A DNA stretch of 64,000 nucleotides from Rhodothermales bacterium (GTDB lineage: Bacteria; Bacteroidota; Rhodothermia; Rhodothermales; VXPQ01). Shown one piece after another: positions 1 through 64,000 of the stretch; position 1 is the first letter of the stretch, and each line of letters opens with the position of its first letter. The DNA is taken from contig JBBDTI010000031.1 in the NCBI GenBank assembly GCA_040904565.1, forward strand, positions 9,766-73,765. Reading direction: 5' to 3'. The notes under the pieces were generated by a model. It searched no databases. It was not told the origin of the DNA and saw nothing but the letters and a program-made list of their open reading frames with translations. The position numbers and the translations under genes are program-made.

Positions 1-527
1 GTTTCGCGCGTGTCGCGGAAGAGGTGGAAATGGGCCTCCGAGTCCCACTCCCACTCAAAGGATGGATCGGTCGAAGGCTCCAGCTGGTCCCAGCTGCGGC
101 TCCGAAGTTGAGCATCGAGATATTCGTCAGACGAACGGTACCTGGCCACGTTCAGATAGAAGTCCCGACTCCTGTCGGTCCCTTCGACGCCGGCGTGCGT
201 GGCGGCCAGCGTCTGGTAGCTTTGAACCAGGTGTGCGCGATGCCGGATGGTGCCGAGCAGTCCGGCCCAGAGTCCGGCATCCGCCACGGCGAATACGGAT
301 CCCCACGCATCCCAGTCGCCTCCATGCACGTACCGGTGTCCGAGCCCGGGTACGACCAGGCTCAGTGCCAGCGCCTTTCTGGAAGATGGGGCGTCGAGGG
401 CGGCGTCGATCGCACCGGCGGACTGCGCCGCGGCCGTCGACGTACCGAGGAAAGACGGACTCGAAGCTGTCAGCAACACGGCGAAGAGGGCCGTGAACAA
501 AGCGACGACGGAACGGGTGTACTTCAT
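1..527 (-). CDS. hypothetical exported/membrane-associated protein (3' end cut by window edge)
   Basis: Not in the supplied track because it runs off the left edge. Hand translation of the minus strand from ATG at 527 gives MKYTRSVVALFTALFAVLLTASSPSFLGTSTAAAQSAGAIDAALDAPSS...SLVVPGLGHRYVHGGDWDAWGSVFAVADAGLWAGLLGTIRH...SFEWEWDSEAHFHLFRDTRE, with no stop down to base 1. It has a signal-peptide-like N-terminus. Confidence 0.5.
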   Translation of the reverse strand, partial: MKYTRSVVALFTALFAVLLTASSPSFLGTSTAAAQSAGAIDAALDAPSSRKALALSLVVPGLGHRYVHGGDWDAWGSVFAVADAGLWAGLLGTIRHRAHLVQSYQTLAATHAGVEGTDRSRDFYLNVARYRSSDEYLDAQLRSRSWDQLEPSTDPSFEWEWDSEAHFHLFRDTRE

Positions 528-564
528 CCGAAGCGGCAAGCGACCGGAAAGAGGGGCGAGCAAG

Positions 565-1239
565 ATGGACTTCGAGCTTTACCACGGGCACGATTGGGAT
601 GTTTCGACGGCGGAAGCGGTCGAGATCCAGCGTGCGCTCGCCGAACGTCTTCGATTCGAGTCCCTCGCGGTGAAGCCGGAGACGCTCGCCGGCGTCGACG
701 TGAGTTTTCGGCGTCTGGGATATAAGGAGTACGCGGCCCGGTGTGGCGTGGTCGTACTCTCGTTTCCGGAGCTGGAGCAGGTCGACTCGGCACGGTGGAG
801 CGGACGCGTGACGTTTCCGTACGTCCCGGGCCTGCTCAGCTTTCGCGAACTGCCGGCGGTACTTAATACGCTGGATGGACTGAGCGTCCGCCCCGACGTC
901 ATCATGACGGATGGACACGGGTACGCCCATCCGCGGCGGATGGGACTGGCGTGCCATCTGGGCCTGGCCCTCAACCTGCCGACCTTCGGCGTGGCCAAGA
1001 GCCGCCTCACGGGCACGCACGTCGAACCGGGCGGGGAGAAGGGGTCTACGACGCCTCTGCTCGACGGCGGAGAGGTGATCGGGATGGTCGTTCGCACGCG
1101 GACCGACGTGAACCCCGTCTTCGTCAGCGCCGGACATCTCATCACGCTGGAAGAGGCCGTCGATCTGGCGATCGCCGCGGCGCCGAGGTACAAGATTCCG
1201 GAGCCCACCCGAGCGGCACACCGCCTGAGCCGAGCATGA
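565..1239 (+). CDS. nfi: endonuclease V (deoxyinosine 3' endonuclease)
   Basis: This is the C-terminal 224 aa of ORF 247..1239, starting at the ATG at 565 (MDFELYHGHDWDVS...). Motifs typical of Nfi are present: AGVDVSF, FPYVPGLLSFRE, DGHGYAHPRRMGLACHLG, FGVAKS. The upstream part of the ORF is low-complexity and overlaps the divergent gene. Confidence 0.9.
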   Translation: MDFELYHGHDWDVSTAEAVEIQRALAERLRFESLAVKPETLAGVDVSFRRLGYKEYAARCGVVVLSFPELEQVDSARWSGRVTFPYVPGLLSFRELPAVLNTLDGLSVRPDVIMTDGHGYAHPRRMGLACHLGLALNLPTFGVAKSRLTGTHVEPGGEKGSTTPLLDGGEVIGMVVRTRTDVNPVFVSAGHLITLEEAVDLAIAAAPRYKIPEPTRAAHRLSRA

Positions 1240-1370
1240 AGATACCTTGAAAGTGTACTTGAGCCGACGCACGGTCCTCGTTACATTATCACGGCGCGGT
1301 CTGGTTCGGTGCCCCGGCCAATACGAATGGTCTCGCGCACGTCATTCCCGGAATTTAATCTGAGACGATC

Positions 1371-2255
1371 ATGTACAGAGTACTCGCAGCTATTCTCGTT
1401 CTTTTCCTGGCCGCTCCGGCGGTCCACGCGCAGCCGGCCGATCCGCCGCGCGTGATCATCTTCGGTGCGCATCCGGATGATGCGGAGCTGTCCGCGGGTG
1501 GCGTCGCCACGCTGTGGGCCCGAGAAGGTGCTTCCGTGAAAACCGTCGCGATGACGAACGGCGACGCCGGGCACTTTTCGCAGGGAGGTGGACCGCTCGC
1601 CCAGCGCAGAGCGGCCGAAGTGTCGGAGTGCGCGGACATCTTCGGGGCCACGAGCGAGGTGTACGACATCCACGACGGCGAGCTGATGCCGACGCTCGAG
1701 AACCGGCGGAAGGTCGTTCGGAGTATTCGCGAGTGGAACGCGGATATCGTGATCGGTCACCGTCGGTGGGACTATCACGCGGATCACCGGTACGTCGGTG
1801 AACTGGTCGAGGATGCCGCCGTGCTCGTCGTGGCGCCCTTTTTCGAGCCGCTTACGCCGGGTCTGGATCGGAACCCCATCATCCTCCACGACTCCGATAA
1901 TTTCGAAAAGCCGTATCCGTTCCAGCCGGACATCGTCGTGAGCATCGATGCTTCGGCCGAGGCCAAGTGGGACTGCATCCGGGCGATGCCCTCACAGATG
2001 GCAGATGCGGATTCGTGGCAGGGACGCTATCTCCCCGGTGTGCCGGACGACCAGGAGGGACGGGCGGAGTTCATTCTCAATCACATCCGCCAGCGCACGG
2101 CCGCCGTGGCCGATAAGCACCGCGACCGGCTCATCGAGCTCTACGGGGAAGAGGAAGGAAGCTCGGTCGTCTACGCGGAGGCGTTCGAAATTTGCCAGTA
2201 CGGCCGCCAGCCGTCGATGGAGGAGCTGCGGAGGCTCTTTCCCACGTTCGACTGA
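1371..2255 (+). CDS. PIG-L/LmbE family deacetylase, secreted
   Basis: Signal peptide MYRVLAAILVLFLAAPAVHAQ, followed by the PIG-L signature VIIFGAHPDDAELSAGG and HxDH-type histidines (YHADHR). Confidence 0.85.
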   Translation: MYRVLAAILVLFLAAPAVHAQPADPPRVIIFGAHPDDAELSAGGVATLWAREGASVKTVAMTNGDAGHFSQGGGPLAQRRAAEVSECADIFGATSEVYDIHDGELMPTLENRRKVVRSIREWNADIVIGHRRWDYHADHRYVGELVEDAAVLVVAPFFEPLTPGLDRNPIILHDSDNFEKPYPFQPDIVVSIDASAEAKWDCIRAMPSQMADADSWQGRYLPGVPDDQEGRAEFILNHIRQRTAAVADKHRDRLIELYGEEEGSSVVYAEAFEICQYGRQPSMEELRRLFPTFD

Positions 2256-2276
2256 CTCGGTGCCGAGGTCGGTCCG

Positions 2277-4736
2277 TCAGTACGTAAGCCGCAGCCGCAC
2301 GTTGAACGTGCGCGGGGTAAGGCGCGTCGGGATCCGTTCCCAGATGCCGGATCCGTTGGGTACCCAGGTGTACGCGACCGTATTGGTCATGTCGAAGACG
2401 TTCAGCACCTCGGCCGTCAGCTCGAGTTCGAGGAGGTCCTCGAATTCGATTCCTTTCGTGACGCCCATGTCGACCCTTCGATATTCCGGGTACCGCGCGG
2501 AGTGACGGTCGCCCGGCACCTGCGAGACGAATGCCCCGACCTGCTGCCCGGGAACGGGAGGCGTATAGGGCAGCCCGCTTCCGAAGAGCGCACGCAGGTG
2601 TACCTTCCACGTAGGATCGCGCGGAACGTAGTCCTGCACGAAAAGCGAGACCGTGTGACGCTGGTCGGATGGACGAGGAATCGTTCCGTTCGTTTCCTCC
2701 GTCCGGTAGGCAGGCAGAAATCGCTCTACGGCGTCGAGGTAGCTGTAATTGACCCAGCTTTCCAGACCGGGAACGAGCTCCCCGCGCAGGCGGACGTCCA
2801 GTCCGTATGCCCGGCCCTCCGAATCATTCTCGCCCGAATAGGTGACGCGTACGTTCTGGATGTCGTACGAGATGAGCGGGTCGAGGTGCTTGTAGTACGC
2901 TTCCGCGCGTAGATACAGCCGCCTGGACGGGATGAAATATTCTCCCCCGACGGCGTACTGGATGGCGCGCTGGGAGCGGATGTCGCGATTCAACGAACCG
3001 CGAATCGACTCGCCTGGCTCGGGGCGTCCTCGCAGCTCGCGGTACGTGGGCGCCTGATAGTAATATCCCCAGCCCGCCGTCAAAGATAGCTGATCGGAGG
3101 CGCCGTACCGTGCCGAGACGCGGGGAGCGACCGTCCATTCGTCATTAAACGAAAAATGGTCCGCTCGGAGTCCGGCCGCGACCGAAATATCGCCAACGGA
3201 CAGGTCATCCTGGAGGTAGAAGCCGGACTGCACGGCGGAGAGCCTCGCAGCGTCCGAGAGGCTGTCGACGACGATCCGAACGCGCTCTCCGTCGGCGTTC
3301 TTTCCGGCGAGCGCCGTACGCTCGTCGATCCGGTCGGCAAAGGAGAGTCCGCGTACGTGCCAGCCGCCTTCAAGTACGTGATCGCCGCGGAAGAATGTGT
3401 AACGGCCCCGCGCCGTCCAGGAATCGACCTCGACCCGGTTGTCGGCGAACTCGGCTTGCGAGGCATTGCCGATCGGGAGATGCCCCGTACCCGTATTCGG
3501 ATTGCCCGCTGCCGGGTCCACGCGGAAGATGATGGCCGTCCCGCCGATGTCGAATCGCTCGTGTTCTACGGTGCCGAAATAGGCGAGGTCGTGTTCGGTT
3601 CGGATGGCCGGACTGAGGCGGTTGGACAACCGCACGCCTGTGAAGCTCGTGCGATACCCGTCGTTCTCGGTGCCGTCGTAGCGGATCCAGAAGGAACGGA
3701 GGTCGGATGCGCCGCCCGGACTCGGGCTCACGATGCCGAAGTAGGTCTTCCGGCTCTGCGGCTGTAGCCGAAAAGTATGATCGGCATAGATGCCCAGCGC
3801 CAGCACGTCGTGTCCGGGCGCGATCCGATAGGCTAGCAAACCCTGTACGTCGGTGTAGTCCGGTTGATAGGTTCCCTCGAGCTCCTGCGTGCTGAAGAAG
3901 TGCCGCGCACGTGCTTTACGGAGTCCCACGTTCCAGCCGAAGCGTCCCCCGTTGACCGATCCGCGGTTCGTGAGGCTCGCATCCAGCAGAGAAAGCGATG
4001 CCGAACCTCGCATCGGCTCGCCGTCCGGCCGATCGTATCGCGTCTCCAGCGCCGACGACAACTTCCCGCCATACCGGGCCGGGAAGCCGCCCGTGTACAG
4101 GGTCAGGCGGTCCACCAGCTCGGGATTCAGCAGGCCGAGGCCTTCCTGCTCACCCTGTCTCGGGCGAAACGGCATGTGTACCTCGAAGCCGTTGATAAAA
4201 ATGAGGTTCTCGTTGAAGCCGCCGCCGCGGACCGAGTACTGGTTGGAGAGTTCGTTGTTGACGGCGACGCCGGGGAGGACGGCCAGCGATTGAAAGCCTT
4301 TAAAGGGGGAGGGCACGTCCAGCATCTCTCGAGGCGAAAGATCGTAGGCGCCGGGGTTGGACGGTATGGCCGTTTCTTCCACGGTCAGCTCGTCCATTTC
4401 GTACGTGGAAGGCAATAGCAGGACGTACGCGGTGGTCGTCTCGCCGGCGCGGACGGCGACCTGGCGGACGGCGGCGTCGAAGCCGACGGAGGAAAACCGG
4501 AGATCGTAGGAGGCCGCCGGCAATCGAACCGTGTAGGTGCCGTCCGCTTCCGTGGCCGTTCCGAAGTCGGTTCCGTCCACGACGACGCTCACGGCCGGGA
4601 CGGGACCTCCGGTCTCTGCGTCCGTCACCTGCCCGGTAACGGTGCCCCATGACTGTCCGACAGCCGCCGGGGTCGTTGCCCAGGTGATGGCCCCGACGAA
4701 AACGGCTGCCCGGAGGAGCGCGACGTAGACGCGCAT
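2277..4736 (-). CDS. TonB-dependent outer-membrane receptor with N-terminal carboxypeptidase-regulatory-like domain
   Basis: ORF 2277..5132. The plausible start is the ATG at 4736 (MRVYVALLRAAVFVGAITWATTPAAVGQ signal). A CarboxypepD_reg-like segment (GTVTGQVTDAETGGPVPAVSVVVDGTDFGTATEADGTYTV) is followed by a plug-like region and a long beta-barrel ending ...FNVRLRLTY with a terminal aromatic residue. Confidence 0.85.
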   Translation of the reverse strand: MRVYVALLRAAVFVGAITWATTPAAVGQSWGTVTGQVTDAETGGPVPAVSVVVDGTDFGTATEADGTYTVRLPAASYDLRFSSVGFDAAVRQVAVRAGETTTAYVLLLPSTYEMDELTVEETAIPSNPGAYDLSPREMLDVPSPFKGFQSLAVLPGVAVNNELSNQYSVRGGGFNENLIFINGFEVHMPFRPRQGEQEGLGLLNPELVDRLTLYTGGFPARYGGKLSSALETRYDRPDGEPMRGSASLSLLDASLTNRGSVNGGRFGWNVGLRKARARHFFSTQELEGTYQPDYTDVQGLLAYRIAPGHDVLALGIYADHTFRLQPQSRKTYFGIVSPSPGGASDLRSFWIRYDGTENDGYRTSFTGVRLSNRLSPAIRTEHDLAYFGTVEHERFDIGGTAIIFRVDPAAGNPNTGTGHLPIGNASQAEFADNRVEVDSWTARGRYTFFRGDHVLEGGWHVRGLSFADRIDERTALAGKNADGERVRIVVDSLSDAARLSAVQSGFYLQDDLSVGDISVAAGLRADHFSFNDEWTVAPRVSARYGASDQLSLTAGWGYYYQAPTYRELRGRPEPGESIRGSLNRDIRSQRAIQYAVGGEYFIPSRRLYLRAEAYYKHLDPLISYDIQNVRVTYSGENDSEGRAYGLDVRLRGELVPGLESWVNYSYLDAVERFLPAYRTEETNGTIPRPSDQRHTVSLFVQDYVPRDPTWKVHLRALFGSGLPYTPPVPGQQVGAFVSQVPGDRHSARYPEYRRVDMGVTKGIEFEDLLELELTAEVLNVFDMTNTVAYTWVPNGSGIWERIPTRLTPRTFNVRLRLTY

Positions 4737-4914
4737 GGAGAAACTACGCTCGGTTCGAGAAAACGGCGGAATACGTAGTATCGGTGGGTCCAGGCGGTGT
4801 CGGAGCGATGAGAGGAATGGTTGCGATGCGGATCCTGCACCGTTGAAAACGACGATGGTTGGGCCGCGTTCCAGCCGACCGGGGGCGCACGAATGGCGCA
4901 GCGTACGGCAGGCG

Positions 4915-5580
4915 CTACAGCCGGCCGGTCGCTTCCAGGGCCAGCAGCACGATGAAGGGTACGGCGAGGCCGAACACCATACCGGCCCACACCTCGCCGG
5001 GCGTGTGGGCATTCGAGCGAAGACGCGCCCACATGACAGCGCCGACGAGGCCGGCTGCCGCGAGGCCGGTGGCAGCGAGTCCAGCAGCGGGTACGACGGA
5101 CGAGGGGGGCGGCACGGTACGCGAGGCGGCATACAGGAGCATCGTCACGAATCCGGTAATGCTGGCGGCATGAAGGGAGATCTTCCATCGAAGATTGATG
5201 ATCGCCATCAGAGCCGTCCCCCCGCACAGGAGTCCGGCCAGGGCCAGGACGATCGGTCGTGCGGTCTGGACCGTCATGTCGACCACGAAGAAAGCGGCCA
5301 GCGTGCCCGCGAACCCGACGGCATATGGCAGGCGGCGCGCCTTTCGATCGAACAACTCGATGGACGCCGCCCGGCCCGTACGGAGCAGCACGAAGAGCAA
5401 GGCTAGCGGGAGTCCGGTGAAAAACATCGCCGCGATTCCGGCGACGAGTCCGATCTCGGCGGGAGGAGCATCGTAAAGGGCCAGGACGGATGCAAACAGC
5501 AGGGGAGGAAGCACGAGCGGGTTGACGACGTAGGCAATCGCACGCGCGAGTCGATCCGCAGTATGCACGCGGGCTGCCAT
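4915..5580 (-). CDS. polytopic membrane protein, PAP2-like phosphatase motifs
   Basis: 221 aa with about 6 hydrophobic segments. WKISLHAAS and R-x5-H-x3-E (ARLRSNAHTPGEV) resemble PAP2 motifs C2/C3. The family call is tentative. Confidence 0.55.
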   Translation of the reverse strand: MAARVHTADRLARAIAYVVNPLVLPPLLFASVLALYDAPPAEIGLVAGIAAMFFTGLPLALLFVLLRTGRAASIELFDRKARRLPYAVGFAGTLAAFFVVDMTVQTARPIVLALAGLLCGGTALMAIINLRWKISLHAASITGFVTMLLYAASRTVPPPSSVVPAAGLAATGLAAAGLVGAVMWARLRSNAHTPGEVWAGMVFGLAVPFIVLLALEATGRL

Positions 5581-5581
5581 C

Positions 5582-7060
5582 CTAGTACGACCGAGCGAAT
5601 ACGACGCGTCCCTTCGAGGGCTTGCCGGTCAGCATGTCGACGCCCTCTTCGTGCGTCGACTCCTCGAGGGGGATTAACCGGATGGTCGCCTTCGTCTCGT
5701 CCTTGATGCGCGCCTCGGTTTCATCGGTACCGTCCCAGTGCGCCTTGACGAAACCGCCCTCCTCGTCGAGCACCTTCTTAAAGTCCTCGTACGAATCCAC
5801 GCTGTGCGTGTGGGCCTCGCGGAAGTCCAGTGCCGCTTCATAGAGTGCACGCTGGATCGTGTCGAGGGTGTCTTTGATGCGCGTCGTCAGACCGTCCTGC
5901 GGTACGATCTCTTTCGACTTCGTATCGCGCCGCGCCAGCTCCACGTTGTTGTTCTTGATGTCTCGCGGGCCGATTGCCAGACGGATGGGCACGCCCTGGA
6001 CTTCATACTCGTTGAACTTCCATCCCGGACGCTGCGCCTCGGAGGCGTCGAGCTTCACGCGGATGTCCTGTTCCTGCAGGTCACGCTCGATAGCTTCAGC
6101 GCGTTCGAGAACGGCGGTACGTTCCTCGTCATTCCGGTAGATCGGAACGATGACGACCTGCGTGGGAGCGAGTCGGGGAGGCAGCACGAGGCCCTGATCG
6201 TCGGAGTGCGTCATGATCAGCGCCCCGATGAGTCGCGTAGAGACGCCCCACGACGTCGCCCACACGTATTCCAGCTCGTTATTGCGATTCTGGAACTGAC
6301 AGTCGAATGCTTTGGCGAAATTCTGGCCGAGGAAGTGACTCGTTCCCGCCTGGAGGGCCTTGCCGTCCTGCATCAAGGCCTCGATGCAGTACGTATCGAC
6401 GGCCCCGGCGAAGCGCTCGCTCGCCGTCTTGATGCCACGGATGACCGGCATCGCCATATACTCTTCCGCGAATGTTGCATACACATCCAGCATTCGGCGC
6501 GTCTCTTCGACGGCCTCTTCTTTCGTTTCGTGGGCCGTATGCCCCTCCTGCCAGAGGAACTCCATCGTGCGGAGAAACATCCTCGTCCGCATCTCCCAGC
6601 GAACGACGTTGGCCCACTGGTTCAGCAGGATGGGCAGGTCGCGCCACGACTGGATCCAGTTCTTGTACGCATCCCAGATGATGGTTTCGCTGGTCGGTCG
6701 TACGATGAGATTCTCCTCCAGCTTCGATTCGGGGTCGGGGATCAGCCCACCGCCGTCCGGGTCCGTCGTCAGCCGTGAATGGGTCACGATGGCGCATTCC
6801 TTCGCAAATCCCTCCACGTGCTCCGCTTCGCGGGCCAGGAAGGACTGTGGAATAAACAGGGGGAAATAGGCGTTCTGGTGGCCGGTCTCCTTGAACATCC
6901 CGTCGAGCGCGTCCCGCATGTTCTCCCAGAGTGCATACCCGTTAGGGCGGATGACCATGCAACCACGGACGGGCGAATAATCCGCCAGCTTGGCGTGCTG
7001 CACGACGTCCAGGTACCACTGAGAGTAATCCTGCTCGCGCTTCGTAATAACGTCGGCCAT
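5582..7060 (-). CDS. proS: proline--tRNA ligase (archaeal/eukaryote-like type)
   Basis: ORF 5582..7111. The start is taken at ATG 7060 ([46 protein letters not shown]...). Class II motifs are present, together with the C-terminal domain ending ...GRVVFARSY that is typical of this ProRS type. Confidence 0.95.
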
Positions 7061-7201
7061 AGTATACAGTCGGTGATGTCTTTCAGATACAAAACGGGAT
7101 GAAAATCGCACGTACCGACGGCCTTCAGGAGGAATGGCCGTTCGGTCCGATGTTTGTACGTCTTATCGGTAAGCGCGGTAACGAGGCCTGTACGACGGCG
7201 C

Positions 7202-7228
7202 AAAAGGGTCCGGAAGGTCCGGCGACCC
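7202..7228 (-). terminator. terminator-like hairpin plus U-run in the proS upstream leader (possible attenuator)
   Basis: The minus strand reads GGGU-CG-CCGGA-CCU-UCCGG-ACCC followed by UUUUG. It lies about 145-170 nt upstream of the proS ATG, and no upstream co-oriented gene exists for it to terminate. Confidence 0.35.
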
Positions 7229-7511
7229 CCGCCGCTCGTCACAGGGTATCTTTGAGCAGGCGCACCATTCGTTCTTTAACAGGGCGAGCAATATATTCTG
7301 TCGGACGCGTTCCGTTCACGTTACGGCGTTGAAGCATCCATTAAGATGCCGCGGAGGCGATTGGGCGCAGCCCGACGGGACGAAACGGCCGAAACGGTAC
7401 GGTTGGCACGAACAGGGCAATCCCGGCCGTCCCGAGGTCGTCCCGCGGCACTTTGCGCGTGCCGAGCAGTACATGATTCATGATGAGGCTGACAATTAAC
7501 CGCCTGGAGCC

Positions 7512-9002
7512 ATGGAACGATCCTATTCAGTGGTAGCACGAGCATCTCGCACGACGACGCTCCCGGCGCTCATCGCGTCCGCCTTTCTTGTTTTGCTGCT
7601 TACCGGGTGTTACACCCAGCTGGCCACGGTGGATCGCGGCCCCGACCACGTCGAGGTCGTTCAGGACGGCGAAGAGACGATTGTAACCGAGCACTACTAC
7701 AGTGATCGGTATCTCTATCAGCGACCGTACAGCTACAGCCGCTACTTCGATCGGTTTCACTACGGCTTCTACGATCCGTGGGATCCGTACTCCTACCGTT
7801 ATCGGGATCCGTTCTACTACGATCCCTGGCATTTCAATCCGCACCGCGGGAGCTTCTTCAGCGTTTCGTTCGGGTTCGGATGGGGATATCCGTCCTATAA
7901 TTATTACGACCCGTTCCATTACCGGCCGTACGGGTATTATCCGAGTTATGCGCACGTGACCTACCCGTACTATGGAGGATGGCGATACGATTATCCCGGT
8001 ACCATCAGGCCGCGGGGAAGTGCGTGGCAGCCGCGTGGCGCGACGATGGGGCGCGATGGGTTGACGACCATAGGCCGGGGATCGAGCGTCGGCGGTGGTC
8101 GGTCGTCCGACGGACGCGGAAGCATGGGGCGTGATGCACTGAGCAATTCGCCGGGTACCGATGCGCGCGACGTGCGGCGCGGCGTAGCTCGGGACGCCGG
8201 CGGCTCGTCCGCCGGAACAGGTACGACCTCTCGTACGAATACGGCAAGAGAGACGTCGCGCGATGCATCGAGCAGCGGTACGCGCGGTACGGTCGGGCGC
8301 AGTTCGGATACGCAGCGCGGCAGCACGGCTCGCGGGACCACGCGCGACACCGGTTCGGAGGCCCGTGGGTCTACGGTGACGCGTACGCCGAGCACGCGAG
8401 GCAGCGTGGGTACGACGCCCAGCCGTTCCGGTTCGTCGGGTACGACGCGCAGTTCGGGTACGACCCGCAGCAGCGGCTCGTCGGGTACGACGCGCAGTTC
8501 CGGTACGACGCGCAGCTCTGGGAGCAGCGATAGTCGAGGCACGTCTCGTACGTCGACGAATCGCTCCAGCAGTTCGAGTGTGGGCTCGTCGGCTCCGGGT
8601 GCCCGGAGTACCGGGGTTCCAAATCGAGACGCCGAGCGGTCACCTTATACCCGGACGCGAAGCGGAACGGTGGACCGCTCCGGTTCGTCGGTAGCGCCGC
8701 GACCGACCTCGCCGAATACCGGCGCGTCGAGCACGGATGGTCGGAGGTACACCCCTTCGACCCGTTCGTCGAGCGGCTCATACGATCGCAGCCGATCCTC
8801 GACCACGCGTAGCACGCCGTCGCGTACGGTCCGCTCGCAGCCGAGTCCGCGGTCGGCACCCTCCTATTCCGCACCCCGCTCCAGCGGGAGCAGCGTTCGA
8901 AGCGCTCCGTCGCGGAGCAGCTCGCGCGGAAGCAGTGTCCGCTCCTCGCCGTCGCGCTCCTCTTCACGCAGCACCGGCAGCTCGAGTCGCAGCCGCGACT
9001 GA
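7512..9002 (+). CDS. lipoprotein with aromatic/Pro/Asp-rich module and ~330-aa Arg/Ser/Thr/Gly-rich disordered tail
   Basis: ATG at 7512 is preceded by GGAG. The lipobox is LLLTGC. A Y/F/W/P/D-rich block (YYDPWHFNPHRG..., YNYYDPFHYRPYGYYPSY) is followed by a long RS/T/G low-complexity region that contains tandem repeats. Confidence 0.7.
   Translation: MERSYSVVARASRTTTLPALIASAFLVLLLTGCYTQLATVDRGPDHVEVVQDGEETIVTEHYYSDRYLYQRPYSYSRYFDRFHYGFYDPWDPYSYRYRDPFYYDPWHFNPHRGSFFSVSFGFGWGYPSYNYYDPFHYRPYGYYPSYAHVTYPYYGGWRYDYPGTIRPRGSAWQPRGATMGRDGLTTIGRGSSVGGGRSSDGRGSMGRDALSNSPGTDARDVRRGVARDAGGSSAGTGTTSRTNTARETSRDASSSGTRGTVGRSSDTQRGSTARGTTRDTGSEARGSTVTRTPSTRGSVGTTPSRSGSSGTTRSSGTTRSSGSSGTTRSSGTTRSSGSSDSRGTSRTSTNRSSSSSVGSSAPGARSTGVPNRDAERSPYTRTRSGTVDRSGSSVAPRPTSPNTGASSTDGRRYTPSTRSSSGSYDRSRSSTTRSTPSRTVRSQPSPRSAPSYSAPRSSGSSVRSAPSRSSSRGSSVRSSPSRSSSRSTGSSSRSRD
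8430..8519 (+). repeat. in-frame tandem repeat, 45 nt x2 (GSSGTTRSSGTTRSS x2)
   Basis: ggttcgtcgggtacgacgcgcagttcgggtacgacccgcagcagc is followed by a near-identical copy ggctcgtcgggtacgacgcgcagttccggtacgacgcgcagctct. Each unit contains a GGTACGACNCGCAG subrepeat. Confidence 0.8.
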
Positions 9003-9163
9003 GCGACCGCGTTCGTCGTCGGAAATTCTAACTACGACAGGTATATGGGAGCCGGGTGTTTTGGCCCGTGCATGAGCGCGGGCCTTTCTTATGCCCGGGT
9101 TACGGGCGACAACGTTTATATAACCCGTTTGAACACAACGACATAGATCCTACGTATAGACCG

Positions 9164-10711
9164 ATGAAAAGCAGACTGACCATTTTTACGGGCGTCCTTT
9201 TGGCGTGGGCATGGGTCGCTTCACCCATGGCCGCGCAGACGGCCGACGACGCACTGCGATTTACGGAACGCTCTCCAGCGACGGGTCCCCGGATGATGGG
9301 GATGGCAGGGGTCGGCATAGCTGGGATAGACGACTACGGTGCGCTGCAGGCGAATCCGGCCGGACTCGGATATTTCGAGGCGTCCGGCTTTGGGGGGGCG
9401 TTGAGTATGCTGTCCGCGTCCGACGAATCACGCTATCAGACGAGCGGGACGACGACGCTGGGTGATGGCGACGTCCGGTCGACGCGTCTGGGAAATCTGG
9501 CCTACGTTTACAAGCTTCCGACGTCGCGCGGGGCCATGGTTCTGGCCACGGCGTACAACCAGGTCAACACGTTCGATCGGAATCTGCTGTTCGGCGGACC
9601 CAACGCAGGAAGCTCGGTCAGCGATTCTTTTCTCCCGTTTCAGGACGAGTTTGAGGTGGTCGGGAGCGACGGTTCGTTTTCGCCCGAATTTTTCCACGTG
9701 ATTCCCGAGCTGGCCTATGAGGGGGGTGCCATCGAGTTCCTCGCTGAAAATGTCGGAACGAACCGGCCGCTCTTCTATCAAGCCGTGGTGCCCGGTACGA
9801 CGATCGATCAGAGCGGCGACGTGCTGGAGGAAGGACGCATGAAGGAGTTGAGCCTCGGCGGTGCCTGGGAGGCGGCGCAGGACGTCATGGTCGGCTTGTC
9901 GGCCAACTTTTCGTTCGGGACGTACCGCTTCAACAGTTTGTATGAAGAGGTCGACACGCGGAATGAGAATTTACCGGATGACTACATCGTCGTGTTGTCG
10001 GATGGAGAGCTGAGGGGATTTCACCGTCTCGCGTACGAGAACGGATTCGAATCGGATCTGACCGGATTTAATATCCGCGGCGGCATTTCTTCGTCCGTCT
10101 TAGAGGGCGTCCGCGTCGGCGTTACCGTCGAAACCCCCACGTACTACGAGATAAGTGAGGACTATTTCCGGGAGCTGGAGACGGTGTTCGACGAGGGCGG
10201 ATCGCTCAGCTCCTCGCAGAATGGCCGGTTCGAATATAGCCTGCAGACGCCCTGGCGTCTGGGCGGTGGTGGATCCTGGGAGCGAGGTAACCTCTTCGTC
10301 GCGGGAGACGTGGAGTACGTCGACTGGTCCCAGATGGAGTTTGGCGATGGAGACGGAACCTTCGGAGACGAGAATCGAGCGATTCGATCCGGTCTGGAAC
10401 CGGTCTGGAATGCACGCGTGGGTGCGGAGTATCGGTTCGGCCGCCTGGCAGCACGGGCCGGATTCGCGTACCAGCCGGATCCGCGAAAAGTCGAGATACA
10501 ACATCAGGGTGAGGCGACGGATCGAAGCAAGCGCTACGTCTCCGCGGGAATCGGTTACCGGTTCAGTCCACAGTTCGCTCTCGACGTCGGCTGGATGCAG
10601 GAGCGTTTCGATGATGAATACGTTCCGTACAGGAACGTGGAGAATCCTCCCGTTGCCGAGGAGAGCCTCTCCCGTAACCGGTTTGCCGTGGGCATGCGCG
10701 TGACGCTCTAG
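9164..10711 (+). CDS. outer-membrane beta-barrel protein, FadL/PorV-like
   Basis: ATG at 9164 gives MKSRLTIFTGVLLAWAWVASPMAAQ (signal). The N-terminal motif ALRF..S..GPRMMGMAGVGIAGIDDYGALQANPAGLGYF is typical of FadL/PorV-type barrels. The protein has an alternating beta-strand pattern and a C-terminal ...RFAVGMRVTL. Confidence 0.7.
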   Translation: MKSRLTIFTGVLLAWAWVASPMAAQTADDALRFTERSPATGPRMMGMAGVGIAGIDDYGALQANPAGLGYFEASGFGGALSMLSASDESRYQTSGTTTLGDGDVRSTRLGNLAYVYKLPTSRGAMVLATAYNQVNTFDRNLLFGGPNAGSSVSDSFLPFQDEFEVVGSDGSFSPEFFHVIPELAYEGGAIEFLAENVGTNRPLFYQAVVPGTTIDQSGDVLEEGRMKELSLGGAWEAAQDVMVGLSANFSFGTYRFNSLYEEVDTRNENLPDDYIVVLSDGELRGFHRLAYENGFESDLTGFNIRGGISSSVLEGVRVGVTVETPTYYEISEDYFRELETVFDEGGSLSSSQNGRFEYSLQTPWRLGGGGSWERGNLFVAGDVEYVDWSQMEFGDGDGTFGDENRAIRSGLEPVWNARVGAEYRFGRLAARAGFAYQPDPRKVEIQHQGEATDRSKRYVSAGIGYRFSPQFALDVGWMQERFDDEYVPYRNVENPPVAEESLSRNRFAVGMRVTL

Positions 10712-10770
10712 AAGCCTCGTTACGTTAATCCGCGTATATTTAAACGGCGCGGCGGACATCCTCCGCGACG

Positions 10771-11814
10771 TCAGTCTTCTCCGTTGCTCTGCTCCAGCCG
10801 TCGAAGGCGCATCAGCTCGTGGTATTCGCGGGCCGCGCGATTGTGTTCGGCGAGCGTTCGGCTGAACTGATGCGTCCCATCCCCCTTCGCGACGAAGTAG
10901 ACGTAATCGTGATCGGCCGGGCTCACGGCCGCACGGAGGGAGGAGGGTGACGGATTGTTCAGCGGTCCGGGCGGGAGCCCGCCGCGAAGGTACGTATTGA
11001 ACGGATGCCGGATGGCGTAATCCTCATAGAGCAGCCGGCGCTTCCGGCCTTCGCGCTGCATGACGATGTACTGCACGGTCGGATCCGCGTCGAGCTTCAT
11101 GCCGATGCGGAGCCGGTTGTGGTAGACGCCTGAGACCATCGCTTTCTCTGCGTTGTGGGACGTTTCCCACTCGATGATGCTCGCCAGAGTCACGACGTCC
11201 TGTTTCGAAAGCCCGAGGCGTTCCGCACCGGTCGCAAGCTCCCGATCGTAGAACGCATCGAACTGCTCCTTGATCGATCGGATCGCGTTCTCGGCGCTGG
11301 TGAGCCAGTAGAAAAAGTACGTTTCGGGCATCATGTAGCCGAAGAGCGCGGAGGTGTCCGTACCCAGCGAGGCAGCGAGTTCCGGATTGGAAAGGGCCTC
11401 TTCGAATGCCGTCGACTGGAAATGCATGTCCCGTCCGGCCACCGCGGCGACGACGCGCGGGCGTGAGCCGGGTGGGACGGTCAGGCGGACCGGTTCCTGC
11501 AGGCCGCGTCGCAGGATGCTCAGGATCTCGTAATTCGACGCGCCCGCCTCGAATCGATAGTGGCCCGCCTTCACCTGATCGCCCCAGCCCGTCAACCGTG
11601 CGAACAGCCGGAAGGAGGCGTCCCATTTCAGCACGTTTCCGGCACGAAGGGAGTCTACGACGCTATCGAACGATGCGCCCGGAGGAAGCTTGATGCCGCG
11701 TTCCGCTGCAGCAGGCTGCGTGTTCGGACCGAAGACCAGCCAGGCGGCCGACGCACCGGCCAGCACGCCGAGCAGCCCTAACAGGGCGGCGGCAATAAAT
11801 AGCTTGTGTCGCAT
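10771..11814 (-). CDS. mltG: endolytic murein transglycosylase MltG (YceG-like)
   Basis: The track ORF starts at a TTG (11820). An in-frame ATG at 11814 gives MRHKLFIAAALLGLLGVLAG (TM anchor). YceG signatures are present: ASIIEWET, VYHNRL..GM.L.ADPTVQY, YNTY...GLPPGPLNNP. Confidence 0.9.
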   Translation of the reverse strand: MRHKLFIAAALLGLLGVLAGASAAWLVFGPNTQPAAAERGIKLPPGASFDSVVDSLRAGNVLKWDASFRLFARLTGWGDQVKAGHYRFEAGASNYEILSILRRGLQEPVRLTVPPGSRPRVVAAVAGRDMHFQSTAFEEALSNPELAASLGTDTSALFGYMMPETYFFYWLTSAENAIRSIKEQFDAFYDRELATGAERLGLSKQDVVTLASIIEWETSHNAEKAMVSGVYHNRLRIGMKLDADPTVQYIVMQREGRKRRLLYEDYAIRHPFNTYLRGGLPPGPLNNPSPSSLRAAVSPADHDYVYFVAKGDGTHQFSRTLAEHNRAAREYHELMRLRRLEQSNGED

Positions 11815-11837
11815 AGGCAAGACGGCGGCGCCGGGCG

Positions 11838-12224
11838 TTACTCCTGATCCGGATCCTGATATTTATGCCGCTCCAGCGACCGCGTTTCGTCGATGACGCG
11901 CTCGAAGAGGCGGCGCACGGCGGCATCGGACAGCGGTCCCTCGTTGCCGGCTACGACGTTGCGAATGACATCTTCTTCACGGCTGGGCACGTACACCGGA
12001 AGGCCAAGTTTTTTCTTGATCGCGCCGATCCTGTTGGCGCACTGAACGCGCTCGTTCATGATCTGAAGCATGGCCTTGTCGATAAGATCGATGCGCTCGC
12101 GCCAGGTCTCCATATCGTCCGGAGAAGGTGCTTCCGGTACCTGCGGCGTTTCTTCTTCGAGCAGCTTGATGAGATCCTGGACAGCCTCAATCAGCATGGT
12201 CGACGGCTTTGAATGCGAGGGCAT
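11838..12224 (-). CDS. chorismate mutase (AroQ class)
   Basis: WRERIDLIDKAMLQIMNERVQCANRIGAIKKKLGLPVYVPSREEDVIRNV...LFERVIDETRSLE matches the AroQ helical-bundle pattern. An alternative start is the ATG at 12197. Confidence 0.85.
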   Translation of the reverse strand: MPSHSKPSTMLIEAVQDLIKLLEEETPQVPEAPSPDDMETWRERIDLIDKAMLQIMNERVQCANRIGAIKKKLGLPVYVPSREEDVIRNVVAGNEGPLSDAAVRRLFERVIDETRSLERHKYQDPDQE

Positions 12225-12344
12225 GGGAGTTTATGATATTAAGGGTGCTTCGTCGGCATCGCGGGCGAAGTGTACGTGAATAAGCGAACTCAGGTACTGC
12301 ATGGGCGGGGCCGTAAAAACGGTTCACGGGGCGTTGTTGCCGTA

Positions 12345-13364
12345 CTAAAGCTTGAGACCGGGCTCCGCCGTAAGCGAAAGCGGACTTTCGAGTCCGGCCG
12401 CGAGCTTGAAGTGCCCGGTGATGGCGATCATGGCGCCGTTGTCCACGCAATGCTCGGGGGCCGGTACGTGCAGCGTGACCCCCTTGCTCGCTGCCAGTCT
12501 CTCGGCCGACGTTCGCAACGCCGTGTTTGCCGAGACGCCTCCAACGATGGCGACGTGGTCAACCCCCGTATCGTCGATGGCCGCGTCGAGTACGTCCGTC
12601 AGCACGTCCACGACCGCCTGCTGGAAAGAGGCGCAGAGGTCGTTGATTCGGTCGCGGATCAGCTCCGATCGCTCGGCCTCGTCGAATCCGTTGAGATAAT
12701 AGAGGACGGATGTTTTCAGTCCACTGAACGAGAAATCGTACGTCCCGGGGCGGGATCGCGGGAAATCGTGAAAGGCCGGATCGCCGCTTCGAGCGAGCCG
12801 GTCGATGACGGGGCCGCCCGGGTAGCCGAGATCCAGCAGTTTGGCCACCTTGTCGAACGCCTCGCCGGCGGCATCGTCGCGGGTCGTTCCCAGGACGCGA
12901 TGCGTGAAACCGTCTTCGACGACGACCAGCTGGGTATGCCCGCCGGATACGATGAGACACAGATACGGAAACGAGGGCGGTTCTTCATTGAGGAAGACGG
13001 AGTAGATGTGGCCTTCCAGATGGTTGACGCCGATCAGGGGAACGTCCAGTCCGAATGCATACGCCTTCGCAAAGCTGACGCCGACCAGCAGCGATCCGGC
13101 CAGCCCCGGCCCGTAGGTTACCGCCACGGCGTCCACATCCGATCTCGACAGGCCGGCCTCGCGTAATGCTTCCTCTACCACGGGCACGATCAGCTGCTGG
13201 TGGGCCCGCGAGGCCAGCTCCGGGACGACGCCGCCGTACTCCATGTGAACGAGCTGCGACGAAACGACCGTAGACCGCAGCCGGCCGTCCGTCACCACGG
13301 CAGCTGCCGTGTCGTCACAGGAGCTTTCGATTCCAAGAATGACCGATCGGTGCGGCGGATGCAT
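12345..13364 (-). CDS. tsaD: tRNA N6-adenosine threonylcarbamoyltransferase
   Basis: ILGIESSCDDTAAAVV, AVAVTYGPGLAGSLLVG, HLEGHI and GGVSAN are signatures of Kae1/TsaD. Confidence 0.95.
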   Translation of the reverse strand: MHPPHRSVILGIESSCDDTAAAVVTDGRLRSTVVSSQLVHMEYGGVVPELASRAHQQLIVPVVEEALREAGLSRSDVDAVAVTYGPGLAGSLLVGVSFAKAYAFGLDVPLIGVNHLEGHIYSVFLNEEPPSFPYLCLIVSGGHTQLVVVEDGFTHRVLGTTRDDAAGEAFDKVAKLLDLGYPGGPVIDRLARSGDPAFHDFPRSRPGTYDFSFSGLKTSVLYYLNGFDEAERSELIRDRINDLCASFQQAVVDVLTDVLDAAIDDTGVDHVAIVGGVSANTALRTSAERLAASKGVTLHVPAPEHCVDNGAMIAITGHFKLAAGLESPLSLTAEPGLKL

Positions 13365-13476
13365 GCGTGCAGAGGCTGTCGTGGCTGGTGATGTACTTGA
13401 TTCGGCAGCGCTTAGGTCGCTTAGTGCCCGGTGGAAAATCGGGCTGGATCAGAACATTAGGGCACGTCTTTGGTTA

Positions 13477-13505
13477 TTGACAAACGCCCGGCTACGTTCT
13501 ATACT
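13477..13505 (+). promoter_or_regulatory. near-consensus sigma70-type promoter (TTGACA-17-TATACT)
   Basis: TTGACA at 13477-13482, a 17-nt spacer, and TATACT at 13500-13505. It lies about 54 nt upstream of the ATG at 13559. Confidence 0.5.
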
Positions 13506-13558
13506 GACCGTTGTACTCGGGCCTTGTTTTGACGCGAACCATTGCTACGGGAAGTCTT

Positions 13559-14128
13559 ATGCGGAATCTGCTGTCCCTCGTTACGCTGATCGTTCTTCTC
13601 GGGGTAGCCGCGCCGGCTGAGGCGCAGTTGCGTGCCAACGTGCAAAATCAGGAGACGCGAACGCAGCTCTACGGGCAGCAGAATTCGGCATTTTCATTGA
13701 ATGACCTGTTCAGCCCCGAGCATTTTCAAATGAGCCATTCGTACGAGATGTCGTTCGGTTCGTTCGGCGGCAGTTCGAGTTCGATGGGGATGTACACGAA
13801 TACGATGCGCTTCCAGTTCAACAGCCAGCTGGCTGCACGGGTCGACATGGCGTATGCCTTTTCGCCCTTCGGACAGGCGAGCGCATTCGGTGGAGCGAGC
13901 GAGCAGGGCCAGCTTTTTCTCCGGAATGCGGAGATCGCGTATCGACCGTCGGAGAACGTCCAGCTGCACATTCAGGTTCGGCAGAGTCCCTACGGCCGTT
14001 ACATGAGTCCGTACGGCTACAGCCCGTACGGCTACAGTCCGTATAGTGGAGGATACGGCAACCACATGCACGTAGGCTTTGACTCCCGACGAGCCGACGA
14101 TATGTTCTGGAACGACGGCCTTCGCTGA
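13559..14128 (+). CDS. hypothetical secreted protein with Tyr/Pro/Gly-rich C-terminus
   Basis: The ATG at 13559 gives MRNLLSLVTLIVLLGVAAPAEAQ (signal). The C-terminus is SPYGRYMSPYGYSPYGYSPYSGGYGNHM. I do not recognise a family. Confidence 0.6.
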   Translation: MRNLLSLVTLIVLLGVAAPAEAQLRANVQNQETRTQLYGQQNSAFSLNDLFSPEHFQMSHSYEMSFGSFGGSSSSMGMYTNTMRFQFNSQLAARVDMAYAFSPFGQASAFGGASEQGQLFLRNAEIAYRPSENVQLHIQVRQSPYGRYMSPYGYSPYGYSPYSGGYGNHMHVGFDSRRADDMFWNDGLR

Positions 14129-14152
14129 GTGAACGGGCACCCTGTACCATGC

Positions 14153-14198
14153 AACGCGGCGTGCCGAGAATTCGGTGTGCCGCGTTTTCTATTTGTTT
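14153..14198 (+). terminator. intrinsic terminator
   Basis: AACGCGGC-GUG-CCGA...UCGG-UGU-GCCGCGUU forms a long hairpin (14153-14186) followed by UUUUCUAUUUGUUU. It lies 25 nt after the stop codon at 14126-14128. Confidence 0.6.
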
Positions 14199-14228
14199 CG
14201 CCTGCATTTTCGACCTGAGCTGCTCAAT

Positions 14229-14687
14229 ATGCGTAGTCGCCGCTCGAAGGTTGCTAGCATCTCGACGAATGCAGCGATTTTTGTGCTCGGTGCCTTCGTC
14301 ATTGTGCTGGTCTATGGACTGGTGACGAGGGTGATGGCGCCGCGCGTCGACCCACTCCGGGAAAGCAATGCCGGACAGCTCGTAGGAGAGATCATTCAGG
14401 TAGAGGTGCGGAATGGATGTGGCGTATCCGGGCTCGCTGCGCGGACGACCATGTATCTGCGCGACTACGGCTTCGACGTCGTGGAAGTAGGCGATTTCGA
14501 GTCGTTCGACGTGGCCTACTCGAAGGTCATCGATCGAGTGGGTGACCTGGCGTCGGCCAGGAAGGTCGCTGCCGTACTCGGCATCCCGGAAGATCGCGTG
14601 GAGCAGGAGATCCGTCCCGAATACTATCTGGATGCGTCCGTGGTTATAGGTCGAGACTACGAGACGCTGCGGCCTTTTGAAGATTGA
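14229..14687 (+). CDS. LytR_C domain-containing membrane-anchored protein
   Basis: The ATG at 14229 (MRSRRSKVAS...) is followed by a TM segment (AAIFVLGAFVIVLVYGLV). The LytR C-terminal pattern follows: VEVRNGCGVSGLAARTTMYLRDYGFDVVEVGDF... Confidence 0.75.
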   Translation: MRSRRSKVASISTNAAIFVLGAFVIVLVYGLVTRVMAPRVDPLRESNAGQLVGEIIQVEVRNGCGVSGLAARTTMYLRDYGFDVVEVGDFESFDVAYSKVIDRVGDLASARKVAAVLGIPEDRVEQEIRPEYYLDASVVIGRDYETLRPFED

Positions 14688-14826
14688 AGGTCGGACGAAA
14701 CCGCGCGGCTGTTTATGGAGGTAACATCGGCGCCGTCAGCGCGTCAAATAGACGACGCGGGACAGGCCGGAGATGGCAGGCCGGAACGGTACCATTCGTC
14801 GTTATTACGGACATCCAACAATCTGT

Positions 14827-15318
14827 ATGAGCTCACTCGAAAAGGAGATTACCACGGCACGTAAGGCCAAGAAGAGATCCACGCCGAATCCGTCGCACGT
14901 CCTGGCGGCGCACGCCGTCGACGCGATGCTGGACAAAAAGATTCACGACGTGACGGTGATGGACATGCGAAAGGTTAGCGGCGTCGCCGATTATTTCGTG
15001 ATCGGAAGCGGGACCTCAGATCTGCAGATTAAGGCCGCGGCCGACGCCGTACGAGAACGAATCCGCGAACATTGTGCTGAACGGCCCTGGCATACGGAGG
15101 GGACGAATAGCTGGCAGTGGGTCTTGCTGGACTACGTAGACGTGGTCGTACATCTGTTTTCGGTCGAGAAGCGGTCGTTCTACGATCTCGAACGCCTGTG
15201 GGGAGATGCTCCGAGTGAACGCGTGGACGACGAGGGTGCGTCGACCGATGTGGAACTGCTGCAGACCGCTGCCCGACAGGGTGGCGCCGATCAGCGAAAG
15301 GCGGGAGGGGACGGTTGA
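14827..15318 (+). CDS. rsfS: ribosome silencing factor RsfS (iojap)
   Basis: LDKKIHDVTVMDMRKVSGVADYFVIGSGTSDLQIKAAADAV...WVLLDYVDVVVHLFSVEKRSFYDLERLWGDAP. The start is taken at ATG 14827. Confidence 0.9.
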   Translation: MSSLEKEITTARKAKKRSTPNPSHVLAAHAVDAMLDKKIHDVTVMDMRKVSGVADYFVIGSGTSDLQIKAAADAVRERIREHCAERPWHTEGTNSWQWVLLDYVDVVVHLFSVEKRSFYDLERLWGDAPSERVDDEGASTDVELLQTAARQGGADQRKAGGDG

Positions 15319-15827
15319 GGTATGCCGATCTTCTCATAGCATGCTTGATGGCGTCCGTCGTCGCGTCCTGCACCGGCTCCAAGGAGGTCGAAGCACCGCC
15401 GGACGAACGCTTCGGCCACCGGTTCGTCGACCAGGGGCCGGAAGGGAGACGGACGATTGACGTCACACCGCCCCGTTCGGGGGCTGAGTTTTATTACTAT
15501 CCGGCCGTTATAGACACGGTACAGGTTCGTCCGGCGTCATTTACAACGGGATTGGCGGAAAGCGGACAGGTGCCCGTTGAGGTTCTGGTGAAGGGATCGC
15601 TTCCCGATGCCTGCACGGAACTGCATGACGTCGATCAGGAGCGGATGGGCCACCTCATCGAAATACGGCTCGAGATGCGCCGGCCGCGGGGCGTTGTATG
15701 TGCCGCCGTCGCTCGCCCCTATCGCTTCTATCTCGCCCTGGATGGTCTATACGGGCCGGGGTCCTACACCTTGAAGCTGAACCGAAAGGTGTTTCCGTTC
15801 GGGATCCGCCCGCCTGACGCGGGATAA
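15315..15827 (+). CDS. hypothetical lipoprotein
   Basis: The TTG start overlaps the rsfS stop (TTGA). The N-terminus MRYADLLIACLMASVVASC has a lipobox (VASC). I do not recognise a family. Confidence 0.55.
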   Translation: MRYADLLIACLMASVVASCTGSKEVEAPPDERFGHRFVDQGPEGRRTIDVTPPRSGAEFYYYPAVIDTVQVRPASFTTGLAESGQVPVEVLVKGSLPDACTELHDVDQERMGHLIEIRLEMRRPRGVVCAAVARPYRFYLALDGLYGPGSYTLKLNRKVFPFGIRPPDAG

Positions 15828-15882
15828 GACCTGGTGGCATGCATCGCGACCAAACGCTTACGCATCAAACTAACCTGGCCAC

Positions 15883-16251
15883 GTGAGTCGATTCTTTCTT
15901 GGAACGGGGGCCGTGTTGGCCGGTCTGGCTGTAGCCCTTGGTGCGTTTGCAGCGCACGCGCTCAGTGGGCGCGTAACGCCGGAGCGGATAGACGTTTTCG
16001 AGACGGCAGCACGGTATCAGATGTACCATGCGCTTGCCCTGATCGGATTGGCATGGACGGTTCGGCACTGGCCCGTATGGCAGATGCACTGGGCCGGTTA
16101 CTGCTTTCTCGCCGGCATCGTCCTCTTCTCGGGAAGCCTCTACCTGCTCGTACTGACGGACACCGGGTGGCTGGGGGCCGTTACGCCGCTCGGTGGCGCC
16201 GCCTTCATAGCCGGGTGGGCGCTGATGGCGTGGGCTGCCTTTAGCGGCTAA
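15883..16251 (+). CDS. DUF423 (YgdD/TMEM256-like) membrane protein
   Basis: GTG start. GAVLAGLAVALGAFAAHAL...ARYQMYHALAL...LFSGSLYLL is the characteristic 4-TM DUF423 pattern. Confidence 0.85.
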   Translation: MSRFFLGTGAVLAGLAVALGAFAAHALSGRVTPERIDVFETAARYQMYHALALIGLAWTVRHWPVWQMHWAGYCFLAGIVLFSGSLYLLVLTDTGWLGAVTPLGGAAFIAGWALMAWAAFSG

Positions 16252-16310
16252 ACGGACGACGGCGATGCCGCGGCGTCGGTCAATCCATCGCCGGCGATCG
16301 TCGCGCGTCG

Positions 16311-16676
16311 CTATGCGACTTCGTCTTCCTCGAAGAGCAGCGTGATGCTTGGCATCAGGTTGTACTGGTTTGCCAGGCCCAGGAGGGCGTCTGCCGCGGC
16401 TTCCGGCGCGTCGAACGCCGCATGCTCTTTGCTGTCGACCGCAAGCGCGTAGCCGATCTCTGCATCCTCGTCGAGACCGTCTTCCCATTCGGTTGCCTCC
16501 TCGATGACGAACGAACCGTCCTCGGGCATGAATGAAGCGATGAACCGCTCCTTTCCAGCATTCGTGTCGATCAGACTCAGGCTTCCGATGGCGCCGTACT
16601 CTTCATCGTAGAAGAGCGTTTCCGCAACGAGGCGGCGGGTGAAATGCTCCATGTTGAAAGGATTCATCGTGGCCAT
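16311..16676 (-). CDS. hypothetical acidic cytoplasmic protein
   Basis: This is ORF 16311..16739 with the start taken at ATG 16676 (MATMNPFNMEHF...). It is strongly acidic (D/E-rich). I recognise no family, and the start is uncertain. Confidence 0.45.
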   Translation of the reverse strand: MATMNPFNMEHFTRRLVAETLFYDEEYGAIGSLSLIDTNAGKERFIASFMPEDGSFVIEEATEWEDGLDEDAEIGYALAVDSKEHAAFDAPEAAADALLGLANQYNLMPSITLLFEEDEVA

Positions 16677-16859
16677 ATAGGGATGTCGCGTCGTTTGTCC
16701 GTTTGCGCAAGGGATAACTGTAAGTCCGATCCCGCCCATATGATCCCGCAGATGCTACCTGCCCGCATGTGTCAGGTGAGGTCGTGCGGGCCTGACCCGC
16801 AGGTCTGCGGCGCGGGTGCACGTTTCTCCCCCGCCGGAGCGCGGCACGGGCACGGTTTC

Positions 16860-17621
16860 CTATCCCGCCGGTGTGTGGCGCGGGCGCGATAATCGTTCGA
16901 GATAGGCTTCGGCTTCCCTGCCGTCGAGATGGTGGAGGTCAACGTCGAACAGGTCGGAAAAGTCGTGGACGAGCCGCTTTTTTACGGTCGAAACGTCGAC
17001 ATCTCGACCCAGTTCTTCGCGCATCGACGTCACGCCGCGGTCCGAGATGCCGCACGGCACAATGTGCGAGAAGTAGGATAGATCCGTGTTAACGTTCAGT
17101 GCGAAGCCGTGCATCGTCACCCACCGGCTGCACCGTATGCCCATCGCGCAGATTTTTCGCTCGTTCCCCGTATCGTCCGGCCCGATCCAGACGCCGGTTC
17201 GATTCTCGCTTCGCCGCCCTTCCAGGCCGAATGCGCCCACGGTCCTGATGATCGACTCTTCCAGCTGGCGCAGGTAGCGGTGGATGTCGGTAAAGAACCG
17301 GTCGAGGTCCAGGATGGGATAGCCGACGATTTGTCCGGGACCGTGGAAGGTGATGTCGCCTCCACGATCGATCTCGACGAACGACGCGCCGCGCTTCCGA
17401 AGCAGCTCGTCGGATGCGAGCAGATGTCCGGCGTCGCCGCTCTTGCCAAGCGTGTAGACGGGGGGGTGCTCCACGAGCAGCAGGACGTGAGGGACGCGGT
17501 GCGGTGGTGTGCCGCGTTTCGCGGAAATGAGAGCGGATTGCACCCGGCGCTGGAGCTCCCAGGTCGGACGGTAGGCCGCGTGGCCCAGATCGCAGACGAC
17601 GACGGTTTCTCTAGCGTTCAT
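16860..17621 (-). CDS. lipB: octanoyltransferase (lipoyl(octanoyl) transferase)
   Basis: The start is taken at ATG 17621 (MNARETVVVCDLG...). Signatures: LLLVEHPPVYTLG, RGGDITFHGPGQIVGYPILDL, KICAMGIR...TMHGFALNV. The upstream 125 codons of the track ORF are R/S/T-rich junk. Confidence 0.9.
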   Translation of the reverse strand: MNARETVVVCDLGHAAYRPTWELQRRVQSALISAKRGTPPHRVPHVLLLVEHPPVYTLGKSGDAGHLLASDELLRKRGASFVEIDRGGDITFHGPGQIVGYPILDLDRFFTDIHRYLRQLEESIIRTVGAFGLEGRRSENRTGVWIGPDDTGNERKICAMGIRCSRWVTMHGFALNVNTDLSYFSHIVPCGISDRGVTSMREELGRDVDVSTVKKRLVHDFSDLFDVDLHHLDGREAEAYLERLSRPRHTPAG

Positions 17622-17757
17622 TTCTTGTTTCCAACTCACGCGGTTCGATGTGACGGTTCGCCTGCGCGTCGTACTAACGCGCGGCCAGGCGACGAAGCTC
17701 CGATCCGGTGGGGCGGTTCGCTCGGGCGGGATGTGCAGGGGTGCCGCGCCGACGAGT

Positions 17758-20700
17758 CTAGTTGGAGATGCTGACGCGAAAGTTGAAACCGCCGTTGATG
17801 TTCGTCGACGACGGCTGCCGGCTGTCTTCACTTTCGAAGTTTTCGTAGCGCAGCGTAAAGTCGGCGGCCACCCGATTGCTGAACTGGTAAGAGATACGCG
17901 GCACGACCGTGATGCGGGTGGAGGCCGTAATGACCGAGACGTTTTCGCCCTCAAGGGCATCCTCGAGCACGAACTCGTCTCCGCGTGAAATGGCATCGGT
18001 CAACCCGCGGCGGAGAGACAGCCGCTGATCCTTCAGGTTGGCCCTCGAAACCGTGACGCTAAAGCTGATGCGGTTGTTCAGGCGGGAGAGAAACGGAAGC
18101 TTCAATCCGCTGCGCGCGTAGCTGGCGTTGAACGTGATCTGACTGTTGTCGTTTTGAGAGACCTCGAAATTCGTCGTGCTCAGGGAATACGCCGTGCTCT
18201 TCTCCCAGGCGACGCTGGACTGTATGCTGCCCCTGAACGTAAGGTCGACGCCGATGAGCGGCTGGTACCGCTCGTTCACCCGAACCCCGCCGATTTCGTG
18301 TTCGGGGATCGTGAAGCGAATCTGGCGCCCGCTCAGCTCGAAGGCCCGCAAGGAGTCCGCGGAAGCCAGGTTGCGCCGATAGTCCGTGCTGTAGTCCGAG
18401 CTGTACCCGTGGCGCAGGGTAGCGTTGGTTACCAACGAACGAATCAGCGGCCAGTTGCCGAGCCCGTTATAGGAGATCTGCCAGTTCGGCATGGGGAACG
18501 GCAGGAAGCCCCGACCGTCCACCGTTCCGAATCCGGAGAGATAGGTTTGCTGAAAATCGTCGACAATCGATTCATTCGTGAGTACGACGCGCCCGTCGCC
18601 GTTGGCATCGCCGAAGGCCAGCTTGTCGTCCGCCTGGTTGAAGTCGAGCCGGTACGTTTCGAGCTGTCGTTCGAAGAGCGTCAGATAGTCGGCGTTGAAG
18701 GCCCACACCGACGCCCGGTTCGATCCGCTGAAGGTCCGGGAAAGATTGACGTTCGGGTCACGGCGGTAACTGACGTTCGTGTTTTCGTCCCAGTTGGCGT
18801 TCCACGTGAGGTTGATCTGGAGCGCTTGGCTGGGATTGAGTGTCGCGCGGCTCTGAATCTGGTGGCCGGTCGATAACGCATCGGTCACCTGGAGATTGGA
18901 GCTGATGACCCGCTGGTCGAGCGGAAGCGTCCGTTCCAGGCCGAATCGATAGCCGACGGGCGGTCCGCTTCCGGAGATGGCGTCGATCAGGGAGTACGGC
19001 GACTCGACGTCCACGAGTTCGCCGTGCTCGTTTCGAGTCCCCGTTCCAACGTTGCTGGAATTCGACGACTGGTTGCCGCTGTAGGTGATGGTCATATCAC
19101 GAATGCCTGTGGCCGCCAGCACTGCCTGGCGCGCGAGAGAGACCGGATTGGGCAGGGGCAGTGAGAAGCCGCCGCCGTCGTCAGCAGGCTCCCGGCCTTC
19201 CGCAGGCTCGTCGCCCATTTCGGCCTCGTCGTCCGTCGCCGCATCGGTTCCGTCGCCTTCATCGTCCGCCGTCTCCTCCGTCGGCGGGCCTTCCCCATCC
19301 ACCTGCATTTCGTCCTCCGGCGTCTGCAGTTCGTCCTCCGGCGTTCGCTCGGCCGCCTCCTGCTCTGCACCTTCGCGCCGCGCCTCTTCTTCCTGTCGCC
19401 GGCGTTCCCGCTCGGCGCGCGCCTGCTCGCGCGCCTGCTGCCGTCGCTGGCGCTCCGCCTCCTGTTCCTGTTCGTAATCGCTCTGTGCGCGTTCCAGCGC
19501 CGTGTACAGCGGGATCTTTCGGAAGAGTTCCTGCGGGCGCAGTGTGACGCCGCCGCGGAGGTTAAGCTGGTTGCCGGCGGTGGCACCCGTATTGCGGCCT
19601 ACGGAGCCGTTCTGCCACCGAAACTGGGAGCCGTAGACGACGTCTTGCAGGCTGATCCAGTCAAGCGCGCTGATGCTGCTGATGTTGGGTCTAAAACTCG
19701 CCGTGAAGCTCTCGTTGTGCTGATCCGCGCGCAGGCCTTCGTGGCCCGAGAAGACGCGGTTGACGATTTGTCCGGCGGGTACTGGGCGCAGCTCGCTCAC
19801 CTGAAAGAAGGTGTCGGAGGTGTCGACGACCCCATCCTGGAGCGCCTCGTCGACCGACAGGCCGTCGAACTGCGTTCCCTGGCCCAGGCTGTCCATGCGA
19901 ATCACGCTGAAGAGCGTGTCCACGCCGAGGGCGTTGAGGCTCTGGCTCGTGTTCGCGTCGAACGATAGGTTCAGGAACTGAAACGGATTGTACTGGATGC
20001 TCCCGTTCCGCCGGTGCGAGAGCGCATGCGTCTGTCGAATCGGAAACTCGACGAGTTCGGGCAGCTGGGGTCCCTCCGGATTGGGAAGCGTCCGCGGCCG
20101 GTCCTGGGATTCCGAAAAGTTGCGGGCCGCCGTGGCACCGGCGGAGACGGATTGCGGTGCGTAGTTGAAGTCGATGCCGCCCAGTACCCCCAGCAGCGGG
20201 ATGTTCTCCAGAAACCAGAAGGGTTTTACGGTACGCGGCCTGCGGATATTCAGCCGGTAGTTCAATGAGGTCGTCCAGCGCCAGTTGTCCCGCATGCGCT
20301 GCGACGGGCTGCGCGCCGCCGTCGTGGAGAGCGAATAGTTGAAGGCGATGCCGTCGATCGTATTGCGCAGCAGGCGCGACTCCGAGTCGTTCTTCTGGAC
20401 GCGCGTGTTGAACGAGCGGGTACGCGTCGCCGTCTGTGCGGCTTCGACGAGTTCTTCTTTCTTCTGTTCGCGCTCCGCCTCGGAAAGGGACTCGTCCTCA
20501 TCCGCCTGCGAAACGAGTTCTTCCAGTCGGATGTCTCCCCGATTCGGTGCGAAGCGCGGCGTCTGGGTCTGGTTGCTCACCTGGACGGAGACGGGGATCC
20601 TCCATCCGAACCGCTCCGGTACGAATTTGTCCATATTGACGTCCGTCGTGACGCTCCAGTTGTAGAGGTCCGACTGCTCGCGGTCGCCGAGCGTGCTTTC

Positions 20701-23700
20701 CAGGCCCCCGAATCCGTCCGTCTGATTCTGCCAGCTGGCCTTGATCGATCCGAGGTCGGCGAGTCGGATGTCGGCGTTGGCAATCGCCGCCCAACCGTTC
20801 GTTTCGTCGTAGCCCGATACGCGGAGCTCGTTCCCCCAGACGGTAACGTCGTCGAGGATGTCCTCGGGGCGCGTATTCGCCACGCCCCCGACGGTCGAGT
20901 CGGCCGCATTCCGAATGCCGAGCACCACCGTGTTGATCCGACCGAGAGAGGGCGTTCCCTTGATGCCGAGTCGCGTCCCCGGCGGGGCGAAGTCGTCGAG
21001 GGTCGGACTCAGCGGTACGTCATTGTCGTCCGACCAGTAGACGCTGTCCGTCGGAAAAATGTCCTCGTCGCGCGACACCTTGAGCTGGTTAAAGGCACCG
21101 AGGACGATGTTGACGGAGTTCAGGTCCATAACCTCCCCGCCCACCAGCTGATGGGTCTGCCAGAGCACGTCCGGGTCGCCCGACGTGACCGAGCTCGGCG
21201 ACAGCGGCATTTCGTACTCATAATAATCGTTCGTTTCGTTGCTTCCGAGCCGGAGGAAGATCTTGACCTTGTCGCGCGATTCGATGGGTGTACCGTCGCC
21301 GAGCACCCCATGCATGTGGGTAAACATGCGCAGGTTGGAGTACTTGAGCAGGTCGAGATCCTGATTGTAGGTCTTGAAGATCGCCCGATGCCTTCCGGGC
21401 ATCAGGTTCTCGGCGCGGAGGACCATGGCCTGCTCGCGGGCCTGCTGCGTGGTGCCGGTAGCGAGGCGATTTTGGCTGATGATCGTACCGTTTGGCGTAG
21501 CGTACGTGTCGCTGTTTTCCTCGTTGTTGATGCTCGACACCGACAGGCGCGTCTGGTTCTTGAGCGTGTCCGTAGGCAGTTCGCGCTCCAGTGAGATGGC
21601 CTCCGACTTCTGCCACTGGGCACCGACGAGTTCGAAGGTGGGGAAACGGAGTGTGACGGCCTCGTCGTGGCCGGTAGTCCACACGCGGATCGTCTCGATG
21701 AGGCTGAAATCCTGGATGTCGCCGACCTTCCGGGTGAAGTCGCGGACCGGGATGCGGATCTGATACCAGCCTCGGCCTTCCGTGATCTCCGTCACCACGT
21801 AATCGTCGACCCGTTCCGGATGCGCGAGGGAGTCGAGCGCCGATTGCGTAATCGGGAGCTCGTACTGGAAATAGCTGTTGTCCGTATCGACGGTCGAGTT
21901 CAGGTTGAGGTCCTCCGTATCCGGCGACCGGGAGTTGCCCCGCTTGCCGTGCAGCGACGAAGCGAGCTTGTTCTGGGCCTCGAAGGAATTGATCTCCAGT
22001 CCCGGGAAGTACCGTGTGAAACGCTCCTGAATGCTTGCCCCGCCCGGGTAGAATTCGGGGTCGTCGAAATACTCGTTCGCCCCGAAATAGAAGAAATCGT
22101 CGCCGGAGGGGTCACGCATGGCCTTGGCGACCTCCGCACGATACCTGGCATCGCCGCTGCCCGCGTTCATCGCGTCCAGGAAATCCCGGAAATGGTGTTG
22201 CTCGGTCATGATGGGATCGTAGTCACCCGGAGCGTACGACGCCAGGCCGTCCAACCCGAGGTCTTCGGTACGGCGCGAACTCTCATCGACGTCGATCGTC
22301 GAGTTCTGCGTGCCGCCGGCAGTTCGTCCCCACGCATCGAAATCGCGCTGATTGGCGGACGACATCGTCAATCCGTCTTCCGTGTTCAGCTGGCCGTTCG
22401 GTATGACATCCTCCGAGATAGAGCCGAGATCCACGTACAGTCTGGCATCGGGATTGACGCTGTCGCCGTCCTTCGGGTAGACCTTTACGATGAACTCGAT
22501 AAATTCGACGTTATTGAGGGCGAAGTCGGTGTATCCCTCGGGAAGGCGCTGCATCATGCCGCCCCAGGCATCTTTCGGCGTGCTGAGAAACTGTTCCAGA
22601 TCGCGCGTATAGTTGTACGGTCCACGCTGCTGGGGATCGAAATAGACGTCGAGCGGCTGTATGTACGGGTGCGTGTCCCCGCGCGTATCCTTGTTGGGAA
22701 AGACCTCGTTGATGTGGACCTGGCAGACGGCGGGATCGATCTGGTCGCAGCTCTGATTGCTGCCGATCAGGTCTCGCAGCACGTTCTCGTGCACGGAGTA
22801 CCAGCCCATCGAGGCGCGCCAGTTCGTGCGGAGCGAATCGACGCCGGGGACGAGCATATCGGATGGGTACGGACGAATGCCGGCGGGGGTCGACGACAGT
22901 CTCCATCCGCCGGGCTGACGAAGGGAGTAGGTGTTCTCGAATCCTTCGAAGTCGTCCAGGTACGAGACGCCGCTCAGCTCGTCCGACTTGAAGTCACGAT
23001 CCTGCCTGGCGAGGGATTCCCTGGACCGTTCGAAGGCGACGGTCTGGCTGGCGCCCGGCCGGAGCTGGGCGAACTCACCGGATATCTGAATGGAGCTCGG
23101 CGCGCGGGTCTGCACGAAGGGGAGGGCATCGATCGCTCGCGTCAACCATTGCGGTTGGATGTCGAGTAAACCGTCGACCCCCCAGATAGTATTGGAGATG
23201 GGCTCTTCGCCGATTCGAAACTTGTCGATAGGAGATTTCTGATTCAGGTTGAAGAGCGTGCCGCCGAGGGCCAGGTGATCGTTGAAGACGTAGTCGGCGC
23301 GGGCACCCAGAAGCGTTTTCTTCTGAATATTGAAGTACGAATTCTGCTCGTACGTGATTTCTATGTCGCGCCCGGAAGTGAGGAAGGCTGGATTGGTGAT
23401 GGTCACGGTACCGCCCTGGTAGTCCACGACGTAATCGGTTCCTTCCGTGAGGCGACTCCCTCCTGACGTTACGTTGACGGATCCCTCGATGAGTCCGGCG
23501 AACGCCCTCAGGTCGTAAAAGTCCTGTACGGAGCCCCGGTACGAGCCCCTGATACGGTACACGTCCAGCTGCGAATCCCGGCGGGCCTGCTCCTTCTTCT
23601 CGGAATAGAGTCTGCTGAAGACGTACTGTTGCTTTTTGCTCGCCTTTTCTTGCTCCGAGTCATCGAGCCCGTCGATGACGGCTTCGATCCGGCTGCCGAA

Positions 23701-25677
23701 CGGCTGCAGATAGGGAAAGATCAGCTCGCCGTCTTGCGGGTCGATGGTGAAGTTGGCGAGATAGTCGAACCGGTCGTCCGGCTGCTCGGCCCCGTCGCTG
23801 TTCAGCTTATCGAGTCCGAGAAGCTGCAGCATCGTGCGCTGTCTGTTGCCGGCCAGATCCGAGACGACCGTGGCGGACGGTTGTCCGGGCGGCTGATACT
23901 CGACCTGGAGCTCGAAGTCGGCTGGATTGAATCCGCGTCCCGGCAGGCGATAGATGTTGCGGAGCTCGAGATACCATGCGGCTGGATTGAATCCCTCCTC
24001 GCGATTCGGCTGCCTGAGGTTGACGGGCTTGATCAGTTTCAGGATGATGCGGTCCGAGTTCTGACCGCCGGACGATCCGCCCGTCTCCGTCGAGAAATCG
24101 CCTACCTGGTAGATCTGTCCGTTCGCCTGATAGCGGAACGCTACGGCGAGGGCGTGGCTATCCTGAACGCGTTGATTGAGGGAGAGGTAGCCGAGCGCCG
24201 TATCCAGCTCGTAATCCGTTCCCCGTCGCAGCTTCTTGAACTTGCCGACCTGAAAGTCGTCGTCGCTGAGTCCGGCCGAGGTCAGATAATCCTGCGGCCT
24301 GGCGCCGCCGTCGCGAAGCTCCGCATCGAGCACCTCGTCGGGATACCGGTACTCACCCGTTCCGGGAAGAATCTCCTGCGTGAAGCCATCTGCCTGCGTG
24401 ACGACCTCCTGAGGCTCACCAAGGTCCACCATGGCGACCGCCTGGCGGACGTTTTCTTCCTCCGGACTCGTGGGCTCGAGCTTCCATACTTCGATGTCCG
24501 TGATGTTCTCGAATCCGTTGGCGACGAAGATCTGCGGCGGATTCGCGAGGGCGTCTTCCCATCGGTTTCGGAAATAGTAGGAGATGAAAAAGTGGGTGTT
24601 GTCGTCGTAGTCGGTCGGTTTCAGCTCGAATTCCGTCGTCTGGGATCCGCCTTCGATGGACAGGTTGTTGGACTCTCCTTCCTGCTGGCTGGCTACGGTG
24701 GTGAGCTGCAGGCCGCCGAGCTGAAGCTGGCTCTTTATCCCGAAGAGGCTCTGGCCGCCGCGGATGAGCCGGGACGGCGAGTTCAGATTGACGTTGCCGG
24801 CCTCGATGCTCTGGATGATTTCGTCTTCGTAGCCCTGGTACTGGAGCCGGAGCTGGTTCTGAAAGTCGAACTGATTGTTCGTATCCCAGTTGACGTCGAC
24901 GCGCAGCTTGTCGCCGATCGAGCCGGTGATGCCGAGGCGAAGATCCTGCTTGAAGTCCGGGTCGATCTGCGACGACCGTCCCGTAACGGCCACCTGCTGG
25001 TCGCTCTTTCGGTAGTCGAACCCGGCCGTGATATCTGCTTGCCCGTTCACGCGGAGGTCCACGCTCGGCTCGCCGAAAATGGTAGTGAAGGCGCTTTCCT
25101 GTCCGCCCGGGACCTCGATGTTGAATCCGAGTCCGCCGTTTCGCCGCCGCTCGCGCTGCTGTTCGCGCTGTCGGACGATACTGCGCCAGCCGCGAGCCAG
25201 GTCGGCCTCCAGGCGCCGCTGGCGGTAGGTCTCGTAGTCGAGCGTCAGCGGATCGCGGACCTCCGACCCGCCGACGTGCTCGCGGATGGTAAACTGCCGG
25301 CTCGTCGAATCGAGCGTGACCTCATGCTGCCAGTATCCCCCGAGTCCGGGATGGAACGGTCGCCGCGTGCGCTGAACGGGTGAAGCGGTCCAGGAGTCCC
25401 GCCGCCATCGAGGGATATAGAATTCGACCCGGCGAAAGTCAGTGGTATCCACCAGTGTCGAATCCGTCGTGTCGGCCAGCGTCGAATCCGTCGAATCAAT
25501 AGCGACCGTGGATGCGGCCGCGCTGTCGGAATCGGCCCGCACGGTCCACGCCGTGAGCCCGGGATGCCCGTCGGTCGTTCGTCCGGTCGCGACGCTGCTC
25601 AAGAGGAGCAGGGCACCCGCGATGGCCCAGCCGAAGAGCATCGCCAGCGTGCGGAGCGGCCGGGTATGGGCCACCAT
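17758..25677 (-). CDS. sprA: T9SS translocon / gliding-motility protein SprA
   Basis: A giant ORF of about 2,640 aa, with the start taken at ATG 25677 (MVAHTRPLRTLAMLFGWAIAGALLLLSS signal). Size and beta-rich composition fit SprA, as do blocks such as DLRVNGQADITAGFDYRKSDQ, QLRLQYQGYEDEIIQSIEAGNV and the C-terminal ...INGGFNFRVSISN. Confidence 0.9.
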   Translation of the reverse strand: MVAHTRPLRTLAMLFGWAIAGALLLLSSVATGRTTDGHPGLTAWTVRADSDSAAASTVAIDSTDSTLADTTDSTLVDTTDFRRVEFYIPRWRRDSWTASPVQRTRRPFHPGLGGYWQHEVTLDSTSRQFTIREHVGGSEVRDPLTLDYETYRQRRLEADLARGWRSIVRQREQQRERRRNGGLGFNIEVPGGQESAFTTIFGEPSVDLRVNGQADITAGFDYRKSDQQVAVTGRSSQIDPDFKQDLRLGITGSIGDKLRVDVNWDTNNQFDFQNQLRLQYQGYEDEIIQSIEAGNVNLNSPSRLIRGGQSLFGIKSQLQLGGLQLTTVASQQEGESNNLSIEGGSQTTEFELKPTDYDDNTHFFISYYFRNRWEDALANPPQIFVANGFENITDIEVWKLEPTSPEEENVRQAVAMVDLGEPQEVVTQADGFTQEILPGTGEYRYPDEVLDAELRDGGARPQDYLTSAGLSDDDFQVGKFKKLRRGTDYELDTALGYLSLNQRVQDSHALAVAFRYQANGQIYQVGDFSTETGGSSGGQNSDRIILKLIKPVNLRQPNREEGFNPAAWYLELRNIYRLPGRGFNPADFELQVEYQPPGQPSATVVSDLAGNRQRTMLQLLGLDKLNSDGAEQPDDRFDYLANFTIDPQDGELIFPYLQPFGSRIEAVIDGLDDSEQEKASKKQQYVFSRLYSEKKEQARRDSQLDVYRIRGSYRGSVQDFYDLRAFAGLIEGSVNVTSGGSRLTEGTDYVVDYQGGTVTITNPAFLTSGRDIEITYEQNSYFNIQKKTLLGARADYVFNDHLALGGTLFNLNQKSPIDKFRIGEEPISNTIWGVDGLLDIQPQWLTRAIDALPFVQTRAPSSIQISGEFAQLRPGASQTVAFERSRESLARQDRDFKSDELSGVSYLDDFEGFENTYSLRQPGGWRLSSTPAGIRPYPSDMLVPGVDSLRTNWRASMGWYSVHENVLRDLIGSNQSCDQIDPAVCQVHINEVFPNKDTRGDTHPYIQPLDVYFDPQQRGPYNYTRDLEQFLSTPKDAWGGMMQRLPEGYTDFALNNVEFIEFIVKVYPKDGDSVNPDARLYVDLGSISEDVIPNGQLNTEDGLTMSSANQRDFDAWGRTAGGTQNSTIDVDESSRRTEDLGLDGLASYAPGDYDPIMTEQHHFRDFLDAMNAGSGDARYRAEVAKAMRDPSGDDFFYFGANEYFDDPEFYPGGASIQERFTRYFPGLEINSFEAQNKLASSLHGKRGNSRSPDTEDLNLNSTVDTDNSYFQYELPITQSALDSLAHPERVDDYVVTEITEGRGWYQIRIPVRDFTRKVGDIQDFSLIETIRVWTTGHDEAVTLRFPTFELVGAQWQKSEAISLERELPTDTLKNQTRLSVSSINNEENSDTYATPNGTIISQNRLATGTTQQAREQAMVLRAENLMPGRHRAIFKTYNQDLDLLKYSNLRMFTHMHGVLGDGTPIESRDKVKIFLRLGSNETNDYYEYEMPLSPSSVTSGDPDVLWQTHQLVGGEVMDLNSVNIVLGAFNQLKVSRDEDIFPTDSVYWSDDNDVPLSPTLDDFAPPGTRLGIKGTPSLGRINTVVLGIRNAADSTVGGVANTRPEDILDDVTVWGNELRVSGYDETNGWAAIANADIRLADLGSIKASWQNQTDGFGGLESTLGDREQSDLYNWSVTTDVNMDKFVPERFGWRIPVSVQVSNQTQTPRFAPNRGDIRLEELVSQADEDESLSEAEREQKKEELVEAAQTATRTRSFNTRVQKNDSESRLLRNTIDGIAFNYSLSTTAARSPSQRMRDNWRWTTSLNYRLNIRRPRTVKPFWFLENIPLLGVLGGIDFNYAPQSVSAGATAARNFSESQDRPRTLPNPEGPQLPELVEFPIRQTHALSHRRNGSIQYNPFQFLNLSFDANTSQSLNALGVDTLFSVIRMDSLGQGTQFDGLSVDEALQDGVVDTSDTFFQVSELRPVPAGQIVNRVFSGHEGLRADQHNESFTASFRPNISSISALDWISLQDVVYGSQFRWQNGSVGRNTGATAGNQLNLRGGVTLRPQELFRKIPLYTALERAQSDYEQEQEAERQRRQQAREQARAERERRRQEEEARREGAEQEAAERTPEDELQTPEDEMQVDGEGPPTEETADDEGDGTDAATDDEAEMGDEPAEGREPADDGGGFSLPLPNPVSLARQAVLAATGIRDMTITYSGNQSSNSSNVGTGTRNEHGELVDVESPYSLIDAISGSGPPVGYRFGLERTLPLDQRVISSNLQVTDALSTGHQIQSRATLNPSQALQINLTWNANWDENTNVSYRRDPNVNLSRTFSGSNRASVWAFNADYLTLFERQLETYRLDFNQADDKLAFGDANGDGRVVLTNESIVDDFQQTYLSGFGTVDGRGFLPFPMPNWQISYNGLGNWPLIRSLVTNATLRHGYSSDYSTDYRRNLASADSLRAFELSGRQIRFTIPEHEIGGVRVNERYQPLIGVDLTFRGSIQSSVAWEKSTAYSLSTTNFEVSQNDNSQITFNASYARSGLKLPFLSRLNNRISFSVTVSRANLKDQRLSLRRGLTDAISRGDEFVLEDALEGENVSVITASTRITVVPRISYQFSNRVAADFTLRYENFESEDSRQPSSTNINGGFNFRVSISN

Positions 25678-26351
25678 CCGTTGTCCCGGCCCGCCGTCGA
25701 CGTTTGCCGAATGGCGCCACGTCACGTCATCTCGGCCGAGACGTTCGTGTCCCGCTATGCGTACGGAGTCTGGTTGCACCCGGACCTGTTCTTCGAACTA
25801 CTTATAAAAGATGACAGGACGATACCCGCATGCCCGGATATTGGGCGTGCCATAGCGCGTCTGCCATACAACGAGAAAGTCTGTAGCAAGAAGTGCCGAT
25901 ACGCTAATCTCTCGTTTGCTCGCAAGAATAGGGGTGCCGGTAGACGGCGGACGCCGAGAACGGGAACGAAGTACGGCTGTATCTCCTCGTCCGCTCCGGT
26001 TTGCCGACGAATACCATGTACGGGCCAAAGCTAAATAGTTTCCCCATGCGCTTCAAGACCGTTCGGTGTCCATTGTGTCTGACGTTCAGAGGCTTGTAAA
26101 TAAACGTCTTATGTATTTACTGTAGGGGCGATTTCCGAAGAGGTGTCTGCATGCGTAGACGCGGCCCGCCTTCGGGCTGTCGTTCGAGCCATTGTTCGGG
26201 CGAAACGGGGCTCGTATGTTGAGGCGTTCCGGCAGGGTCTTTCCGCATAGCCTACACGCGGAGCCGGGAGGATGACTAGGATGCGGATGTGGGACCGGGA
26301 TGCGTGATACATCGCTGCGGCATATTAATCGAAGAAGAATTCACTCCAGGC

Positions 26352-27020
26352 ATGTCGATTCTACGAGACCAGGTCATTGTCGTGACGGGTGCATCCGGAC
26401 GCCTCGGGCGTCGTATGGTGCAGCGTTTCGCGCAGGATGGCGCTGCGATCGCCGCCGTCGTGAGAAAGGAGGAGGATGCGCGAGGGCTACCGTTTCCGGA
26501 CGAAGGGGAGGGATGGGCGTTCCCGGTGGACGTGACTGATGACGATGTCGTGCGTGCCTGTTTCGATCAGATCCTCGAGCAGTTCGGTCGGGTTGACGCC
26601 CTCGTTCACACCGTCGGCATGTGGGAGAGTCGCCCGCTCATGGAAACGTCTCTCGACCAGTGGCAGCACGTCATGCGCGTGAATCTGACGTCGACGTTTC
26701 TGTGTTTTCGCGAAGCCGTGCGCGTCATGGCGGGCTCGGGTCGCCTCGTCGCGTTCACGTCGGAGCAGGGAGCGGATCGGGGGGTGGCGCAGCAGGCGGC
26801 CTATGCATCCGCGAAGGCCGGCGTGGTGCGTCTCGTTGAATCCGTGTCGTCGGAGTTCGAGGGGATAACCGCGCACGCCATCGCGCCGTCGACGATCAGG
26901 TACGATGAAACAGGTGACGGAGTCGCGGCCGACGATCTGGTCGAGCTCTGCCGGACGATCCTGACGACGACGGGTGATGCGGTTGACGGCAGCGTCATCC
27001 GTGCATATGGGAGGCGCTAG
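26352..27020 (+). CDS. SDR family oxidoreductase
   Basis: The ATG at 26352 gives MSILRDQVIVVTGASGRLGRRM (TGxxxGxG Rossmann). The catalytic YxxxK is YASAKAG. The stop overlaps the convergent neighbour by 4 nt. Confidence 0.85.
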   Translation: MSILRDQVIVVTGASGRLGRRMVQRFAQDGAAIAAVVRKEEDARGLPFPDEGEGWAFPVDVTDDDVVRACFDQILEQFGRVDALVHTVGMWESRPLMETSLDQWQHVMRVNLTSTFLCFREAVRVMAGSGRLVAFTSEQGADRGVAQQAAYASAKAGVVRLVESVSSEFEGITAHAIAPSTIRYDETGDGVAADDLVELCRTILTTTGDAVDGSVIRAYGRR

Positions 27021-28222
27021 GATCTGTCGCCGGATCCGGATGGGTCGCGTACTCCCGGATGCCTCACGTCGACGTACCCGTCGTACCAGGACGTGGAGAT
27101 GTCGAGGCCGCGCTCGGCGATGATTTTGAGATACTCTTCCTTGGGGACGCAGTTTTCGGGCGGCACGGCGCCCCCACCCTTTATCGATCCCGTCGCTATA
27201 AGATAGGCGGCCGCGGCGGCCGGAATGCTCGTACACCGCTTCATCGCGCTGATCTCGGTTTCCCGGTCGAAGAGATCCACCATTTCGTAGACGAGGGTCT
27301 TCTTCTCACCGTCCTTCTTACCTTTAATGACCACGCGCATGAGGACGGCATCCTCGTAGGTGCCCCCGAGCCGCTTTCGCATACGTCGGACGAGGATGTC
27401 CCTGTAGGTAAGGTGGGTTCGCACGTCGATACTCCGGTCTTCACCGAATCCAAGCTCGAGCAACGCGTGCATCTGGTTAGCGTGTCCCGGCCATCGAATG
27501 GTCTTGTGATCCAGCGTCTTGACCTTGTCCGCCAGCTCGTCGGTAAGCGTCGATAGCCCACCGGCCGTACAGAAAGACTCCATGCTCCCGAACGGCTCGG
27601 GAAAGGAGATCGGTTCCAAGCGCGAGAGCGGTTCTGCCGTACGCACTTTTCCCTTTTCGATGAGCTGGACCGGATGCGTGTAGTCGTCAATGATCTTCTC
27701 GGCCGACCACGAGATGCGGAAGTTGAACGGAGGCTCCGGATAGAGCGGTACGTCACCCACGCGCAGATGCGCGAACTCCACCTCATCGAACTGCTCGATG
27801 CCGGCAAGACACAGCACGTTGACGAGTCCGGGCGCCAGTCCGCAGTTGGGAACGATCCAGACGGATTTCTGCCGGGCGCGGTCGTGGAGGGCGAGTTCTT
27901 TTTCGACGATCTCGTCGTTGCCGCCGAGATCACAGAAGTGAATGCCGAGATTCAGACACGTCTCCGCGAGGATCGGATTGACTTCAGGCAGCGCGCATCC
28001 GATGACGCAGTCGCTTCCGCGAAGGATCGGCTCGAGCACGTTGAAGTCGCGCACGTCCACCTGAAAAGAGCGCAGCTTCGAGCTCTTTATCTCGGCGTGA
28101 AGCTCCTGAAGGGATCGCGCGCGCGCGTCTAATATCTGGATCTGTGTCACGCCCTCGCGATCGTTCAGTTCACGAGCTATGGCCGAGCCGATCAAACCGG
28201 CTCCAATGACGGTAATTCTCAT
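27017..28222 (-). CDS. saccharopine dehydrogenase family NAD(P)-binding protein
   Basis: MRITVIGAGLIGSAIAREL (Rossmann) begins at ATG 28222; an upstream in-frame ATG at 28264 is also possible. The Sacchrp_dh N- and C-domain pattern is present (CDLGGN, VPNCGLAPGL, RWPGH). Confidence 0.8.
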   Translation of the reverse strand: MRITVIGAGLIGSAIARELNDREGVTQIQILDARARSLQELHAEIKSSKLRSFQVDVRDFNVLEPILRGSDCVIGCALPEVNPILAETCLNLGIHFCDLGGNDEIVEKELALHDRARQKSVWIVPNCGLAPGLVNVLCLAGIEQFDEVEFAHLRVGDVPLYPEPPFNFRISWSAEKIIDDYTHPVQLIEKGKVRTAEPLSRLEPISFPEPFGSMESFCTAGGLSTLTDELADKVKTLDHKTIRWPGHANQMHALLELGFGEDRSIDVRTHLTYRDILVRRMRKRLGGTYEDAVLMRVVIKGKKDGEKKTLVYEMVDLFDRETEISAMKRCTSIPAAAAAYLIATGSIKGGGAVPPENCVPKEEYLKIIAERGLDISTSWYDGYVDVRHPGVRDPSGSGDRS

Positions 28223-28376
28223 GCGCTCAGACAGATAAGTCGGGGAATTTGCGGGCGGCGACATGCTTCGCAGCCCGGGCGTTACCGCGCTCTCACGATG
28301 CGGAGTCGATGACGCATCGTGGAGCGTTAATTTACGGGGATGGTCGACGAAGATAAGATGAAACTATGCCGGCGCG

Positions 28377-30044
28377 TTAAAACACCTGTCCGAGGCTCGA
28401 ACCGTCGCGTGCCACGGCACGCACGGTTAGCGTGGATAGCCCGATGAGTATCATGAGAAAGACGCTGTATGCCGCAGCCGCTCCGAAATCGTAGATGCGC
28501 AGTTGCGCCAGAATTTCGACACTGATGGGTCGGTTATTGAAGACGTACAGCATGATCGACGAGACGAATTCGCCGAGCGCCGCCACGAAGGTCAGCAGCG
28601 TGCCGGCCAGAATTCCCGGTGTGATGGCCGGTAAGACGATGCGGCGAAACGTCGTGGCGAACCGGGCTCCGAGGTCGGAGGAGGCTTCGACGAGCCGGTC
28701 ATCGAAACGCTCCAGTGCGGCTGTCGTCGAGCGGACCACCAGCGGGATGTTTCGGATGAAATAGGCCAGCGGCAGGATCCAGAAACTACCTATCATAACC
28801 GCATTCATCGCCAGCACGCTAGGCTCATTGAACGTCACGATCAGATTGACGGCGATGACGGTTCCGGGTATGGCGAAGGGAAGCGCCGTCAGCAGCCGCA
28901 TCATGCCCCGCCCGGGCAGGCGGCCCTTCGCGATGTACAGGGCGGCTCCGACGCCGAAGAGAACGTTTCCGGCCGTCGCGATCAGCGCCATGCGGAGGCT
29001 GTTCGAGATGGGCTGCAGCACGTCCGGATCGCGGAAAAGGACGGTATAGTTATCGAGCGTATAGGCCGCGGGGAGGATCTGGTACGTCCAGCTTCCTTCC
29101 TGAACGAAGGAAATGAGGACGACGGTAACGATGGGCAGCATCAGGAAGAGGAGAATCAGCACGGCGGCGGAAACGGCGACGGAGCGTCCCCATCCACTCG
29201 TAATCGGTGCGGGAGGCGCCGAAACGCCCTTAGCAGCGCCGACGCTCCGCCCCCGGCTGTAGCCCGTCTCCAGGATCAACAGAAAGAGCAGGCAGATGGC
29301 CGTCAGCACGGTCGAGACGGCGGCGGATAGCGCCAGATTGCCGTTCGTCTTGTAGTTGTAGATCTGCAGCGTGAGAAAATTTTCCGTGCCTGCGAAGAGC
29401 AGGGGTGCGGTAAAGGACGCCATCGAGATCATAAAGACGAGGAGGGACGCTCCCACGAGGGCGGGTTTGAGCTGGGGAAGCACGACCCGACGAAAGGTCG
29501 TGACGCCCGACGCTCCGAGTCCGGCCGACGCCTCGAGCAAGCTCCGATCGATGCCGCCGAGGGCCGACATGACGAAGAGATAGAAGTAGACGTACATCGT
29601 ATATACGTGCACGAGCCAGACGGCCCAGAGTCCGTCGAACGAGAAGGGTACGCTCTGAAGGTCGAGCAGTGCCTGGAGGCCGCGCGGCAACATCCCGCTT
29701 TCCCCGTAGAGAAACAGAAACGCGAGGACGCCGACGAGGGGAGGAAGGGCCAGCGGAAGGGCGGCCACCGCCATGAGAAGCCCGCGCAGCGGGAACGTGA
29801 AACGATGGAAGAAAAATGCGAGCGCCGTCCCCAGGAGTCCGGCACCGAGGACCGTCGTGATGGAGATGAAGACGGAGTTATAAAGTGCCCGGACGTTGGC
29901 GGAGGACCACGAGGAAAAGAGGCGCGCGTAGTTGTCGATCGTCATCCCGATCTCGAACGTGCGCAGGCTCGGATAGAGGACGTACGCTGAGAGGATCAGT
30001 AAGAGCGGGACCGCAAGGTAGGCCGTAGCGCGGCGCGTCAGCAT
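28377..30044 (-). CDS. ABC transporter permease, duplicated (two-domain, ~12 TM) Fe(3+)/thiamine-type
   Basis: 555 aa with two internal MetI-like halves, each carrying an EAA-type loop (LLEASAGLGASGVTTFRRVVLPQLKP and LVEASSDLGARFATTFRRIVLPAITP). Confidence 0.85.
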   Translation of the reverse strand: MLTRRATAYLAVPLLLILSAYVLYPSLRTFEIGMTIDNYARLFSSWSSANVRALYNSVFISITTVLGAGLLGTALAFFFHRFTFPLRGLLMAVAALPLALPPLVGVLAFLFLYGESGMLPRGLQALLDLQSVPFSFDGLWAVWLVHVYTMYVYFYLFVMSALGGIDRSLLEASAGLGASGVTTFRRVVLPQLKPALVGASLLVFMISMASFTAPLLFAGTENFLTLQIYNYKTNGNLALSAAVSTVLTAICLLFLLILETGYSRGRSVGAAKGVSAPPAPITSGWGRSVAVSAAVLILLFLMLPIVTVVLISFVQEGSWTYQILPAAYTLDNYTVLFRDPDVLQPISNSLRMALIATAGNVLFGVGAALYIAKGRLPGRGMMRLLTALPFAIPGTVIAVNLIVTFNEPSVLAMNAVMIGSFWILPLAYFIRNIPLVVRSTTAALERFDDRLVEASSDLGARFATTFRRIVLPAITPGILAGTLLTFVAALGEFVSSIMLYVFNNRPISVEILAQLRIYDFGAAAAYSVFLMILIGLSTLTVRAVARDGSSLGQVF

Positions 30045-30050
30045 ACGATC

Positions 30051-30743
30051 CTAGAGATTGCTGCGGCCTTCGAGGGCACGCGATAGGGTCGCTTCGTCGG
30101 CGTACTCGAGGTCGCCGCCGATCGGCAATCCGCGTGCGATGCGCGTAAGTCGGACGCCGTGCGGTTTCAGGAGCTGCGAGATGTAGTAGGCCGTCGTATC
30201 GCCTTCGACGTTCGGGTTCAGCGCCAGAATGACCTCCTCGACGGCGGGGCGTTCGTCAGGTTCATACGGCAGGGCGTTTTCGGCCACGGCGGCCTCCCCG
30301 TTTTCACCAGATACCTTCTCCGATGAGACCCGCTCGAACTCCGGGTCGATGCGTCCCACGAGGGACCGGATATTGAGATCCTCAGGTCCGATGCCGTCCA
30401 GCGGCGAGATAACTCCGCCGAGGACGTGATAGACCCCGCGATATTCGTTCGTTCGCTCGAGCGCCATCACGTCGTTAGCATCTTCCACGACGCAGATCAA
30501 CGAGTGGTCGCGGCGATGCGATCGGCAGATCGAGCAGGGATCCTCATCCGTCACGTTGTTGCAGACCGAGCAATTCTTGACCCGGTCTTTTACGTTGACG
30601 AGGGCTTCGGCCAGCTCGACGACGTCCGCCCGCGCCATCTTCAGGACATACGAGGCGAGCCGCTGCGCGGTCTTTCGGCCGATCGTCGGCAGCTTCGTGA
30701 ATTGCTCGACGAGCGCCTCGACCGACTCGGACGTGAAATTCAT
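30051..30743 (-). CDS. recR: recombination protein RecR
   Basis: [20 protein letters not shown] (HhH), a Cys4 zinc finger (CSVCNN...CSIC) and a Toprim domain ([17 protein letters not shown]...YHVLGG). It carries an extra ~28-aa acidic insert compared with typical ~200-aa RecR. Confidence 0.95.
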
Positions 30744-30803
30744 GGTGGAGGCGAAGTTAGTCCGCGGGCAGGTAGGAGCAGGCGTGCATCGACGCGGTCG
30801 ATG

Positions 30804-31142
30804 CTAGAGTCCGAGCGAGGAGAGGTCCATTCCCGGAGGAAGCATTCCGCCCGCGGCTCCAGACATCTCCTGCTGAGCCATTTCCTGCGCTTCGTCCAAT
30901 GCTTTGTTTACACCCGCGATGACCAGATCTTCCAGCAGTTCAAGGTCGTCGGGATCGATCGCGTCCGGCTCGATCTTGATGCTCGTAACGCGCTGCGCGC
31001 CATTGGCGGTCACCTTGACCATGCCGCCGCCGGCCTCTGCCGTTACCGACTTCGAGGCCAGGTTCTCCTGGACCTCGTTCATCTTCTTCTGCATCTCCAT
31101 GATCTTGCCGAACATATCGGCCATATTTCCACCGTTGGACAT
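30804..31142 (-). CDS. ybaB: nucleoid-associated protein YbaB/EbfC
   Basis: MADMFGKIMEMQKKMNEVQENL...AGGGMVKVTANG...IKIEPDAIDPDDLELLEDLVIAGVNKAL is the classic YbaB pattern, and the gene has the classic position between dnaX and recR. Confidence 0.9.
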   Translation of the reverse strand: MSNGGNMADMFGKIMEMQKKMNEVQENLASKSVTAEAGGGMVKVTANGAQRVTSIKIEPDAIDPDDLELLEDLVIAGVNKALDEAQEMAQQEMSGAAGGMLPPGMDLSSLGL

Positions 31143-31277
31143 GAGGTACCCTGCAAATTTTGCTGAATGGAACTCGAGTCGACGCTAAACCACTGTGTAA
31201 CCACTGTGCTCCGCTATCGGCGGCGTCACGGAGACGCGTGCGATGGAGGCGTTCCGACAACGCGGCGCCCCCCTTAC

Positions 31278-33374
31278 TTACCAGACCAGCTCACCGCCGA
31301 ACTGATCGAAGATGGCACGGACGACCGGGTTTTCCTCCCGCTTCCGTTTCATGTACTCGTACGGATCGAAATCTGAGGCGGTTTCTTGGGACGCCGTCTC
31401 ATCCATCGATTCGCGAATCGAGAACTGAATCGTACGGATCGAAACGTCGACCAGCTCTTCGAGGTGGCCGAGCACGTAGGACGACTGGCTGGTCAGTACG
31501 CGCCGGTGAAAATCGTTGGGTACGGCAATTTGAACGACGCCGTCGTCGAAGGCTTCGGGCTCGGTGTGATGAAGAAGCGACCACACCTGGATCTTGTCGT
31601 TCTTGACGGCCTCGAGCAGCTCGTCCCACGCGCCGGTGATCGGGCCCGCGTCTGCTCGGTCGGGCGGCGCGCGATCCGGTTCCGCCTCGTTGTCGTCTGT
31701 CGACGCTTCGGCGGGCGACGGCCTGCGAAGGGCCGGTTTCCCGAGGAGGTCCGACGCACCGCTGCCTGGTGATTGTTTCGGGCTGGTGGCCGGCTGCGGT
31801 GACTCTTCAGGGGGCGGGGTGGACGACGTGCCGTCGCCGAGATGTTTCGGCGACGGCTCGTCTACCAGAGACAACGTCGTCGTAGATCCCGCTGCACCGG
31901 GCGCAGCCGTTCGTGCGCTCCGGGCGGTCGCTTCGGCATCCGACGAGGCCGGCGTGGGTTCCCGCGATGCCCCGGAGACTGGGGGCTCAGCGTCCGTCTT
32001 CGGCGGTTTCGATTTCGGCGGCGACGGATTCGCCGTGTTCTGATCCGGCGTGGACCGTGACGCATCGGACGGTTTCGCCGTGCTCTTTTTCGGCGTGGAC
32101 CGTTTGGGTGTGTCGGCCGGCACGCGGGAGGGGGTACGGGACGGCGCATCGGCGGGGGCGCTCGACGATGTCTCGCCGGAAAGATCGCCGGTGGGGAGTT
32201 CTCCCCGACGCGCCATCTCCTCCAGTCGGTCGATCTTCGAGAGGGCGGTACGGAGGTCCGCGCCGAGTGTTATCGATGCCATCTTCAGCAGCGTGGTCTC
32301 CACCTTCAGGCGCGGCTGCGTGGCCCCTTTGATCGCGTCTTCCGCATCGGCCGCCACGGTGAGCAGGCGAAGGAGGTCGGATTCGGTGAAGTCAGCGACG
32401 GCGTCGCCATAGCGCGCCCGGGTCGTCTGCGCCGCCTCGATGAGATCGAGATCCTCCATCGTCCGTGCGACGAGGAGATTTCGAAGGTGCTCCGACAGCC
32501 CGGAGAGGAATTCCTGTAGATCGTGCCCGGCGCGTACCGTGCGCTCCACCAGCCGCAGCATGCCGCCCGTGTCGCGCGCGGCGACGAGGTCGGTCACCTC
32601 GAAATAGCGGTCGACTTCTACGACGCCCAGTGCTTTGGCCAGCTCCGCGTATTCGATGTCGTTACCACAGAGCGATACGGCCTGATCGAAGACGGAGAGG
32701 GCATCACGCAGCGCCCCGTCGCCCTTCCGTGCGATGAGCATCAGCGAGGCTTCATCCGCCCGAATGTTCTCCTCCTCACAGATCTCTGTCAGCCGGTCCG
32801 TGATTTCGGGTACGGCAATGCGGCGAAAATCGAACCGCTGGCAGCGCGAGAGGATCGTCGGCAGCACCTTGTGCGGCTCCGTCGTCGCAAAGATGAACAG
32901 CACGTGCGGTGGTGGTTCTTCGAGCGTCTTCAGCAGGGCGTTGAATGCCGCCGTCGAGAGCATGTGCACCTCGTCGACGATATACACTTTCTTGCGACCG
33001 CCTTGCGGTGGAATGCGAACGGTCTCCCGAAGGTCGCGAATGTCGTCGACACGGTTGTTCGAGGCCGCGTCGATTTCGATGATGTTGAGGCTGCGTCCTT
33101 CCTCGAACGTACGGCACGAGTCGCACGACCTGCACGGTTCCGCATTCGCTTCCCGCTCTTCGAGCGGCGTCGTGCAGTTGATCGCTTTTGCGAGAATGCG
33201 CGCCGCCGTGGTTTTGCCGACGCCGCGCGGCCCGCTGAACAGATACGCGTGTGCCAGGCGGTCGAGCCGGATGGCATTCTTGAGGGTCTCGGTAACGTGC
33301 TGCTGGGCTACGAGCTCACTGAAGAGCTGCGGTCGGTACTTGCGAGCGGTTACGAGATACCTCTGAGCGGACAT
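31278..33374 (-). CDS. dnaX: DNA polymerase III subunits gamma/tau
   Basis: ATG at 33374 (MSAQRYLVTARKYRPQLFSELVAQQHV). Walker A is GPRGVGKTT, with a Zn module (C..C..C) and VYIVDEVHMLS. A ~200-aa Pro/Ser/Thr/Ala-rich linker precedes the C-terminal domain. Confidence 0.95.
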   Translation of the reverse strand: MSAQRYLVTARKYRPQLFSELVAQQHVTETLKNAIRLDRLAHAYLFSGPRGVGKTTAARILAKAINCTTPLEEREANAEPCRSCDSCRTFEEGRSLNIIEIDAASNNRVDDIRDLRETVRIPPQGGRKKVYIVDEVHMLSTAAFNALLKTLEEPPPHVLFIFATTEPHKVLPTILSRCQRFDFRRIAVPEITDRLTEICEEENIRADEASLMLIARKGDGALRDALSVFDQAVSLCGNDIEYAELAKALGVVEVDRYFEVTDLVAARDTGGMLRLVERTVRAGHDLQEFLSGLSEHLRNLLVARTMEDLDLIEAAQTTRARYGDAVADFTESDLLRLLTVAADAEDAIKGATQPRLKVETTLLKMASITLGADLRTALSKIDRLEEMARRGELPTGDLSGETSSSAPADAPSRTPSRVPADTPKRSTPKKSTAKPSDASRSTPDQNTANPSPPKSKPPKTDAEPPVSGASREPTPASSDAEATARSARTAAPGAAGSTTTLSLVDEPSPKHLGDGTSSTPPPEESPQPATSPKQSPGSGASDLLGKPALRRPSPAEASTDDNEAEPDRAPPDRADAGPITGAWDELLEAVKNDKIQVWSLLHHTEPEAFDDGVVQIAVPNDFHRRVLTSQSSYVLGHLEELVDVSIRTIQFSIRESMDETASQETASDFDPYEYMKRKREENPVVRAIFDQFGGELVW

Positions 33375-33683
33375 GCAGATAATGCGTTGCGGAGTGGGGA
33401 AATCGTTGTGCCGGTGCCGGACCGTCTTCAACAACCGTCGTCAACAGGAGCGGGGCGCGGGCCGGGATGGACGGCGGCGTCGTGTCGAATCGGGTAGCGC
33501 CGTGCCGCGGTTCCAATCAACTTAGCAGACGATGCCGTGAGGCGCAAGATCCCTGAGGCTCGAAGACGGGGAAATTGGACCGTGTCGTGTGGACTCCGCC
33601 GCGCCATCGAGGCCCACGCCATCGGTGCCCGAGCGACACGTTCCGACGCCGCGCCGCGGCCCTGGTGGTCCTCTGTTCCGATC

Positions 33684-34436
33684 TTATATCGTGCCGTAGG
33701 TACCTGCGAGCACCCATCCGGTCGTGCCGTTGGGGAGCTGGACCTCGCTCCACGCGGCACGTTGAGTCACGACCTTGACGACGGTTCCTTCGTGGACCTG
33801 CACGTCGGTCCGGCCACCGTTCGGTCGATCGAGCAGCGTCGTTCGATTTTCGAGCATGACGGCTCGAACGGTATGTACGCGATCGTACGACGCCGTAAGT
33901 CCCAGAAGGATGAAGCATACGCCCGGGAGACCTAATCCGTAGGCGGCGCGGCGAAGCCACGCCGATCGACCGCGGCGGATCCACATTGCAAGGGCTCCCG
34001 CCGCGCCGAGATAGAGGAGGAGTCCGACCGTGAAGAGCGCTGCTGGACTCCAAACCTGACCGATCCGCTCCAGCGCCGTTCGCCATATGGGCGGCGGGAC
34101 GCGCGAGAACGAATCGGAGATTTGCCCTCGCGCCAGCGAGAGGTTGTGGGCTACATCCGTACGGGCGGGCAGCCACCTGGCGGCTTTTTCGTAGTACCGA
34201 ATGGACTGGCCGAGCTCGTCCATTCTAAAGTACGCGTTCCCCATATTGTAATAGAGCGATCCGCTGCCGTACCCCGCCTCGATCGCCATCCGATATTGCT
34301 CGACGGCTGCCTCGAAATCTCCTTCTCGGAAAAGCCTGTTACCCTCGTCGAAATGACGGTCGGCCACGTCGACCCCCTGCGCGCGGACGGGGGCGGCGAA
34401 GAGCAGTACAGCGGCTATGAGGCACCGGACCGTCAT
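33684..34436 (-). CDS. batE: BatE-like TPR + SH3 domain protein
   Basis: Signal peptide, TPR repeats (GNRLFREGDFEAAVEQYRMAIE...YYNMGNAYFRMDELGQSIRYYEKA), TM segments and a C-terminal SH3b-like domain (GTVVKVVTQRAAWSEVQLPNGTTGWV). It is the last gene of the bat string. Confidence 0.75.
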   Translation of the reverse strand: MTVRCLIAAVLLFAAPVRAQGVDVADRHFDEGNRLFREGDFEAAVEQYRMAIEAGYGSGSLYYNMGNAYFRMDELGQSIRYYEKAARWLPARTDVAHNLSLARGQISDSFSRVPPPIWRTALERIGQVWSPAALFTVGLLLYLGAAGALAMWIRRGRSAWLRRAAYGLGLPGVCFILLGLTASYDRVHTVRAVMLENRTTLLDRPNGGRTDVQVHEGTVVKVVTQRAAWSEVQLPNGTTGWVLAGTYGTI

Positions 34437-34439
34437 ATG

Positions 34440-36305
34440 CTACACCGAGGCCGGTTCTGAGCGGCGTGCCTTGACGGCCTCATCTACGGCGAGAATGACG
34501 GCTGCCGCGCGCTCACCGGCGTGTTCCATGGTTTCCCGCTCCGGTACCAGGGGAGCGAATCGCACCCGATCGCACTCATCGAGCAGGTTGCGCAGCACGG
34601 TCCGATCGTCACGGCCGACCCCGACGCTTACCAGGAGTGCGTCGATCTGGTTGCGCGTCAAACCGGTTGCCGCGACATGTAATCGATTGCCGATGAAGCC
34701 GGTGACGGCTCGTTCGATCTCCTTATAGAATGCCCGCGATCGTCCGTCGGCGAGATGCTCCTGTGCCGACCGGAGGTGTTTTCCGGCGAGCGGATGAGCC
34801 ATGCGACTCCGCGCTCGACGCGGGTCGTCCGTCAGGGCGCTCTCGCGTCTCCTGGCTGCATAGAGAAAAAGGAGCAGGCCGATGGGGAGTGCCAGCGCGG
34901 CATACGGCCACGCCCGCCGGTGCAGAGGGGGAGCATCGACGGCGTGCCACGAAGCTGCTCCTGCGTGAATAGGAGCGATATCGTCGATGGGAAGTCCGCC
35001 CGACGTCGTGCCGGCCGCCAGAGGCGAAGCCGAACCCGTCACGCGGAGCGCAGGGAGCGCCGCCTCGGACGTTTCATACCGTCCGCTTTCGGGGTCGAAA
35101 TAGGTCAGCGTGACGGGCGGAAGCTCGTAGGTACCGTTCGATCGAGGTACCAGGACGTACCTGAACGTCTTGCTCCCACGGATGCGTCGTCCGTCTCGGT
35201 CGATGGACGTTTCAATGCCCGGATCGTAGCGTTCGAAAATGGCCGGGGGTTGGAAGCGGGGCGCGTCCAGCGTGGCGAGATTTCCCGCGCCGCGGACGAC
35301 CACCTCAAGCTGCACGGGTTCTCCGACCTCGACGTCGGATTCGTCGATCCCGGCCTCTACGGCGTACGTACCGACAGCTCCCGAGAACGAGCCCGGCGCG
35401 TTATCGGGCAGCGGACGCACGCGGAGGTGCACGGGCGGGGACGAGAGACTGACCGACTCGAACCGGCCCCGCATCGAGAAGAAACGGTCGAAGGCGTCCG
35501 ACGCGCCCGACGGCACGTAGGCTTCCGTCTCAATTTCCAGTGGATCGATCGTCAGGTCGCCCGATCGCGTCGGAAAAACGGCCACTCGCTTCAGCACGAT
35601 CATGTGATAGACGATGCCGTTTTCGACGCGCGTTTCCGGTACGGGTCTGGAATCCACGTTGAATTCCTCTCTCCAGAACCCCTCTGCGTCCCACGAGCCG
35701 GCAAGACGGCTCTGGCGCAGTTGCACGCCGTCCCGAAAAAAGAGCTGATATTCGATGGTGACCTGTTCGTTCAGCCGGGCCTCTAACGTACTTGCGACGG
35801 CCCGGATGAACAGGTCGCGCGCCCTCTCGACGGCGTTGTCTGGGCTCTCCTGAGTGGACGATCCGGCTGAAGGCCACTGCGGACGCGCGTTCCGACCGTT
35901 CGGGCGCTGTGACTGATCGACGACCGTTATCGATATCGGTTCGGTGGAATACGTCCGATCGCCAACTGCGACGGAAGCCGCCTTGATGCGGGCCGGGCCC
36001 GCCTCCTGCGGCCTATAGGTCCACCTGAACGAGACCGACTGCTGGAGCCGGCCGTTGATGATCGTCATGCTCCGGTGCGTGCTCGGCGTGCGCTGCACGA
36101 GAACCAGTCCGGATACGTCGGGAGGCGACGGGGTACGTACGTCGGAAAGCGAGGCGCCCTCGATCTCTACACTGAAAACGACGGACTCCTGCGTGCCGAT
36201 GGTCGTTTCCGACACGCTGCCGCGCACGGCGACGTCCTGCGCGAGAGCCGGCACGGTGAGGACGAAGGCCAGCATGCCGAATATGGCGAGACGTACGTCT
36301 ATCAT
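34440..36305 (-). CDS. batD: BatD (oxygen-tolerance) protein
   Basis: The start is taken at ATG 36305 (MIDVRLAIFGMLAFVLTVPALAQ). The N-terminal BatD fold pattern is present (TIGTQESVVFSVEIEG...FRWTYRPQEAGPARI), followed by a TM helix near the C-terminus and a cytoplasmic tail. Confidence 0.8.
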   Translation of the reverse strand: MIDVRLAIFGMLAFVLTVPALAQDVAVRGSVSETTIGTQESVVFSVEIEGASLSDVRTPSPPDVSGLVLVQRTPSTHRSMTIINGRLQQSVSFRWTYRPQEAGPARIKAASVAVGDRTYSTEPISITVVDQSQRPNGRNARPQWPSAGSSTQESPDNAVERARDLFIRAVASTLEARLNEQVTIEYQLFFRDGVQLRQSRLAGSWDAEGFWREEFNVDSRPVPETRVENGIVYHMIVLKRVAVFPTRSGDLTIDPLEIETEAYVPSGASDAFDRFFSMRGRFESVSLSSPPVHLRVRPLPDNAPGSFSGAVGTYAVEAGIDESDVEVGEPVQLEVVVRGAGNLATLDAPRFQPPAIFERYDPGIETSIDRDGRRIRGSKTFRYVLVPRSNGTYELPPVTLTYFDPESGRYETSEAALPALRVTGSASPLAAGTTSGGLPIDDIAPIHAGAASWHAVDAPPLHRRAWPYAALALPIGLLLFLYAARRRESALTDDPRRARSRMAHPLAGKHLRSAQEHLADGRSRAFYKEIERAVTGFIGNRLHVAATGLTRNQIDALLVSVGVGRDDRTVLRNLLDECDRVRFAPLVPERETMEHAGERAAAVILAVDEAVKARRSEPASV

Positions 36306-36306
36306 C

Positions 36307-37092
36307 CTACCAATCCTTCTCGACCGTACGCGGTTGCCCACTGAGCCGCTGCACCTCGCGAAGCAGCTGTTCCTCTTCGTTCTGGAGGGCCTGCAGGATC
36401 CGTTCGGCCTGCGCCTCGCTCAGCCGCTCGTCGGCCTGTCCTTCCTGCTGCGGCGAACGCTGCTGCTGCTCGCCGTTCGCGGCATCCTGTTCACGCGAAT
36501 CGTCGTTCTGCTGCTCCTGCTCGGGTTGCGCTTCGTTGTCGCCCGCCCGGTTCTCCTGGTTTGCGTTCTCCCCGTCGCCATCCTCCTCACCACGCGGGTC
36601 CGACTCGTCGGAGTCCCCCTCCTGTTGCTGCTGCTGTTGTTCTTCCTGTTCCTGAAGGCGTCGCTTGACGAACTCATAGTTATACTTCGCGTCCGCATGG
36701 TCCGGATCGCGCAGCAGGCTTCGGCGATAGTTTTCCAGGGCGGCCTGGAGATCCTGGGCGGCATAGGCGGCATTTCCGGCATTGTAGGCCGTACGCGTCA
36801 CCTCCGCATCCGTCGTCGCAACGGCAAGCGCCTGGTCGAAGGCTTGCCGCGCATTCGGTGCATCTCCGGACCGCAGCAGCGCGGCCCCAAGATTATTGTG
36901 GAGGGCGTAGCGGAGCCGAGCCGGAGCGTCGTCCGCCAGAACGGCCAGCCCGCTGGCAAACGCCTCGGCGGCCTCTTCGTAGGCCTCTTCGTCGTACAAC
37001 CGGTTCCCGCGTCTTCCGTCCTTTTCCCCATCGTCGAGGAAAAGGGTGGTCGGACCGAGGAACAGAAGGAGAATGATCGTGAGGATGCGCAC
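36307..37092 (-). CDS. batC: BatC-like TPR protein with Gln/Glu/Asp-rich tail
   Basis: N-terminal TM/signal segment, TPR repeats (GNRLYDEEAYEEAAEAF..., YNAGNAAYAAQDLQAALENYRRSL) and a long acidic/Q-rich C-terminal region (QEQEEQQQQQQEGDSDESD...). Confidence 0.75.
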   Translation of the reverse strand: MRILTIILLLFLGPTTLFLDDGEKDGRRGNRLYDEEAYEEAAEAFASGLAVLADDAPARLRYALHNNLGAALLRSGDAPNARQAFDQALAVATTDAEVTRTAYNAGNAAYAAQDLQAALENYRRSLLRDPDHADAKYNYEFVKRRLQEQEEQQQQQQEGDSDESDPRGEEDGDGENANQENRAGDNEAQPEQEQQNDDSREQDAANGEQQQRSPQQEGQADERLSEAQAERILQALQNEEEQLLREVQRLSGQPRTVEKDW

Positions 37093-37214
37093 GGTGGATG
37101 CTGCGTTTGGCCGGGTTGCGTGTGGTCGAGCTCAGTCGGGTCAGATGGCGTGTCAGGCTGCCTCTGGTAAGGTGCGTGCGGTCAGGCTGCGTGCGGTCGG
37201 GCGTATTCCGGTGG

Positions 37215-38249
37215 TCAGCTGTCGTCCGTCGCCGCGGCCGAGCGGATCTTACGCCGATCCGTGACCAATCGTTCGAGCATAAGCAGGATGAGCGCTGCAG
37301 CCAGCGGCCACTGGTACCGCTCGTCGTACTCCTCGAACTCTTCGGTGGCAAACTCCTGTCGTTCCAAACGTTCGAACGACGACGTTATTCTGGGGAGGGA
37401 GCTGGACGTGCGGGCGATGCGAAAATAGGCCCCGTCGCCGGCGAGCTGCTGCAGCACCGCCTCCTCCAGCCGGGTTCGAACCGGTTCTCCCTGGGCGTCC
37501 TGCTTGAACCCCGTTCGCCGCCCATTCTCTGTCGTGGGGATGAGAGCGCCCTCGGTCTCGCCGACGCCCGCTGCATACATGACGATGCCTTCCTGGCGAG
37601 CCTCGGCGACGAGTTCGTCGACGGCAGCGACGTGATTCTCGCCATCGGATACGAACAACAGCGCCCGCGTCGGCTCATTATCCGGCGTATCGGTGGGTAC
37701 CTGAAACGCCTGCATGGCCATACGGAAGGCGGCACCGAAGTCGGTGCCCGGCGTCGGAATCATGGTAGGATCGGCCACGTCGAGAAACAGGCGCACGGCG
37801 GAATAGTCCGTCGTCAGCGGGCACTGAATGAACGCATCCCCTGCGAAAATGACGAGGCCGACACGATCCCCCCGCAGTTCGTCGAGCAGCTTCTTTATTT
37901 CGTTTTTCGATCGCTCCAGGCGGTTCGGTCCGACGTCCTCCGCCTGCATCGACTGAGAGACGTCGAGCGCGATGACGAGATCGATGCCTTCACGTCTGAC
38001 CTCGCGAAGTTCCGTGCCGAAACGCGGTCCGGCCAGAGCGAGCGCCAGAAGGACGATGCCGCCGGTTACCGCGGCCGCTTTCCAGCGGCGGCGGCGGGCA
38101 CTGACGGTCATGGAGAGCCGGGCGACGACCACCTCGCTGCCGAAGCGTCGGATCGCCTCGCGTCGCTTCCACGCTGCCCAGAGAAACAGGGTCACCGCGA
38201 GGGGAGCGGCACCGAGCGCCCATAAATATGTCGGATGAAGCCAGTCCAT
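37215..38249 (-). CDS. batB: BatB, VWA domain membrane protein
   Basis: MDWLHPTYLWALGAAPLAVTLFLWA (TM) is followed by a vWFA domain with a MIDAS motif (LVIALDVSQSM...). It is positioned after batA. Confidence 0.85.
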   Translation of the reverse strand: MDWLHPTYLWALGAAPLAVTLFLWAAWKRREAIRRFGSEVVVARLSMTVSARRRRWKAAAVTGGIVLLALALAGPRFGTELREVRREGIDLVIALDVSQSMQAEDVGPNRLERSKNEIKKLLDELRGDRVGLVIFAGDAFIQCPLTTDYSAVRLFLDVADPTMIPTPGTDFGAAFRMAMQAFQVPTDTPDNEPTRALLFVSDGENHVAAVDELVAEARQEGIVMYAAGVGETEGALIPTTENGRRTGFKQDAQGEPVRTRLEEAVLQQLAGDGAYFRIARTSSSLPRITSSFERLERQEFATEEFEEYDERYQWPLAAALILLMLERLVTDRRKIRSAAATDDS

Positions 38250-38264
38250 GCGTTTGGTAGGCGG

Positions 38265-39248
38265 CTACGGTGTTCGGCGAAGCCGGGTGTTGGTCAGCAG
38301 TAATTCCAGAAGCAGCAGTCCAAATGCCGGCCAGAGGAAGACGGCGTAGCGCTCCTGGTAATCGGTATATACGCGCTCCTCGATCTCCGTCCTTTCGAGC
38401 TCTCCGATCTCATCGTACACCTCTCGCAGCGTTTCCTTATCGGTTGCCCTGAAGTAACGACCGCCGGTGTTCGTGGCGACGGTGGTCAGCATCTCTTCAT
38501 CGATCTCCACGGGAACCATCCTGCGGCGTTGACCACCGAAGGGATCGTTGAAGAGGAACGGAGCCTCTCCGTGCGTTCCGACGCCGATCGAGTAAATGCG
38601 AACGCCGATCGTTTCGGCCACCTCGGACGCCGTGACGGGATCGATCTCTCCCCGATTGTTCTGTCCGTCCGTGAGCAGGATGATGACCTTGCTGTCCGCC
38701 GTACTCTCTCTGAGCCGGTTGGCGGCCATGGCAACGGCCGTGCCGATCGCCGTACCGTCTTCGATGACGCCTACATTGACCTCGTCGAGCATCCGCAGCA
38801 GAAAGTCGTAGTCGAGCGTAAGCGGCGTCTGCGTATACGCCTTCGCGGCAAAAACGACGAGGCCCACGCGATCGGACGTGCGGCCTCGGATAAACTCTGC
38901 TGCGACGTCGCGCGCCGCCTCGAATCGATTGGGCGCGAAGTCCTGCGCGCGCATGGACGTCGAGGTATCCAGAACGAGCATGATGTCGATGCCTTCGGCG
39001 AATCGCTCCTGGACCACGTTGCGATCCTGGGGCCGGGCCAGAGCGAGGATGCCGAGCACGAGAACGCCGACGCGGAGCAGGACCGGAAGACCGCGGATGC
39101 GCGCCCAGACCGAACGGGGTGCGTCCCGGGCCGGTGCGACGTTACTGTACCGCATACCCCGCCGGCCCCGGCGTCGCCACCAGGTGTACCAGACCATCGG
39201 TGGTACGAGCGCAAGCAACCAGAGCCATTCGGGTTGTGCGAACTGCAT
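38265..39248 (-). CDS. batA: BatA, VWA domain membrane protein
   Basis: MQFAQPEWLWLLALVPPMVWYTWW, then a vWFA/MIDAS domain (IMLVLDTSTSM), and a C-terminal TM segment (FLWPAFGLLLLELLL). Confidence 0.85.
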   Translation of the reverse strand: MQFAQPEWLWLLALVPPMVWYTWWRRRGRRGMRYSNVAPARDAPRSVWARIRGLPVLLRVGVLVLGILALARPQDRNVVQERFAEGIDIMLVLDTSTSMRAQDFAPNRFEAARDVAAEFIRGRTSDRVGLVVFAAKAYTQTPLTLDYDFLLRMLDEVNVGVIEDGTAIGTAVAMAANRLRESTADSKVIILLTDGQNNRGEIDPVTASEVAETIGVRIYSIGVGTHGEAPFLFNDPFGGQRRRMVPVEIDEEMLTTVATNTGGRYFRATDKETLREVYDEIGELERTEIEERVYTDYQERYAVFLWPAFGLLLLELLLTNTRLRRTP

Positions 39249-39379
39249 GGTGGACCGTTTCGATGAGACGATGGGGGCGCGTGCTCGTTCGGCGCGGGCC
39301 CTGTAGAACGCGTGAGCTACATGTGGATGCGGTGATTCTCTACCATCGGACGCGCGATTTGTTGCCGCGGCGAGTGGAC

Positions 39380-40147
39380 TCAGCCGGAGGTGAAATCCGG
39401 GTGCCGCCGCACGGCGTCGACGAGGGCGGGGAGGACCTCGCCGGCCGGACCGACAACGGTCTCGTCGATTTCGTGGGCGATCGCGCTCGCTTCCACGTTG
39501 ATTTCGGCGACGTAGGCCCCCGAATCGGCGGCGCGAAGCGGGAGCGCGGCGGCTGGATACACGACGGCGCTCGTGCCGATGCTCAGAAATACGTCGGCGC
39601 GTTCGGCCGCTGCATGGGCGCGTTCCATGGCCCCGGCCGGCAGCATCTCGCCGAACCAGACGACGTCGGGACGTATGAAGCCTCCGCAGTCCGGGCAGAC
39701 GGAGGGTTTGCCGTCCGCCGGCGGTTGCAGATCATCCTGCGTGGCTTCGTGCTCGCAGTCGATGCAGTAGCTGCGCAGGATGTTGCCGTGGAGTTCCACG
39801 ACGTTCCTGCTTCCGGCCCGGTGGTGCAGGCGGTCCACGTTCTGCGTTACGATCGTAACGCCATTCGTCATCGTCTCGAGCTCGGCGAGGGCCGTGTGGC
39901 CACGGTTCGGCTCTTTTTCCAGTACGATGCTGCGGCGATGCTCGTACCACTTCTGCACGAGTTCCGGATTCCTCAGAAAGGCGTCGACGTTGGCCAGCTC
40001 TTCGGGCTTGAATCGATTCCAGATTCCGCCTTCGCCCCGGAACGTAGGTATCCCGCTCTCCGCGCTGACGCCGGCCCCGGTCAGGACGCCGATCCGCCGG
40101 GCGCGAGCAAGACGTCCGACGAGCTCGTCACTGAAGGCTTGAGGCAT
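39380..40147 (-). CDS. cobB: NAD-dependent protein deacylase, Sir2 family
   Basis: The start is taken at ATG 40147 (MPQAFSDELVGRL...). Signatures: GVLTGAGVSAESGIPTFRG, TQNVDRLH, ELHG and a Cys4 zinc ribbon (CIDC...CPDCGG). The start overlaps the upstream gene's 3' end by 20 nt. Confidence 0.9.
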   Translation of the reverse strand: MPQAFSDELVGRLARARRIGVLTGAGVSAESGIPTFRGEGGIWNRFKPEELANVDAFLRNPELVQKWYEHRRSIVLEKEPNRGHTALAELETMTNGVTIVTQNVDRLHHRAGSRNVVELHGNILRSYCIDCEHEATQDDLQPPADGKPSVCPDCGGFIRPDVVWFGEMLPAGAMERAHAAAERADVFLSIGTSAVVYPAAALPLRAADSGAYVAEINVEASAIAHEIDETVVGPAGEVLPALVDAVRRHPDFTSG

Positions 40148-41207
40148 CAGGTCGTTCCGGATAATCAGGCGAGGGGCGAGGTGCATCGTCCACCGGTGCG
40201 AACTCGGACCTCGGCGGTTGGAGACCGCTCGTATGATCCGACCCATTAGGGTCTGCCTGGTCGGTCACGGGCGCTGGCCGGAGGTCGCGTTCTACATCCT
40301 CTACGATGTCCCGGGCGACGGACGTGAGCCGGAGCGCCTTCGACGGAGGTGGCGAGGCGTTTGCAAACTTGACGTAGTCGGCGGCTACGAGGACGTTTCG
40401 AAGGCGTGCGGTCGTTTCTTCCGAAGGCGTGCCGTGTCGCCTGAGCTCGTGAATGAGCTCCCCCGTCGTGCTTTCAAGAGCCCGCACGTGCAGCCGCCGG
40501 GCGACGTACGTCCGCAGCAGCGCGGAAAGCTCGTCATAATACGGCGGGATGTTGGCCGGATCGGTCAGGTCGAGTCGCTCCAGCGCGTCCAGGCGCTCGA
40601 ACGCCTCTCGGTCCGCCGGTACGGGAGGAGCCTGGGGGAGCGCCGACGTGGTCCCGCCCTTCCGTTTGCGATAGAGGTAGAATGCCAGCAGGGCGGCGGC
40701 GACCAGCAAGACCGCCGCCGCGGCGAACGGCCAGGTGGCGGACGGAAAGTCGACGAGCGGCGCCACGTCCTTGATCCCTTCGGCATCGTCCGGCACCAAC
40801 GGGGTGACGGGAATCACCCTGGCCTCGGTACGAACGGTAAACGTATCCTCTCCGGCTGTGAACAGGACCGGAATGGAGGCGACGTGCGCCGTGTCCAGCG
40901 CGAAGGTGGTTACCTCATATACGATGCTGTCAATCCGCGGACCCTCAGCCCTGGTGTCCTCGAAGAGGCGGTGAGAGATGACCTCGACGTCGCCGAACTG
41001 AAGGACGGTGGACGTGTCGGCGATGGGAAACCGGGCGGGAGCGGCAAAGTCGTGACGTGCCGTTACTGAGAGCTGAAAGCGATCGCCCACCGTGACGCTG
41101 TCGACCGTCACGCGGAGGTCAACCTGCTGGGCGGATGCGAACGGCACGGCCAGCAGAAGGACGAGAGCCACGGTTGCGCCGGCAACCGGGCGGAAGGAAG
41201 TTGTCAT
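40128..41207 (-). CDS. single-pass membrane protein, BatD-N-like ectodomain + DUF4381-like cytoplasmic tail
   Basis: The ATG at 41207 overlaps the DUF58 stop (ATGA). It has a signal peptide (MTTSFRPVAGATVALVLLLAVPFASAQQ) and a TM segment (WPFAAAAVLLVAAALLAFYLY). The tail motif (...ELSALLRTYVARRLHVRALESTTGELIHELR...LVAADYVKFA) parallels the BatD C-terminal tail. Confidence 0.65.
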   Translation of the reverse strand: MTTSFRPVAGATVALVLLLAVPFASAQQVDLRVTVDSVTVGDRFQLSVTARHDFAAPARFPIADTSTVLQFGDVEVISHRLFEDTRAEGPRIDSIVYEVTTFALDTAHVASIPVLFTAGEDTFTVRTEARVIPVTPLVPDDAEGIKDVAPLVDFPSATWPFAAAAVLLVAAALLAFYLYRKRKGGTTSALPQAPPVPADREAFERLDALERLDLTDPANIPPYYDELSALLRTYVARRLHVRALESTTGELIHELRRHGTPSEETTARLRNVLVAADYVKFANASPPPSKALRLTSVARDIVEDVERDLRPAPVTDQADPNGSDHTSGLQPPRSEFAPVDDAPRPSPDYPERPDASSLQ

Positions 41208-42082
41208 CGAGACGTCTTGTTTCGGTGGCGGAAGAAGCGTATCAGCGGCTCCACGTACCCTTCGTCCGTGTGAATCGGGACGTAGTCCATCCGGATCCGG
41301 CGAAAGAGTTCCTGCGTGTAGGTTCGGCGCCGGCGGGCCTGCCACGCGAAAGCTTCTCGCGTTCGCCTGGAGCCCGTATCGATGACGACCGTCTCATCGG
41401 TTTCTGCGTCTGTCAGCTCTAGCAGGCCCATGGACGGCAGGTTCTCTTCGCGTGGATCGATGAGATGAACGGCAATCGTATCGTGACGGCGGGCGACGAC
41501 GCGCAGCGGTTTGGCGAATCCGTCGTCCATGAAGTCACTCATCAGGAGAACGATCGAATGCCGGCTCAGCACGTGGAGGATGTGATTCAGCGCGACAGAC
41601 AGGTCCGTGCCGCGCGACGCCGGTTCGTGAGCGAAGAGGTCGCGCAGCAGGCGCAGCACGTGACGCCTTCCTTTCTTGGGCGGTACAAAGAGCTCGATCT
41701 GATCGGAGACCAGCAGCAGTCCAACCTTATCGTTGTTCGAGATGGCGCTGAAGCCTACGATCGCGCAAATTTCCGCGGCCACCTCCCGCTTGAAGTGGGT
41801 CTGCGAGCCGAAATCCTCTGACCCCGAGACGTCGACGACGAGCATGACCGTCTGCTCCCGCTCTTCCTCGAACACCTTGACGTACGGGTCTCCCGTTCGC
41901 GCCGACACGTTCCAGTCGATACTTCGGATGTCGTCGCCGAACTGGTAGGGCCTGACCTCGGAGAACTCGATCCCGCGTCCCTTAAAGGCCGAATGGTATT
42001 CTCCGCCGAAGACGTTGTTTACCAGTCCCTTCGTACGGATCTCTATCCGGCGGATTTTCTTGAACAGTTCCTTGGGAATCAT
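41204..42082 (-). CDS. DUF58 domain protein (MoxR-partner, VWA-like)
   Basis: The start is taken at ATG 42082 (MIPKELFKKIRRIEIRTKGLVNNVFGGEYHSAFKGRGIEFSEVRPYQFGDDIRSIDWNVSAR...). This is the canonical DUF58 N-terminal signature. Confidence 0.85.
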   Translation of the reverse strand: MIPKELFKKIRRIEIRTKGLVNNVFGGEYHSAFKGRGIEFSEVRPYQFGDDIRSIDWNVSARTGDPYVKVFEEEREQTVMLVVDVSGSEDFGSQTHFKREVAAEICAIVGFSAISNNDKVGLLLVSDQIELFVPPKKGRRHVLRLLRDLFAHEPASRGTDLSVALNHILHVLSRHSIVLLMSDFMDDGFAKPLRVVARRHDTIAVHLIDPREENLPSMGLLELTDAETDETVVIDTGSRRTREAFAWQARRRRTYTQELFRRIRMDYVPIHTDEGYVEPLIRFFRHRNKTSR

Positions 42083-42095
42083 CGTCGTGAACCGA

Positions 42096-43067
42096 TTACT
42101 GAGACCATTCCGTCGGTTCTCGGTCCCATCGGTGCTCCGCAAGGCGATCGAGGAGGTCCGCGTCGAGGCCGCCCTTATCGCTGGCGCGCATGTTGGCTTC
42201 CACGTGGCGCAGCTTCCGCATGCCGGGGATGACGGTCGAGACCGTATCGTTCGAGAGGATGAACCGGAGCGCCATTTCGGGCAGGTCCATCTCGCCGGGC
42301 ACGAGCGGTTTCAGGGCATCCGCATGCTCGACGCTCGGGATGAGGTTCTCCGGTACGAAATACGTGTTGCGCCAGTCGCCTTCCGGCCAGGTCGAGTCCT
42401 TTGTCAGCTTGCCCGTAAGCGTGCCTTCGTCGAATGGAACGCGCGCGATGACCGCTACGTCGTGGTCCCTGCAGGCGGGGAAGAGTTCGTCTTCCGGAGC
42501 CTGATCGAAAATGTTGTAGATAACCTGCACGGAGTCGACCAGTCCGCTCCGGACGGCCTTGACGCCGTTCCACGGCTCCCAGCGATTGAGGCTGATGCCG
42601 ATGGCGCGGATGAGGCCCTGGCGACGGAGGTCGTCGAGTTTCCCGTACCACCGATCATCATCCACCCAGCTGTCTTCCCAGACGTGCAGCTGCATCAGGT
42701 CGATGTGGTCGAGTCCGGTGTTTTTGAGGCTCTCCTCGACGCACGCCTGGATGTAATCGGGTGGAAATACCTCGTCCAGCGTGAAGCCGCGCCGGCTGGG
42801 CCACTCCCGGTTCTTCGGGGGGACCTTCGAGGCCGTATAGAGGGTTTTACTGGGATGCTGCTGAACAAGCCTGCCAAGCAGTTTTTCACTGTGTCCTTCG
42901 CCGTATGCCAGGGCGGTATCGAAGAAATTGCATCCCAGTTCGATGGCACGATTCAGCGAGCGCAGCGACTGCTCGTCGTCCGAATTCTCCCATCCTCCCA
43001 TACCCCACATGCCGTAACCGACGTCACTGACCTGCCATCCTGTTCGTCCGAATCGGCGATAGTTCAT
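42096..43067 (-). CDS. aldo/keto reductase
   Basis: [24 protein letters not shown]..., [30 protein letters not shown]. This is the AKR family pattern. Confidence 0.9.
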
Positions 43068-43249
43068 TATTTAACGCTTATTGGTTTGCGGTTCGCGCGC
43101 CGCTACGATGCGGCACGTATTATGATGCGGCGACTATTATAATGACAAGCTTCGAGGAAGATGCCGCCGAATGTGGATCTCGATGCCTGCCGGCAAGTTA
43201 CCACACCGTCTCGCCGGGATACCATGCAATCTTCACGAACACCAGTAGA

Positions 43250-43957
43250 ATGGCCGTCACGTTTGGAATCATCGTCTTTCCGGGATCGAATTGCGACCAC
43301 GACGCCTACCACGTCGCAAAGCACGTATTCGATCAAGATGCCCGTTTCATATGGCATAAGGAGGCACAGCTCGGCGACGTCGACGTGGTGATCGTTCCGG
43401 GCGGCTTTTCGTACGGAGATTACCTTCGGTCCGGAGCCATCGCGCGATTTTCTCCGATCTTGCAGGATGTCGTTCGTTTTGCCGAGAAGGGAGGGCTGGT
43501 CTTCGGTATCTGCAACGGGTTCCAGATCCTGTGCGAGGCCGGCCTCCTACCCGGTGCGCTGATGCGCAACGCGGCGCTGCGATTCGCCTGCAAGCAGACG
43601 CACCTGCGCGTCGAGAATGCCGAGACTCCCTTTACGTCTCGGCTCAAAGAGGGGCGCGTGCTGCAAATTCCCATCTCTCACGGGGACGGGAATTATTTTG
43701 CGTCGGATGACGTGCTGGACCGGTTGGAAGAGAATCGTCAGGTCGTCTTTCGTTATGCGGAGGCTGACGGACGCATTACGGAGGAGGCCAATCCGAATGG
43801 GTCGGCCCGAAACATTGCCGGTATCGTCAACGAGGGCCGTAACGTGCTCGGAATGATGCCGCACCCCGATCGCTGTGCGGAGGCGGTGCTCGGCAGCGGC
43901 GACGGACGGTACATCTTCGAATCGATACTCGATCACGTCTCGGCCGTACACGCGTAG
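43250..43957 (+). CDS. purQ: phosphoribosylformylglycinamidine synthase subunit PurQ
   Basis: ATG at 43250 ([18 protein letters not shown]...). The GATase triad context is present: [30 protein letters not shown]. Confidence 0.95.
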
Positions 43958-43989
43958 CCGTCTCTCCCCAGTCTCTTTCTGCGCATCGG

Positions 43990-44634
43990 ATGTTCGACTT
44001 CTCGGAAGCGCCGATCACGCTGATCCTGATCCTGGTCAACGTGCTGGTCAGCGGATACGCGTTGTTCTTCGATGAGTCGCTGATCGATCGGCTGGCGTTC
44101 AAGCCGCGGGAGATCCTTCGGCAGGGGCAGTACCGGCGTTTGTTCACGGCCGGATTCGTACACGTAAGCGGATCGCACCTGCTCTTCAACATGATCACGC
44201 TCTATTTCTTCGGGCGTCCGATGGAGCAGTACGTGCTGGGGCCCGGCAAATTTCTGCTGCTCTACGTTGGATCGGAGCTGGCAGCACACGCCCTCTCGCT
44301 TGTCCTGCATCGGGATACGGCGGGATACGCGGCCGTAGGAGCGTCAGGCGCCATCAGCGGCGTCCTCTTCGGATACTGTCTGTTCGCCCCGCTCCAGCCG
44401 ATCTACCTGTTCTTCGTGCCCATCGGCATTCCCGCGGCGCTCTTTGCCGTGGGGTACGTCTTCCTTTCGATGTACGCCATGCGGCGGGGGCGGGAAGGAG
44501 GACGCTCCATGACGGGCGGCATCGCGCATGAGGCGCACCTCGGCGGGGCGTTCGGTGGCCTGTTGCTCACGGTACTGTTAGAGCCGCGCGCCATCTCCAT
44601 CTTTCTCCAGGAACTGAGTCGCATCGGGATGTAG
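43990..44634 (+). CDS. rhomboid family intramembrane serine protease
   Basis: Six TM segments. Motifs: YRRLFTAGFVHVSGSHLLFNM, the catalytic GASGAISG, and AHLGGAFGG. Confidence 0.85.
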   Translation: MFDFSEAPITLILILVNVLVSGYALFFDESLIDRLAFKPREILRQGQYRRLFTAGFVHVSGSHLLFNMITLYFFGRPMEQYVLGPGKFLLLYVGSELAAHALSLVLHRDTAGYAAVGASGAISGVLFGYCLFAPLQPIYLFFVPIGIPAALFAVGYVFLSMYAMRRGREGGRSMTGGIAHEAHLGGAFGGLLLTVLLEPRAISIFLQELSRIGM

Positions 44635-44890
44635 CTCGATCTAAAACCGTTATTGCACACGGCGGTTGACCCATGTATCCAAGGGGTTACGCGAAAAGCA
44701 CCGTTATTGCCACTTGCGATTAGATCGTGGCGGATCTATATTAAGATCACCTCATGCGCCTGGAGACCCATTCACGTGGGGACCATCAGTCGCTTCAACG
44801 TGGGCTTCAAGAAGCTCGGTCTGGTGGGCAGGCCGGGCTTTTTGGTCTCCGGCCCTCGGATGCCCAGCTTGTCAACACGCCGCCGACGTC

Positions 44891-44928
44891 TTGTGGATAT
44901 CGTGTTAGTCAATTGTGGATTAGTCGTG
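44891..44928 (+). repeat. two direct repeats TTGTGGAT(n2-4)TCGTG just upstream of the strong promoter
   Basis: ttgtggatatcgtg (44891-44904) and ttgtggattagtcgtg (44913-44928), with starts 22 bp apart. The repeats end 12 bp before the -35 hexamer at 44940. The core TGTGGAT resembles a DnaA-box core. Confidence 0.5.
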
Positions 44929-44939
44929 GCGCGATTCTC

Positions 44940-44968
44940 TTGACGTGCGCACCCTTCCACGCTATAAT
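44940..44968 (+). promoter_or_regulatory. consensus sigma70-type promoter (TTGACG-17-TATAAT)
   Basis: TTGACG at 44940-44945, an exact 17-nt spacer, and a perfect TATAAT at 44963-44968. No ORF with coding character follows it. Confidence 0.6.
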
Positions 44969-44974
44969 AAGCCC

Positions 44975-46009
44975 AGTGCCTGACGGCACTGTTCCTTGAC
45001 GCGACTGAAAACTCTGGGCTGCATGAGGATGCCCGTGCACTGATCGTAAGATCAGTCAGGAGATGCGGCAATCGAACGGCAGGCGGTGCCGGTTGGTCTG
45101 AAGGGGTTCGCCCTCGCAGGCTTTCTGGAACGGCTGCCGGTTTGGATGCATGCGTATCCATTCGCTCACAGACGCGCTGCTTCGGCAGTTAAGTGTGAGT
45201 CGGGTGGAATCGCCAAGCCTTCTCGTCGTGGACCGTGGCTTCGGCCGCCGGTCCCCTCGGTTTCGGCCTTCGGGTCGGCCGAACGGAAGCGACGGATGGT
45301 GCGCATCAGTCCCGCGCGATGCTATGAAGCGATCGGCTGAAAAGCCGTCTGCGGAGAGCGGCGTTTGTTGATGCAGTGAGCTGGAGGATGTTCGGTGGAG
45401 GCCGGACGCGTGATGAAACCGTCTGTCGAAGGACGACGGTGGAACGTGTCCCGGTCGGTGAAGCCGGTATTCGCCACGTGCTCGCCGAGAGCGGTTTGTG
45501 ACGAAGCGGCCGTACCTTTGGGTGCGACGTGGATCCAACCGCTCGATGACGCGGCCAACCGCTCGCTGCGGAGAACGACGTTCGACGAACCAGGCGGTGC
45601 CGGATCGACTCCGGAGCACGGACGCTCTATGACGCGACGGCAGCAATGCCGCCGCTGAGAGCCGACGTGTGATGAAGGAGTGGATCGGCCAGATCAGCCG
45701 GGCGTGGAGCGCGAGCGAGAAAACTGAACGTGCGGGCAATCAAAGGTCCGTGGCTGCTAAACCGTCTGCCCATGCGGTTTAGACGTATCGCTGCCGGGAA
45801 ACCGACAGCCGTGCGCACGGCCACCAGTGCCGGTCTTCGTACCGGCAGGAGAGTTGGCCTCCCCACCGATGGTAGGTTGCTGTTTCGGCAGCGAACTGCA
45901 TCGAGGGAGGCCGGTCGCGCTGAGGGATAATTACATGGCGCACTCCGGATGCGCCGCACGATTGCACACGATTCTCTGATGCCGCCTGCTCTCGCAGACG
46001 GCATTTTTT
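44975..46009 (+). ncRNA. candidate large (~1.03 kb) structured non-coding RNA of unrecognised family
   Basis: The unit is bounded by the consensus promoter (44940-44968) and an intrinsic terminator (45979-46009), and only junk ORFs occur in all six frames. It has many short perfect hairpins capped by stable tetraloops. UUCG loops: CUGC-UUCG-GCAG 45177-45188, GUGGC-UUCG-GCCGC 45235-45248, GGCC-UUCG-GGUC 45265-45276, GCUGU-UUCG-GCAGC 45879-45892. GNRA loops: ACUGAUC-GUAA-GAUCAGU 45039-45056, CGGCA-GCAA-UGCCG 45638-45651. There is also an 8-bp enclosing helix, GGCCUCCC 45856-45863 paired with GGGAGGCC 45905-45912. The ends are approximate. Confidence 0.45.
45979..46009 (+). terminator. intrinsic (Rho-independent) terminator
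   Basis: AUGCCGCCUGC-UCUC-GCAGACGGCAU forms 10 bp with one C/A mismatch, followed by a U-tract running through 46009. It lies 80 nt upstream of the next gene start at 46090. Confidence 0.7.
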
Positions 46010-46089
46010 ATGACAGGGCTTCCCGTTGGGCGCGGAATGGACATTCCGTTCGCATGTTTCCCTCCATCAGCCGTTAGCTGGTTTTCGGC

Positions 46090-46740
46090 ATGTCCCTCGC
46101 CGCGCGCGTCCACGTCATCGTCGTCAACTACCAGACTCCGGACCTGCTGGATACGGCCGTGCGGTCGTTCGTCGAGCACTACCCGGACGTTCCCCTGCTG
46201 ATCGTCGACAACGGGTCCCGCGACGCGTCACGAGACGTCATCGAGACACTGCATGCTGACCTTGCGAACGTGTCGTCCCTCCAGTTGGAGGAAAACCGCT
46301 ATCACGGGCCGGCCATGGACCTGGCCCTGCGGCACGTAGATGTCGACTACGTGTTTTTGCTGGACAGCGACACGAAGACCATGAGGGGAGGTTTCCTCGA
46401 GGAGATGCTGGCGCGATCCGAGGAGCCGAACGTATACGGTGTCGGAAAGATCGCGGAGGTAAACGAACGTGGATTTGCCGCGACACGGGGCATACCCGTG
46501 CTCGTGAGCGCCTACATGCTCATCGATCGAGAACGCTATCTCGACCTTCCGCCGTTTATTCACCACGGTCTTCCCGCCCTTCAAAACTTTCGCGCGGCGG
46601 CCGAAGCAGGATACCGACTCGAACCCTTTCCCGTAGACGAGTATATCGAGCATTTCGGACGGGGGACGGCCGAGCGGTACGGATACGGGTTGGGCTGGAA
46701 GGGGCGCCTCGATTACCTGCTCAACAAGCTGGGCTTTTAG
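46090..46740 (+). CDS. glycosyltransferase family 2
   Basis: VHVIVVNYQTPDLLDTAVRSF...LLIVDNGSRD...FLLDSDT is the GT-A/GT2 N-terminal pattern with a DxD-like motif. Confidence 0.8.
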   Translation: MSLAARVHVIVVNYQTPDLLDTAVRSFVEHYPDVPLLIVDNGSRDASRDVIETLHADLANVSSLQLEENRYHGPAMDLALRHVDVDYVFLLDSDTKTMRGGFLEEMLARSEEPNVYGVGKIAEVNERGFAATRGIPVLVSAYMLIDRERYLDLPPFIHHGLPALQNFRAAAEAGYRLEPFPVDEYIEHFGRGTAERYGYGLGWKGRLDYLLNKLGF

Positions 46741-46824
46741 GCTTCGCGCGATGACGGCGCTATCGCATGGCGCTACCACATGGCACTATCGCCTTGCGCC
46801 TCTACCGATCGCCGCAGCGGAACA

Positions 46825-48186
46825 TCACCACGGCAAACTCGAGGTCGGGCGGCCTACCACCCCCTCCATTTCGCGGAATTCCTCGGCATACCGTTTCACC
46901 TCGTCACGTTCGATCACACCCCGTTCGGTCGCGTACGCGTCGATGAGGTCTGCCGGCACGCGTTCGAAGATCTCGGTTCTAACATCTACGCGGTCCGACA
47001 CAAGCCCGACGCTGGAACGATCCGCTCGTTCTTGCTCGGCAGCGACATCTCCGAACCGGCCGTCAAGTTCTCGCTTTACGGCGACGTCCTCGGAGCGGTC
47101 GTCACGTTCTTGCTTCTCGGACGCCTCCCCGGAGCGATCCGATTCATTCGTCGCGAGCAGCTTGTCGAGGGCAACCGCTACATAGACAGGCACGCCCCGA
47201 CCGCGTGCGACGAGTGCGGCCAGGCGTGAGCCTACCTTGTTGACGATCGATCCATCGGGGAGCAGGGTATCGCACCCCAGCAGCACGGCATCGAAGGGCG
47301 GTGCCGAAGCCATGGACGCGTCGGGGATGAGCGTCACGTCGAGCCGTGCCCGATCGAGCCGTCGCGCTACCTCCACACCTTCGCCACCCGGAAGCGAGAC
47401 GGCCACGACGACGCGTGCCCGCGTCGACAGGAGTGCATCCAGCACCGTTCCCGAACGGGAGACCGTAAGCACCGTTGCGCCGCCGATGAACTCGGCTGCC
47501 GCACTCGATGCAGCGTGGTCGGACGAAACGGCTTCCCGAAGCACGGTATGAATACACGCGGCCCGTTCGCCGCCGTCCGGCATCGACGTCAGGCACCGAC
47601 GCATCGCACGGTTGATCCGGTTCCGGACGGCTGCCATGGACGGACGAGCAGCGACCAGTTCCTTCGCGAGCGCTCTAATATGAGTCCGGGAGGAGGCCTC
47701 GGCCGCGCGATCGCGGAGAACTTCGAGCGCCCGCAACGACAGGTAGGCCGAACCGTGTTCACGATCCGTTCGCACGTCAGCTACCGACGGCGCGACGGCC
47801 CGGTACGACCGCCACAGCTCCGGAACGGTCGCCCGCTGCAGTATGTCGGGCGGGGCCGCCCATTCCCCCTCGGTCGACTCTTCATTGAGCGCGGGCTGTC
47901 GCCGGCGCCCGTCGAAGAGGTACGGATGCACCGTCCACGCGATGCCGAGTTCTTTGTCTTCGACGGAGAAGGGGTTGCCGCGTCGGACGAGTTCCACGTC
48001 GGTGAACCCCGTTTCCTCTTCGATCTCGCGACGAGCCGCTTCGTCCGGGTCGCCTTCGGCATGCCCGGCTACGGCTCCCCACCTTCCGGGATAGGACCCC
48101 ACCTCGCTGCTGCGTCGCAGCAGCAGGACCTCGGCCTCGGCTCGAACGAAGCACGTTACGACGTGCCTGACTTCAAGATCGACCAT
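46825..48186 (-). CDS. fusion protein: N-terminal NUDIX hydrolase + C-terminal eIF-2B alpha/beta/delta-family (ribose-1,5-bisphosphate / MTR-1-P isomerase-like) domain
   Basis: The N-terminus has a Nudix box, GAVAGHAEGDPDEAARREIEEETG. The remainder matches the IF-2B family layout (ARPSMAAVRN..., TVLTVSRSGTV, LLGCDTLLPDGSIVNKVGS, VPVYVAV, ...FERVPADLIDAYATERGVI), with an acidic insertion before the last strand block. Confidence 0.8.
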   Translation of the reverse strand: MVDLEVRHVVTCFVRAEAEVLLLRRSSEVGSYPGRWGAVAGHAEGDPDEAARREIEEETGFTDVELVRRGNPFSVEDKELGIAWTVHPYLFDGRRRQPALNEESTEGEWAAPPDILQRATVPELWRSYRAVAPSVADVRTDREHGSAYLSLRALEVLRDRAAEASSRTHIRALAKELVAARPSMAAVRNRINRAMRRCLTSMPDGGERAACIHTVLREAVSSDHAASSAAAEFIGGATVLTVSRSGTVLDALLSTRARVVVAVSLPGGEGVEVARRLDRARLDVTLIPDASMASAPPFDAVLLGCDTLLPDGSIVNKVGSRLAALVARGRGVPVYVAVALDKLLATNESDRSGEASEKQERDDRSEDVAVKRELDGRFGDVAAEQERADRSSVGLVSDRVDVRTEIFERVPADLIDAYATERGVIERDEVKRYAEEFREMEGVVGRPTSSLPW

Positions 48187-48191
48187 ATGCT

Positions 48192-49067
48192 TCAGGCGTC
48201 GATGAAGTGTTCCAGTCGTTTTACCTCATCCTGCGACAGCGTCACGTCGGCCGCCTTCGCCGAATCCGCAATGCTCTCAGGCCGCGACGCGCCTGGGATG
48301 GGGAGGACGACGGGAGATTTCGCTCGCAGCCACGCGAGCGCGATACAGTGTGGGGAACGTTCCCGCGCCTGGGCCATCTCGACGAGCACGTCGTGCTCGC
48401 CGACCCGCTTGGCACGCCGTCGTCCACCGACGGGTCCCCAGGGCAGGAACGTGAGTCCCTCTCGGTCACAGTACTCCAACGTGCCGTCCTCGAGCGGCTT
48501 TCGGTGCCAGAGTGAGAACTGGTTCTGGACGGATACGACGCGGATCACGTTACGAGCACGCTCGATTTCCTCGACGGAGTAGTTCGATACGCCCACATGC
48601 CGGATCAATCCCTCATCGACGGCTTCGCGCACCGGTGCCAGGGAGGCCTCGATGGATACGTCCGGATCCGGTGCGTGATGCTGCCACAGCTGGATGGGTT
48701 TGCCGCCCAGTGCCTCGACGCTCTCGCGGATGGTGCGCCGAAGGTGATCCGGATCACCGTTTCGCGGCCATCCGCCCTCGTGGCGCATCAGTCCGCCTTT
48801 CGTCGCGACGACGACACCGGATCGATCGCCTTCGTACGCCTCTAGGGCTTCCCGAATAAGCCGTTCGTTATGGTGCTTGTCTGGTTCATCCAGACAGTAC
48901 GAGTCGGCCGTATCGATGAATGTAATGCCGCTGTCGAGGGCACGATGCACGACAGAGAGGGCCTGATCGCGCGGCGGCCGTCCATCGATCGAGAGGTGCA
49001 TCCCGCCGAAGCCGATGACACTGACCTCAAGATCCGTATCGCCGATCGTCGTGGTGGGCAGTTTCAT
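48192..49067 (-). CDS. aldo/keto reductase
   Basis: TDLEVSVIGFGGMHLS, FIDTADSYC, IQLWQHH, VGVSNYS. The stop lies only 5 nt before the NUDIX-fusion start. Confidence 0.9.
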   Translation of the reverse strand: MKLPTTTIGDTDLEVSVIGFGGMHLSIDGRPPRDQALSVVHRALDSGITFIDTADSYCLDEPDKHHNERLIREALEAYEGDRSGVVVATKGGLMRHEGGWPRNGDPDHLRRTIRESVEALGGKPIQLWQHHAPDPDVSIEASLAPVREAVDEGLIRHVGVSNYSVEEIERARNVIRVVSVQNQFSLWHRKPLEDGTLEYCDREGLTFLPWGPVGGRRRAKRVGEHDVLVEMAQARERSPHCIALAWLRAKSPVVLPIPGASRPESIADSAKAADVTLSQDEVKRLEHFIDA

Positions 49068-49166
49068 GGTGGGCGTCGTCTCGTTGTTTCGGTTCTCCCG
49101 CGGATTTGGTCGTCTCGCCGTATTGGTCGTTTCGAACGTCCGGCCTCTACTTCTTCAAAACGTCGA

Positions 49167-50048
49167 CTACAGCGCAACGTTCAGCTTCTTCCCCAGAAGC
49201 AGATGCGCCAGGGCATACAGCTCCAGTCCGAATGGAGGATACCCCAGGTATCCCAGGAGGGGCATCTCAAAGAAGTACAGGAATTCGACGCCGGGCGTAC
49301 GATACGTCCATCGCGGGAAGGAGTACATATTCCAGAGCTCCCAGAAGAAGCCGCAGATGAGGGCGCCGAGCGCGAGGGACAGGGCGGGGCGCCAGTCGCA
49401 GCGGTCCAGCGCATCGAAGAGGGAAGGTTGCCCCGTCCACAGGTTAGCGGCCTCGATCAATCCGAAAAGCATCCCCCAGATAAATGGATAGAAGCCGTCC
49501 GGATACATGTAGATAAGCAGGGCCGCAGCGACGCCGGCCGAAAAGGAGGCGGCCGCCGTATGACGGCTGGCTGGTATCCGCGGGCCCGTTCGACGTTCAT
49601 CCACCCACCGAAAGGAACGGACGAGTTCAGCCGTTTCAAACACGGCCGGCATCACCGTCGAAAAGGCTACCGTACAAAGTATGGCATATTCCAGGTCGGA
49701 AAACAGCTCGGCGCCGACGTACGTCCAGTTCTGCGTGTGGAGATTGATCATCTCGAAGAGCCACCAGGCCGGTGCCGATGCGACGAACAGGGCGACGAAA
49801 CCCCTGCGCGAGCGCGACAGGATGGACGCTCCTCGTCGCAGGTGGACGAGCCCGTCGACGGCAAGGATGTAGCCGAGCCACAGCGGGAAGAAGAAGACGT
49901 GGGTACGCGGTCCGTCGACCGTCCAGTTCAGCGCCCAGAACGCCAGGACCAGGGCCGCGCCGGCCCAGCCGTGAACGGGAAACCGGTGCTCGGCGACGCG
50001 TTGGGGGTCCGGAGCAGAAGACACGGGTCTATTCGATCCGTTTCTCAA
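49167..50048 (-). CDS. hypothetical polytopic membrane protein with internal duplication
   Basis: About 8 hydrophobic segments. It has a repeated motif W(W/E)LFEMINLHTQNWTY / FWELWNMYSFPRWTY. The track start is TTG at 50048, overlapping the GNAT stop by 20 nt; an in-frame GTG at 50024 is an alternative. Confidence 0.6.
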   Translation of the reverse strand: MRNGSNRPVSSAPDPQRVAEHRFPVHGWAGAALVLAFWALNWTVDGPRTHVFFFPLWLGYILAVDGLVHLRRGASILSRSRRGFVALFVASAPAWWLFEMINLHTQNWTYVGAELFSDLEYAILCTVAFSTVMPAVFETAELVRSFRWVDERRTGPRIPASRHTAAASFSAGVAAALLIYMYPDGFYPFIWGMLFGLIEAANLWTGQPSLFDALDRCDWRPALSLALGALICGFFWELWNMYSFPRWTYRTPGVEFLYFFEMPLLGYLGYPPFGLELYALAHLLLGKKLNVAL

Positions 50049-51168
50049 ACATCGCGTATTCCTTGTCTACGACGCCCCCGAACGATTCGAGCGCGTTGCG
50101 GAGCCGCTTGTTGCTGTCGAGCACCCAGCTCATCTCGCTTGCATCGTAGCCGTTCCGGGGGCCTTCCTGAATGACGGCCAGATTGAGGACGGCATCCAGC
50201 CCGCGGCCCTGGTATTCGCGGAGCACGCCCATGAGCGGCGTCCGGCACTCGTAGAGTCCACCCCACTTCGCATAGGCAAGCATCTTCGGCAGCCCGAACG
50301 GCAGCAGGCGACCGTCGTCGACGTGCCGGAGCAGCTGGTTTATGTTTGGGAGGGAGATCGAGAAGGCGACGGGCCGTCCCGCATCCTCCAGGATAAAGAC
50401 GATGTTCGGGTCGACGATCTGCTTCATCTCGCCGGCGAGCTGCCCGAATTCGCCTTCCGTCATCGGAACGTGCCCCCAATTGTTCGACCAGGCGTCGTTG
50501 TAGATGTGGAGAATGGTCCTGGCTTCTTCCTCGAACCGGTCCATATCGATCGTCCGAACGCGGATGCCCGGGTTGCGCTGCTTGACGATTTCCACGCCGC
50601 GTTCCAGCCTCTCCGTCGACGCGTACTTCTTGTGGATGTAATACGCCCACATCGTCATGGCGCGTTCGAATCCGTGGCGCTCCAGGAAGGCCTCGTAATA
50701 CGGCGCGTTGTAGGGCATGAGCACGGACGGTTCGCGATCGAATCCACCTACGAGGAGTCCGGCCGTGTCGTTTAGAGACGGGTTCGCGGGGCCTCGTACC
50801 CCGGTGAGGCCTTCGCTCCTGAGGCGCTCGATGGCCGCGTCGAGGAGCGCTTCCGCTACGGCATAGTCGTCGATGGTTTCGAAAAAACCGAAGAAACCGT
50901 TACCATCGTCGTATTTCTGCAGGTGCATGCCGTTGACGACGGCAGCGATGCGGCCCACCACGCGACCGCTCGCATCTTCGGCAAGCATCGAGTGGATGGC
51001 GCTGTGTTCGAAAAAGGCGTTCTTCCTGGGATTCAAGACACGGCGCACGTCACGCCGGAGGGGTGCGACCCAGGCGGGATAGTCGCGGTAGAGATCATAC
51101 TGGAAATCAATGAACCGCTTAAGGTCTTTCTTCGAGGAGACCGGGCGGACCGTTACGCGTGTCGACAT
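50029..51168 (-). CDS. GNAT-fold acyltransferase-like protein (~379 aa family)
   Basis: MSTRVTVRPVSSKKDLKRFIDFQYDLYRDYPAWVAPL..., and a C-terminal acyl-CoA N-acyltransferase-like core (VLREYQGRGLDAVL). Its function is unknown. Confidence 0.7.
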   Translation of the reverse strand: MSTRVTVRPVSSKKDLKRFIDFQYDLYRDYPAWVAPLRRDVRRVLNPRKNAFFEHSAIHSMLAEDASGRVVGRIAAVVNGMHLQKYDDGNGFFGFFETIDDYAVAEALLDAAIERLRSEGLTGVRGPANPSLNDTAGLLVGGFDREPSVLMPYNAPYYEAFLERHGFERAMTMWAYYIHKKYASTERLERGVEIVKQRNPGIRVRTIDMDRFEEEARTILHIYNDAWSNNWGHVPMTEGEFGQLAGEMKQIVDPNIVFILEDAGRPVAFSISLPNINQLLRHVDDGRLLPFGLPKMLAYAKWGGLYECRTPLMGVLREYQGRGLDAVLNLAVIQEGPRNGYDASEMSWVLDSNKRLRNALESFGGVVDKEYAMFEKRIE

Positions 51169-51281
51169 GAATGGCAGATCGGTGAGCGATGTGAAGCGCG
51201 TCCCGAAATGAAGACGCGCCCTATGAAGATAGGAAGGGACGTACAGCGGGTCGAGGAAGCCGATCGCGATGGGCGTCCTGT

Positions 51282-52574
51282 CTAGACGGCCCCGTTATTA
51301 CTGATGATTCCGTGCTTGCGGCCTACGCGTTTGAATGCCTCAAGGATGAAGTCGAGCTCGTCGTTCGTGTGCGTCGCCATATAGGAGGTGCGCATCAGGG
51401 ACTGACCCTGCGGCACGGCCGGTGGAACGACGGCGTTGACGAATACACCCTCTTCCAGGAGGTCGCGCCAGAATTTGAAGCACGTCATCATGTCACCGAT
51501 GACCACCGGAATGATCGGCGTCTGGCTCGTCCACACATTGAATCCCAGGTCACGAAAGCCCTCACGCATATAGTCTGAGATCTCCCAGAGCCTGTCGAGT
51601 CGTTCCGGCTCACTTTCCAGGATATCGAGACACTTGATGACCGTCGCCACGTTAGCGGGCGGCATGGAGGCGCTGAAGACGTGTGTAGAGCTGCGATGCC
51701 GGATGAACTCGATCACGTCCCGATCGCCGACGCAGAATCCTCCCAGTGAGGCGAAGCTCTTGGAGAACGTGCCCGTCACGAGATGCACGTGATCGTCGAG
51801 GTCGTGATAGGCCGCCGACCCACGGCCCCCGGGCCCGATGACGCCGCATGCATGGGCATCGTCGAGCATCAGCGCGGCACCGAACTCTTCGGCCAGCCCC
51901 ACGAGTTCGGGTACCTTCGCGATAACCCCGCTCATCGAGAACACGCCGTCGGTGACGATGAGCTTTCCGGCATCCGGGCGATCGTCGTGCACCTTTTTCA
52001 TCTGGTGGCGCAGATGGTTCATGTCGTTGTGCCGGTAGCGCAGCGTTTCCGCGTGGCTGACCTGCGTTCCCGCCACGATACATGCGTGGTTGTCCTTGTC
52101 GGAAAAGATGAAGTCCCCCTTGCCGGTTACGGCCTGAATGACGCCCTCGTTCGTCATGTATCCTGTCGAAAACAGGACGCAGGCGTCGCGGCCCATGAAG
52201 GCGGCCAAACGCTCTTCGAGTTCGATGTGGAGGTCCAGTGTGCCGTTCAAGAACCGGCTTCCCGTGCAGCCCGTGCCGTACTGTTTGATCGCCTTTGCGG
52301 CCGCCTCCTGGACGCGCGGGTCGGACGTCAGGCCCAGGTAGTTGTTCGATCCGGCCATGATGATTTCACGGCCGTTCATAATGGCGCGCGATCCCTCATT
52401 TCGCTCGATCTGGCGGAAATACGGATACAGATCTGCCTTCTTGACCTGTGCGTAGTCCCCGGATTCATCGAAGAACCGGTGGCACTTATCGAAAAGTGTC
52501 GGTTCGCCTCGCAGCGTTTGAACGTCCGACGGCGGCGTGCCGTCGTCCTCCTTGTGAAAGTCAGGCGTCGTCAT
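51282..52574 (-). CDS. alpha-oxoamine synthase, serine palmitoyltransferase-like (PLP-dependent)
   Basis: The start is taken at ATG 52574 (MTTPDFHKEDD...). Signatures: SNNYLGLTSDPRV, DKDNHACIV, DDAHACG, and the PLP lysine context TGTFSKSFASLGG. The long N-terminal extension (LYPYFRQIE) is typical of SPT/cysteate-acyltransferase-type enzymes rather than BioF. Confidence 0.85.
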   Translation of the reverse strand: MTTPDFHKEDDGTPPSDVQTLRGEPTLFDKCHRFFDESGDYAQVKKADLYPYFRQIERNEGSRAIMNGREIIMAGSNNYLGLTSDPRVQEAAAKAIKQYGTGCTGSRFLNGTLDLHIELEERLAAFMGRDACVLFSTGYMTNEGVIQAVTGKGDFIFSDKDNHACIVAGTQVSHAETLRYRHNDMNHLRHQMKKVHDDRPDAGKLIVTDGVFSMSGVIAKVPELVGLAEEFGAALMLDDAHACGVIGPGGRGSAAYHDLDDHVHLVTGTFSKSFASLGGFCVGDRDVIEFIRHRSSTHVFSASMPPANVATVIKCLDILESEPERLDRLWEISDYMREGFRDLGFNVWTSQTPIIPVVIGDMMTCFKFWRDLLEEGVFVNAVVPPAVPQGQSLMRTSYMATHTNDELDFILEAFKRVGRKHGIISNNGAV

Positions 52575-52705
52575 GTTCGACTCGAGGGTGATGCTGGGAG
52601 GGTAGCGGTGAAGGTGCGAGAAGAACAATTCTTACGAGCAAGGGCACCCTAAGTGCTGGAGACCATGCGGTTAGCAGGTATAATATGCAATATCTTGCTC
52701 GCATC

Positions 52706-53851
52706 TTAATCGAACCTTCCTGTCGACGGCGTAACGCCGGCGGCGGAAGCGTCTCGCTTCCGTGCACGCGGCGGAGTTGATACGGCGGTGTGTCGCGAAA
52801 GGACTCCTTCGATCGCTTCGACAGCGTGATCGTTTCCGCAGGTAGCGTGGGCCTCGAGTCGTTCCTCGAAGGTGGAGTGACCGTCCAGAAAGGAGGTCAC
52901 GTCCTCCTCCGTTAGCGGGCGGTCGATGACGGCCTCACCGAGACCCTCACGTTTCAGAAAGAGTGCATTGAGCGTTTGTTCGAAGATCCCGCGGTTGGGA
53001 ACGACCAGCAGGGGTTTGCCCAGAAACAACGTTTCGCTCGTCAGCGTGAAGCCCGCCGTCGAGATGACGCCGCGGCTCGATGCCAGATCGCTGAGGAATT
53101 CGTCGATACACGGTTCCTTGAATCGGACGTTCGGGTAACGGTGGCCTCCGCCGGGCGGGTCGAAGTTATATGCGACGAACGGTGCGTCTACGTTTCGCAG
53201 CGTGCGAAGCACGTGTTCGGCGCCGTCCGTGTGATTGTAGTATACAAGGATGTGTTCGCCGCGCGTCGGGACGAGGTTCTGAACCGCCGGTCGGATGATC
53301 GGAGGCACGAGCTTTACGCGATCGGGGCGGCGCAGGGGTGGATAAAAGAAAGAAGTGATGAGCGTGAGCTCTGGAGAGGGCGGGACGATCAATCGGATGA
53401 CGAGTCCCGTGAGGCCGGCTCCCCATCGATACTGCCAATCGAGACGGTACCTGGTTTCCGTTACAATCTGCTGGTGATTGAACGAAACCACGGGGACCCC
53501 GAGGCGGTCGGCCGCGCGGTGAGAGAACGCCTCGAAATCGGTGATGACCAGGTCGGGATCGACGATCGCGAACGTATCAGCGAGATCCGTCACGATCCGA
53601 TCCAGATGAACGATCGAATCCCAGTTGGCATGGACGGTCTGAAAGATGCACACCTTGTTTCCCTCCATCACCTGTCTAAGTGACGGCACCTCAATGACCG
53701 CCTCATCCTTCATCGTAAGAATGTCTCGGGACGTACCGCCGCAGCAGAACACGATCTCGTGGCCGCGTGCCCGCAGCGCATCGGACACCGCCATGACGCG
53801 CGACGCATGTCCCCGACCCTGTCCACTTAAAGCGTAAATGATTCTAGCCAT
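52706..53851 (-). CDS. GT-B glycosyltransferase (MGT / TIGR00661-like)
   Basis: The start is taken at ATG 53851 (MARIIYALSGQGRGHASRVMAVSDALRARGHEIVF). The C-terminal half carries the donor-binding pattern (ISTAGFTLTSETLFLGKPLLVVP). Confidence 0.75.
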   Translation of the reverse strand: MARIIYALSGQGRGHASRVMAVSDALRARGHEIVFCCGGTSRDILTMKDEAVIEVPSLRQVMEGNKVCIFQTVHANWDSIVHLDRIVTDLADTFAIVDPDLVITDFEAFSHRAADRLGVPVVSFNHQQIVTETRYRLDWQYRWGAGLTGLVIRLIVPPSPELTLITSFFYPPLRRPDRVKLVPPIIRPAVQNLVPTRGEHILVYYNHTDGAEHVLRTLRNVDAPFVAYNFDPPGGGHRYPNVRFKEPCIDEFLSDLASSRGVISTAGFTLTSETLFLGKPLLVVPNRGIFEQTLNALFLKREGLGEAVIDRPLTEEDVTSFLDGHSTFEERLEAHATCGNDHAVEAIEGVLSRHTAVSTPPRARKRDASAAGVTPSTGRFD

Positions 53852-54125
53852 ATATATCCGGGGCTCTACGTGGCGGCAGGACCGTTCGAGTGCTCCTCTT
53901 CGTGTGGCGTGTCCGGATAAAAAAGAGGCGGACTGTCTTTCCAGAGATGACCCTCCAGAGACGATCCGCCATCCATACGCCAAATGTTACGGTTTCCCAA
54001 TTATAAAGGTTCGAATCCCCACCGGGCGTCCGGCTGCACTCTCGAGCAGCCGACGGGGTGTGACGCGCCCGGATGGATCATCGCATGTATCATCGCGCGT
54101 GTGGCCGTGGGGATGATGCCGGCCG

Positions 54126-54749
54126 TCACGGCCTCAGTCGCAGGCTTGCGGCAAATCCGCCAACGGCGGGACGTACCGACAACGACAGGTCTTCACCGAC
54201 GTCGAAGTCGAGGAGATGGGCGCTGACGTAGGCATCAAGTATCGAGAGCCCATAAAATAAGCCGCTGCCAATGTACAAAAGGTCACGGTTTCGCCGAAGA
54301 TTGTCGCGATTCTGCCGGAAGAGTGTGCTCAGGCGACCCTGAATGCCGTCGGCATCTTCCGGCGTCAGCCCCAGGTCGGATATGAGATCCAGATAGTCGT
54401 CTTCATAGGACGTCGGCACGTCGATGGTGGCCGACTCACGGACGATCCAGAGATACGCGTGGCGATATCGCAGGTACCGATGGTTGACGAAAAGCGCCGA
54501 TCCGGCGAAACCTGCCAGCCCGCCCCATACGACGGGCAACTTGTAGTACTGGTGATTGTAGAGCTGTCCCCAGCCCGGGGCCGCGGCAGCCCGCCACAGG
54601 GCACCGCGAGGGGAATGGTCGGCCGGCAGAGAGGAGTCCGCCGTGTCGCCGATCGATTCCTGCTGGGCAACCGACGATCGAACGACCAGGAATGAGGTCG
54701 CCGCGACCGCCACCACGGCGATGCGCAGGACGACGATCCGCTTCCGCAC
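54126..54749 (-). CDS. DUF5683 domain membrane protein
   Basis: The GTG start at 54749 lies 2 nt after the parB stop. VRKRIVVLRIAVVAVAATSFLVV is a signal/TM segment. The motif PGWGQLYNHQYYKLPVVWGGLAGF is present. The conserved parA-parB-DUF5683 order of Bacteroidota-type genomes is kept. The upstream part of the track ORF overlaps parB and was dropped. Confidence 0.7.
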   Translation of the reverse strand: MRKRIVVLRIAVVAVAATSFLVVRSSVAQQESIGDTADSSLPADHSPRGALWRAAAAPGWGQLYNHQYYKLPVVWGGLAGFAGSALFVNHRYLRYRHAYLWIVRESATIDVPTSYEDDYLDLISDLGLTPEDADGIQGRLSTLFRQNRDNLRRNRDLLYIGSGLFYGLSILDAYVSAHLLDFDVGEDLSLSVRPAVGGFAASLRLRP

Positions 54750-54751
54750 GG

Positions 54752-55675
54752 CTATTCCTCTAGGATCAGTTCGAGTAACCGTTCGAGATCTTCGTTGGAA
54801 TAGTACTCGATTTCGATGTGTCCCCCGTCGCTCTTGTGTCGAATCTTGACCTGCGTACTCAAGAAATTTCGGAGTCGGGTCGTATAGTTTCTCACTTGAA
54901 GCGAATCCCTGTCCACCAATTCCCGCCCTGTAGGTTCGGTCTGTTTCGGCGGTTCGGTAGCCTCTTCCTGCGCTCGATGCCATCGGCGCACCTTCTTTTC
55001 AACGTCTCGAACGGACAGATCCTGGTCCTCTATCTCTTCGATCAGGCGTTGCTGAACGTCTTCGTCGTCGACGTTTATCAGCGCACGGGCATGTCCGACC
55101 GATACCATCCCGTCTCGCAGACTGGCCTGGATCCGCGCCGGGAGTTTCAGCAAGCGCAGGAAGTTGGCGATCGTGGCGCGCCCCTTTCCGACCTTCTCCG
55201 CCACGCCTTCCTGCGTGAGGCTGCATTCGTCGATAAGCCGCTGGTATCCGAGGGCGACCTCGATAGGATTCAACTCTTCGCGCTGGATATTTTCGACGAT
55301 GGCCATCTCGAGCATTTCTTCGGAGTCGGCCTCGCGCACGTAGGCAGGAATGCGGCTTAAGCCGGCTCTGCGCGCGGCGCGGAGGCGACGTTCCCCGGAG
55401 ATGATCTCGAAGCCGTCCTCTGTCGTGCGCACCGTGATGGGCTGGATTACCCCGAGCTGCTTGATGGACTCCGCCAGCTCGTCGAGAGCCGAATCGTTGA
55501 AATCCTTTCGCGGCTGGTAGGGGTTCGGCCGTACGAGAGATACGTCGACCTGAGCGACGCGACCGGCGAGGCGGTCGCGGCTGGTTCGCCGAGGCGCTTC
55601 CTGCTCGTCGTCCTCCTCGTCTGACGGAAGGATTGCGCTCAGGCCGCGTCCCAGTGCTGCTTTTTTCGATGCCAT
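54752..55675 (-). CDS. parB: chromosome partitioning protein ParB
   Basis: LGRGLSAILP, VRPNPYQPRK, IQPITVR, ISGERRLRAA and an HTH (LTQEGVAEKVGKGRATIANFLRLL). Confidence 0.95.
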   Translation of the reverse strand: MASKKAALGRGLSAILPSDEEDDEQEAPRRTSRDRLAGRVAQVDVSLVRPNPYQPRKDFNDSALDELAESIKQLGVIQPITVRTTEDGFEIISGERRLRAARRAGLSRIPAYVREADSEEMLEMAIVENIQREELNPIEVALGYQRLIDECSLTQEGVAEKVGKGRATIANFLRLLKLPARIQASLRDGMVSVGHARALINVDDEDVQQRLIEEIEDQDLSVRDVEKKVRRWHRAQEEATEPPKQTEPTGRELVDRDSLQVRNYTTRLRNFLSTQVKIRHKSDGGHIEIEYYSNEDLERLLELILEE

Positions 55676-55696
55676 GCTCGTAGGTGTGTCTAAGGC

Positions 55697-56560
55697 CTAG
55701 TTCGTGTACCCGTTGGCGGCTTCGGATGAGCCGGAGAGGGCCGCCCCGCCGCTCGGTTCGCCGATGGGCTCCTGCGCTTCGTCGGGATCGAGAAACGACT
55801 CGCTGTTCTTGATGATCTCCCTCGCCAGCGCGATATAGTTTCGTGCCCCGACGCACGTAGCATCGTAAAGGATGACCGGCTTTCCAAAGCTGGGCGCCTC
55901 TGAGAGGCGGACGTTACGCTGAATGATCGTGTTGAAGACCTTGTCTCCAAAATAGCGGCGCACCTCCTCGGCGACCTGATTCGAAAGTCGCAGCCTGGTG
56001 TCGAACATCGTCAAGAGCACCCCCTCGATCTCGAGGTTCTTATTGAGGTGCTGCCGTACGATCTTGATCGTGTTGAGCAGCTGCCCGAGCCCCTCCAGCG
56101 CAAAATATTCCGCCTGAACGGGGATAAGCACGGAATGCGAGGCGGTCAGCGCGTTGACCGTGAGCAATCCAAGAGACGGAGGGCAGTCGATTATGACGAA
56201 GTCATACGAGCGCCGGACACTGCGCAGCGCACGCTTGAGAATGCGTTCTCTTTCCGCCACGTCAACCATCTCGATTTCCGCTCCGACCAGGTTGATGTGG
56301 CTCGGAACGACGTCGAGAAAGTCCATTTCCGTCGACCGCACCGCGTCTTCGACGGGAATGTCGCCGATCAACACTTCATAGGTCGAATTGCCCGGCGTCT
56401 TGTGTTCGATCCCAATGCCTGAGGTGGCGTTCGCCTGGGGGTCGACGTCAATAAGAAGAGTCGGGTGCTCCGTCGCAGCCAGCGATGCCGCGAGGTTAAT
56501 CGACGTCGTCGTCTTACCTACGCCGCCTTTCTGGTTGGCGACCGAAATGACTTTTCCCAT
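55697..56560 (-). CDS. parA: chromosome partitioning ATPase ParA/Soj
   Basis: [25 protein letters not shown] (deviant Walker A), [20 protein letters not shown]. It has a ~35-aa acidic C-terminal extension. Confidence 0.95.
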
Positions 56561-56811
56561 TGACTACCTGAGTTACTGACGTGACGTCCAGCTTCATGCG
56601 TTGATTTGGCCGGTCTGTTCTCGAGCGCCCAATCTATGAAGATTCGCGCTCCCAAACCAGTTGGGATAGGGGTCCGCACCTTCCTATCCTCTAATTCATT
56701 CGTGGTTTCATCGTTTATGCAAGTTATTGATTATAATGATCTTGTATAAAATTGGATCTTCCGTATGTCTGAGCGATAGGGTTGACGCGGTAGCGGCGCG
56801 GCGTTTATTAC

Positions 56812-58959
56812 GTGGTGTCGTTTGCGTACTCTGTGAGCGTCTCTACGAATCCATTTCTCTCATCGTACATCGTGGCCCGCCGATTCGTACTGAAATCAGA
56901 TGATCGTGACGGGCTGGACGGCCAGCTCACGATCGATTATGCGGCGGAGCTGAACGAACAGCAGCTGGCAGCGGCCACGGCGTCGGGGGGACCCATACTG
57001 GTCGTCGCGGGCGCCGGTACCGGCAAGACGCGGACGCTCGTATATCGGGTAGCCTATCTCGTCGAGACGGGCGTCGAGCCGGATCAGATCGTGCTGCTGA
57101 CCTTCACCCGTCGGTCTGCCCGAGAGATGCTGACCCGCGCCGCAACGCTGCTCGACGGTCGCTGCACGCGCGTGGCCGGAGGGACGTTTCATTCGTTCTC
57201 TCTCGGCATCCTGCGCCGTTACGCCGGTATGCTCGGCTATCCTAACCATTTCAACATCCTGGATGCGGCCGATGCGGCTGACGTGGTCGACGTGCTGCGC
57301 ACCAGGAAGGGGCTGCATCGGACCGACAAGCGCTTTCCCCGGAAAAAGACCATCCACACGATCTTCTCGTCCGCCACCAATCGCGGCCAACCGCTCGAAG
57401 AGTTGCTGGAGTCGAAGTATCCTCAGTTTTTCGAGTTCGTCGACGAACTCGCGGAGCTTCGAGGCGCCTATGCCGAATACAAGCGGGATCACGGTCTGAT
57501 GGACTACGACGATCTGCTGCTGCGCACGCTGGAGCTCTTCGACGATCATCCGAACGTGGAGAAGCAGGTCGCCGCCGGCTGCCGTCACGTGCTCGTCGAC
57601 GAGTATCAGGACACGAACCGTCTTCAGGCGGAGCTCGTAGCGCGATTCGCGTCGGTGCACGGCAACGTGATGGTCGTGGGGGACGATGCCCAGAGCATCT
57701 ATCGGTTTCGTGGGGCGGACTTCCGAAACATCTTCGAGTATCCACAGCGATTCGACGGTGCACGCGTGCTCAAGCTGGAGAAGAATTACCGATCTAATCA
57801 GCCGATTCTAGACCTGGCCAACCATCTCATCCGGAAGGCCTCGCGAAAGTATGAAAAGACGCTGCACAGCGACATCAAGGGAGGGGAGCGGCCGGCCGTC
57901 GTCCCGGCGCCCGACGATCGGGACGAGAGCCGCTTCGTGAGTCAGATGGTGCTTCACCTCCGCGAGCAGGGCGTGGCTCTCAACCGAATGGCCGTGCTGT
58001 TTCGAAGCAGCTTCAACTCGTACGATCTCGAGATCGAGCTGAACCGTCACAATATCCCGTTCGTGAAATACGGCGGACTAAAACTGAGTGAAGCGGCGCA
58101 CATCAAGGACGCAGCCGCCCATCTCAAGGTGGTCGAGAATCCGATGGATGCCATTTCGTGGAACCGCGTCCTTCAGCTCCTGGACGGAATCGGGCCGAAG
58201 ACGGCGGCGGATCTCATCGACTGGATCACGGCGGCCGAAGAGGACCCGTTCCTCATAGAAGATCGGCCGTTTTCGCCGCGCTACGTCGATGAGATCAAGA
58301 AACTGTTCGAGATGTTGCGTAAGCTTCGCAACGGCGACCTTGCACTGGTCGACCAGGTGGAAGCCGTCGTCACGTATTACGAACCCATTCTTAAGCGGCG
58401 CTATTACGAGGATTATCCGAAGCGCCTGCAGGACCTCGAGCATTTTGTGGCGCTGGCCGGAAATTTCGAGGAGCGAGGCGCCTTTCTGGCCTCCATGGCG
58501 CTCGATCCTATCGAACTGACGGCGCTCGACGCCGATCCGTCAGAGGAGGATGAGGCGCCCCTCGTGCTGTCCACCATTCATTCGGCGAAGGGTCTCGAAT
58601 TCCATACGGTGTTCATCATTCACGCGCTCGACGGCGTCCTTCCGTCAGGCTATGCCTTGAAGGATCCCGATGCGATCGACGAAGAGCTCCGCCTGCTGTA
58701 CGTGGCCGTGACGCGGGCCGAGGAGAATCTGTTCATCTCGTATCCTATTTTGCAGTATCGGCGGTATCAGGGGCAGTACCTGACCGAACCGAGCCGTTTT
58801 ATTCAGGACGTACCCGATAATTTGCTCGAAGAAATGAAGCTCGTTGAGGAAGAGTCGACCTCGCTCCCCGAGACCGGGGAGGTGCCACTCCTCGGAGGGC
58901 GCGGGCCGGACGACCCGTCGCGGTCGGAGTCCGAATCGGATGACGCATTGCCGTTCTGA
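56812..58959 (+). CDS. UvrD/PcrA/Rep-family ATP-dependent DNA helicase
   Basis: LNEQQLAAATASGGPILVVAGAGTGKTRTLVYRV (motifs Q/I), VDEYQDTN (II), GDDAQSIYRFRGA (III), YRSN, STIHSAKGLEF (V), YVAVTRA (VI). The start is uncertain: the track uses GTG at 56812, and an in-frame GTG at 56872 is an alternative. Confidence 0.9.
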   Translation: MVSFAYSVSVSTNPFLSSYIVARRFVLKSDDRDGLDGQLTIDYAAELNEQQLAAATASGGPILVVAGAGTGKTRTLVYRVAYLVETGVEPDQIVLLTFTRRSAREMLTRAATLLDGRCTRVAGGTFHSFSLGILRRYAGMLGYPNHFNILDAADAADVVDVLRTRKGLHRTDKRFPRKKTIHTIFSSATNRGQPLEELLESKYPQFFEFVDELAELRGAYAEYKRDHGLMDYDDLLLRTLELFDDHPNVEKQVAAGCRHVLVDEYQDTNRLQAELVARFASVHGNVMVVGDDAQSIYRFRGADFRNIFEYPQRFDGARVLKLEKNYRSNQPILDLANHLIRKASRKYEKTLHSDIKGGERPAVVPAPDDRDESRFVSQMVLHLREQGVALNRMAVLFRSSFNSYDLEIELNRHNIPFVKYGGLKLSEAAHIKDAAAHLKVVENPMDAISWNRVLQLLDGIGPKTAADLIDWITAAEEDPFLIEDRPFSPRYVDEIKKLFEMLRKLRNGDLALVDQVEAVVTYYEPILKRRYYEDYPKRLQDLEHFVALAGNFEERGAFLASMALDPIELTALDADPSEEDEAPLVLSTIHSAKGLEFHTVFIIHALDGVLPSGYALKDPDAIDEELRLLYVAVTRAEENLFISYPILQYRRYQGQYLTEPSRFIQDVPDNLLEEMKLVEEESTSLPETGEVPLLGGRGPDDPSRSESESDDALPF

Positions 58960-58965
58960 TCGACC

Positions 58966-59439
58966 ATGAGCGTACGTCCCGCGAAGAGTTCTTTCCTCTC
59001 TCACCCGGATGCCGGTACACGGATCGAGGAAGTAGATTTCGACGCTATCGAGACGATCCGGGAGATGAACGTCGCCATCTTCGATGAGGTACGCATCATC
59101 AATACGTTCGACCGGGAAGACCTGATGATGCTGATCGCGTGGGTGGAGGATCGGCCGGCCGGTTTTAAGGTCGGCTATCGCGAGAACCGCTTCGCCTTCT
59201 ACAGCGCCAAAGGCGGTGTGCTGCCGGAATATCGCCGGCAGGGTCTGGCACGACAGCTGTTGCTGTACATGATGGAGGAAGCCAGGCGCCGCGGGTACGT
59301 CCGCCTCACGTACGATACCTTCCCGAATCGCGATCGGGGGATGACGATTCTGGGCCTCAACGAAGGGTTTCGCGTCGTGAAGGCCGATTTTAACAAAACC
59401 TACAAGGACTGGCGACTACGACTCGAAAAACGGCTCTAG
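58966..59439 (+). CDS. GNAT family N-acetyltransferase
   Basis: 157 aa with the acetyl-CoA-binding motif A, LPEYRRQGLARQLLLYMMEEARRRGY. Confidence 0.8.
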   Translation: MSVRPAKSSFLSHPDAGTRIEEVDFDAIETIREMNVAIFDEVRIINTFDREDLMMLIAWVEDRPAGFKVGYRENRFAFYSAKGGVLPEYRRQGLARQLLLYMMEEARRRGYVRLTYDTFPNRDRGMTILGLNEGFRVVKADFNKTYKDWRLRLEKRL

Positions 59440-59467
59440 CGAGGACGTCCTTCGGCCACCCGAGGCA

Positions 59468-59626
59468 CTAGAACAGGGCGTAGACGAAGGGTGCCAGCGC
59501 CGACCCCTGCGTCATAACCATAAGCAGGCTCAGCATGACGAGCATCAGAACGATGGGCGCCAGCCAGAATTTTTTGCGGATGCGCAGGAAGGTCCAAAAT
59601 TCGCGAAGAATGGAAGTTTTTGCCAT
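59468..59626 (-). CDS. 52-aa membrane micro-protein, DUF5989-like
   Basis: Below the track's size cutoff. Hand translation from ATG 59626 gives MAKTSILREFWTFLRIRKKFWLAPIVLMLVMLSLLMVMTQGSALAPFVYALF, with stop TAG at 59470..59468. The pattern (E)FW.F.R.RKKFWL.PI...L...G.L.V...GSA.APF.Y.LF is what I remember for DUF5989-type peptides. Confidence 0.6.
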   Translation of the reverse strand: MAKTSILREFWTFLRIRKKFWLAPIVLMLVMLSLLMVMTQGSALAPFVYALF

Positions 59627-59725
59627 GAGTTGGGCTGGTATGGACGTTGGAGAGCGTTGTATTCTGGCCGTACTCGACGGCGACGTGCGGGGTCGCCGCG
59701 CACCTCGGATAATTACTCCAATTTC

Positions 59726-60430
59726 ATGCCGAACACAGATTCTGCCAAGCTAGCCGCCGGAAAACATGCGGCTGCACTCGTTGAAAACGGGATGCACGTC
59801 GGCCTGGGTACCGGGTCTACGACGGCTTTTGCGCTCGAAGAGCTCGGGCGGCGCATTCGCGAGGAGGGGTTGTCCGTCGTCGGGACGCCCACGTCGTCCG
59901 CTTCGGAACGGATGGCCCGGCGCGTCGGAATACCCCTCGTAAGCCTCGACGAGGTGGATCGGCTCGACATCGCGCTGGACGGAGCCGATGAGGTCGATCC
60001 TGATCTGAACCTGATCAAGGGACGAGGTGCGGCGCATACACGCGAGAAGATCGTGGCATCGCTGGCCGACCGGTTCGTCGTGCTGGCTGACGAATCGAAG
60101 CTGGTCGAGCGTCTGGGCGTTCGGGCGCCCGTACCCGTCGAGGTACTTCCCATGGCCGCGCATCCCGTCGAACGGGCTCTTGCACGACTGGGCGGCGCGG
60201 CGGTGCTGCGCATGGGGCAACGGAAGGACGGCCCCGTGGTGACCGATCAAGGTTTCTGGATCCTCGACGTGACCTTCGAAGGGATCGACGATCCTGACGG
60301 ATTGAATGCGGCCATCAAGCAGCTTCCGGGGGTTCTCGATCACGGCCTGTTCGTTCACCTGGCCTCGGATGTGATCGTCGGACAGGAAAACGGTACGTAT
60401 CGGGTCATCTCCACCGACGACTCGACGTAA
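59726..60430 (+). CDS. rpiA: ribose-5-phosphate isomerase A
   Basis: ATG at 59726 (MPNTDSAKLAAGKHAAALVENGMHVGLGTGSTTAF...). Signatures: DGADEVD, LIKGRGAAHTREKIVA, VTDQG. Confidence 0.9.
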   Translation: MPNTDSAKLAAGKHAAALVENGMHVGLGTGSTTAFALEELGRRIREEGLSVVGTPTSSASERMARRVGIPLVSLDEVDRLDIALDGADEVDPDLNLIKGRGAAHTREKIVASLADRFVVLADESKLVERLGVRAPVPVEVLPMAAHPVERALARLGGAAVLRMGQRKDGPVVTDQGFWILDVTFEGIDDPDGLNAAIKQLPGVLDHGLFVHLASDVIVGQENGTYRVISTDDST

Positions 60431-60473
60431 GCGCGATGGCGTAAGGATCTATAGTTCTGAGCGCGCGAAGGCG

Positions 60474-61064
60474 TCAGCTTCCATGGCTCGGTGGGAAGAT
60501 TTCGGATACGTGCAGCGTGTCGCCTCCCGGCAAATGCAGGTCCGTCGGTGTTTCTCGAAGCGCATAGACGTTTCGCTCGGGCAGGCTATAGACGTCGACG
60601 ATGCGCTCGTGGACGTCTACGATCCACACTATCGGGACGCCGGCACGTGCGTAGCGTTCGAGCTTGACGTCCCTGTCGTAGGCGATGCTCGTGTCCGCCA
60701 CCTCGACGACCACCAGCGCATGCGGACCGAGAATAGGCCCGTCCGGGTCCCGATCCGGACGTAAGATGACGAGATCGGGCTGCGGCTCGGTGTACGCGGA
60801 GAGCCGCAGCGGATTCCGTGGGCTGATCGGAAAGGGCGTTCGGTGGATACAGAGCCGCGTCAGCTTGGTGACGGTGTTCGCGTGCGGCCAGCCGATCGGT
60901 TCCATGACGATCAATCGACCGTCGATCAGCTCCACGCGGTCGTCGTCGTTAAGAATGCCCGCTTCCACCATCGCGTGCATGTCGTCCGCCGAGATGCGCC
61001 GAAGCGGCGCGTCGGCCAGGTTCATGGCGGTCTCCGGTTGATGCATCGTCCAGCGTTCTCGCAT
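60474..61064 (-). CDS. Uma2 (DUF820) family PD-(D/E)xK endonuclease-like protein
   Basis: RVELIDGRLIVMEPIGWPHA...PDLVIL...VVEVADTSIAYDRDVKLERYARAGVPIVWIVD is the typical Uma2 core. The start is ambiguous (in-frame ATGs at 61064, 61046 and 61025). Confidence 0.8.
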   Translation of the reverse strand: MRERWTMHQPETAMNLADAPLRRISADDMHAMVEAGILNDDDRVELIDGRLIVMEPIGWPHANTVTKLTRLCIHRTPFPISPRNPLRLSAYTEPQPDLVILRPDRDPDGPILGPHALVVVEVADTSIAYDRDVKLERYARAGVPIVWIVDVHERIVDVYSLPERNVYALRETPTDLHLPGGDTLHVSEIFPPSHGS

Positions 61065-61098
61065 ATAGACACGCTCGGCGTCGCCGCATAACCTCCAA

Positions 61099-61132
61099 CA
61101 ACAAAAAAGCCCCGCTCACAGAGGAGCGGGGC
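61099..61132 (-). terminator. intrinsic terminator downstream of tonB
   Basis: The minus strand reads GCCCCGCUC-CUCUGU-GAGCGGGGC (a perfect 9-bp GC-rich stem, 61132..61109) followed by UUUUUUGUUGUU. Confidence 0.75.
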
Positions 61133-61250
61133 TTCTTGATACGTGTTGATACGTGTCTGGCGGACGATGATACGGACGACCCCGTTTGGAGGGCGTATGC
61201 AGCCCGCACGAAATCCGGCCGCCGCGCATCCCGAGAACCAGGTGAACCGG

Positions 61251-61913
61251 TTAGTTAAGCCGGAACGTGATCGGGAGCGACATCTTTACCTTGACGGGAC
61301 GACCGCGCTGCTGGCCGGGCGTAAACGTTGCCTGCCGCACGGCACGGACGGCTTCTTCGTCGCATCCGGCACCGATGCCGCGGACGACGACGGGATCCTG
61401 CACGTTACCCTGTTCGTCGACGACGAACTGAACGATGACCCGCCCTTCGACGCCGGCCTTTTTGGCGATTTCCGGATACTTGATCTTGCTCTGGATGGAG
61501 TTCAGCCCGCCGATCAATTCGGGCATCTGCTCCACGATAACGAAGATTTCCGGCTCCTCTTCTTCTTCCTCTTCAACAGGCGGCGGAGGCGGCGGTGCCG
61601 CGGCCACCGGCGCGTCCAGATCCAGCGACGCATCCAGGTCGAGTGCTACATCTTCCAGGACCTCGTCGTTCGGTACCTCAACGGGGACCGGAGGCTTCGG
61701 CGGAGGCGGCGGCTGCTCGATCTGCGTCGTCTGCTGCACCTCTTCCATGGTAATCTGCTCCTGCTCCGGCATGTCGATCTTGAAATCTGAATTCGAGGAC
61801 CAGTCGACGCGGAACCCGACAATCAGGACACCCAGTGCCACGACGAGACCGATCTCGATGTAGAGCGGATACCTGTTGTGCAGGTTAGCATTGTCTTCTT
61901 TGCGTACGGGCAT
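61251..61913 (-). CDS. tonB: energy transducer TonB
   Basis: An N-terminal TM anchor (LYIEIGLVVALGVLIVGF), a Pro-rich spacer (QPPPPPKPPVPVEVP...APPPPPPVEEEEEEEPE) and a C-terminal TonB domain (YPEIAKKAGVEGRVIVQFVVDEQGNV...GRPVKVKMSLPITFRL). Confidence 0.85.
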   Translation of the reverse strand: MPVRKEDNANLHNRYPLYIEIGLVVALGVLIVGFRVDWSSNSDFKIDMPEQEQITMEEVQQTTQIEQPPPPPKPPVPVEVPNDEVLEDVALDLDASLDLDAPVAAAPPPPPPVEEEEEEEPEIFVIVEQMPELIGGLNSIQSKIKYPEIAKKAGVEGRVIVQFVVDEQGNVQDPVVVRGIGAGCDEEAVRAVRQATFTPGQQRGRPVKVKMSLPITFRLN

Positions 61914-61926
61914 GTCGGCGGTCTCT

Positions 61927-61959
61927 GTAAGTACGGTGTAAGTACGGCGTAAGTACGGC
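61927..61959. repeat. 11-bp tandem repeat x3 in the tonB 5' leader
   Basis: The plus strand reads GTAAGTACGGT GTAAGTACGGC GTAAGTACGGC; the tonB-sense strand reads GCCGTACTTAC GCCGTACTTAC ACCGTACTTAC. The repeat lies 14-46 nt upstream of the tonB ATG at 61913. Confidence 0.8.
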
Positions 61960-62056
61960 GATCGGATAAACAGGCCGGGATGAAACGTGGGATCCCCGCC
62001 GGTAACGTTTCACTAGAACTGCTCAACCTCCGGAAATCGAATTCGGTTCCGTGAAT

Positions 62057-62482
62057 TCAGTCCGGGCGTGTGGGCTTAGGTGGTCTTTCTGTCGCCGCGC
62101 TAGACGTGGGGTCATGTCCACCGGAGGATGGGGGATGCCTGGAGGGGCGCCAGAAGAGGTAACCCGCGACGCCGCTGAGGAGTCCGGCCGTGTTGGCCAG
62201 GGCGTCGAACAGATCCGGATCGCGGTGGAAGGGAATCAGTCCCTGATAGATCTCCGTTCCACCGGCGAGCAGGAGTCCGGCTACGATTACGTTTCGCACG
62301 GCGGACGTCCGACCGTTGCGGGTCACGTGGAGCCAGAGGACGGCGAAGCCGACGAATAATCCGAAGTGAACGAACTTATCGGCTCCCACAATGCTCGTTC
62401 CGGGGAGGTTCTGGCCCGGGAGGGTGCACAGGGCTACGATGAGCAGCGTCCAGCCGACGGCGGCGGCAAATCTCCAGGTCAT
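62057..62482 (-). CDS. VanZ family membrane protein
   Basis: The ATG at 62482 overlaps the nnr stop (ATGA). MTWRFAAAVGWTLLIVALCTLPG...DKFVHFGLFVGFAVLW...GGTEIYQGLIPFHRDPDLFDALANTAG is the VanZ-like 4-TM pattern. Confidence 0.75.
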   Translation of the reverse strand: MTWRFAAAVGWTLLIVALCTLPGQNLPGTSIVGADKFVHFGLFVGFAVLWLHVTRNGRTSAVRNVIVAGLLLAGGTEIYQGLIPFHRDPDLFDALANTAGLLSGVAGYLFWRPSRHPPSSGGHDPTSSAATERPPKPTRPD

Positions 62483-64000
62483 GAATGAAGTCGATCCTTC
62501 ATGACGGGAGGAAGCGAATCGAGCAGATCCATGGCCTGCAAGGAGCGGGCGGATCGGTCCCGTGTATACCGGTCGGCTGCCGCTCCCCCCAGATGAAGTG
62601 CGGAGATGGCGGCCTGCTCCGGGCTGAGTCCCTGGGCGAGGAGTCCTACGCACAATCCGGCCAGTACGTCGCCGGTACCGGCGGAGGCGAGCGCGGGTCC
62701 GCCCGTGGCGTTGATCCATGCGGACCCATCTGGGGTGGCGGTTACGCTCGGCAATCCCTTCAGGATGAGCACGCAGTTCCACGCCCGGGCGAAGTGCTGC
62801 GCGAGGGCGACGCGGTCGTCAGGATCGATATCCACCGCATCGAGCTCGCGGCCGGCGAGGCGTCTAAATTCGCCCATATGCGGGGTAAGGATCCAGCGAC
62901 CACGAGCGTGCTCGGTGATAAAATCTGTCTGTCCAGAAAGTGCGTTGAGTCCGTCCGCGTCGATTACGACGGGCAGCCGTGCGCTTTCAAGGAGCCGCCG
63001 CACGAACTCCTGCGTATCGGGAGCTCGCCCGAGGCCGCAGCCTACCAGCAGGGCGCCGGCTTTCTCGAGCCGCGGGCTCAGTGCCTCCAGCCCACCATCA
63101 GGACCGATGCCGCGGTCGGAGGCCGGTAGCGGTATGGTGGTAATCTCCGTAAGTTTGCCGGCGAGCACGTCCTGAATCCGTTCGTCGCAACCGCAAACGA
63201 CGTAGCCGGCGCCGACGCGTGCTGCTGCCGAAGCCGCCATCACGGGGGCCCCGGTCATGCCCCTTGACCCTGCGACGACGAGGGCGAGTCCGACCGAATA
63301 CTTATGGGCATCGCCCCCGCGCTCGGGCATCCACCCGCGAACGATATCATCGGAGGAGAGGCGAGCGCATCCGGATCCGTGCTCCTCGCCGGCGCGGAGG
63401 AGCGCGAAGTGCGGGATGCCGATTTCGAGGACCTCGACGCGGCCGGCGTACGAGGGGCCATCGTTGAGGAGCAGGCCGGGCTTGGCCGCGCCCATCGTAT
63501 AGGTTTCGTCGGCACGGAAGGCCACGCCGAGCGGCCTCCCGACGTCGGCGTGCAGTCCGGTCGGAATGTCTACCGCGACCTTCTGGCCGGACGCTGCGTT
63601 AAGTCGGGCAACGAGTCCGCGCACGGGTTCCCGTAGATCGCTCGTCAGACCCGTTCCCAGCAGCGCGTCGACGTGCACGTCGACGTCCGGCAGCGGTGCG
63701 TCGTCTTCCAGCCGGGCGATATGCAGTCGGGAATCGGGCATCGTACTGCCGAGACGTTCGAGAAGCTCGAAATGGGCGTCGGCATCGGTGGACATCGAGC
63801 CAGGCCCGGCGAGATGGATGACGTGTACGTCTGCACCCGCGTCGCAAAGGTAGCGCGCGATGACGAATCCGTCACCGCCGTTGTTGCCCTTCCCGCAGTA
63901 GATGGCGAACGACGCGGCCGATCCGAAGCGGCGAAGCAGCTCGTACGCGGCACCGCGCCCGGCCGATTCCATCAGCGTGAAGCCCGGAATGCCGAATCGA
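62479..64000 (-). CDS. nnr: bifunctional NAD(P)H-hydrate repair enzyme (epimerase/ADP-dependent dehydratase), 5' end cut by window edge
   Basis: The YjeF_N part is ...GIPGFTLMESAGRGAAYELL...IYCGKGNNGGDGFVIAR; the reading frame stays open to base 64000. The carbohydrate-kinase part is KYSVGLALVVAGSRGMTGAPVMAA...TGGPALASAGTGDVLAG. Confidence 0.9.
   Translation of the reverse strand, partial: RFGIPGFTLMESAGRGAAYELLRRFGSAASFAIYCGKGNNGGDGFVIARYLCDAGADVHVIHLAGPGSMSTDADAHFELLERLGSTMPDSRLHIARLEDDAPLPDVDVHVDALLGTGLTSDLREPVRGLVARLNAASGQKVAVDIPTGLHADVGRPLGVAFRADETYTMGAAKPGLLLNDGPSYAGRVEVLEIGIPHFALLRAGEEHGSGCARLSSDDIVRGWMPERGGDAHKYSVGLALVVAGSRGMTGAPVMAASAAARVGAGYVVCGCDERIQDVLAGKLTEITTIPLPASDRGIGPDGGLEALSPRLEKAGALLVGCGLGRAPDTQEFVRRLLESARLPVVIDADGLNALSGQTDFITEHARGRWILTPHMGEFRRLAGRELDAVDIDPDDRVALAQHFARAWNCVLILKGLPSVTATPDGSAWINATGGPALASAGTGDVLAGLCVGLLAQGLSPEQAAISALHLGGAAADRYTRDRSARSLQAMDLLDSLPPVMKDRLHS

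Follow-up and report, generated by a model that had tools for sequence, protein, structure and literature searches.

The gap of 1,455 nt between a rhomboid protease gene and a GT2 glycosyltransferase gene (44635–46089; positions are those of the window, the whole 64,000-nt stretch of Rhodothermales DNA that was analysed) probably holds a stand-alone, strongly transcribed gene for a structured non-coding RNA (ncRNA), and neither a leader nor a decayed gene. As far as comparison of sequences can tell, the RNA is best read as a new Rhodothermales-specific family of large, structured, stand-alone ncRNAs. The features proposed to define this family were all found: a promoter, an invariant 5' domain, a 3' domain, a long-range helix, a terminator and a rhomboid gene upstream. 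The initial annotation had put the gap forward as a candidate for a large structured ncRNA, and the candidate was supported by conservation, structure, the transcription unit and the lack of a match to any known family. To our knowledge, large (>400 nt), conserved and highly expressed bacterial ncRNAs are rare and only few classes of them are known. The classes named alongside them are rRNA, RNase P, tmRNA, SRP, 6S, group II introns, OLE, GOLLD, ROOL and raiA. Earlier classes of large ncRNA tended to expose unusual biology, such as RNA–protein complexes and RNA-only cages. Rhodothermales are thermophiles and halophiles, for example Rhodothermus, Salinibacter and Roseithermus. The locus merits annotation as an ncRNA gene, and neither as an intergenic space without genes nor as a set of spurious, GC-rich open reading frames (ORFs).

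The rhomboid protease gene (43990–44634, plus strand; Pfam PF01694, with GxSG and His motifs) is preceded by purQ (GATase_5; 43142–43957, plus strand), and the GT2 gene (PF00535; 46090–46740, plus strand) starts ∼80 nt past the RNA terminator. The initial annotation had placed the unit between rhomboid and GT2 genes, of which only the upstream one proved constant among relatives. In all of the ∼50 loci, at every informative one, the rhomboid gene was the constant upstream neighbour on the same strand, ending ∼350 nt (range ∼340–460 nt) before the RNA unit. GT2 was not obligatory: it followed in the same direction in about half of the loci, starting 13–110 nt past the RNA terminator, whereas in other families, making up the other half or so, the next gene was a convergent HAD hydrolase gene (PF00702) that faced the RNA. 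It was found that the rhomboid gene occurred in 78 of 81 Rhodothermales genomes, families without the RNA included; its constancy as a neighbour of the RNA is therefore explained by inherited gene order and not by co-occurrence. A functional rhomboid–RNA link by way of co-occurrence was rejected on this ground, and no gene was found to co-occur with the RNA among the genomes of the order.

A sigma-70-type promoter was located at 44940–44968 on the plus strand, with TTGACG as the –35 box (44940–44945), a spacer of 17 nt and TATAAT as the –10 box (44963–44968). It matched 11 of 12 consensus bases and outranked every other candidate in the region, the initial annotation having called it the best match in the window; a promoter scan gave two promoter-like sites against 0.5 ± 0.6 expected by chance. 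The alignment showed that both boxes were almost invariant across Rhodothermales. Transcription would start ∼7 nt past the –10 box, at the A at 44975, which was taken as the transcription start site (TSS), and would stop at an intrinsic terminator ∼1,035 nt from the TSS. At ∼–60 from the TSS, a motif of the type GTGTTAAT..ATTGTGGA (44901–44920, plus strand) was conserved in loci L002–L007, partly in other families and, taken together, in most relatives, and it is possibly a site for a transcription activator. The terminator (45980–46009, plus strand) consisted of a GC-rich hairpin at 45980–46003 followed by U6 at 46004–46009. Its stem had 4 bp, a C·A mismatch and another 3 bp, with the loop CUCUCG, and its folding energy by RNAfold was ∼–16 kcal/mol. 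Because of the C·A mismatch, a simple terminator scan missed it; the terminator claimed earlier at ∼45979–46009 was nevertheless confirmed, and it was conserved in relatives. All relatives had an intrinsic terminator 430–1240 nt past the TSS, and the median RNA length, counted from the TSS to the first strong intrinsic terminator, was ∼780 nt. On the minus-strand reading, the palindromic 5' hairpin CAGUGCC-UGAC-GGCACUG (44974–44991) also scored as terminator-like, which was a palindrome artefact. Another hairpin with the appearance of an intrinsic terminator (44818–44844, plus strand; stem 44818–44839, then TTTTT) lay within a block conserved in the family (44748–44853), and judging by its sequence it probably ends the rhomboid transcript ahead of the RNA's own promoter.

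That the gap contained no credible ORF, as had been claimed, was borne out by several observations. Codon-position periodicity of GC was absent, the values staying flat at ∼0.6 as against a GC3 of ∼0.8 in the flanking genes. In the alignment of family f1, to which the closest relatives belong, the length of 161 out of 181 gap runs was not a multiple of three, and length differences of 1 nt between species were observed even within the invariant 5' core. A decayed or missed protein-coding gene is exceedingly improbable. The only observation in its favour was a set of long, Arg-rich minus-strand ORFs of up to 227 aa (45056–45739, 44772–45161 and 45627–46004). When these were compared among relatives, no conserved start, stop or reading frame was found, and ORF matches occurred only where the DNA itself was conserved. 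They appear to be antisense artefacts typical of GC-rich sequence, which are open to false annotation as proteins. The frameshifting indels throughout ruled out a hidden or decayed gene; the flat codon-position GC and the lack of a shared conserved ORF spoke against it as well, as did the conservation of the promoter, the terminator and the compensatory base pairs.

The RNA unit was single-copy in its own genome, and homologous regions were found across Rhodothermales with promoter and terminator conserved, including 32 of 41 related GTDB genomes. An exact pattern of the conserved core retrieved 38 loci in genome contigs, all of them from Rhodothermales (for example, Roseithermus sacchariphilus MEBiC09517, where the predicted RNA is ∼830 nt long), and 29 further loci in metagenome contigs, and was absent from 2.9 million viral contigs. 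In a sample of 401 genomes drawn from the wider phylum group, the unit was confined to members of Rhodothermales. In total, ∼50 independent loci from named genomes, metagenome-assembled genomes (MAGs) and metagenome contigs carried it, together with a promoter and a terminator of its own. The RNA was ∼1.04 kb long here and 430–1240 nt across Rhodothermales, and the ∼65 nt directly past the TSS were almost invariant throughout the order. A ∼29–30-nt match to the pattern was also observed in a Microthrixaceae MAG (CAWDXF010000002.1, ∼7690–7723) beside an rplL (L7/L12)-like coding sequence. This actinobacterial match had neither the 3' domain nor the rhomboid gene, and was dismissed as a chance partial match.

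The region was compared at ≥80% likeness with contigs from four public environmental RNA-sequencing runs, belonging to three studies (ice, soil and salt lake). A discrete transcript was observed: RNA contigs covered 44966–45941 without reading into GT2, and the coverage began in the 44966–45026 bin, at the predicted TSS. Coverage was zero over the rhomboid end (44600–44965) and on the GT2 side (45942–46400), the missing contigs for the flanking genes being only a weak hint. The evidence for the size and the ends of the transcript comes from relatives, through RNA contigs of environmental samples, and not from the source strain. One run gave 185 aligned pieces at ≥99% identity, which indicated that it contained the source organism itself or one very closely related to it. 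In some RNA contigs the 5' block ran directly into the 3' block, and as many as 673 nt in between were missing, which implied that the RNA of some relatives lacks most of the middle and fitted a variable insertion domain. The RNA contigs ended 40–80 nt short of the terminator, probably because this stretch is poorly conserved across species. The RNA is apparently made in large amounts, and its transcription is probably strong and constitutive; contig depth, however, cannot rank expression. The apparent abundance suggests an important cellular role. The conserved promoter, terminator, synteny and structural core, together with the environmental expression, make the function of the RNA testable in culture.

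Three parts of the RNA could be told apart, all on the plus strand. The 5' domain (44975–45040), which is conserved across Rhodothermales, comprised the TSS, a 5' hairpin and the near-invariant stretch GUUCCUUGACGCGACUGA...GCAUGAGG. The 5' hairpin, GUGCC-UGAC-GGCAC (44976–44990), had a loop that varied and carried insertions in relatives (L010, L014 and L028), the one in L010 being an extra UUCG-capped stem; the 5' stem is thus kept while the loop grows. The middle (45041–45743) differed greatly in length between relatives and contained several UUCG and GNRA hairpins. The third part was the conserved 3' domain (45744–45941), in which the motif GCCCAUGCGG (45768–45777) was conserved as GCCCAU(G/A)CGG. 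The initial annotation had described the interval as rich in hairpins with special tetraloops. All the hairpins that it listed were present, among them UUCG hairpins in the middle at 45176–45187, 45236–45245 and 45264–45275, and GNRA hairpins at 45040–45055 (CUGAUC-GUAA-GAUCAG) and 45638–45651. The enrichment applied to the UUCG loops only: six UUCG-capped stems of at least 3 bp were observed as against 0.31 ± 0.58 in 300 dinucleotide-preserving shuffles, none of which reached six, whereas GNRA-capped stems were not enriched (4 versus 2.8 ± 1.6 in the shuffles). The folding energy was below that of shuffled sequences, with z = –3.3 for the middle and z = –4.8 for the 3' domain.

Helices within the 3' domain and between the two ends were examined in a 48-sequence alignment. 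The nested helix proposed earlier at 45856–45863/45905–45912, enclosing a UUCG hairpin, was recovered as a 9-bp helix of GGCCUCCCC with GGGAGGCC (45856–45864/45905–45912) that showed compensatory changes, being GGCC/GGCC here and AACC/GGUU in another group. The enclosed hairpin, GCUGU-UUCG-GCAGC (45879–45892), was conserved too, and its stem showed CG↔UA double changes, on both sides, in 10–15 of 40 sequences. A 12-bp long-range helix paired 44993–45004 of the 5' domain with 45915–45926 of the 3' domain. In this helix 89.5% of the alignment cells were paired, compared with 37–54% when the partner was shifted by 1–3 columns. Its 5' side was invariant, and its 3' side changed only in ways compatible with pairing (G↔A opposite U, C↔U opposite G). 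A second long-range pairing, AACUCU (45010–45015) with AGAGUU (45850–45855), is proposed; the counterpart in another group, GAGUCUC/GAGACUC, looked compensatory in a 17-sequence subgroup alignment, the comparison across families being made by eye.

The order-wide consensus, obtained from the concatenated 5' and 3' regions of the 48 sequences, had 60 predicted pairs, 26 of them with double changes, and recovered the long-range helix, the 9-bp helix, the UUCG hairpin and the terminator. RNAalifold predicted 128 pairs for a 17-sequence group of another family, and compensatory changes were seen at 41 of them. Covariation was counted with custom scripts and shift controls; the counts are not R-scape E-values, and the relatedness of the sequences inflates them. 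The helices paired consistently, and some of them showed compensatory changes. An alignment of the 3' domain only, also analysed by RNAalifold, recovered just the UUCG hairpin and the terminator, and missed the 9-bp helix because the arms of the helix aligned poorly. When the 5'–3' duplex energy was compared with that of shuffled 3' regions, 44 of 50 z-scores were negative, mostly from –1 to –4. The result was weak and mixed, and the pair counts from the alignments took its place.

No known RNA family accounted for the unit, in agreement with the initial annotation. Rfam cmscan (E ≤ 10) of positions 44000–47000 gave no significant family, the best match being M23 at E = 0.62, below the threshold, and cmscan of 10 diverse relative loci found no known family either. 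With Rfam matching none of them in the region or in the 10 relatives, 6S, tmRNA, RNase P, OLE, GOLLD, ROOL and group II introns were rejected as identities of the RNA. RNase P and tmRNA have genes of their own at other sites of this genome (C13 and C65, respectively). Neither an Rfam intron match nor an RT-like protein that would point to a group II intron or a retron ncRNA was found in the region, and no tRNA was found within 44000–47000. No description of the RNA was found in the literature and in the paper supplements searched, which did not include the 2017 NAR supplement.

Among the possible modes of action, an RNA–protein complex is the one that we tentatively favour, by analogy with known large RNAs. 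With the almost invariant 5' domain and the conserved 3' domain joined by long-range helices around the variable middle, the RNA would work in trans as an abundant structural component to which at least one protein binds, in the manner of OLE; the invariant 5' sequence would then provide either a binding site for protein or a seed. OLE (ornate, large, extremophilic) RNA occurs in Firmicutes and Actinobacteria, is ∼600 nt long and highly expressed, and forms complexes with OapA and OapB. Both RNAs are large, conserved, multi-helix structured ncRNAs of a restricted lineage. However, the Rhodothermales RNA belongs to a different phylum, lacks a match to the OLE model and has a variable middle, and it adjoins rhomboid and GT2 or HAD genes, with no conserved gene for a partner protein close by, whereas OLE genes adjoin genes for OLE-associated proteins. 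It is possible, but rather unlikely, that the RNA is instead a trans-acting base-pairing regulator whose invariant 5' ∼60 nt serve as a seed for target mRNAs, perhaps after processing to a shorter 5' RNA. The invariance of the 5' stretch across the order exceeds what its pairing partner would need, given that the 3' partner varies and the 5' side does not, and the RNA was abundant in the RNA contigs, the depth of which cannot rank expression. Like base-pairing regulatory RNAs, it has an invariant stretch near the 5' end and its own promoter and terminator, and is a candidate for action in trans; but it is far larger and more structured than these, a length of 430–1240 nt and an elaborate conserved 3' domain being atypical of them. 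Moreover, the long-range helix takes up much of the invariant stretch, and a crude target test, which searched the genome for 11-mer complementarity to the 5' domain, found nothing above chance and no targets. It is unlikely that the RNA is catalytic or assembles into RNA-only oligomers, in the way of large RNAs of the GOLLD, ROOL or OLE type, with the 5' and 3' domains as the core and the middle as an expandable insertion domain. GOLLD and ROOL are RNAs of ∼600–800 nt that were found by comparative genomics, form RNA-only oligomers in vitro and are often associated with phages or tRNAs. The Rhodothermales RNA is similar to them in size range and complexity, but it is absent from viral contigs, has a fixed chromosomal synteny and lacks an Rfam match.

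A 6S-like RNA that binds the RNA polymerase holoenzyme as a promoter mimic is still less probable. 6S RNA is ∼180–200 nt long and forms a continuous rod with a central bubble. An abundant transcript, a strong, constitutive sigma-70 promoter and helices between the 5' and 3' ends are shared with 6S and with the 6S-Flavo RNA of Bacteroidetes; also in favour, the Rfam 6S model found no 6S RNA in the organism's own genome. The size of the Rhodothermales RNA makes such a role unlikely, as 430–1240 nt with a middle of up to ∼670 nt contrasts with the short continuous rod, and neither the 6S nor the 6S-Flavo model matched it. Another reading is a long 5' leader of the GT2 mRNA that is regulated by attenuation, the RNA terminator being 80 nt short of the gene; in its favour, a co-directional GT2 start follows the terminator at a distance of 13–110 nt in roughly half of the loci. 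This reading is highly improbable: in many relatives the convergent HAD gene comes next and there is nothing co-directional to regulate, so the RNA unit is not the leader of a downstream gene. The RNA contigs, too, stopped before the terminator and never entered GT2, and the conservation fell on the RNA body itself; the leader or attenuator was rejected on the HAD loci and the contigs. Equally remote as an explanation as the decayed gene is a mobile element or phage remnant, which would fit a large intergenic insertion with a middle of varying length. It was rejected since the unit was absent from the 2.9 million viral contigs and single-copy in each genome; its fixed synteny beside the rhomboid gene across the order and the absence of mobile-element genes nearby also stood against it.

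Two further minus-strand reading frames were observed on the downstream side of the locus. The translation of an antisense ORF inside GT2 (46228–46779) matched relatives at 30–40% identity; this ORF is probably not a real gene and owes its matches to conservation of the sense gene. Beyond it, the frame at 46825–48186 encodes a protein in which an IF-2B-family domain, similar to methylthioribose-1-phosphate isomerase, is fused to a NUDIX domain.

Follow-up and report, generated by a model that had tools for sequence, protein, structure and literature searches.

A 64,000-nt stretch of DNA from a Rhodothermales bacterium (hereafter the window) carries an ORF that raises two questions: whether one polypeptide joins a Nudix hydrolase to a sugar-phosphate isomerase and, if so, whether the second half can act on what the first half releases. 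The ORF starts with ATG, lies at 46825..48186 on the minus strand and encodes 453 aa. Pfam searches placed NUDIX (PF00293) at residues 9–124 (47815..48162, minus strand; E 5e-12, 46 bits against a cutoff of 21) and IF-2B (PF01008) at residues 143–426 (46909..47760, minus strand; E 6e-36, 124 bits against a cutoff of 22, covering 279 of the 280 profile positions). Both matches exceed their cutoffs, and the original prediction, which had read one 453-aa ORF as Nudix plus IF-2B and proposed a search with these two profiles, was thus borne out. The protein was 100% identical to P0001, annotated as "NUDIX domain-containing protein [Rhodothermales bacterium]".

A fusion of two domains could be an artefact of assembly or of a frameshift joining two genes, and a 1-nt indel does separate the window from the GenBank record, to which it is 99.96% identical. 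This single indel, one extra G in the window's G-run at 46860..46864 (minus strand), is located at the 3′ end of the fusion gene and leaves the domain junction unaffected. It changes the C-terminus from …EMEGW* to …EMEGVVGRPTSSLPW*, the product of the GenBank record being 443 aa and ending in EMEGW. Because the terminal Trp column is nearly invariant across the fusion family in the alignment, there is doubt about the final 11 residues encoded by the 453-aa ORF. As for the junction itself, Haladaptatus, Halomarina, Halosimplex and Salinibaculum are among the many genera whose complete genomes have the same single ORF, conservation of the inter-domain linker is high, and AF2 placed both domains of the full-length protein confidently (pLDDT 90.2, pTM 0.88). 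The occurrence of the fusion as one ORF throughout the family and the conserved linker refute the artefact reading, the probability of which is practically nil. The region 46825–48186 (minus strand) is a genuine gene, belonging to a two-domain family of Nudix plus isomerase-derived domain.

NUDIX plus IF-2B fusions were found in 434 species genomes, with members in haloarchaea, Rhodothermales/Salinibacter, Gammaproteobacteria, Acidobacteriota and Deinococcota. A protein search returned more than 1,200 relatives at E ≤ 0.001, with the domain pair in 119 of the best 120, and approximately 212 clusters (50% identity) scored E ≤ 1e-30. Each of the 80 genome loci compared matched across both domains, and ORF calling at 81 loci recovered the fusion as a single ORF in 74; the two halves are therefore not separate genes in relatives, a possibility raised with the original prediction as an objection to it. 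The suggestion that the arrangement may be new for bacteria did not survive this survey, since the architecture is widespread and already annotated. With an N-terminal PF00293 and a C-terminal PF01008 domain in one polypeptide and full-length similarity to annotated members, the window protein is a Rhodothermales addition to an already catalogued, uncharacterised NUDIX/IF-2B family.

Haloarchaeal members (Halobacterium, Haladaptatus and Halomarina) showed 44–54% identity to the window protein over 75–98% of the length (E 1e-90 to 1e-99) and share with it the motifs TLSRSGT, SxPxxEG, GADxxxxxGxxxNKxG and DK; an insertion of about 30–40 residues and a linkage to an aldo/keto reductase (AKR) in an operon distinguish the window protein from them. 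HVO_1934 of Haloferax volcanii, likened here by annotation, size and architecture, has the identical annotation, domain order and size (approximately 400–450 aa). A newly recognised fungal NUDIX "subfamily B", likened to the window protein by its described domain content, has IF-2B (PF01008) in most of its members, and 10% of the subfamily is archaeal and 6% bacterial; the substrates given for it are docking-based guesses only (BMC Genomics 2025, PMC12210691). A literature search found no paper that characterises HVO_1934, or any other NUDIX/IF-2B fusion, biochemically.

The insertion, noted in the original prediction as acidic and near the C-terminus, was located at residues ~346–385 (47032..47151, minus strand), in a variable loop preceding the conserved NPxF[ED]xTP motif. 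It is net-acidic, with 13 D/E and 7 K/R in 40 residues, and contains a 23-nt direct repeat, the copies of which are 78 nt apart. It was found in the window protein and its closest relative only, with a few other members having unrelated insertions in the same loop, and by this comparison appears to be lineage-specific. AF2 modelled it with low confidence (pLDDT 46–57).

The original prediction of a complete Nudix domain, with its box given as GHAEGDPDEAARREIEEETG (residues 41–60), held for the catalytic helix but not fully for the canonical box spacing. The Nudix box spans residues 41–61 (GHAEGDPDEAARREIEEETGF; 48004..48066, minus strand), and its REx2EExGU helix is intact, with R53-E54-I55-E56-E57-E58-T59-G60-F61 agreeing with REUxEExGU. 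No variation at E54, E57, E58 or G60 was seen among 42 relatives, and R53 is also kept in comparison with 3grn. The full 23-residue spacing Gx5Ex7REUxEExGU was not found, the loop before the helix being two residues shorter than that of the canonical 3grn; for this reason, the Glu of Nudix box position 7 has no counterpart in the fusion when aligned to 3grn. Since the metal-binding REx2EE helix is kept, the Nudix domain is probably catalytically active. Modelled alone, it gave a pLDDT of 93.8 and matched many Nudix structures at TM 0.7–0.8. Its Foldseek neighbours included NudI, BdRppH, MutT-like proteins and Ap4A/Ap6A hydrolases, the first three being as close to it as the Ap_nA hydrolases. 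In this the domain is like the compact pyrophosphohydrolases of NTPs, Ap_nA and RNA and unlike ADP-ribose pyrophosphatases. With no ADPRase among its sequence or structure neighbours, identity as an ADP-ribose pyrophosphatase was rejected.

As had been predicted, the C-terminal domain is of the IF-2B family, displaying the N-terminal helical bundle and Rossmann-like C-terminal domain of that family (Pfam and Foldseek), and its best PDB profile matches are ribose-1,5-bisphosphate (R15P) isomerases. Searching the PDB with the family profile gave the R15P isomerases PH0208 (E 1e-34) and TK0185, as well as PH0440 (E 2e-33), and Foldseek gave 1vb5, 5yfs and 3a11 at E of about 1e-18. None of the NCBIfam equivalogs came near its own cutoff with either domain of the fusion; the scores were 52.2 bits against 314.1 for R15P isomerase (TIGR00511) and 48.1 bits against 279 for MtnA (TIGR00512).

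Alignment to PH0208 (THC135HS137KA) and MtnA (THCNAG) showed that S243, in the motif TVSRSGT (S243-R244-S245 codons at 47452..47460, minus strand), occupies the position of the catalytic Cys in R15P and MTR-1-P isomerases, and that S245 corresponds to the 5-phosphate ligand Ser137. The catalytic Asp is retained as D306 (47269..47271, minus strand), equivalent to Asp204 of PH0208 and Asp240 of Bacillus subtilis MtnA. The other equivalences to PH0208 are H144 to R22, E269 to Q166, N316/K317 to N214/K215, K342 to K240 and R181 to R65. In hhalign comparison with B. thuringiensis MtnA, the Cys of THCNAG was matched by S243 and the Asp of GxD by D306, with the numbering checked against 2yrf; of the MtnA pair Cys160 and Asp240, the Asp is present and the Cys absent. 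Loss of the catalytic Cys and Asp had been named with the original prediction as the point on which it would fail, and the outcome was divided: the Asp stands, but the Cys is replaced by Ser243. The replacement is general. S243, S245, E269, D306, N316, K317 and K342 were invariant in the 42 aligned relatives and H144 was found in 41 of them; Ser was at the catalytic-Cys position in 72 of the 74 genome-locus proteins, the motif being undetected in the other two, and Cys was never observed there in either set.

The R15P isomerases PH0208 of P. horikoshii and TK0185 of T. kodakarensis (EC 5.3.1.29) have the same fold as the C-terminal domain and are its best PDB profile match (E 1e-34 over the whole domain), with catalytic residues Cys135 and Asp204 in the former and Cys133 and Asp202 in the latter. 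Seven of the ten R15P-binding or catalytic residues of PH0208 are kept in the fusion, the catalytic Asp included. Asp204, Ser137, Asn214, Lys215, Lys240, Arg65 and the Gly23 loop are preserved, so that ligands of the pentose and 5-phosphate are all represented (S245, D306, N316, K317, K342, and R181 with the G145 loop). Three are changed, Cys135 to Ser, Arg22 to His (H144) and Gln166 to Glu (E269), and the Nudix domain stands in place of the first ~20 residues. Arg22 and Gln166 are ligands of the 1-phosphate, for which Arg65 (R181) and Lys215 (K317) are retained. The engineered C135S derivative of PH0208 binds R15P and cannot convert it (PMC5789824), and the natural sequence of the fusion looks like this substrate-trapping mutant. 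That a Nudix product is channelled to an isomerase, as offered in the original prediction, is unlikely because the catalytic Cys is Ser and two ligands of the 1-phosphate are changed.

These residues bear directly on a bifunctional enzyme, in which the Nudix domain frees a ribose phosphate or bisphosphate (such as R15P from PRPP), the IF-2B domain isomerises it to a ribulose phosphate, and an AKR or another neighbouring oxidoreductase works on the product. R15P isomerases as the best PDB profile matches and the seven pocket residues kept, with the catalytic Asp among them, are what such an enzyme would show, and Ap4A and Ap6A hydrolases are among the structural neighbours of its Nudix domain. 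Fisher et al. are said to have described, in 2002, the hydrolysis of PRPP to R15P by Nudix enzymes of the Ap_nA/DIPP type (a title listed as reference 140 in PMC5389931). Ap_nA/diphosphoinositol-polyphosphate hydrolases have in common with the fusion's Nudix domain the compact single-domain Nudix fold, and what they release, R15P, is bound by the proteins most closely related to the C-terminal domain. Nevertheless, every member examined has Ser for the catalytic Cys, a change which abolishes catalysis in PH0208, His and Glu take the place of the 1-phosphate ligands Arg22 and Gln166, and H. volcanii has a canonical R15P isomerase, HVO_0966, in addition to HVO_1934. We therefore consider the bifunctional enzyme unlikely.

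Directly upstream of the fusion is an AKR gene (48192..49067, minus strand; 291 aa, AKR13-like; PF00248, E 7e-62), with the TIM-barrel domain extending over residues 18–288, that is, full-length, and AKR13B2 (8hnq; E 8e-47) as the closest solved structure. Between the end of its stop codon at 48192 and the ATG of the fusion at 48186 lies the 5-nt spacing that had been predicted. AKR orthologues also occur directly upstream of the fusion at loci L005, L006, L013, L086, L087 and L088, and a truncated one at L085. The tight coupling noted earlier recurs in a Rhodothermales subclade, in three different genomic contexts, but the AKR is absent at approximately 75 other fusion loci; the pairing is confined to this one subclade. 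In the reverse direction, the fusion was absent at all seven metagenome loci that had an AKR of similar identity and enough downstream sequence.

Clustering of the ORFs at 81 loci revealed no operon partner of the fusion that spans lineages. In Salinibacteraceae, Mrp-NifU lies upstream and prs-L25-pth downstream; in haloarchaea, the surroundings include Metallophos_2, CofE, a luciferase-like protein and a 2-hydroxyacid dehydrogenase; lineage-specific neighbours are Fe-ADH in Gammaproteobacteria MAGs and PCMT in Acidobacteriota. Gaps upstream of the fusion are mostly less than 150 nt. Two of these associations could be taken to favour the bifunctional enzyme. The fusion gene is just upstream of PRPP synthetase in Salinibacteraceae; however, this adjacency is found in one lineage, with gaps of 128–480 nt, beside a widely conserved prs-L25-pth block. 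Likewise, non-homologous NAD(P) oxidoreductases adjoin the fusion in several lineages (AKR, SDR, Gfo/Idh/MocA, 2-hydroxyacid dehydrogenase and Fe-ADH), oxidoreductase clusters amounting to 7 of the 84 distinct neighbour clusters at ±1 versus about 9 of 458 further off, with the families chosen after inspection. Besides this post hoc selection, none of the five new loci outside the AKR clade (L089–L093) had an oxidoreductase at ±1, one of them having a 2-hydroxyacid dehydrogenase at +2. Rfam found no riboswitch or RNA leader in the whole window. A promoter and terminator scan of 46000–54500 gave nothing informative, the sigma-70 consensus being poorly suited to the host phylum, and PADLOC returned only noise (E > 1e-3) for anti-phage defence.

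A domain that has lost the isomerase Cys and retained the pocket is also seen in PH0440 (1vb5), a stand-alone archaeal aIF2B-like protein and the best single-sequence PDB match of the window protein (E 8e-14). Like the fusion, PH0440 has Ser for Cys (THSFSS), Glu at the Gln166 position (SPDYEG) and the GAD...NK residues; unlike the fusion, it has no Nudix domain and has Lys, not His, at the Arg22 position. It is reported to bind aIF2-alpha. This raises the reading that the fusion is a translation-related factor of the aIF2B type, binding a/eIF2-alpha in a regulatory rather than enzymatic role, with the Nudix domain as an accessory. PH0440-type proteins bind aIF2-alpha in vitro according to Dev et al. 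2009, as cited in PMC4787765 and PMC8576121, and HVO_1934 has been studied as "aIF2Bsu", with a few partners co-purified. In the aIF network, though, HVO_1934 showed only one or two interactions, and strains deleted for HVO_1934, HVO_2706 or both grew like the wild type under most conditions tested, which their authors read as arguing against a role in initiation. Deletion of HVO_1934 was without phenotype in 12 conditions (PMC3828320) and so gives no physiological handle. The sugar-phosphate pocket, moreover, is invariant, and the family is common in bacteria. As bacteria, to our knowledge, lack a/eIF2, binding of aIF2-alpha by the bacterial members is implausible, a small-molecule role is favoured, and we regard a translation-related factor as highly improbable.

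Another possibility is that the IF-2B-like domain has acquired a new catalytic activity through Ser243, His144 and Glu269, for example hydrolysis or transfer at the C1 substituent of a 5-phosphopentose. The three residues are essentially invariant (42/42, 41/42 and 42/42, respectively), they cluster where PH0208 contacts C1 and the 1-phosphate, and the remainder of the pocket is invariant, as an active site would be. Such a chemistry would be deduced purely from residue identities, two of the three residues (Ser and Glu) recur in PH0440, which is considered non-catalytic, and no precedent in this fold is known to us; we judge such an activity distinctly improbable.

The reading we prefer, with moderate confidence, is that the protein combines a probable active Nudix hydrolase with a pentose-phosphate-binding domain that does not isomerise, in a conserved and uncharacterised family. 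The N-terminal domain would be a compact Nudix pyrophosphohydrolase of the MutT/NudI/RppH/Ap_nA-hydrolase type, and the C-terminal domain, descended from a protein like R15P isomerase, would isomerise nothing. The latter may instead bind a pentose phosphate or nucleotide and, to judge from other IF-2B proteins, mediate dimerisation; in this role it would either aid recognition of the substrate or allosterically gate the Nudix activity. A homologous pocket is known to accommodate such ligands, AMP, GMP and R5P being bound by the non-catalytic eIF2B-alpha (PMC4787765). PRPP and nucleoside or dinucleoside polyphosphates would fit this anatomy as candidate substrates. The AKR would be co-transcribed with the fusion in the window but is not a defining part of the fusion system. 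Two observations were weighed against a non-catalytic C-terminal domain: the pocket is under strong purifying selection, which also fits some other catalytic role, and with the family profile the R15P isomerases and the non-catalytic PH0440 score equally high.

A more specific version, which we regard as quite unlikely, is that an Ap_nA/DIPP-like Nudix domain splits PRPP or a similar 5-phosphoribosyl diphosphate compound, that the C-terminal trap holds, senses or newly converts the 5-phosphoribosyl product, and that the adjoining oxidoreductases process what results. The trap would then be a natural Cys-to-Ser derivative of R15P isomerase with a remodelled C1 site (His144 and Glu269), and the protein a bacterial and archaeal entry or control point of pentose-bisphosphate chemistry.

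Taken together with a fungal Nudix subfamily of like domain content, the family spans three domains of life, having members in haloarchaea and in several bacterial phyla. With Ser universally in the place of the catalytic Cys, it would be wrong to annotate or model NUDIX/IF-2B fusions as isomerases of R15P or MTR-1-P, or to take them as evidence for an archaeal-type pentose-bisphosphate pathway in bacteria. If a ligand-trapping domain does steer the Nudix activity, the family would be a prokaryotic parallel to the presumed evolution of the eIF2B regulatory subunits from the same enzymes, and would offer a handle on a step of nucleotide or PRPP housekeeping in halophiles.

The fusion gene (46825..48186, minus strand) encodes 453 aa from an ATG start. 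Pfam places a NUDIX domain (residues 9-124, E 5e-12) and an IF-2B domain of nearly full length (residues 143-426, E 6e-36), both above the gathering score; thus, the ORF position and the fusion were as first described, and the Nudix box in the original prediction corresponded to residues 41-60. Contig JBBDMF010000058.1 of the Rhodothermales MAG GCA_040878475.1 was 99.96% identical to the window over 14 kb (4 mismatches), and the NCBI product name of its matching protein was 'NUDIX domain-containing protein'. In a G-run at 46860-46864 (minus strand), the window has GGGGG and the record GGGG. Because of this additional G, the window protein ends in ...EMEGVVGRPTSSLPW (453 aa), whereas the record protein has 443 aa and ends in ...EMEGW. 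The terminal Trp is near-invariant across the fusion family; therefore, the record frame is more credible for the final residues.

A single-sequence search gave PH0440 (1vb5), an archaeal aIF2B-like protein that stands alone, as the closest solved relative of the C-terminal domain. When a profile built from 42 family members was used instead, the ribose-1,5-bisphosphate (R15P) isomerases PH0208 and TK0185 matched best (E 1e-34), and PH0440 was level with them (E 2e-33). Residues were mapped by aligning the family profile to PH0208 and were read with the published PH0208 residue list (PMC5789824). Those kept were Gly23 of the phosphate loop (Gly145 in the fusion), the 1-phosphate ligand Arg65 (Arg181), the 5-phosphate ligands Ser137 (Ser245) and Lys240 (Lys342), the catalytic Asp204 (Asp306), and the sugar ligands Asn214/Lys215 (Asn316/Lys317), of which Lys215 also contacts the 1-phosphate. 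Those changed were the 1-phosphate ligands Arg22 (His144) and Gln166 (Glu269) and the catalytic Cys135 (Ser243). An independent profile-sequence alignment to the MTR-1-P isomerase MtnA (B. thuringiensis sequence, with numbering tied to B. subtilis M1Pi) placed Ser243 at Cys160 and Asp306 at Asp240.

Ser243, Ser245, Glu269, Asp306, Asn316, Lys317, and Lys342 were each invariant in the 42 family sequences, and His144 was present in 41. Among 74 genome-locus proteins, the catalytic-Cys position was Ser in 72, the motif was not found in the other 2, and none had Cys. By the original prediction, an isomerase role would fail if either catalytic residue, Cys or Asp, were missing; the Asp is retained as Asp306, and the Cys is lost. 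An identity as R15P or MTR-1-P isomerase is not supported, since Ser243 replaces the catalytic Cys and all NCBIfam isomerase equivalogs scored far below cutoff for the fusion protein. A true bifunctional isomerase, in keeping with Asp306 and at odds with Ser243, is accordingly unlikely. The C135S mutant of PH0208 still binds R15P and does not convert it (PMC5789824); AMP, GMP, and R5P are bound in the homologous pocket of the non-catalytic eIF2B-alpha (PMC4787765); and in Haloferax volcanii the canonical R15P isomerase HVO_0966 coexists with HVO_1934, a protein of the same Nudix/IF-2B annotation. Catalysis of a new kind by Ser243, His144, and Glu269 would suit their conservation and seems quite improbable. 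Taken together, these observations argue for a putative ligand pocket and not an R15P or MTR-1-P isomerase; at the level of sequence, the domain looks like a conserved 5-phosphopentose pocket with a remodelled C1 side.

In the Nudix domain, the REx2EExGU helix was intact and invariant, and the loop ahead of it was two residues below canonical length. By sequence, the nearest solved proteins were a Methanosarcina MutT-like protein, AvrM14, NudI, and BdRppH; structural neighbours included NudI, BdRppH, MutT1/2, CTP pyrophosphohydrolase, YmfB, and Ap4A/Ap6A hydrolases, with no ADP-ribose pyrophosphatase among the best 50. As predicted substrates, nucleoside or dinucleoside polyphosphates, 5'-phosphorylated RNA ends, or PRPP are thus favoured over ADP-sugars, without any one of them being singled out. 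Hydrolysis of PRPP to R15P is reported for Ap_nA/DIPP-type Nudix enzymes (Fisher et al. 2002), and PRPP, one of the substrates originally suggested, therefore remains a candidate. We give about an even chance to the following explanation: the N-terminal domain would act as a Nudix pyrophosphohydrolase, and the C-terminal domain, descended from an R15P-isomerase-like ancestor, would bind a pentose phosphate or nucleotide and dimerise without isomerising.

The AlphaFold2 model built with the family alignment (pLDDT 90.2, pTM 0.88) predicts the mutual placement of the two domains with confidence. The net-acidic insertion anticipated near the C-terminus was located at residues ~346-385, where pLDDT fell to 46-57. 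The window protein shares it only with its closest relative, and it sits in a loop that varies across the entire IF-2B family. A 23-nt direct repeat inside it (47014-47036 and 47092-47114; 78% identical, 78 nt or 26 codons apart), echoed in the peptides EKQERDDRS and EQERADRS, weakly suggests local duplication, although two copies of such length could also arise by chance.

Tight coupling to an aldo/keto reductase (AKR) gene was confirmed: the stop of this gene (48192..49067, minus strand; 291 aa; PF00248, E 7e-62) lies 5 nt ahead of the fusion ATG on the same strand. The closest solved relative of the AKR was the broad-specificity AKR13B2. In the window and in loci L005, L006, L013, and L086, an orthologous AKR (57-76% identical) immediately precedes the fusion in the same orientation. 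The window, these loci, and L085 shared the order GT1, SPT-like, 379-aa, 293-aa, AKR, fusion, GT2. The AKR-fusion pair also occurred in an MlaD/ABC context (L087) and an Mrp-NifU context (L088); therefore, the pair has been kept through rearrangements in one Rhodothermales subclade. In L085 (3509-3988), the upstream AKR is cut to a 159-aa fragment beside an intact fusion gene, so the pairing is dispensable even inside this subclade. About 75 other fusion loci lack this AKR, and, conversely, the seven metagenomic loci that were informative on the AKR side (AKRs 56-64% identical) all lack the fusion. Thus, the coupling is real locally and does not define the fusion system. A second AKR paralogue (42096-43067, minus strand; 323 aa) lies ~4 kb downstream of the fusion, a relative position kept in L005, L006, L013, L085, and L086.

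Upstream of the AKR are four co-directional genes (49167-53983, minus strand), syntenic in L006, L013, L085, and L086. They encode a Glyco_trans_1_3 glycosyltransferase (52706-53983), a serine-palmitoyltransferase-like protein of the BioF/Kbl family (51282-52628; its top NCBIfam model, SerpalmtaseCFB, scored 495 bits against a cutoff of 640), and two further proteins: one of 379 aa (50029-51168), for which GNAT was the sole match and a weak one, and one of 293 aa (49167-50048), unmatched in Pfam, whose gene overlaps the preceding one by 20 nt. The block may be a lipid cluster of the sphingolipid or sulfonolipid type with two unannotated middle proteins. Farther along is a parA-parB pair (54752-56560; ParA 55697-56560, ParB 54752-55675, both minus strand), adjoined by a UvrD-type helicase gene (56812-58959, plus strand) and with a minus-strand DUF5683 gene downstream, an ordinary chromosome-partition context. 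No Rfam family reached its gathering score in the entire 64-kb window (1-64000), nothing informative emerged from scanning 46000-54500 for promoters and terminators, and PADLOC found no defence-system match.

ORFs were called and clustered in 81 loci, and no neighbour was conserved across lineages. In Salinibacteraceae (Salinibacter/Salinivenus loci L053, L056-L059, L073, L075, L083, L084, and L093), the fusion is flanked by Mrp-NifU on one side and by the prs-L25-pth block on the other, 128-480 nt upstream of the PRPP synthetase gene, followed by those for ribosomal protein L25 and peptidyl-tRNA hydrolase. Among the neighbours, prs alone has an obvious 5-phosphoribosyl link, in a single lineage and beside a widely conserved block. 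In the Acidobacteriota-type L022 and L090, the fusion overlaps by 4 nt, and is translationally coupled to, a downstream gene for the protein-repair enzyme protein-L-isoaspartate O-methyltransferase. Other neighbours were Metallophos_2, CofE, a luciferase-like gene, and 2-hydroxyacid dehydrogenase in haloarchaea, a divergent Fe-ADH in Gammaproteobacteria MAGs, an overlapping SDR gene in one Rhodothermia MAG, and a Gfo/Idh/MocA gene 27 nt after the fusion in a Trueperaceae MAG. Oxidoreductases of five unrelated families accounted for 7 of the 84 distinct neighbour clusters at +/-1 versus ~9 of 458 further away. This enrichment is only a lead because the families were picked post hoc and five new loci from outside the AKR clade all lacked an oxidoreductase at +/-1 (one had 2-hydroxyacid dehydrogenase at +2).

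Searching 5.8 billion proteins yielded >1,200 matches to the fusion protein, and 119 of the best 120 carried the NUDIX+IF-2B pair; that the fusion is an artefact, the one-G difference near its end notwithstanding, has a negligible chance of being correct. An exhaustive representative search gave ~212 clusters at 50% identity (E <= 1e-30), and scanning one genome per species detected the fusion in 434 species. The hosts included haloarchaea, many of them with complete chromosomes, as well as Rhodothermales (Salinibacter, Salinivenus), Gammaproteobacteria MAGs, Acidobacteriota, and Deinococcota. Bacterial and archaeal relatives alike were ~44-56% identical to the window protein, which points to transfer of the gene between domains. 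HVO_1934 has been studied as a putative aIF2B subunit with one or two interaction partners (PMC8576121), and its deletion caused no phenotype under 12 conditions (PMC3828320). A translation-factor role, which that study and the likeness to PH0440 would suit and the silent deletion would not, is highly improbable. In a 2025 survey, most members of a fungal Nudix subfamily carried IF-2B, and some were archaeal and bacterial (PMC12210691). The architecture is therefore already catalogued, and the fusion gene truly belongs to a widespread Nudix/eIF2B-like family, which as a whole is a reasonable target for biochemistry.

Follow-up and report, generated by a model that had tools for sequence, protein, structure and literature searches.

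The analysed DNA (the window, 64 kb in all) contains a run of tightly packed, co-oriented minus-strand genes surrounded by the housekeeping genes parA, parB and uvrD (Table 1). Five open reading frames, encoding a GT-B glycosyltransferase (GT), an alpha-oxoamine synthase (AOS), a GNAT-type acyltransferase, a membrane protein and an aldo/keto reductase (AKR), were confirmed at the coordinates given in an earlier note on this sequence and agree with the public gene calls of the Rhodothermales MAG GCA_040878475.1. The membrane protein has two possible starts: the overlap with the GNAT stop described in the earlier note holds for a TTG codon at 50048, but not for the GTG of the public call, which lies 4 nt past that stop. 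No convincing terminator was found between the genes of the locus.

Table 1. Genes of the locus and their coordinates in the window.
Feature	Coordinates	Strand	Remarks
GT-B glycosyltransferase	52706–53851	-	PF13528; TIGR00661-like, below cut-off; accessory, upstream of the Spt-like gene
Spt-like alpha-oxoamine synthase (AOS), 430 aa	51282–52574	-	PLP-binding Lys272 in GTFSKS; Ala302
Tandem-GNAT acyltransferase, bCerS/YghO family, 379 aa	50029–51168	-	Predicted N-acyltransferase for the second acyl chain
Membrane protein, widespread uncharacterised family, ~8 helices	49167–50024	-	Alternative TTG start at 50048
Aldo/keto reductase (AKR)	48192–49067	-	PF00248
NUDIX–IF-2B fusion (MtnA/ribose-1,5-bisphosphate-isomerase-like)	46825–48186	-	Belongs to one module with the membrane protein and the AKR

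The AOS matches PF00155 (186 bits), and its best NCBIfam model is that of the Bacteroidota serine palmitoyltransferases (Spt; SerpalmtaseCFB), with a score of 495 bits that does not reach the equivalog cut-off of 640. GNAT-linked AOS proteins of other phyla obtain similar scores with this model (470–481 bits), and the KBL and BioF models give 393 and 381 bits, respectively, for the window protein. The best match in the PDB is the Spt of Sphingobacterium multivorum (3A2B; 401 bits, 47% identity over 376 columns); KBL/BioF-type structures score at most 293 bits, the SulA/CapB-type cysteate acyltransferases 28eh and 7u7h about 235 bits and CqsA 143 bits. Lys272 (codon 51759–51761) aligns with the lysine of S. 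multivorum Spt in an identical GTFSKS motif with no indel around it, and all of the active-site positions that were checked are as in this enzyme. A diagnostic segment reads FSASM in both proteins, FSNSL in Kbl and YSTSM in BioF. A neighbour-joining tree groups the AOS with S. multivorum Spt and all of the GNAT-linked AOS proteins, with E. coli Kbl and BioF apart. The model scores, the structure scores and the tree all favour an Spt-like enzyme over BioF or KBL, as had been proposed. The long N-terminal extension cited earlier as a hallmark of Spt and cysteate acyltransferases is not diagnostic, however: the protein is only ~26 residues longer than S. multivorum Spt at this end, and the length varies among relatives. 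The most likely amino-acid substrate would be L-serine, and an Spt of the Bacteroidota type probably needs no dedicated ACP.

It is very improbable that the AOS is instead a housekeeping KBL or BioF enzyme beside an unrelated acetyltransferase. The scores on the KBL and BioF models and the position among parA, parB and uvrD would suit such a protein, but Spt models and structures give markedly better scores, the diagnostic segment differs from those of both enzymes, no tdh or bio gene lies next to the AOS gene, and the AOS is adjacent to the GNAT in nearly all related genomes and fused to it in other phyla (see below).

A cysteate acyltransferase is another assignment to consider. SulA and CapB of Bacteroidota share the alpha-oxoamine synthase fold, the chemistry and the broad phylum with the window AOS, and sulfonolipid synthesis runs chemically parallel to that of sphingolipids (PMC9304779). 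With cysteate or a similar sulfonated amino acid as the AOS substrate and the second chain added by the GNAT, the product would be a sulfonolipid (capnine or halocapnine), and the halocapnines of Salinibacter and Salisaeta would be accounted for; Salinibacteraceae do contain these sulfonolipids, and Salinibacter and Salinivenus have kept the AOS–GNAT pair. The active site argues against this assignment. Ala302, which lies within FSASM 30 residues past Lys272, occupies the position of Lys281 of SulA, at which all known cysteate acyltransferases have Lys and Spt has Ala (PMC9304779). This residue and the much lower score against the SulA/CapB-type structures than against Spt disfavour the capnine alternative raised in the earlier note. 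Furthermore, lineages without listed halocapnines, for example Rhodothermus, conserve the pair just as well. The acyl chain in the halocapnine structure of Corcelli and coworkers from 2004 is reportedly O-linked rather than N-linked, and a sulfonolipid pathway at this locus is, on balance, distinctly improbable.

The 379-residue protein falls just below threshold for the Pfam GNAT family (20.1 versus 20.7 bits). Its AlphaFold (AF2) model (pLDDT 81.5) nevertheless matches the tandem-GNAT structures 7Q3A, 2WPW, 5KF1 and MshD in Foldseek searches (E = 2e-15 to 5e-11), which confirms the GNAT fold recognized in the earlier note. Full-length homologues (35–36% identity over 98–100% of the length, E = 1e-67 to 1e-73) are located in Caulobacter-type islands, of which those of Sphingomonas parapaucimobilis, of Klebsiella and Pseudomonas plasmids and of E. 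coli YghO were compared. In S. parapaucimobilis the gene order lptF–lptG–desaturase–N-acetyltransferase, with the GNAT homologue in last place, mirrors that of Swit_3905, Swit_3906 and Swit_3908, the orthologues of CC_1156, CC_1155 and CC_1154 (bCerS). The Klebsiella michiganensis and Pseudomonas plasmids carry FAAL–epimerase–ACP–AOS genes facing an N-acetyltransferase gene for the GNAT homologue, accompanied by paralogues of lptF/lptG and by a gene resembling DAG kinase. E. coli YghO (35% identity, 99% coverage, E = 4e-73) is encoded next to a gene named 'spt: serine palmitoyltransferase' in RefSeq. By sequence, the window GNAT is a member of the bCerS/YghO family, with its homology to the characterized bCerS (CCNA_01212) drawn through positional orthologues only. 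The suggestion of a GNAT-type ceramide synthase thus gains support, since known sphingolipid islands have a protein of this family at the bCerS position.

The AOS and GNAT genes form a conserved pair. Of 74 Rhodothermales species genomes, 72 carry the AOS gene immediately upstream of the GNAT gene and in the same orientation, the median gap being 137 bp, and the median identities among relatives (75% for AOS and 66% for GNAT) are on a par with those of ParA and ParB. AOS–GNAT operons are also present in four other phyla. Fusions of the two proteins occur outside the phylum as well (AOS::GNAT in P0359, 780 residues, and in P0367); a further fusion joins a GNAT to a fatty-acyl-AMP ligase (P0358). 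The linkage of AOS and GNAT assumed in the earlier note is therefore borne out by both adjacency and fusion. More distant GNAT homologues (32–41% identity) are encoded in AOS–GNAT–epimerase-family reductase–PAP2 operons in Gemmatimonadota (L090, L091 and L094) and on a Rubrobacter plasmid. These operons and the AOS::GNAT fusion (L090, L094 and L176) have an AOS of the same clade (48–51% identity to that of the window), a GNAT of the same family (37–41%) and the same gene order, but they carry their own genes for a reductase and for a phospho-head-group enzyme, whereas the window has an upstream GT-B gene and no such reductase. Bacterial Spt, bCerS and CerR genes are often clustered (PMC11334938). 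Because the AOS is Spt-like, the tandem GNAT has its homologues in sphingolipid islands and distant operons combine Spt, GNAT, reductase and PAP2 genes, we read the conserved core as Spt plus bCerS, a pair whose product is probably a ceramide-like membrane lipid. The combination itself is already known from other bacteria, and the Rhodothermales pair would be a further case.

The substrates, reaction order and product of such a pathway can be predicted from the gene families. The Spt-like PLP enzyme would condense a long-chain acyl thioester with an amino acid, most probably L-serine, and so form a 3-keto sphingoid base. The tandem GNAT would then N-acylate this base to a (3-oxo)dihydroceramide, in the order proposed for Caulobacter, and in some lineages the upstream GT-B enzyme may glycosylate the resulting lipid. 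No homologue of CerR (NAD-dependent epimerase/dehydratase family) was detected in the 64 kb window by tblastn, even at E ≤ 10, and a CerR-like gene is found 6–7 kb away in only three of 80 relatives. Since no CerR-type enzyme is encoded in cis, reduction of the 3-keto group would have to be supplied by a gene outside the window or possibly by the nearby AKR. The window therefore lacks one member, CerR, of a complete Spt, bCerS and CerR ceramide set, and neither a dedicated ACP nor an acyl-ACP synthetase was found in it.

The Caulobacter crescentus pathway (Spt CC_1162, bCerS/CerS CC_1154, CerR CC_1164, AcpR and AasR) resembles the locus in combining an Spt-type AOS with a soluble GNAT-fold N-acyltransferase, and the window GNAT is ~35% identical over its full length to proteins at the CC_1154 position in Caulobacter-type islands. 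The two systems differ in that the window has no CerR, dedicated ACP, acyl-ACP synthetase or LptF2/G2 paralogues, in that its Spt is of the Bacteroidota type and in that Spt and bCerS, which are eight genes apart in C. crescentus, are directly adjacent. The E. coli island (FAAL–epimerase–ACP–spt) likewise has a member of the same GNAT family adjoining spt, but the proteobacterial layout is divergent and also comprises genes for ACP and FAAL, a CerR-like gene and paralogues of lptF/lptG, none of which occurs in the Rhodothermales locus.

The absence of CerR from the window, together with an AOS score below the Spt equivalog cut-off, would also suit a non-canonical aminolipid. The Spt-like enzyme would then accept a different amino acid, such as alanine or glycine (which would yield a 1-deoxy base), and the product would be an N-acyl amino-ketone or amino-alcohol rather than a true ceramide, possibly left in the 3-keto form without CerR. 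Spt-like bacterial clades with 1-deoxy products have been discussed (PMC11334938). Such a product is unlikely here: the active-site positions of the AOS agree with those of S. multivorum Spt at every site checked, and CerR-type reductases as well as PAP2 head-group enzymes are encoded at the distant AOS–GNAT loci. Ceramide synthesis remains the preferred reading of the AOS–GNAT pair.

The GT matches PF13528 (232 bits) and resembles TIGR00661 (MJ1255/VC2487 glycosyltransferases) with 153 bits, so that the earlier description as TIGR00661-like is apt as a likeness; with a cut-off of 195.9 bits, membership of that family does not follow. A GT gene occupies this upstream position in 23 of 68 relatives and is absent from the other two thirds. 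It is an accessory gene and a plausible candidate for a ceramide or lipid glycosyltransferase.

The structure model of the membrane protein (pLDDT 90) shows ~8 long helices, in agreement with the eight transmembrane segments predicted earlier. The internal repeat that had also been claimed finds no statistical support (half against half, z = 1.5; hhalign probability 0.1%), and just a motif of ~15 residues, [LF][FW]E..N...W.Y, recurs. The AKR matches PF00248 with 210 bits, as expected from its earlier annotation. Only four of 73 relatives have the membrane protein after the GNAT, and only two of 69 carry the AKR. In two loci (L088 and L089) the membrane protein, AKR and NUDIX–IF-2B genes form a group from which AOS and GNAT are missing. 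Of the 80 metagenomic loci with a homologue of the membrane protein, 79 show neither AOS nor GNAT nor AKR as a neighbour, and most Rhodothermales have a HAD hydrolase gene where this clade has the three genes. As these genes recur without AOS or GNAT, we treat them as a different module.

The earlier note had read the genes as a complete set for one lipid and saw no recognizable role for the membrane protein. A fuller form of that model would put all five genes in one pathway, with the AKR as the 3-keto reductase, the GT glycosylating the lipid and the membrane protein acting as a flippase or modifying enzyme. The co-oriented, tight packing without evident terminators speaks for this arrangement, as do the position of the membrane protein 4 nt past the GNAT stop, its occurrence after the GNAT in six related loci and the need for some other reductase, given that no CerR-type enzyme lies in the window. 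Conservation in relatives, which was put forward as a check, with a non-conserved gene order as grounds for rejection, does not extend beyond AOS–GNAT: the low counts for the GT, membrane protein and AKR genes do not support a complete condensation, reduction, N-acylation and glycosylation set, and both the occurrence of the module without AOS or GNAT and the HAD hydrolase gene of most relatives count against it. A single five-gene pathway is therefore improbable. The interval more probably consists of two separate units packed together: a sphingolipid-type locus (53851–50029), in which the Spt-like enzyme and the bCerS/YghO-family GNAT would form a ceramide backbone and the GT would be accessory, and an unrelated module (50024–46825). 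Since the membrane protein starts 4 nt past the GNAT stop in this clade, it may be co-transcribed with the GNAT and have some functional tie to it. The locus thus illustrates that tight gene packing, although real, need not mean a shared pathway.

In the open-access literature we found nothing linking Rhodothermales to Spt, and ceramide is not listed in the polar-lipid descriptions that we found for the order. A bolder proposal, which we regard as possible but doubtful, is that the whole order, including Rhodothermus marinus and Salinibacter ruber, makes an unreported ceramide-type lipid through a minimal Spt–bCerS locus without a CerR-type reductase, that the PF13528 GT-B enzyme, which has no characterized relative, glycosylates it in some lineages, and that the halocapnine 'sulfonate sphingoids' of Salinibacteraceae could have their missing entry step in these two genes. 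The locus supplies a candidate ceramide glycosyltransferase from an uncharacterized GT-B family, and its GNAT belongs to a very large bCerS/YghO tandem-GNAT family (>7,000 clusters at 50% identity) that gene fusion links to Spt. The analysis predicts sphingolipid-type lipids in an order that includes widely used thermophile and halophile models and for which none is reported in the literature searched, and the AOS and GNAT genes offer two precise knock-out targets.

All five open reading frames described for this interval in the earlier note are present on the minus strand as described (see the table), and one contig of the Rhodothermales MAG GCA_040878475.1 carries identical proteins with the same gene calls. 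The G+C content is ∼62% throughout the window, and the upstream neighbours of the interval are DUF5683, parB, parA and uvrD. An Rfam search of the window returned no matches, and a promoter and terminator scan of the locus gave no informative signal. A stretch of ∼1.4 kb between a rhomboid gene and a GT2 gene lacks both a convincing ORF and an Rfam match; a similar-sized gap separates the same two genes in relatives.

Positions of the genes and regions discussed, in the window and in the compared loci (L numbers)
Feature	Sequence	Position	Strand	Remarks
GT-B glycosyltransferase (GT)	window	53851-52706	minus	381 aa; PF13528
Alpha-oxoamine synthase (AOS)	window	52574-51282	minus	430 aa; PF00155
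GNAT-like protein	window	51168-50029	minus	379 aa
Membrane protein	window	50024 or 50048 to 49167	minus	285 or 293 aa
Aldo/keto reductase (AKR)	window	49067-48192	minus	291 aa; PF00248
NUDIX–IF-2B fusion	window	48186-46825	minus	next gene after AKR
Membrane protein, AKR and NUDIX–IF-2B trio	window	46825-50024
Same trio	L088 and L089	1134-4594
Rhomboid to GT2 gap	window	44650-46090
Polyamine genes	L028 (Roseithermus sacchariphilus)	2000-8000
HAD hydrolase	L028	9134-9925
HAD hydrolase	L066	9220-9915
CerR-like gene	L024, L029, L031	∼15400-16900	minus	6-7 kb downstream of GNAT
YghO/spt island	L182 (E. coli, NZ_MG591698.1)	1343-9122
GNAT-family member	L183 (Bacteroides finegoldii)	6995-8131

On sequence grounds, the AOS is classed as a serine palmitoyltransferase (Spt)-like enzyme. 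Among the NCBIfam models the Bacteroidota Spt model ranks first with 495 bits (below its curated cut-off of 640), followed by KBL (393) and BioF (381). Against solved structures the top match is Sphingobacterium multivorum Spt (401 bits; 47% identity across 376 aligned columns, ungapped around the catalytic lysine), the next class being Thermus BioF/KBL-type enzymes (293 bits), followed by E. coli KBL (276 bits), the cysteate acyltransferases 28eh and 7u7h (∼235 bits) and BioF (185 bits). A small neighbour-joining tree, the members of which did not include SulA or CapB, groups the window AOS with S. multivorum Spt and every GNAT-linked AOS collected, with E. coli Kbl and BioF apart. The model ranking, structure scores and tree thus agree with the earlier assignment as Spt-like rather than KBL/BioF. 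The rival reading, in which the locus serves a sulfonolipid rather than a ceramide-type pathway, is disfavoured by these scores and by one diagnostic residue. The sole clear active-site difference between the cysteate acyltransferases and Spt is Lys281 of SulA, which is alanine in Spt (PMC9304779). At this position, 30 residues past the Schiff-base lysine, the window AOS has Ala302 within the segment FSASM, which is identical to that of S. multivorum Spt; the same position is Asn in E. coli Kbl and Thr in BioF. A sulfonolipid product is disfavoured but conceivable for the Salinibacteraceae, the halocapnines of which have no known pathway.

The 379-residue protein is predicted to be a tandem GNAT of the family of bacterial ceramide synthase (bCerS) and YghO, the tie to bCerS running through positional orthologues. 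Sequence searches against the PDB and NCBIfam gave no significant match, and Pfam gave only a sub-threshold GNAT match. The AlphaFold model (pLDDT 81.5) matches tandem-GNAT folds with E values of 2e-15 to 5e-11, namely MAB_4324, the clavulanate tandem GNAT, glucosamine N-acetyltransferase and MshD. The family includes E. coli YghO (35% identity to the window protein, E = 4e-73) and at 50% identity comprises 7,262 clusters at E <= 1e-3 and 1,229 at E <= 1e-30. Within Rhodothermales the protein is strongly conserved, the best 120 matches all being at least 64% identical.

Three lines of observation, namely gene fusions, operons and Caulobacter-type islands, tie this GNAT family to Spt and ceramide synthesis. 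Two homologues, P0359 (780 aa) and P0367, combine AOS and GNAT in one protein (AOS::GNAT), and P0358 is a fusion of the GNAT protein to a fatty-acyl-AMP ligase. The AOS::GNAT fusion lies with an epimerase-family reductase and a PAP2 gene in L090, and separate AOS and GNAT genes accompany an epimerase-family reductase in L091. The genes overlap in the order AOS–GNAT–epimerase-family reductase–PAP2_3 in the Gemmatimonadota locus L094, and a Rubrobacter plasmid carries AOS–GNAT–NAD(P) oxidoreductase. The AOS proteins of these operons from other phyla are 48-52% identical to that of the window, and their best model is likewise the Bacteroidota Spt model; clustering of bacterial Spt, bCerS and the reductase CerR is frequent (PMC11334938). 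On plasmids of Klebsiella michiganensis and Pseudomonas sp. BYT-5, a FAAL–epimerase–ACP–AOS cluster faces an 'N-acetyltransferase' with 36% full-length identity to the window GNAT, adjoined by lptF/lptG paralogues and DAG-kinase-like genes. This is the island layout of Caulobacter, in which aasR–cerR–acpR–spt is accompanied by cerS (CC_1154) beside LptF2 and LptG2 (CC_1156 and CC_1155; PMC11324152). The homologue in Sphingomonas parapaucimobilis lies within lptF–lptG–desaturase–N-acetyltransferase, the same arrangement as that of Swit_3905, Swit_3906 and Swit_3908, the orthologues of CC_1156, CC_1155 and CC_1154 (PMC11324152 supplement). E. coli yghO adjoins a gene named 'spt: serine palmitoyltransferase' in RefSeq.

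Several features of these islands deserve separate mention. In E. coli (L182), YghO stands beside FAAL–epimerase–ACP–spt and lptF/lptG paralogues, and of 5,426 complete E. coli genomes, 4,068 contain at least 80% of this 5.6-kb island. Both the K. michiganensis IncFIB plasmid (L175) and the Pseudomonas plasmid (L180) are conjugative and carry complete Caulobacter-type sphingolipid islands comprising FAAL, CerR-like, ACP, Spt-like and bCerS-like genes, lptF/G paralogues and a DAG- or ceramide-kinase-like gene; their carriage by such plasmids in Gammaproteobacteria suggests that the ability to make sphingolipids is horizontally transferable. The B. finegoldii family member (29.5% identity, 99% coverage) has no adjoining Spt gene and lies upstream of parE and coaD, which fits published remarks on unlinked genes in Bacteroidia.

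The locus was compared across 80 Rhodothermales species genomes, including Rhodothermus, Salinibacter, Salinivenus and Roseithermus, in which the usual gene order is parA–parB–DUF5683–[GT]–AOS–GNAT. The AOS gene lies directly upstream of the GNAT gene, with a median gap of 137 bp, in 72 of the 74 loci with enough sequence; the exceptions are a 6-kb insertion in Roseithermus and one partial locus. Median identities among relatives are 75% for AOS, 66% for GNAT, 75% for ParA and 59% for ParB. In these genomes the membrane-protein gene comes after GNAT at 4 of 73 loci and AKR is found at 2 of 69. On the neighbourhood-conservation check that the earlier note suggested, the core pair of the proposed five-gene lipid cluster is thus strongly conserved, whereas the five-gene neighbourhood as a whole is not. 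An HAD hydrolase gene directly follows GNAT, co-oriented, in ∼50 of the 80 relatives (L005-L084) and is a candidate for a third conserved gene of the lipid locus; the window has no HAD hydrolase, and the membrane-protein module occupies its place. In the Roseithermus insertion, a deoxyhypusine-synthase-like gene, arginine decarboxylase, CN hydrolase and agmatine deiminase separate the Spt-like and bCerS-like genes; a check of this stretch for additional lipid genes revealed polyamine genes instead.

The membrane protein and AKR form a module separate from AOS–GNAT. Together with the NUDIX–IF-2B gene they recur (AKR 62% identical) on L088 and L089, contigs without AOS or GNAT, and 79 of 80 metagenomic loci with membrane-protein homologues have no AOS, GNAT, AKR or NUDIX–IF-2B neighbour, the remaining locus being closely related to the window. 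The AKR was considered as the pathway reductase and rejected on co-inheritance. The trio stands as its own module in an unrelated genomic context, and its fusion of NUDIX to an MtnA or ribose-1,5-bisphosphate-isomerase-like domain is an unusual combination. The membrane protein has no match in Pfam or NCBIfam; its model (pLDDT 90) consists of about eight long helices and has no significant match among PDB folds (best, a mycobacterial Insig homologue, E = 1.2), and the internal repeat attributed to it received no significant support. Its family is widespread across phyla (over 550 metagenomic loci sharing 50-60% identity, including an Actinomycetota MAG) with varied neighbours (L095-L174), the commonest being a UbiD-type decarboxylase (seven loci), with a CofH/MqnC-type radical SAM enzyme at three; these neighbours hint at a quinone-related role.

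The GT is a GT-B enzyme scoring 232 bits against PF13528 and 153 bits against TIGR00661 (cut-off 195.9), with weak structural-sequence relatives only among GT1 UDP-glycosyltransferases such as YjiC and OleD. Hardly any close homologues occur outside Rhodothermales; searches of plasmids, the PDB and the large protein collection yielded no functional lead, solely orthologues from Rhodothermales or weak GT1 matches. In 23 of 68 loci, a third of the lineages, the GT gene holds a fixed position between DUF5683 and AOS, directly preceding the Spt-like gene, which fits a candidate accessory head-group enzyme. Neither a CerR-like reductase nor a dedicated ACP or acyl-AMP ligase was found within the 64-kb window. 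A CerR-like NAD-dependent epimerase-family gene occurs near GNAT in three Rhodothermales genomes only, with at most 38% identity to the L091 reductase; the lineage therefore possesses such enzymes.

In the pathway that we propose, the Spt-like enzyme would condense serine with a long-chain acyl thioester to give a 3-keto sphingoid base, which the tandem GNAT would N-acylate by analogy with Caulobacter bCerS, which acts on 3-oxo-sphinganine or sphinganine. The 3-keto group would be reduced by a reductase encoded elsewhere, and a sugar may be added in GT-bearing lineages. Descriptions of Rhodothermales polar lipids mention halocapnines and otherwise only unidentified aminolipids, glycolipids and other lipids, and in the open-access literature we found no paper naming Rhodothermales together with serine palmitoyltransferase. 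A bacterial system of Spt plus bCerS is a type already known; what is modestly new here is the absence of CerR in cis, an uncharacterised GT-B partner and the direct adjacency of Spt and bCerS in a Bacteroidota-related order.
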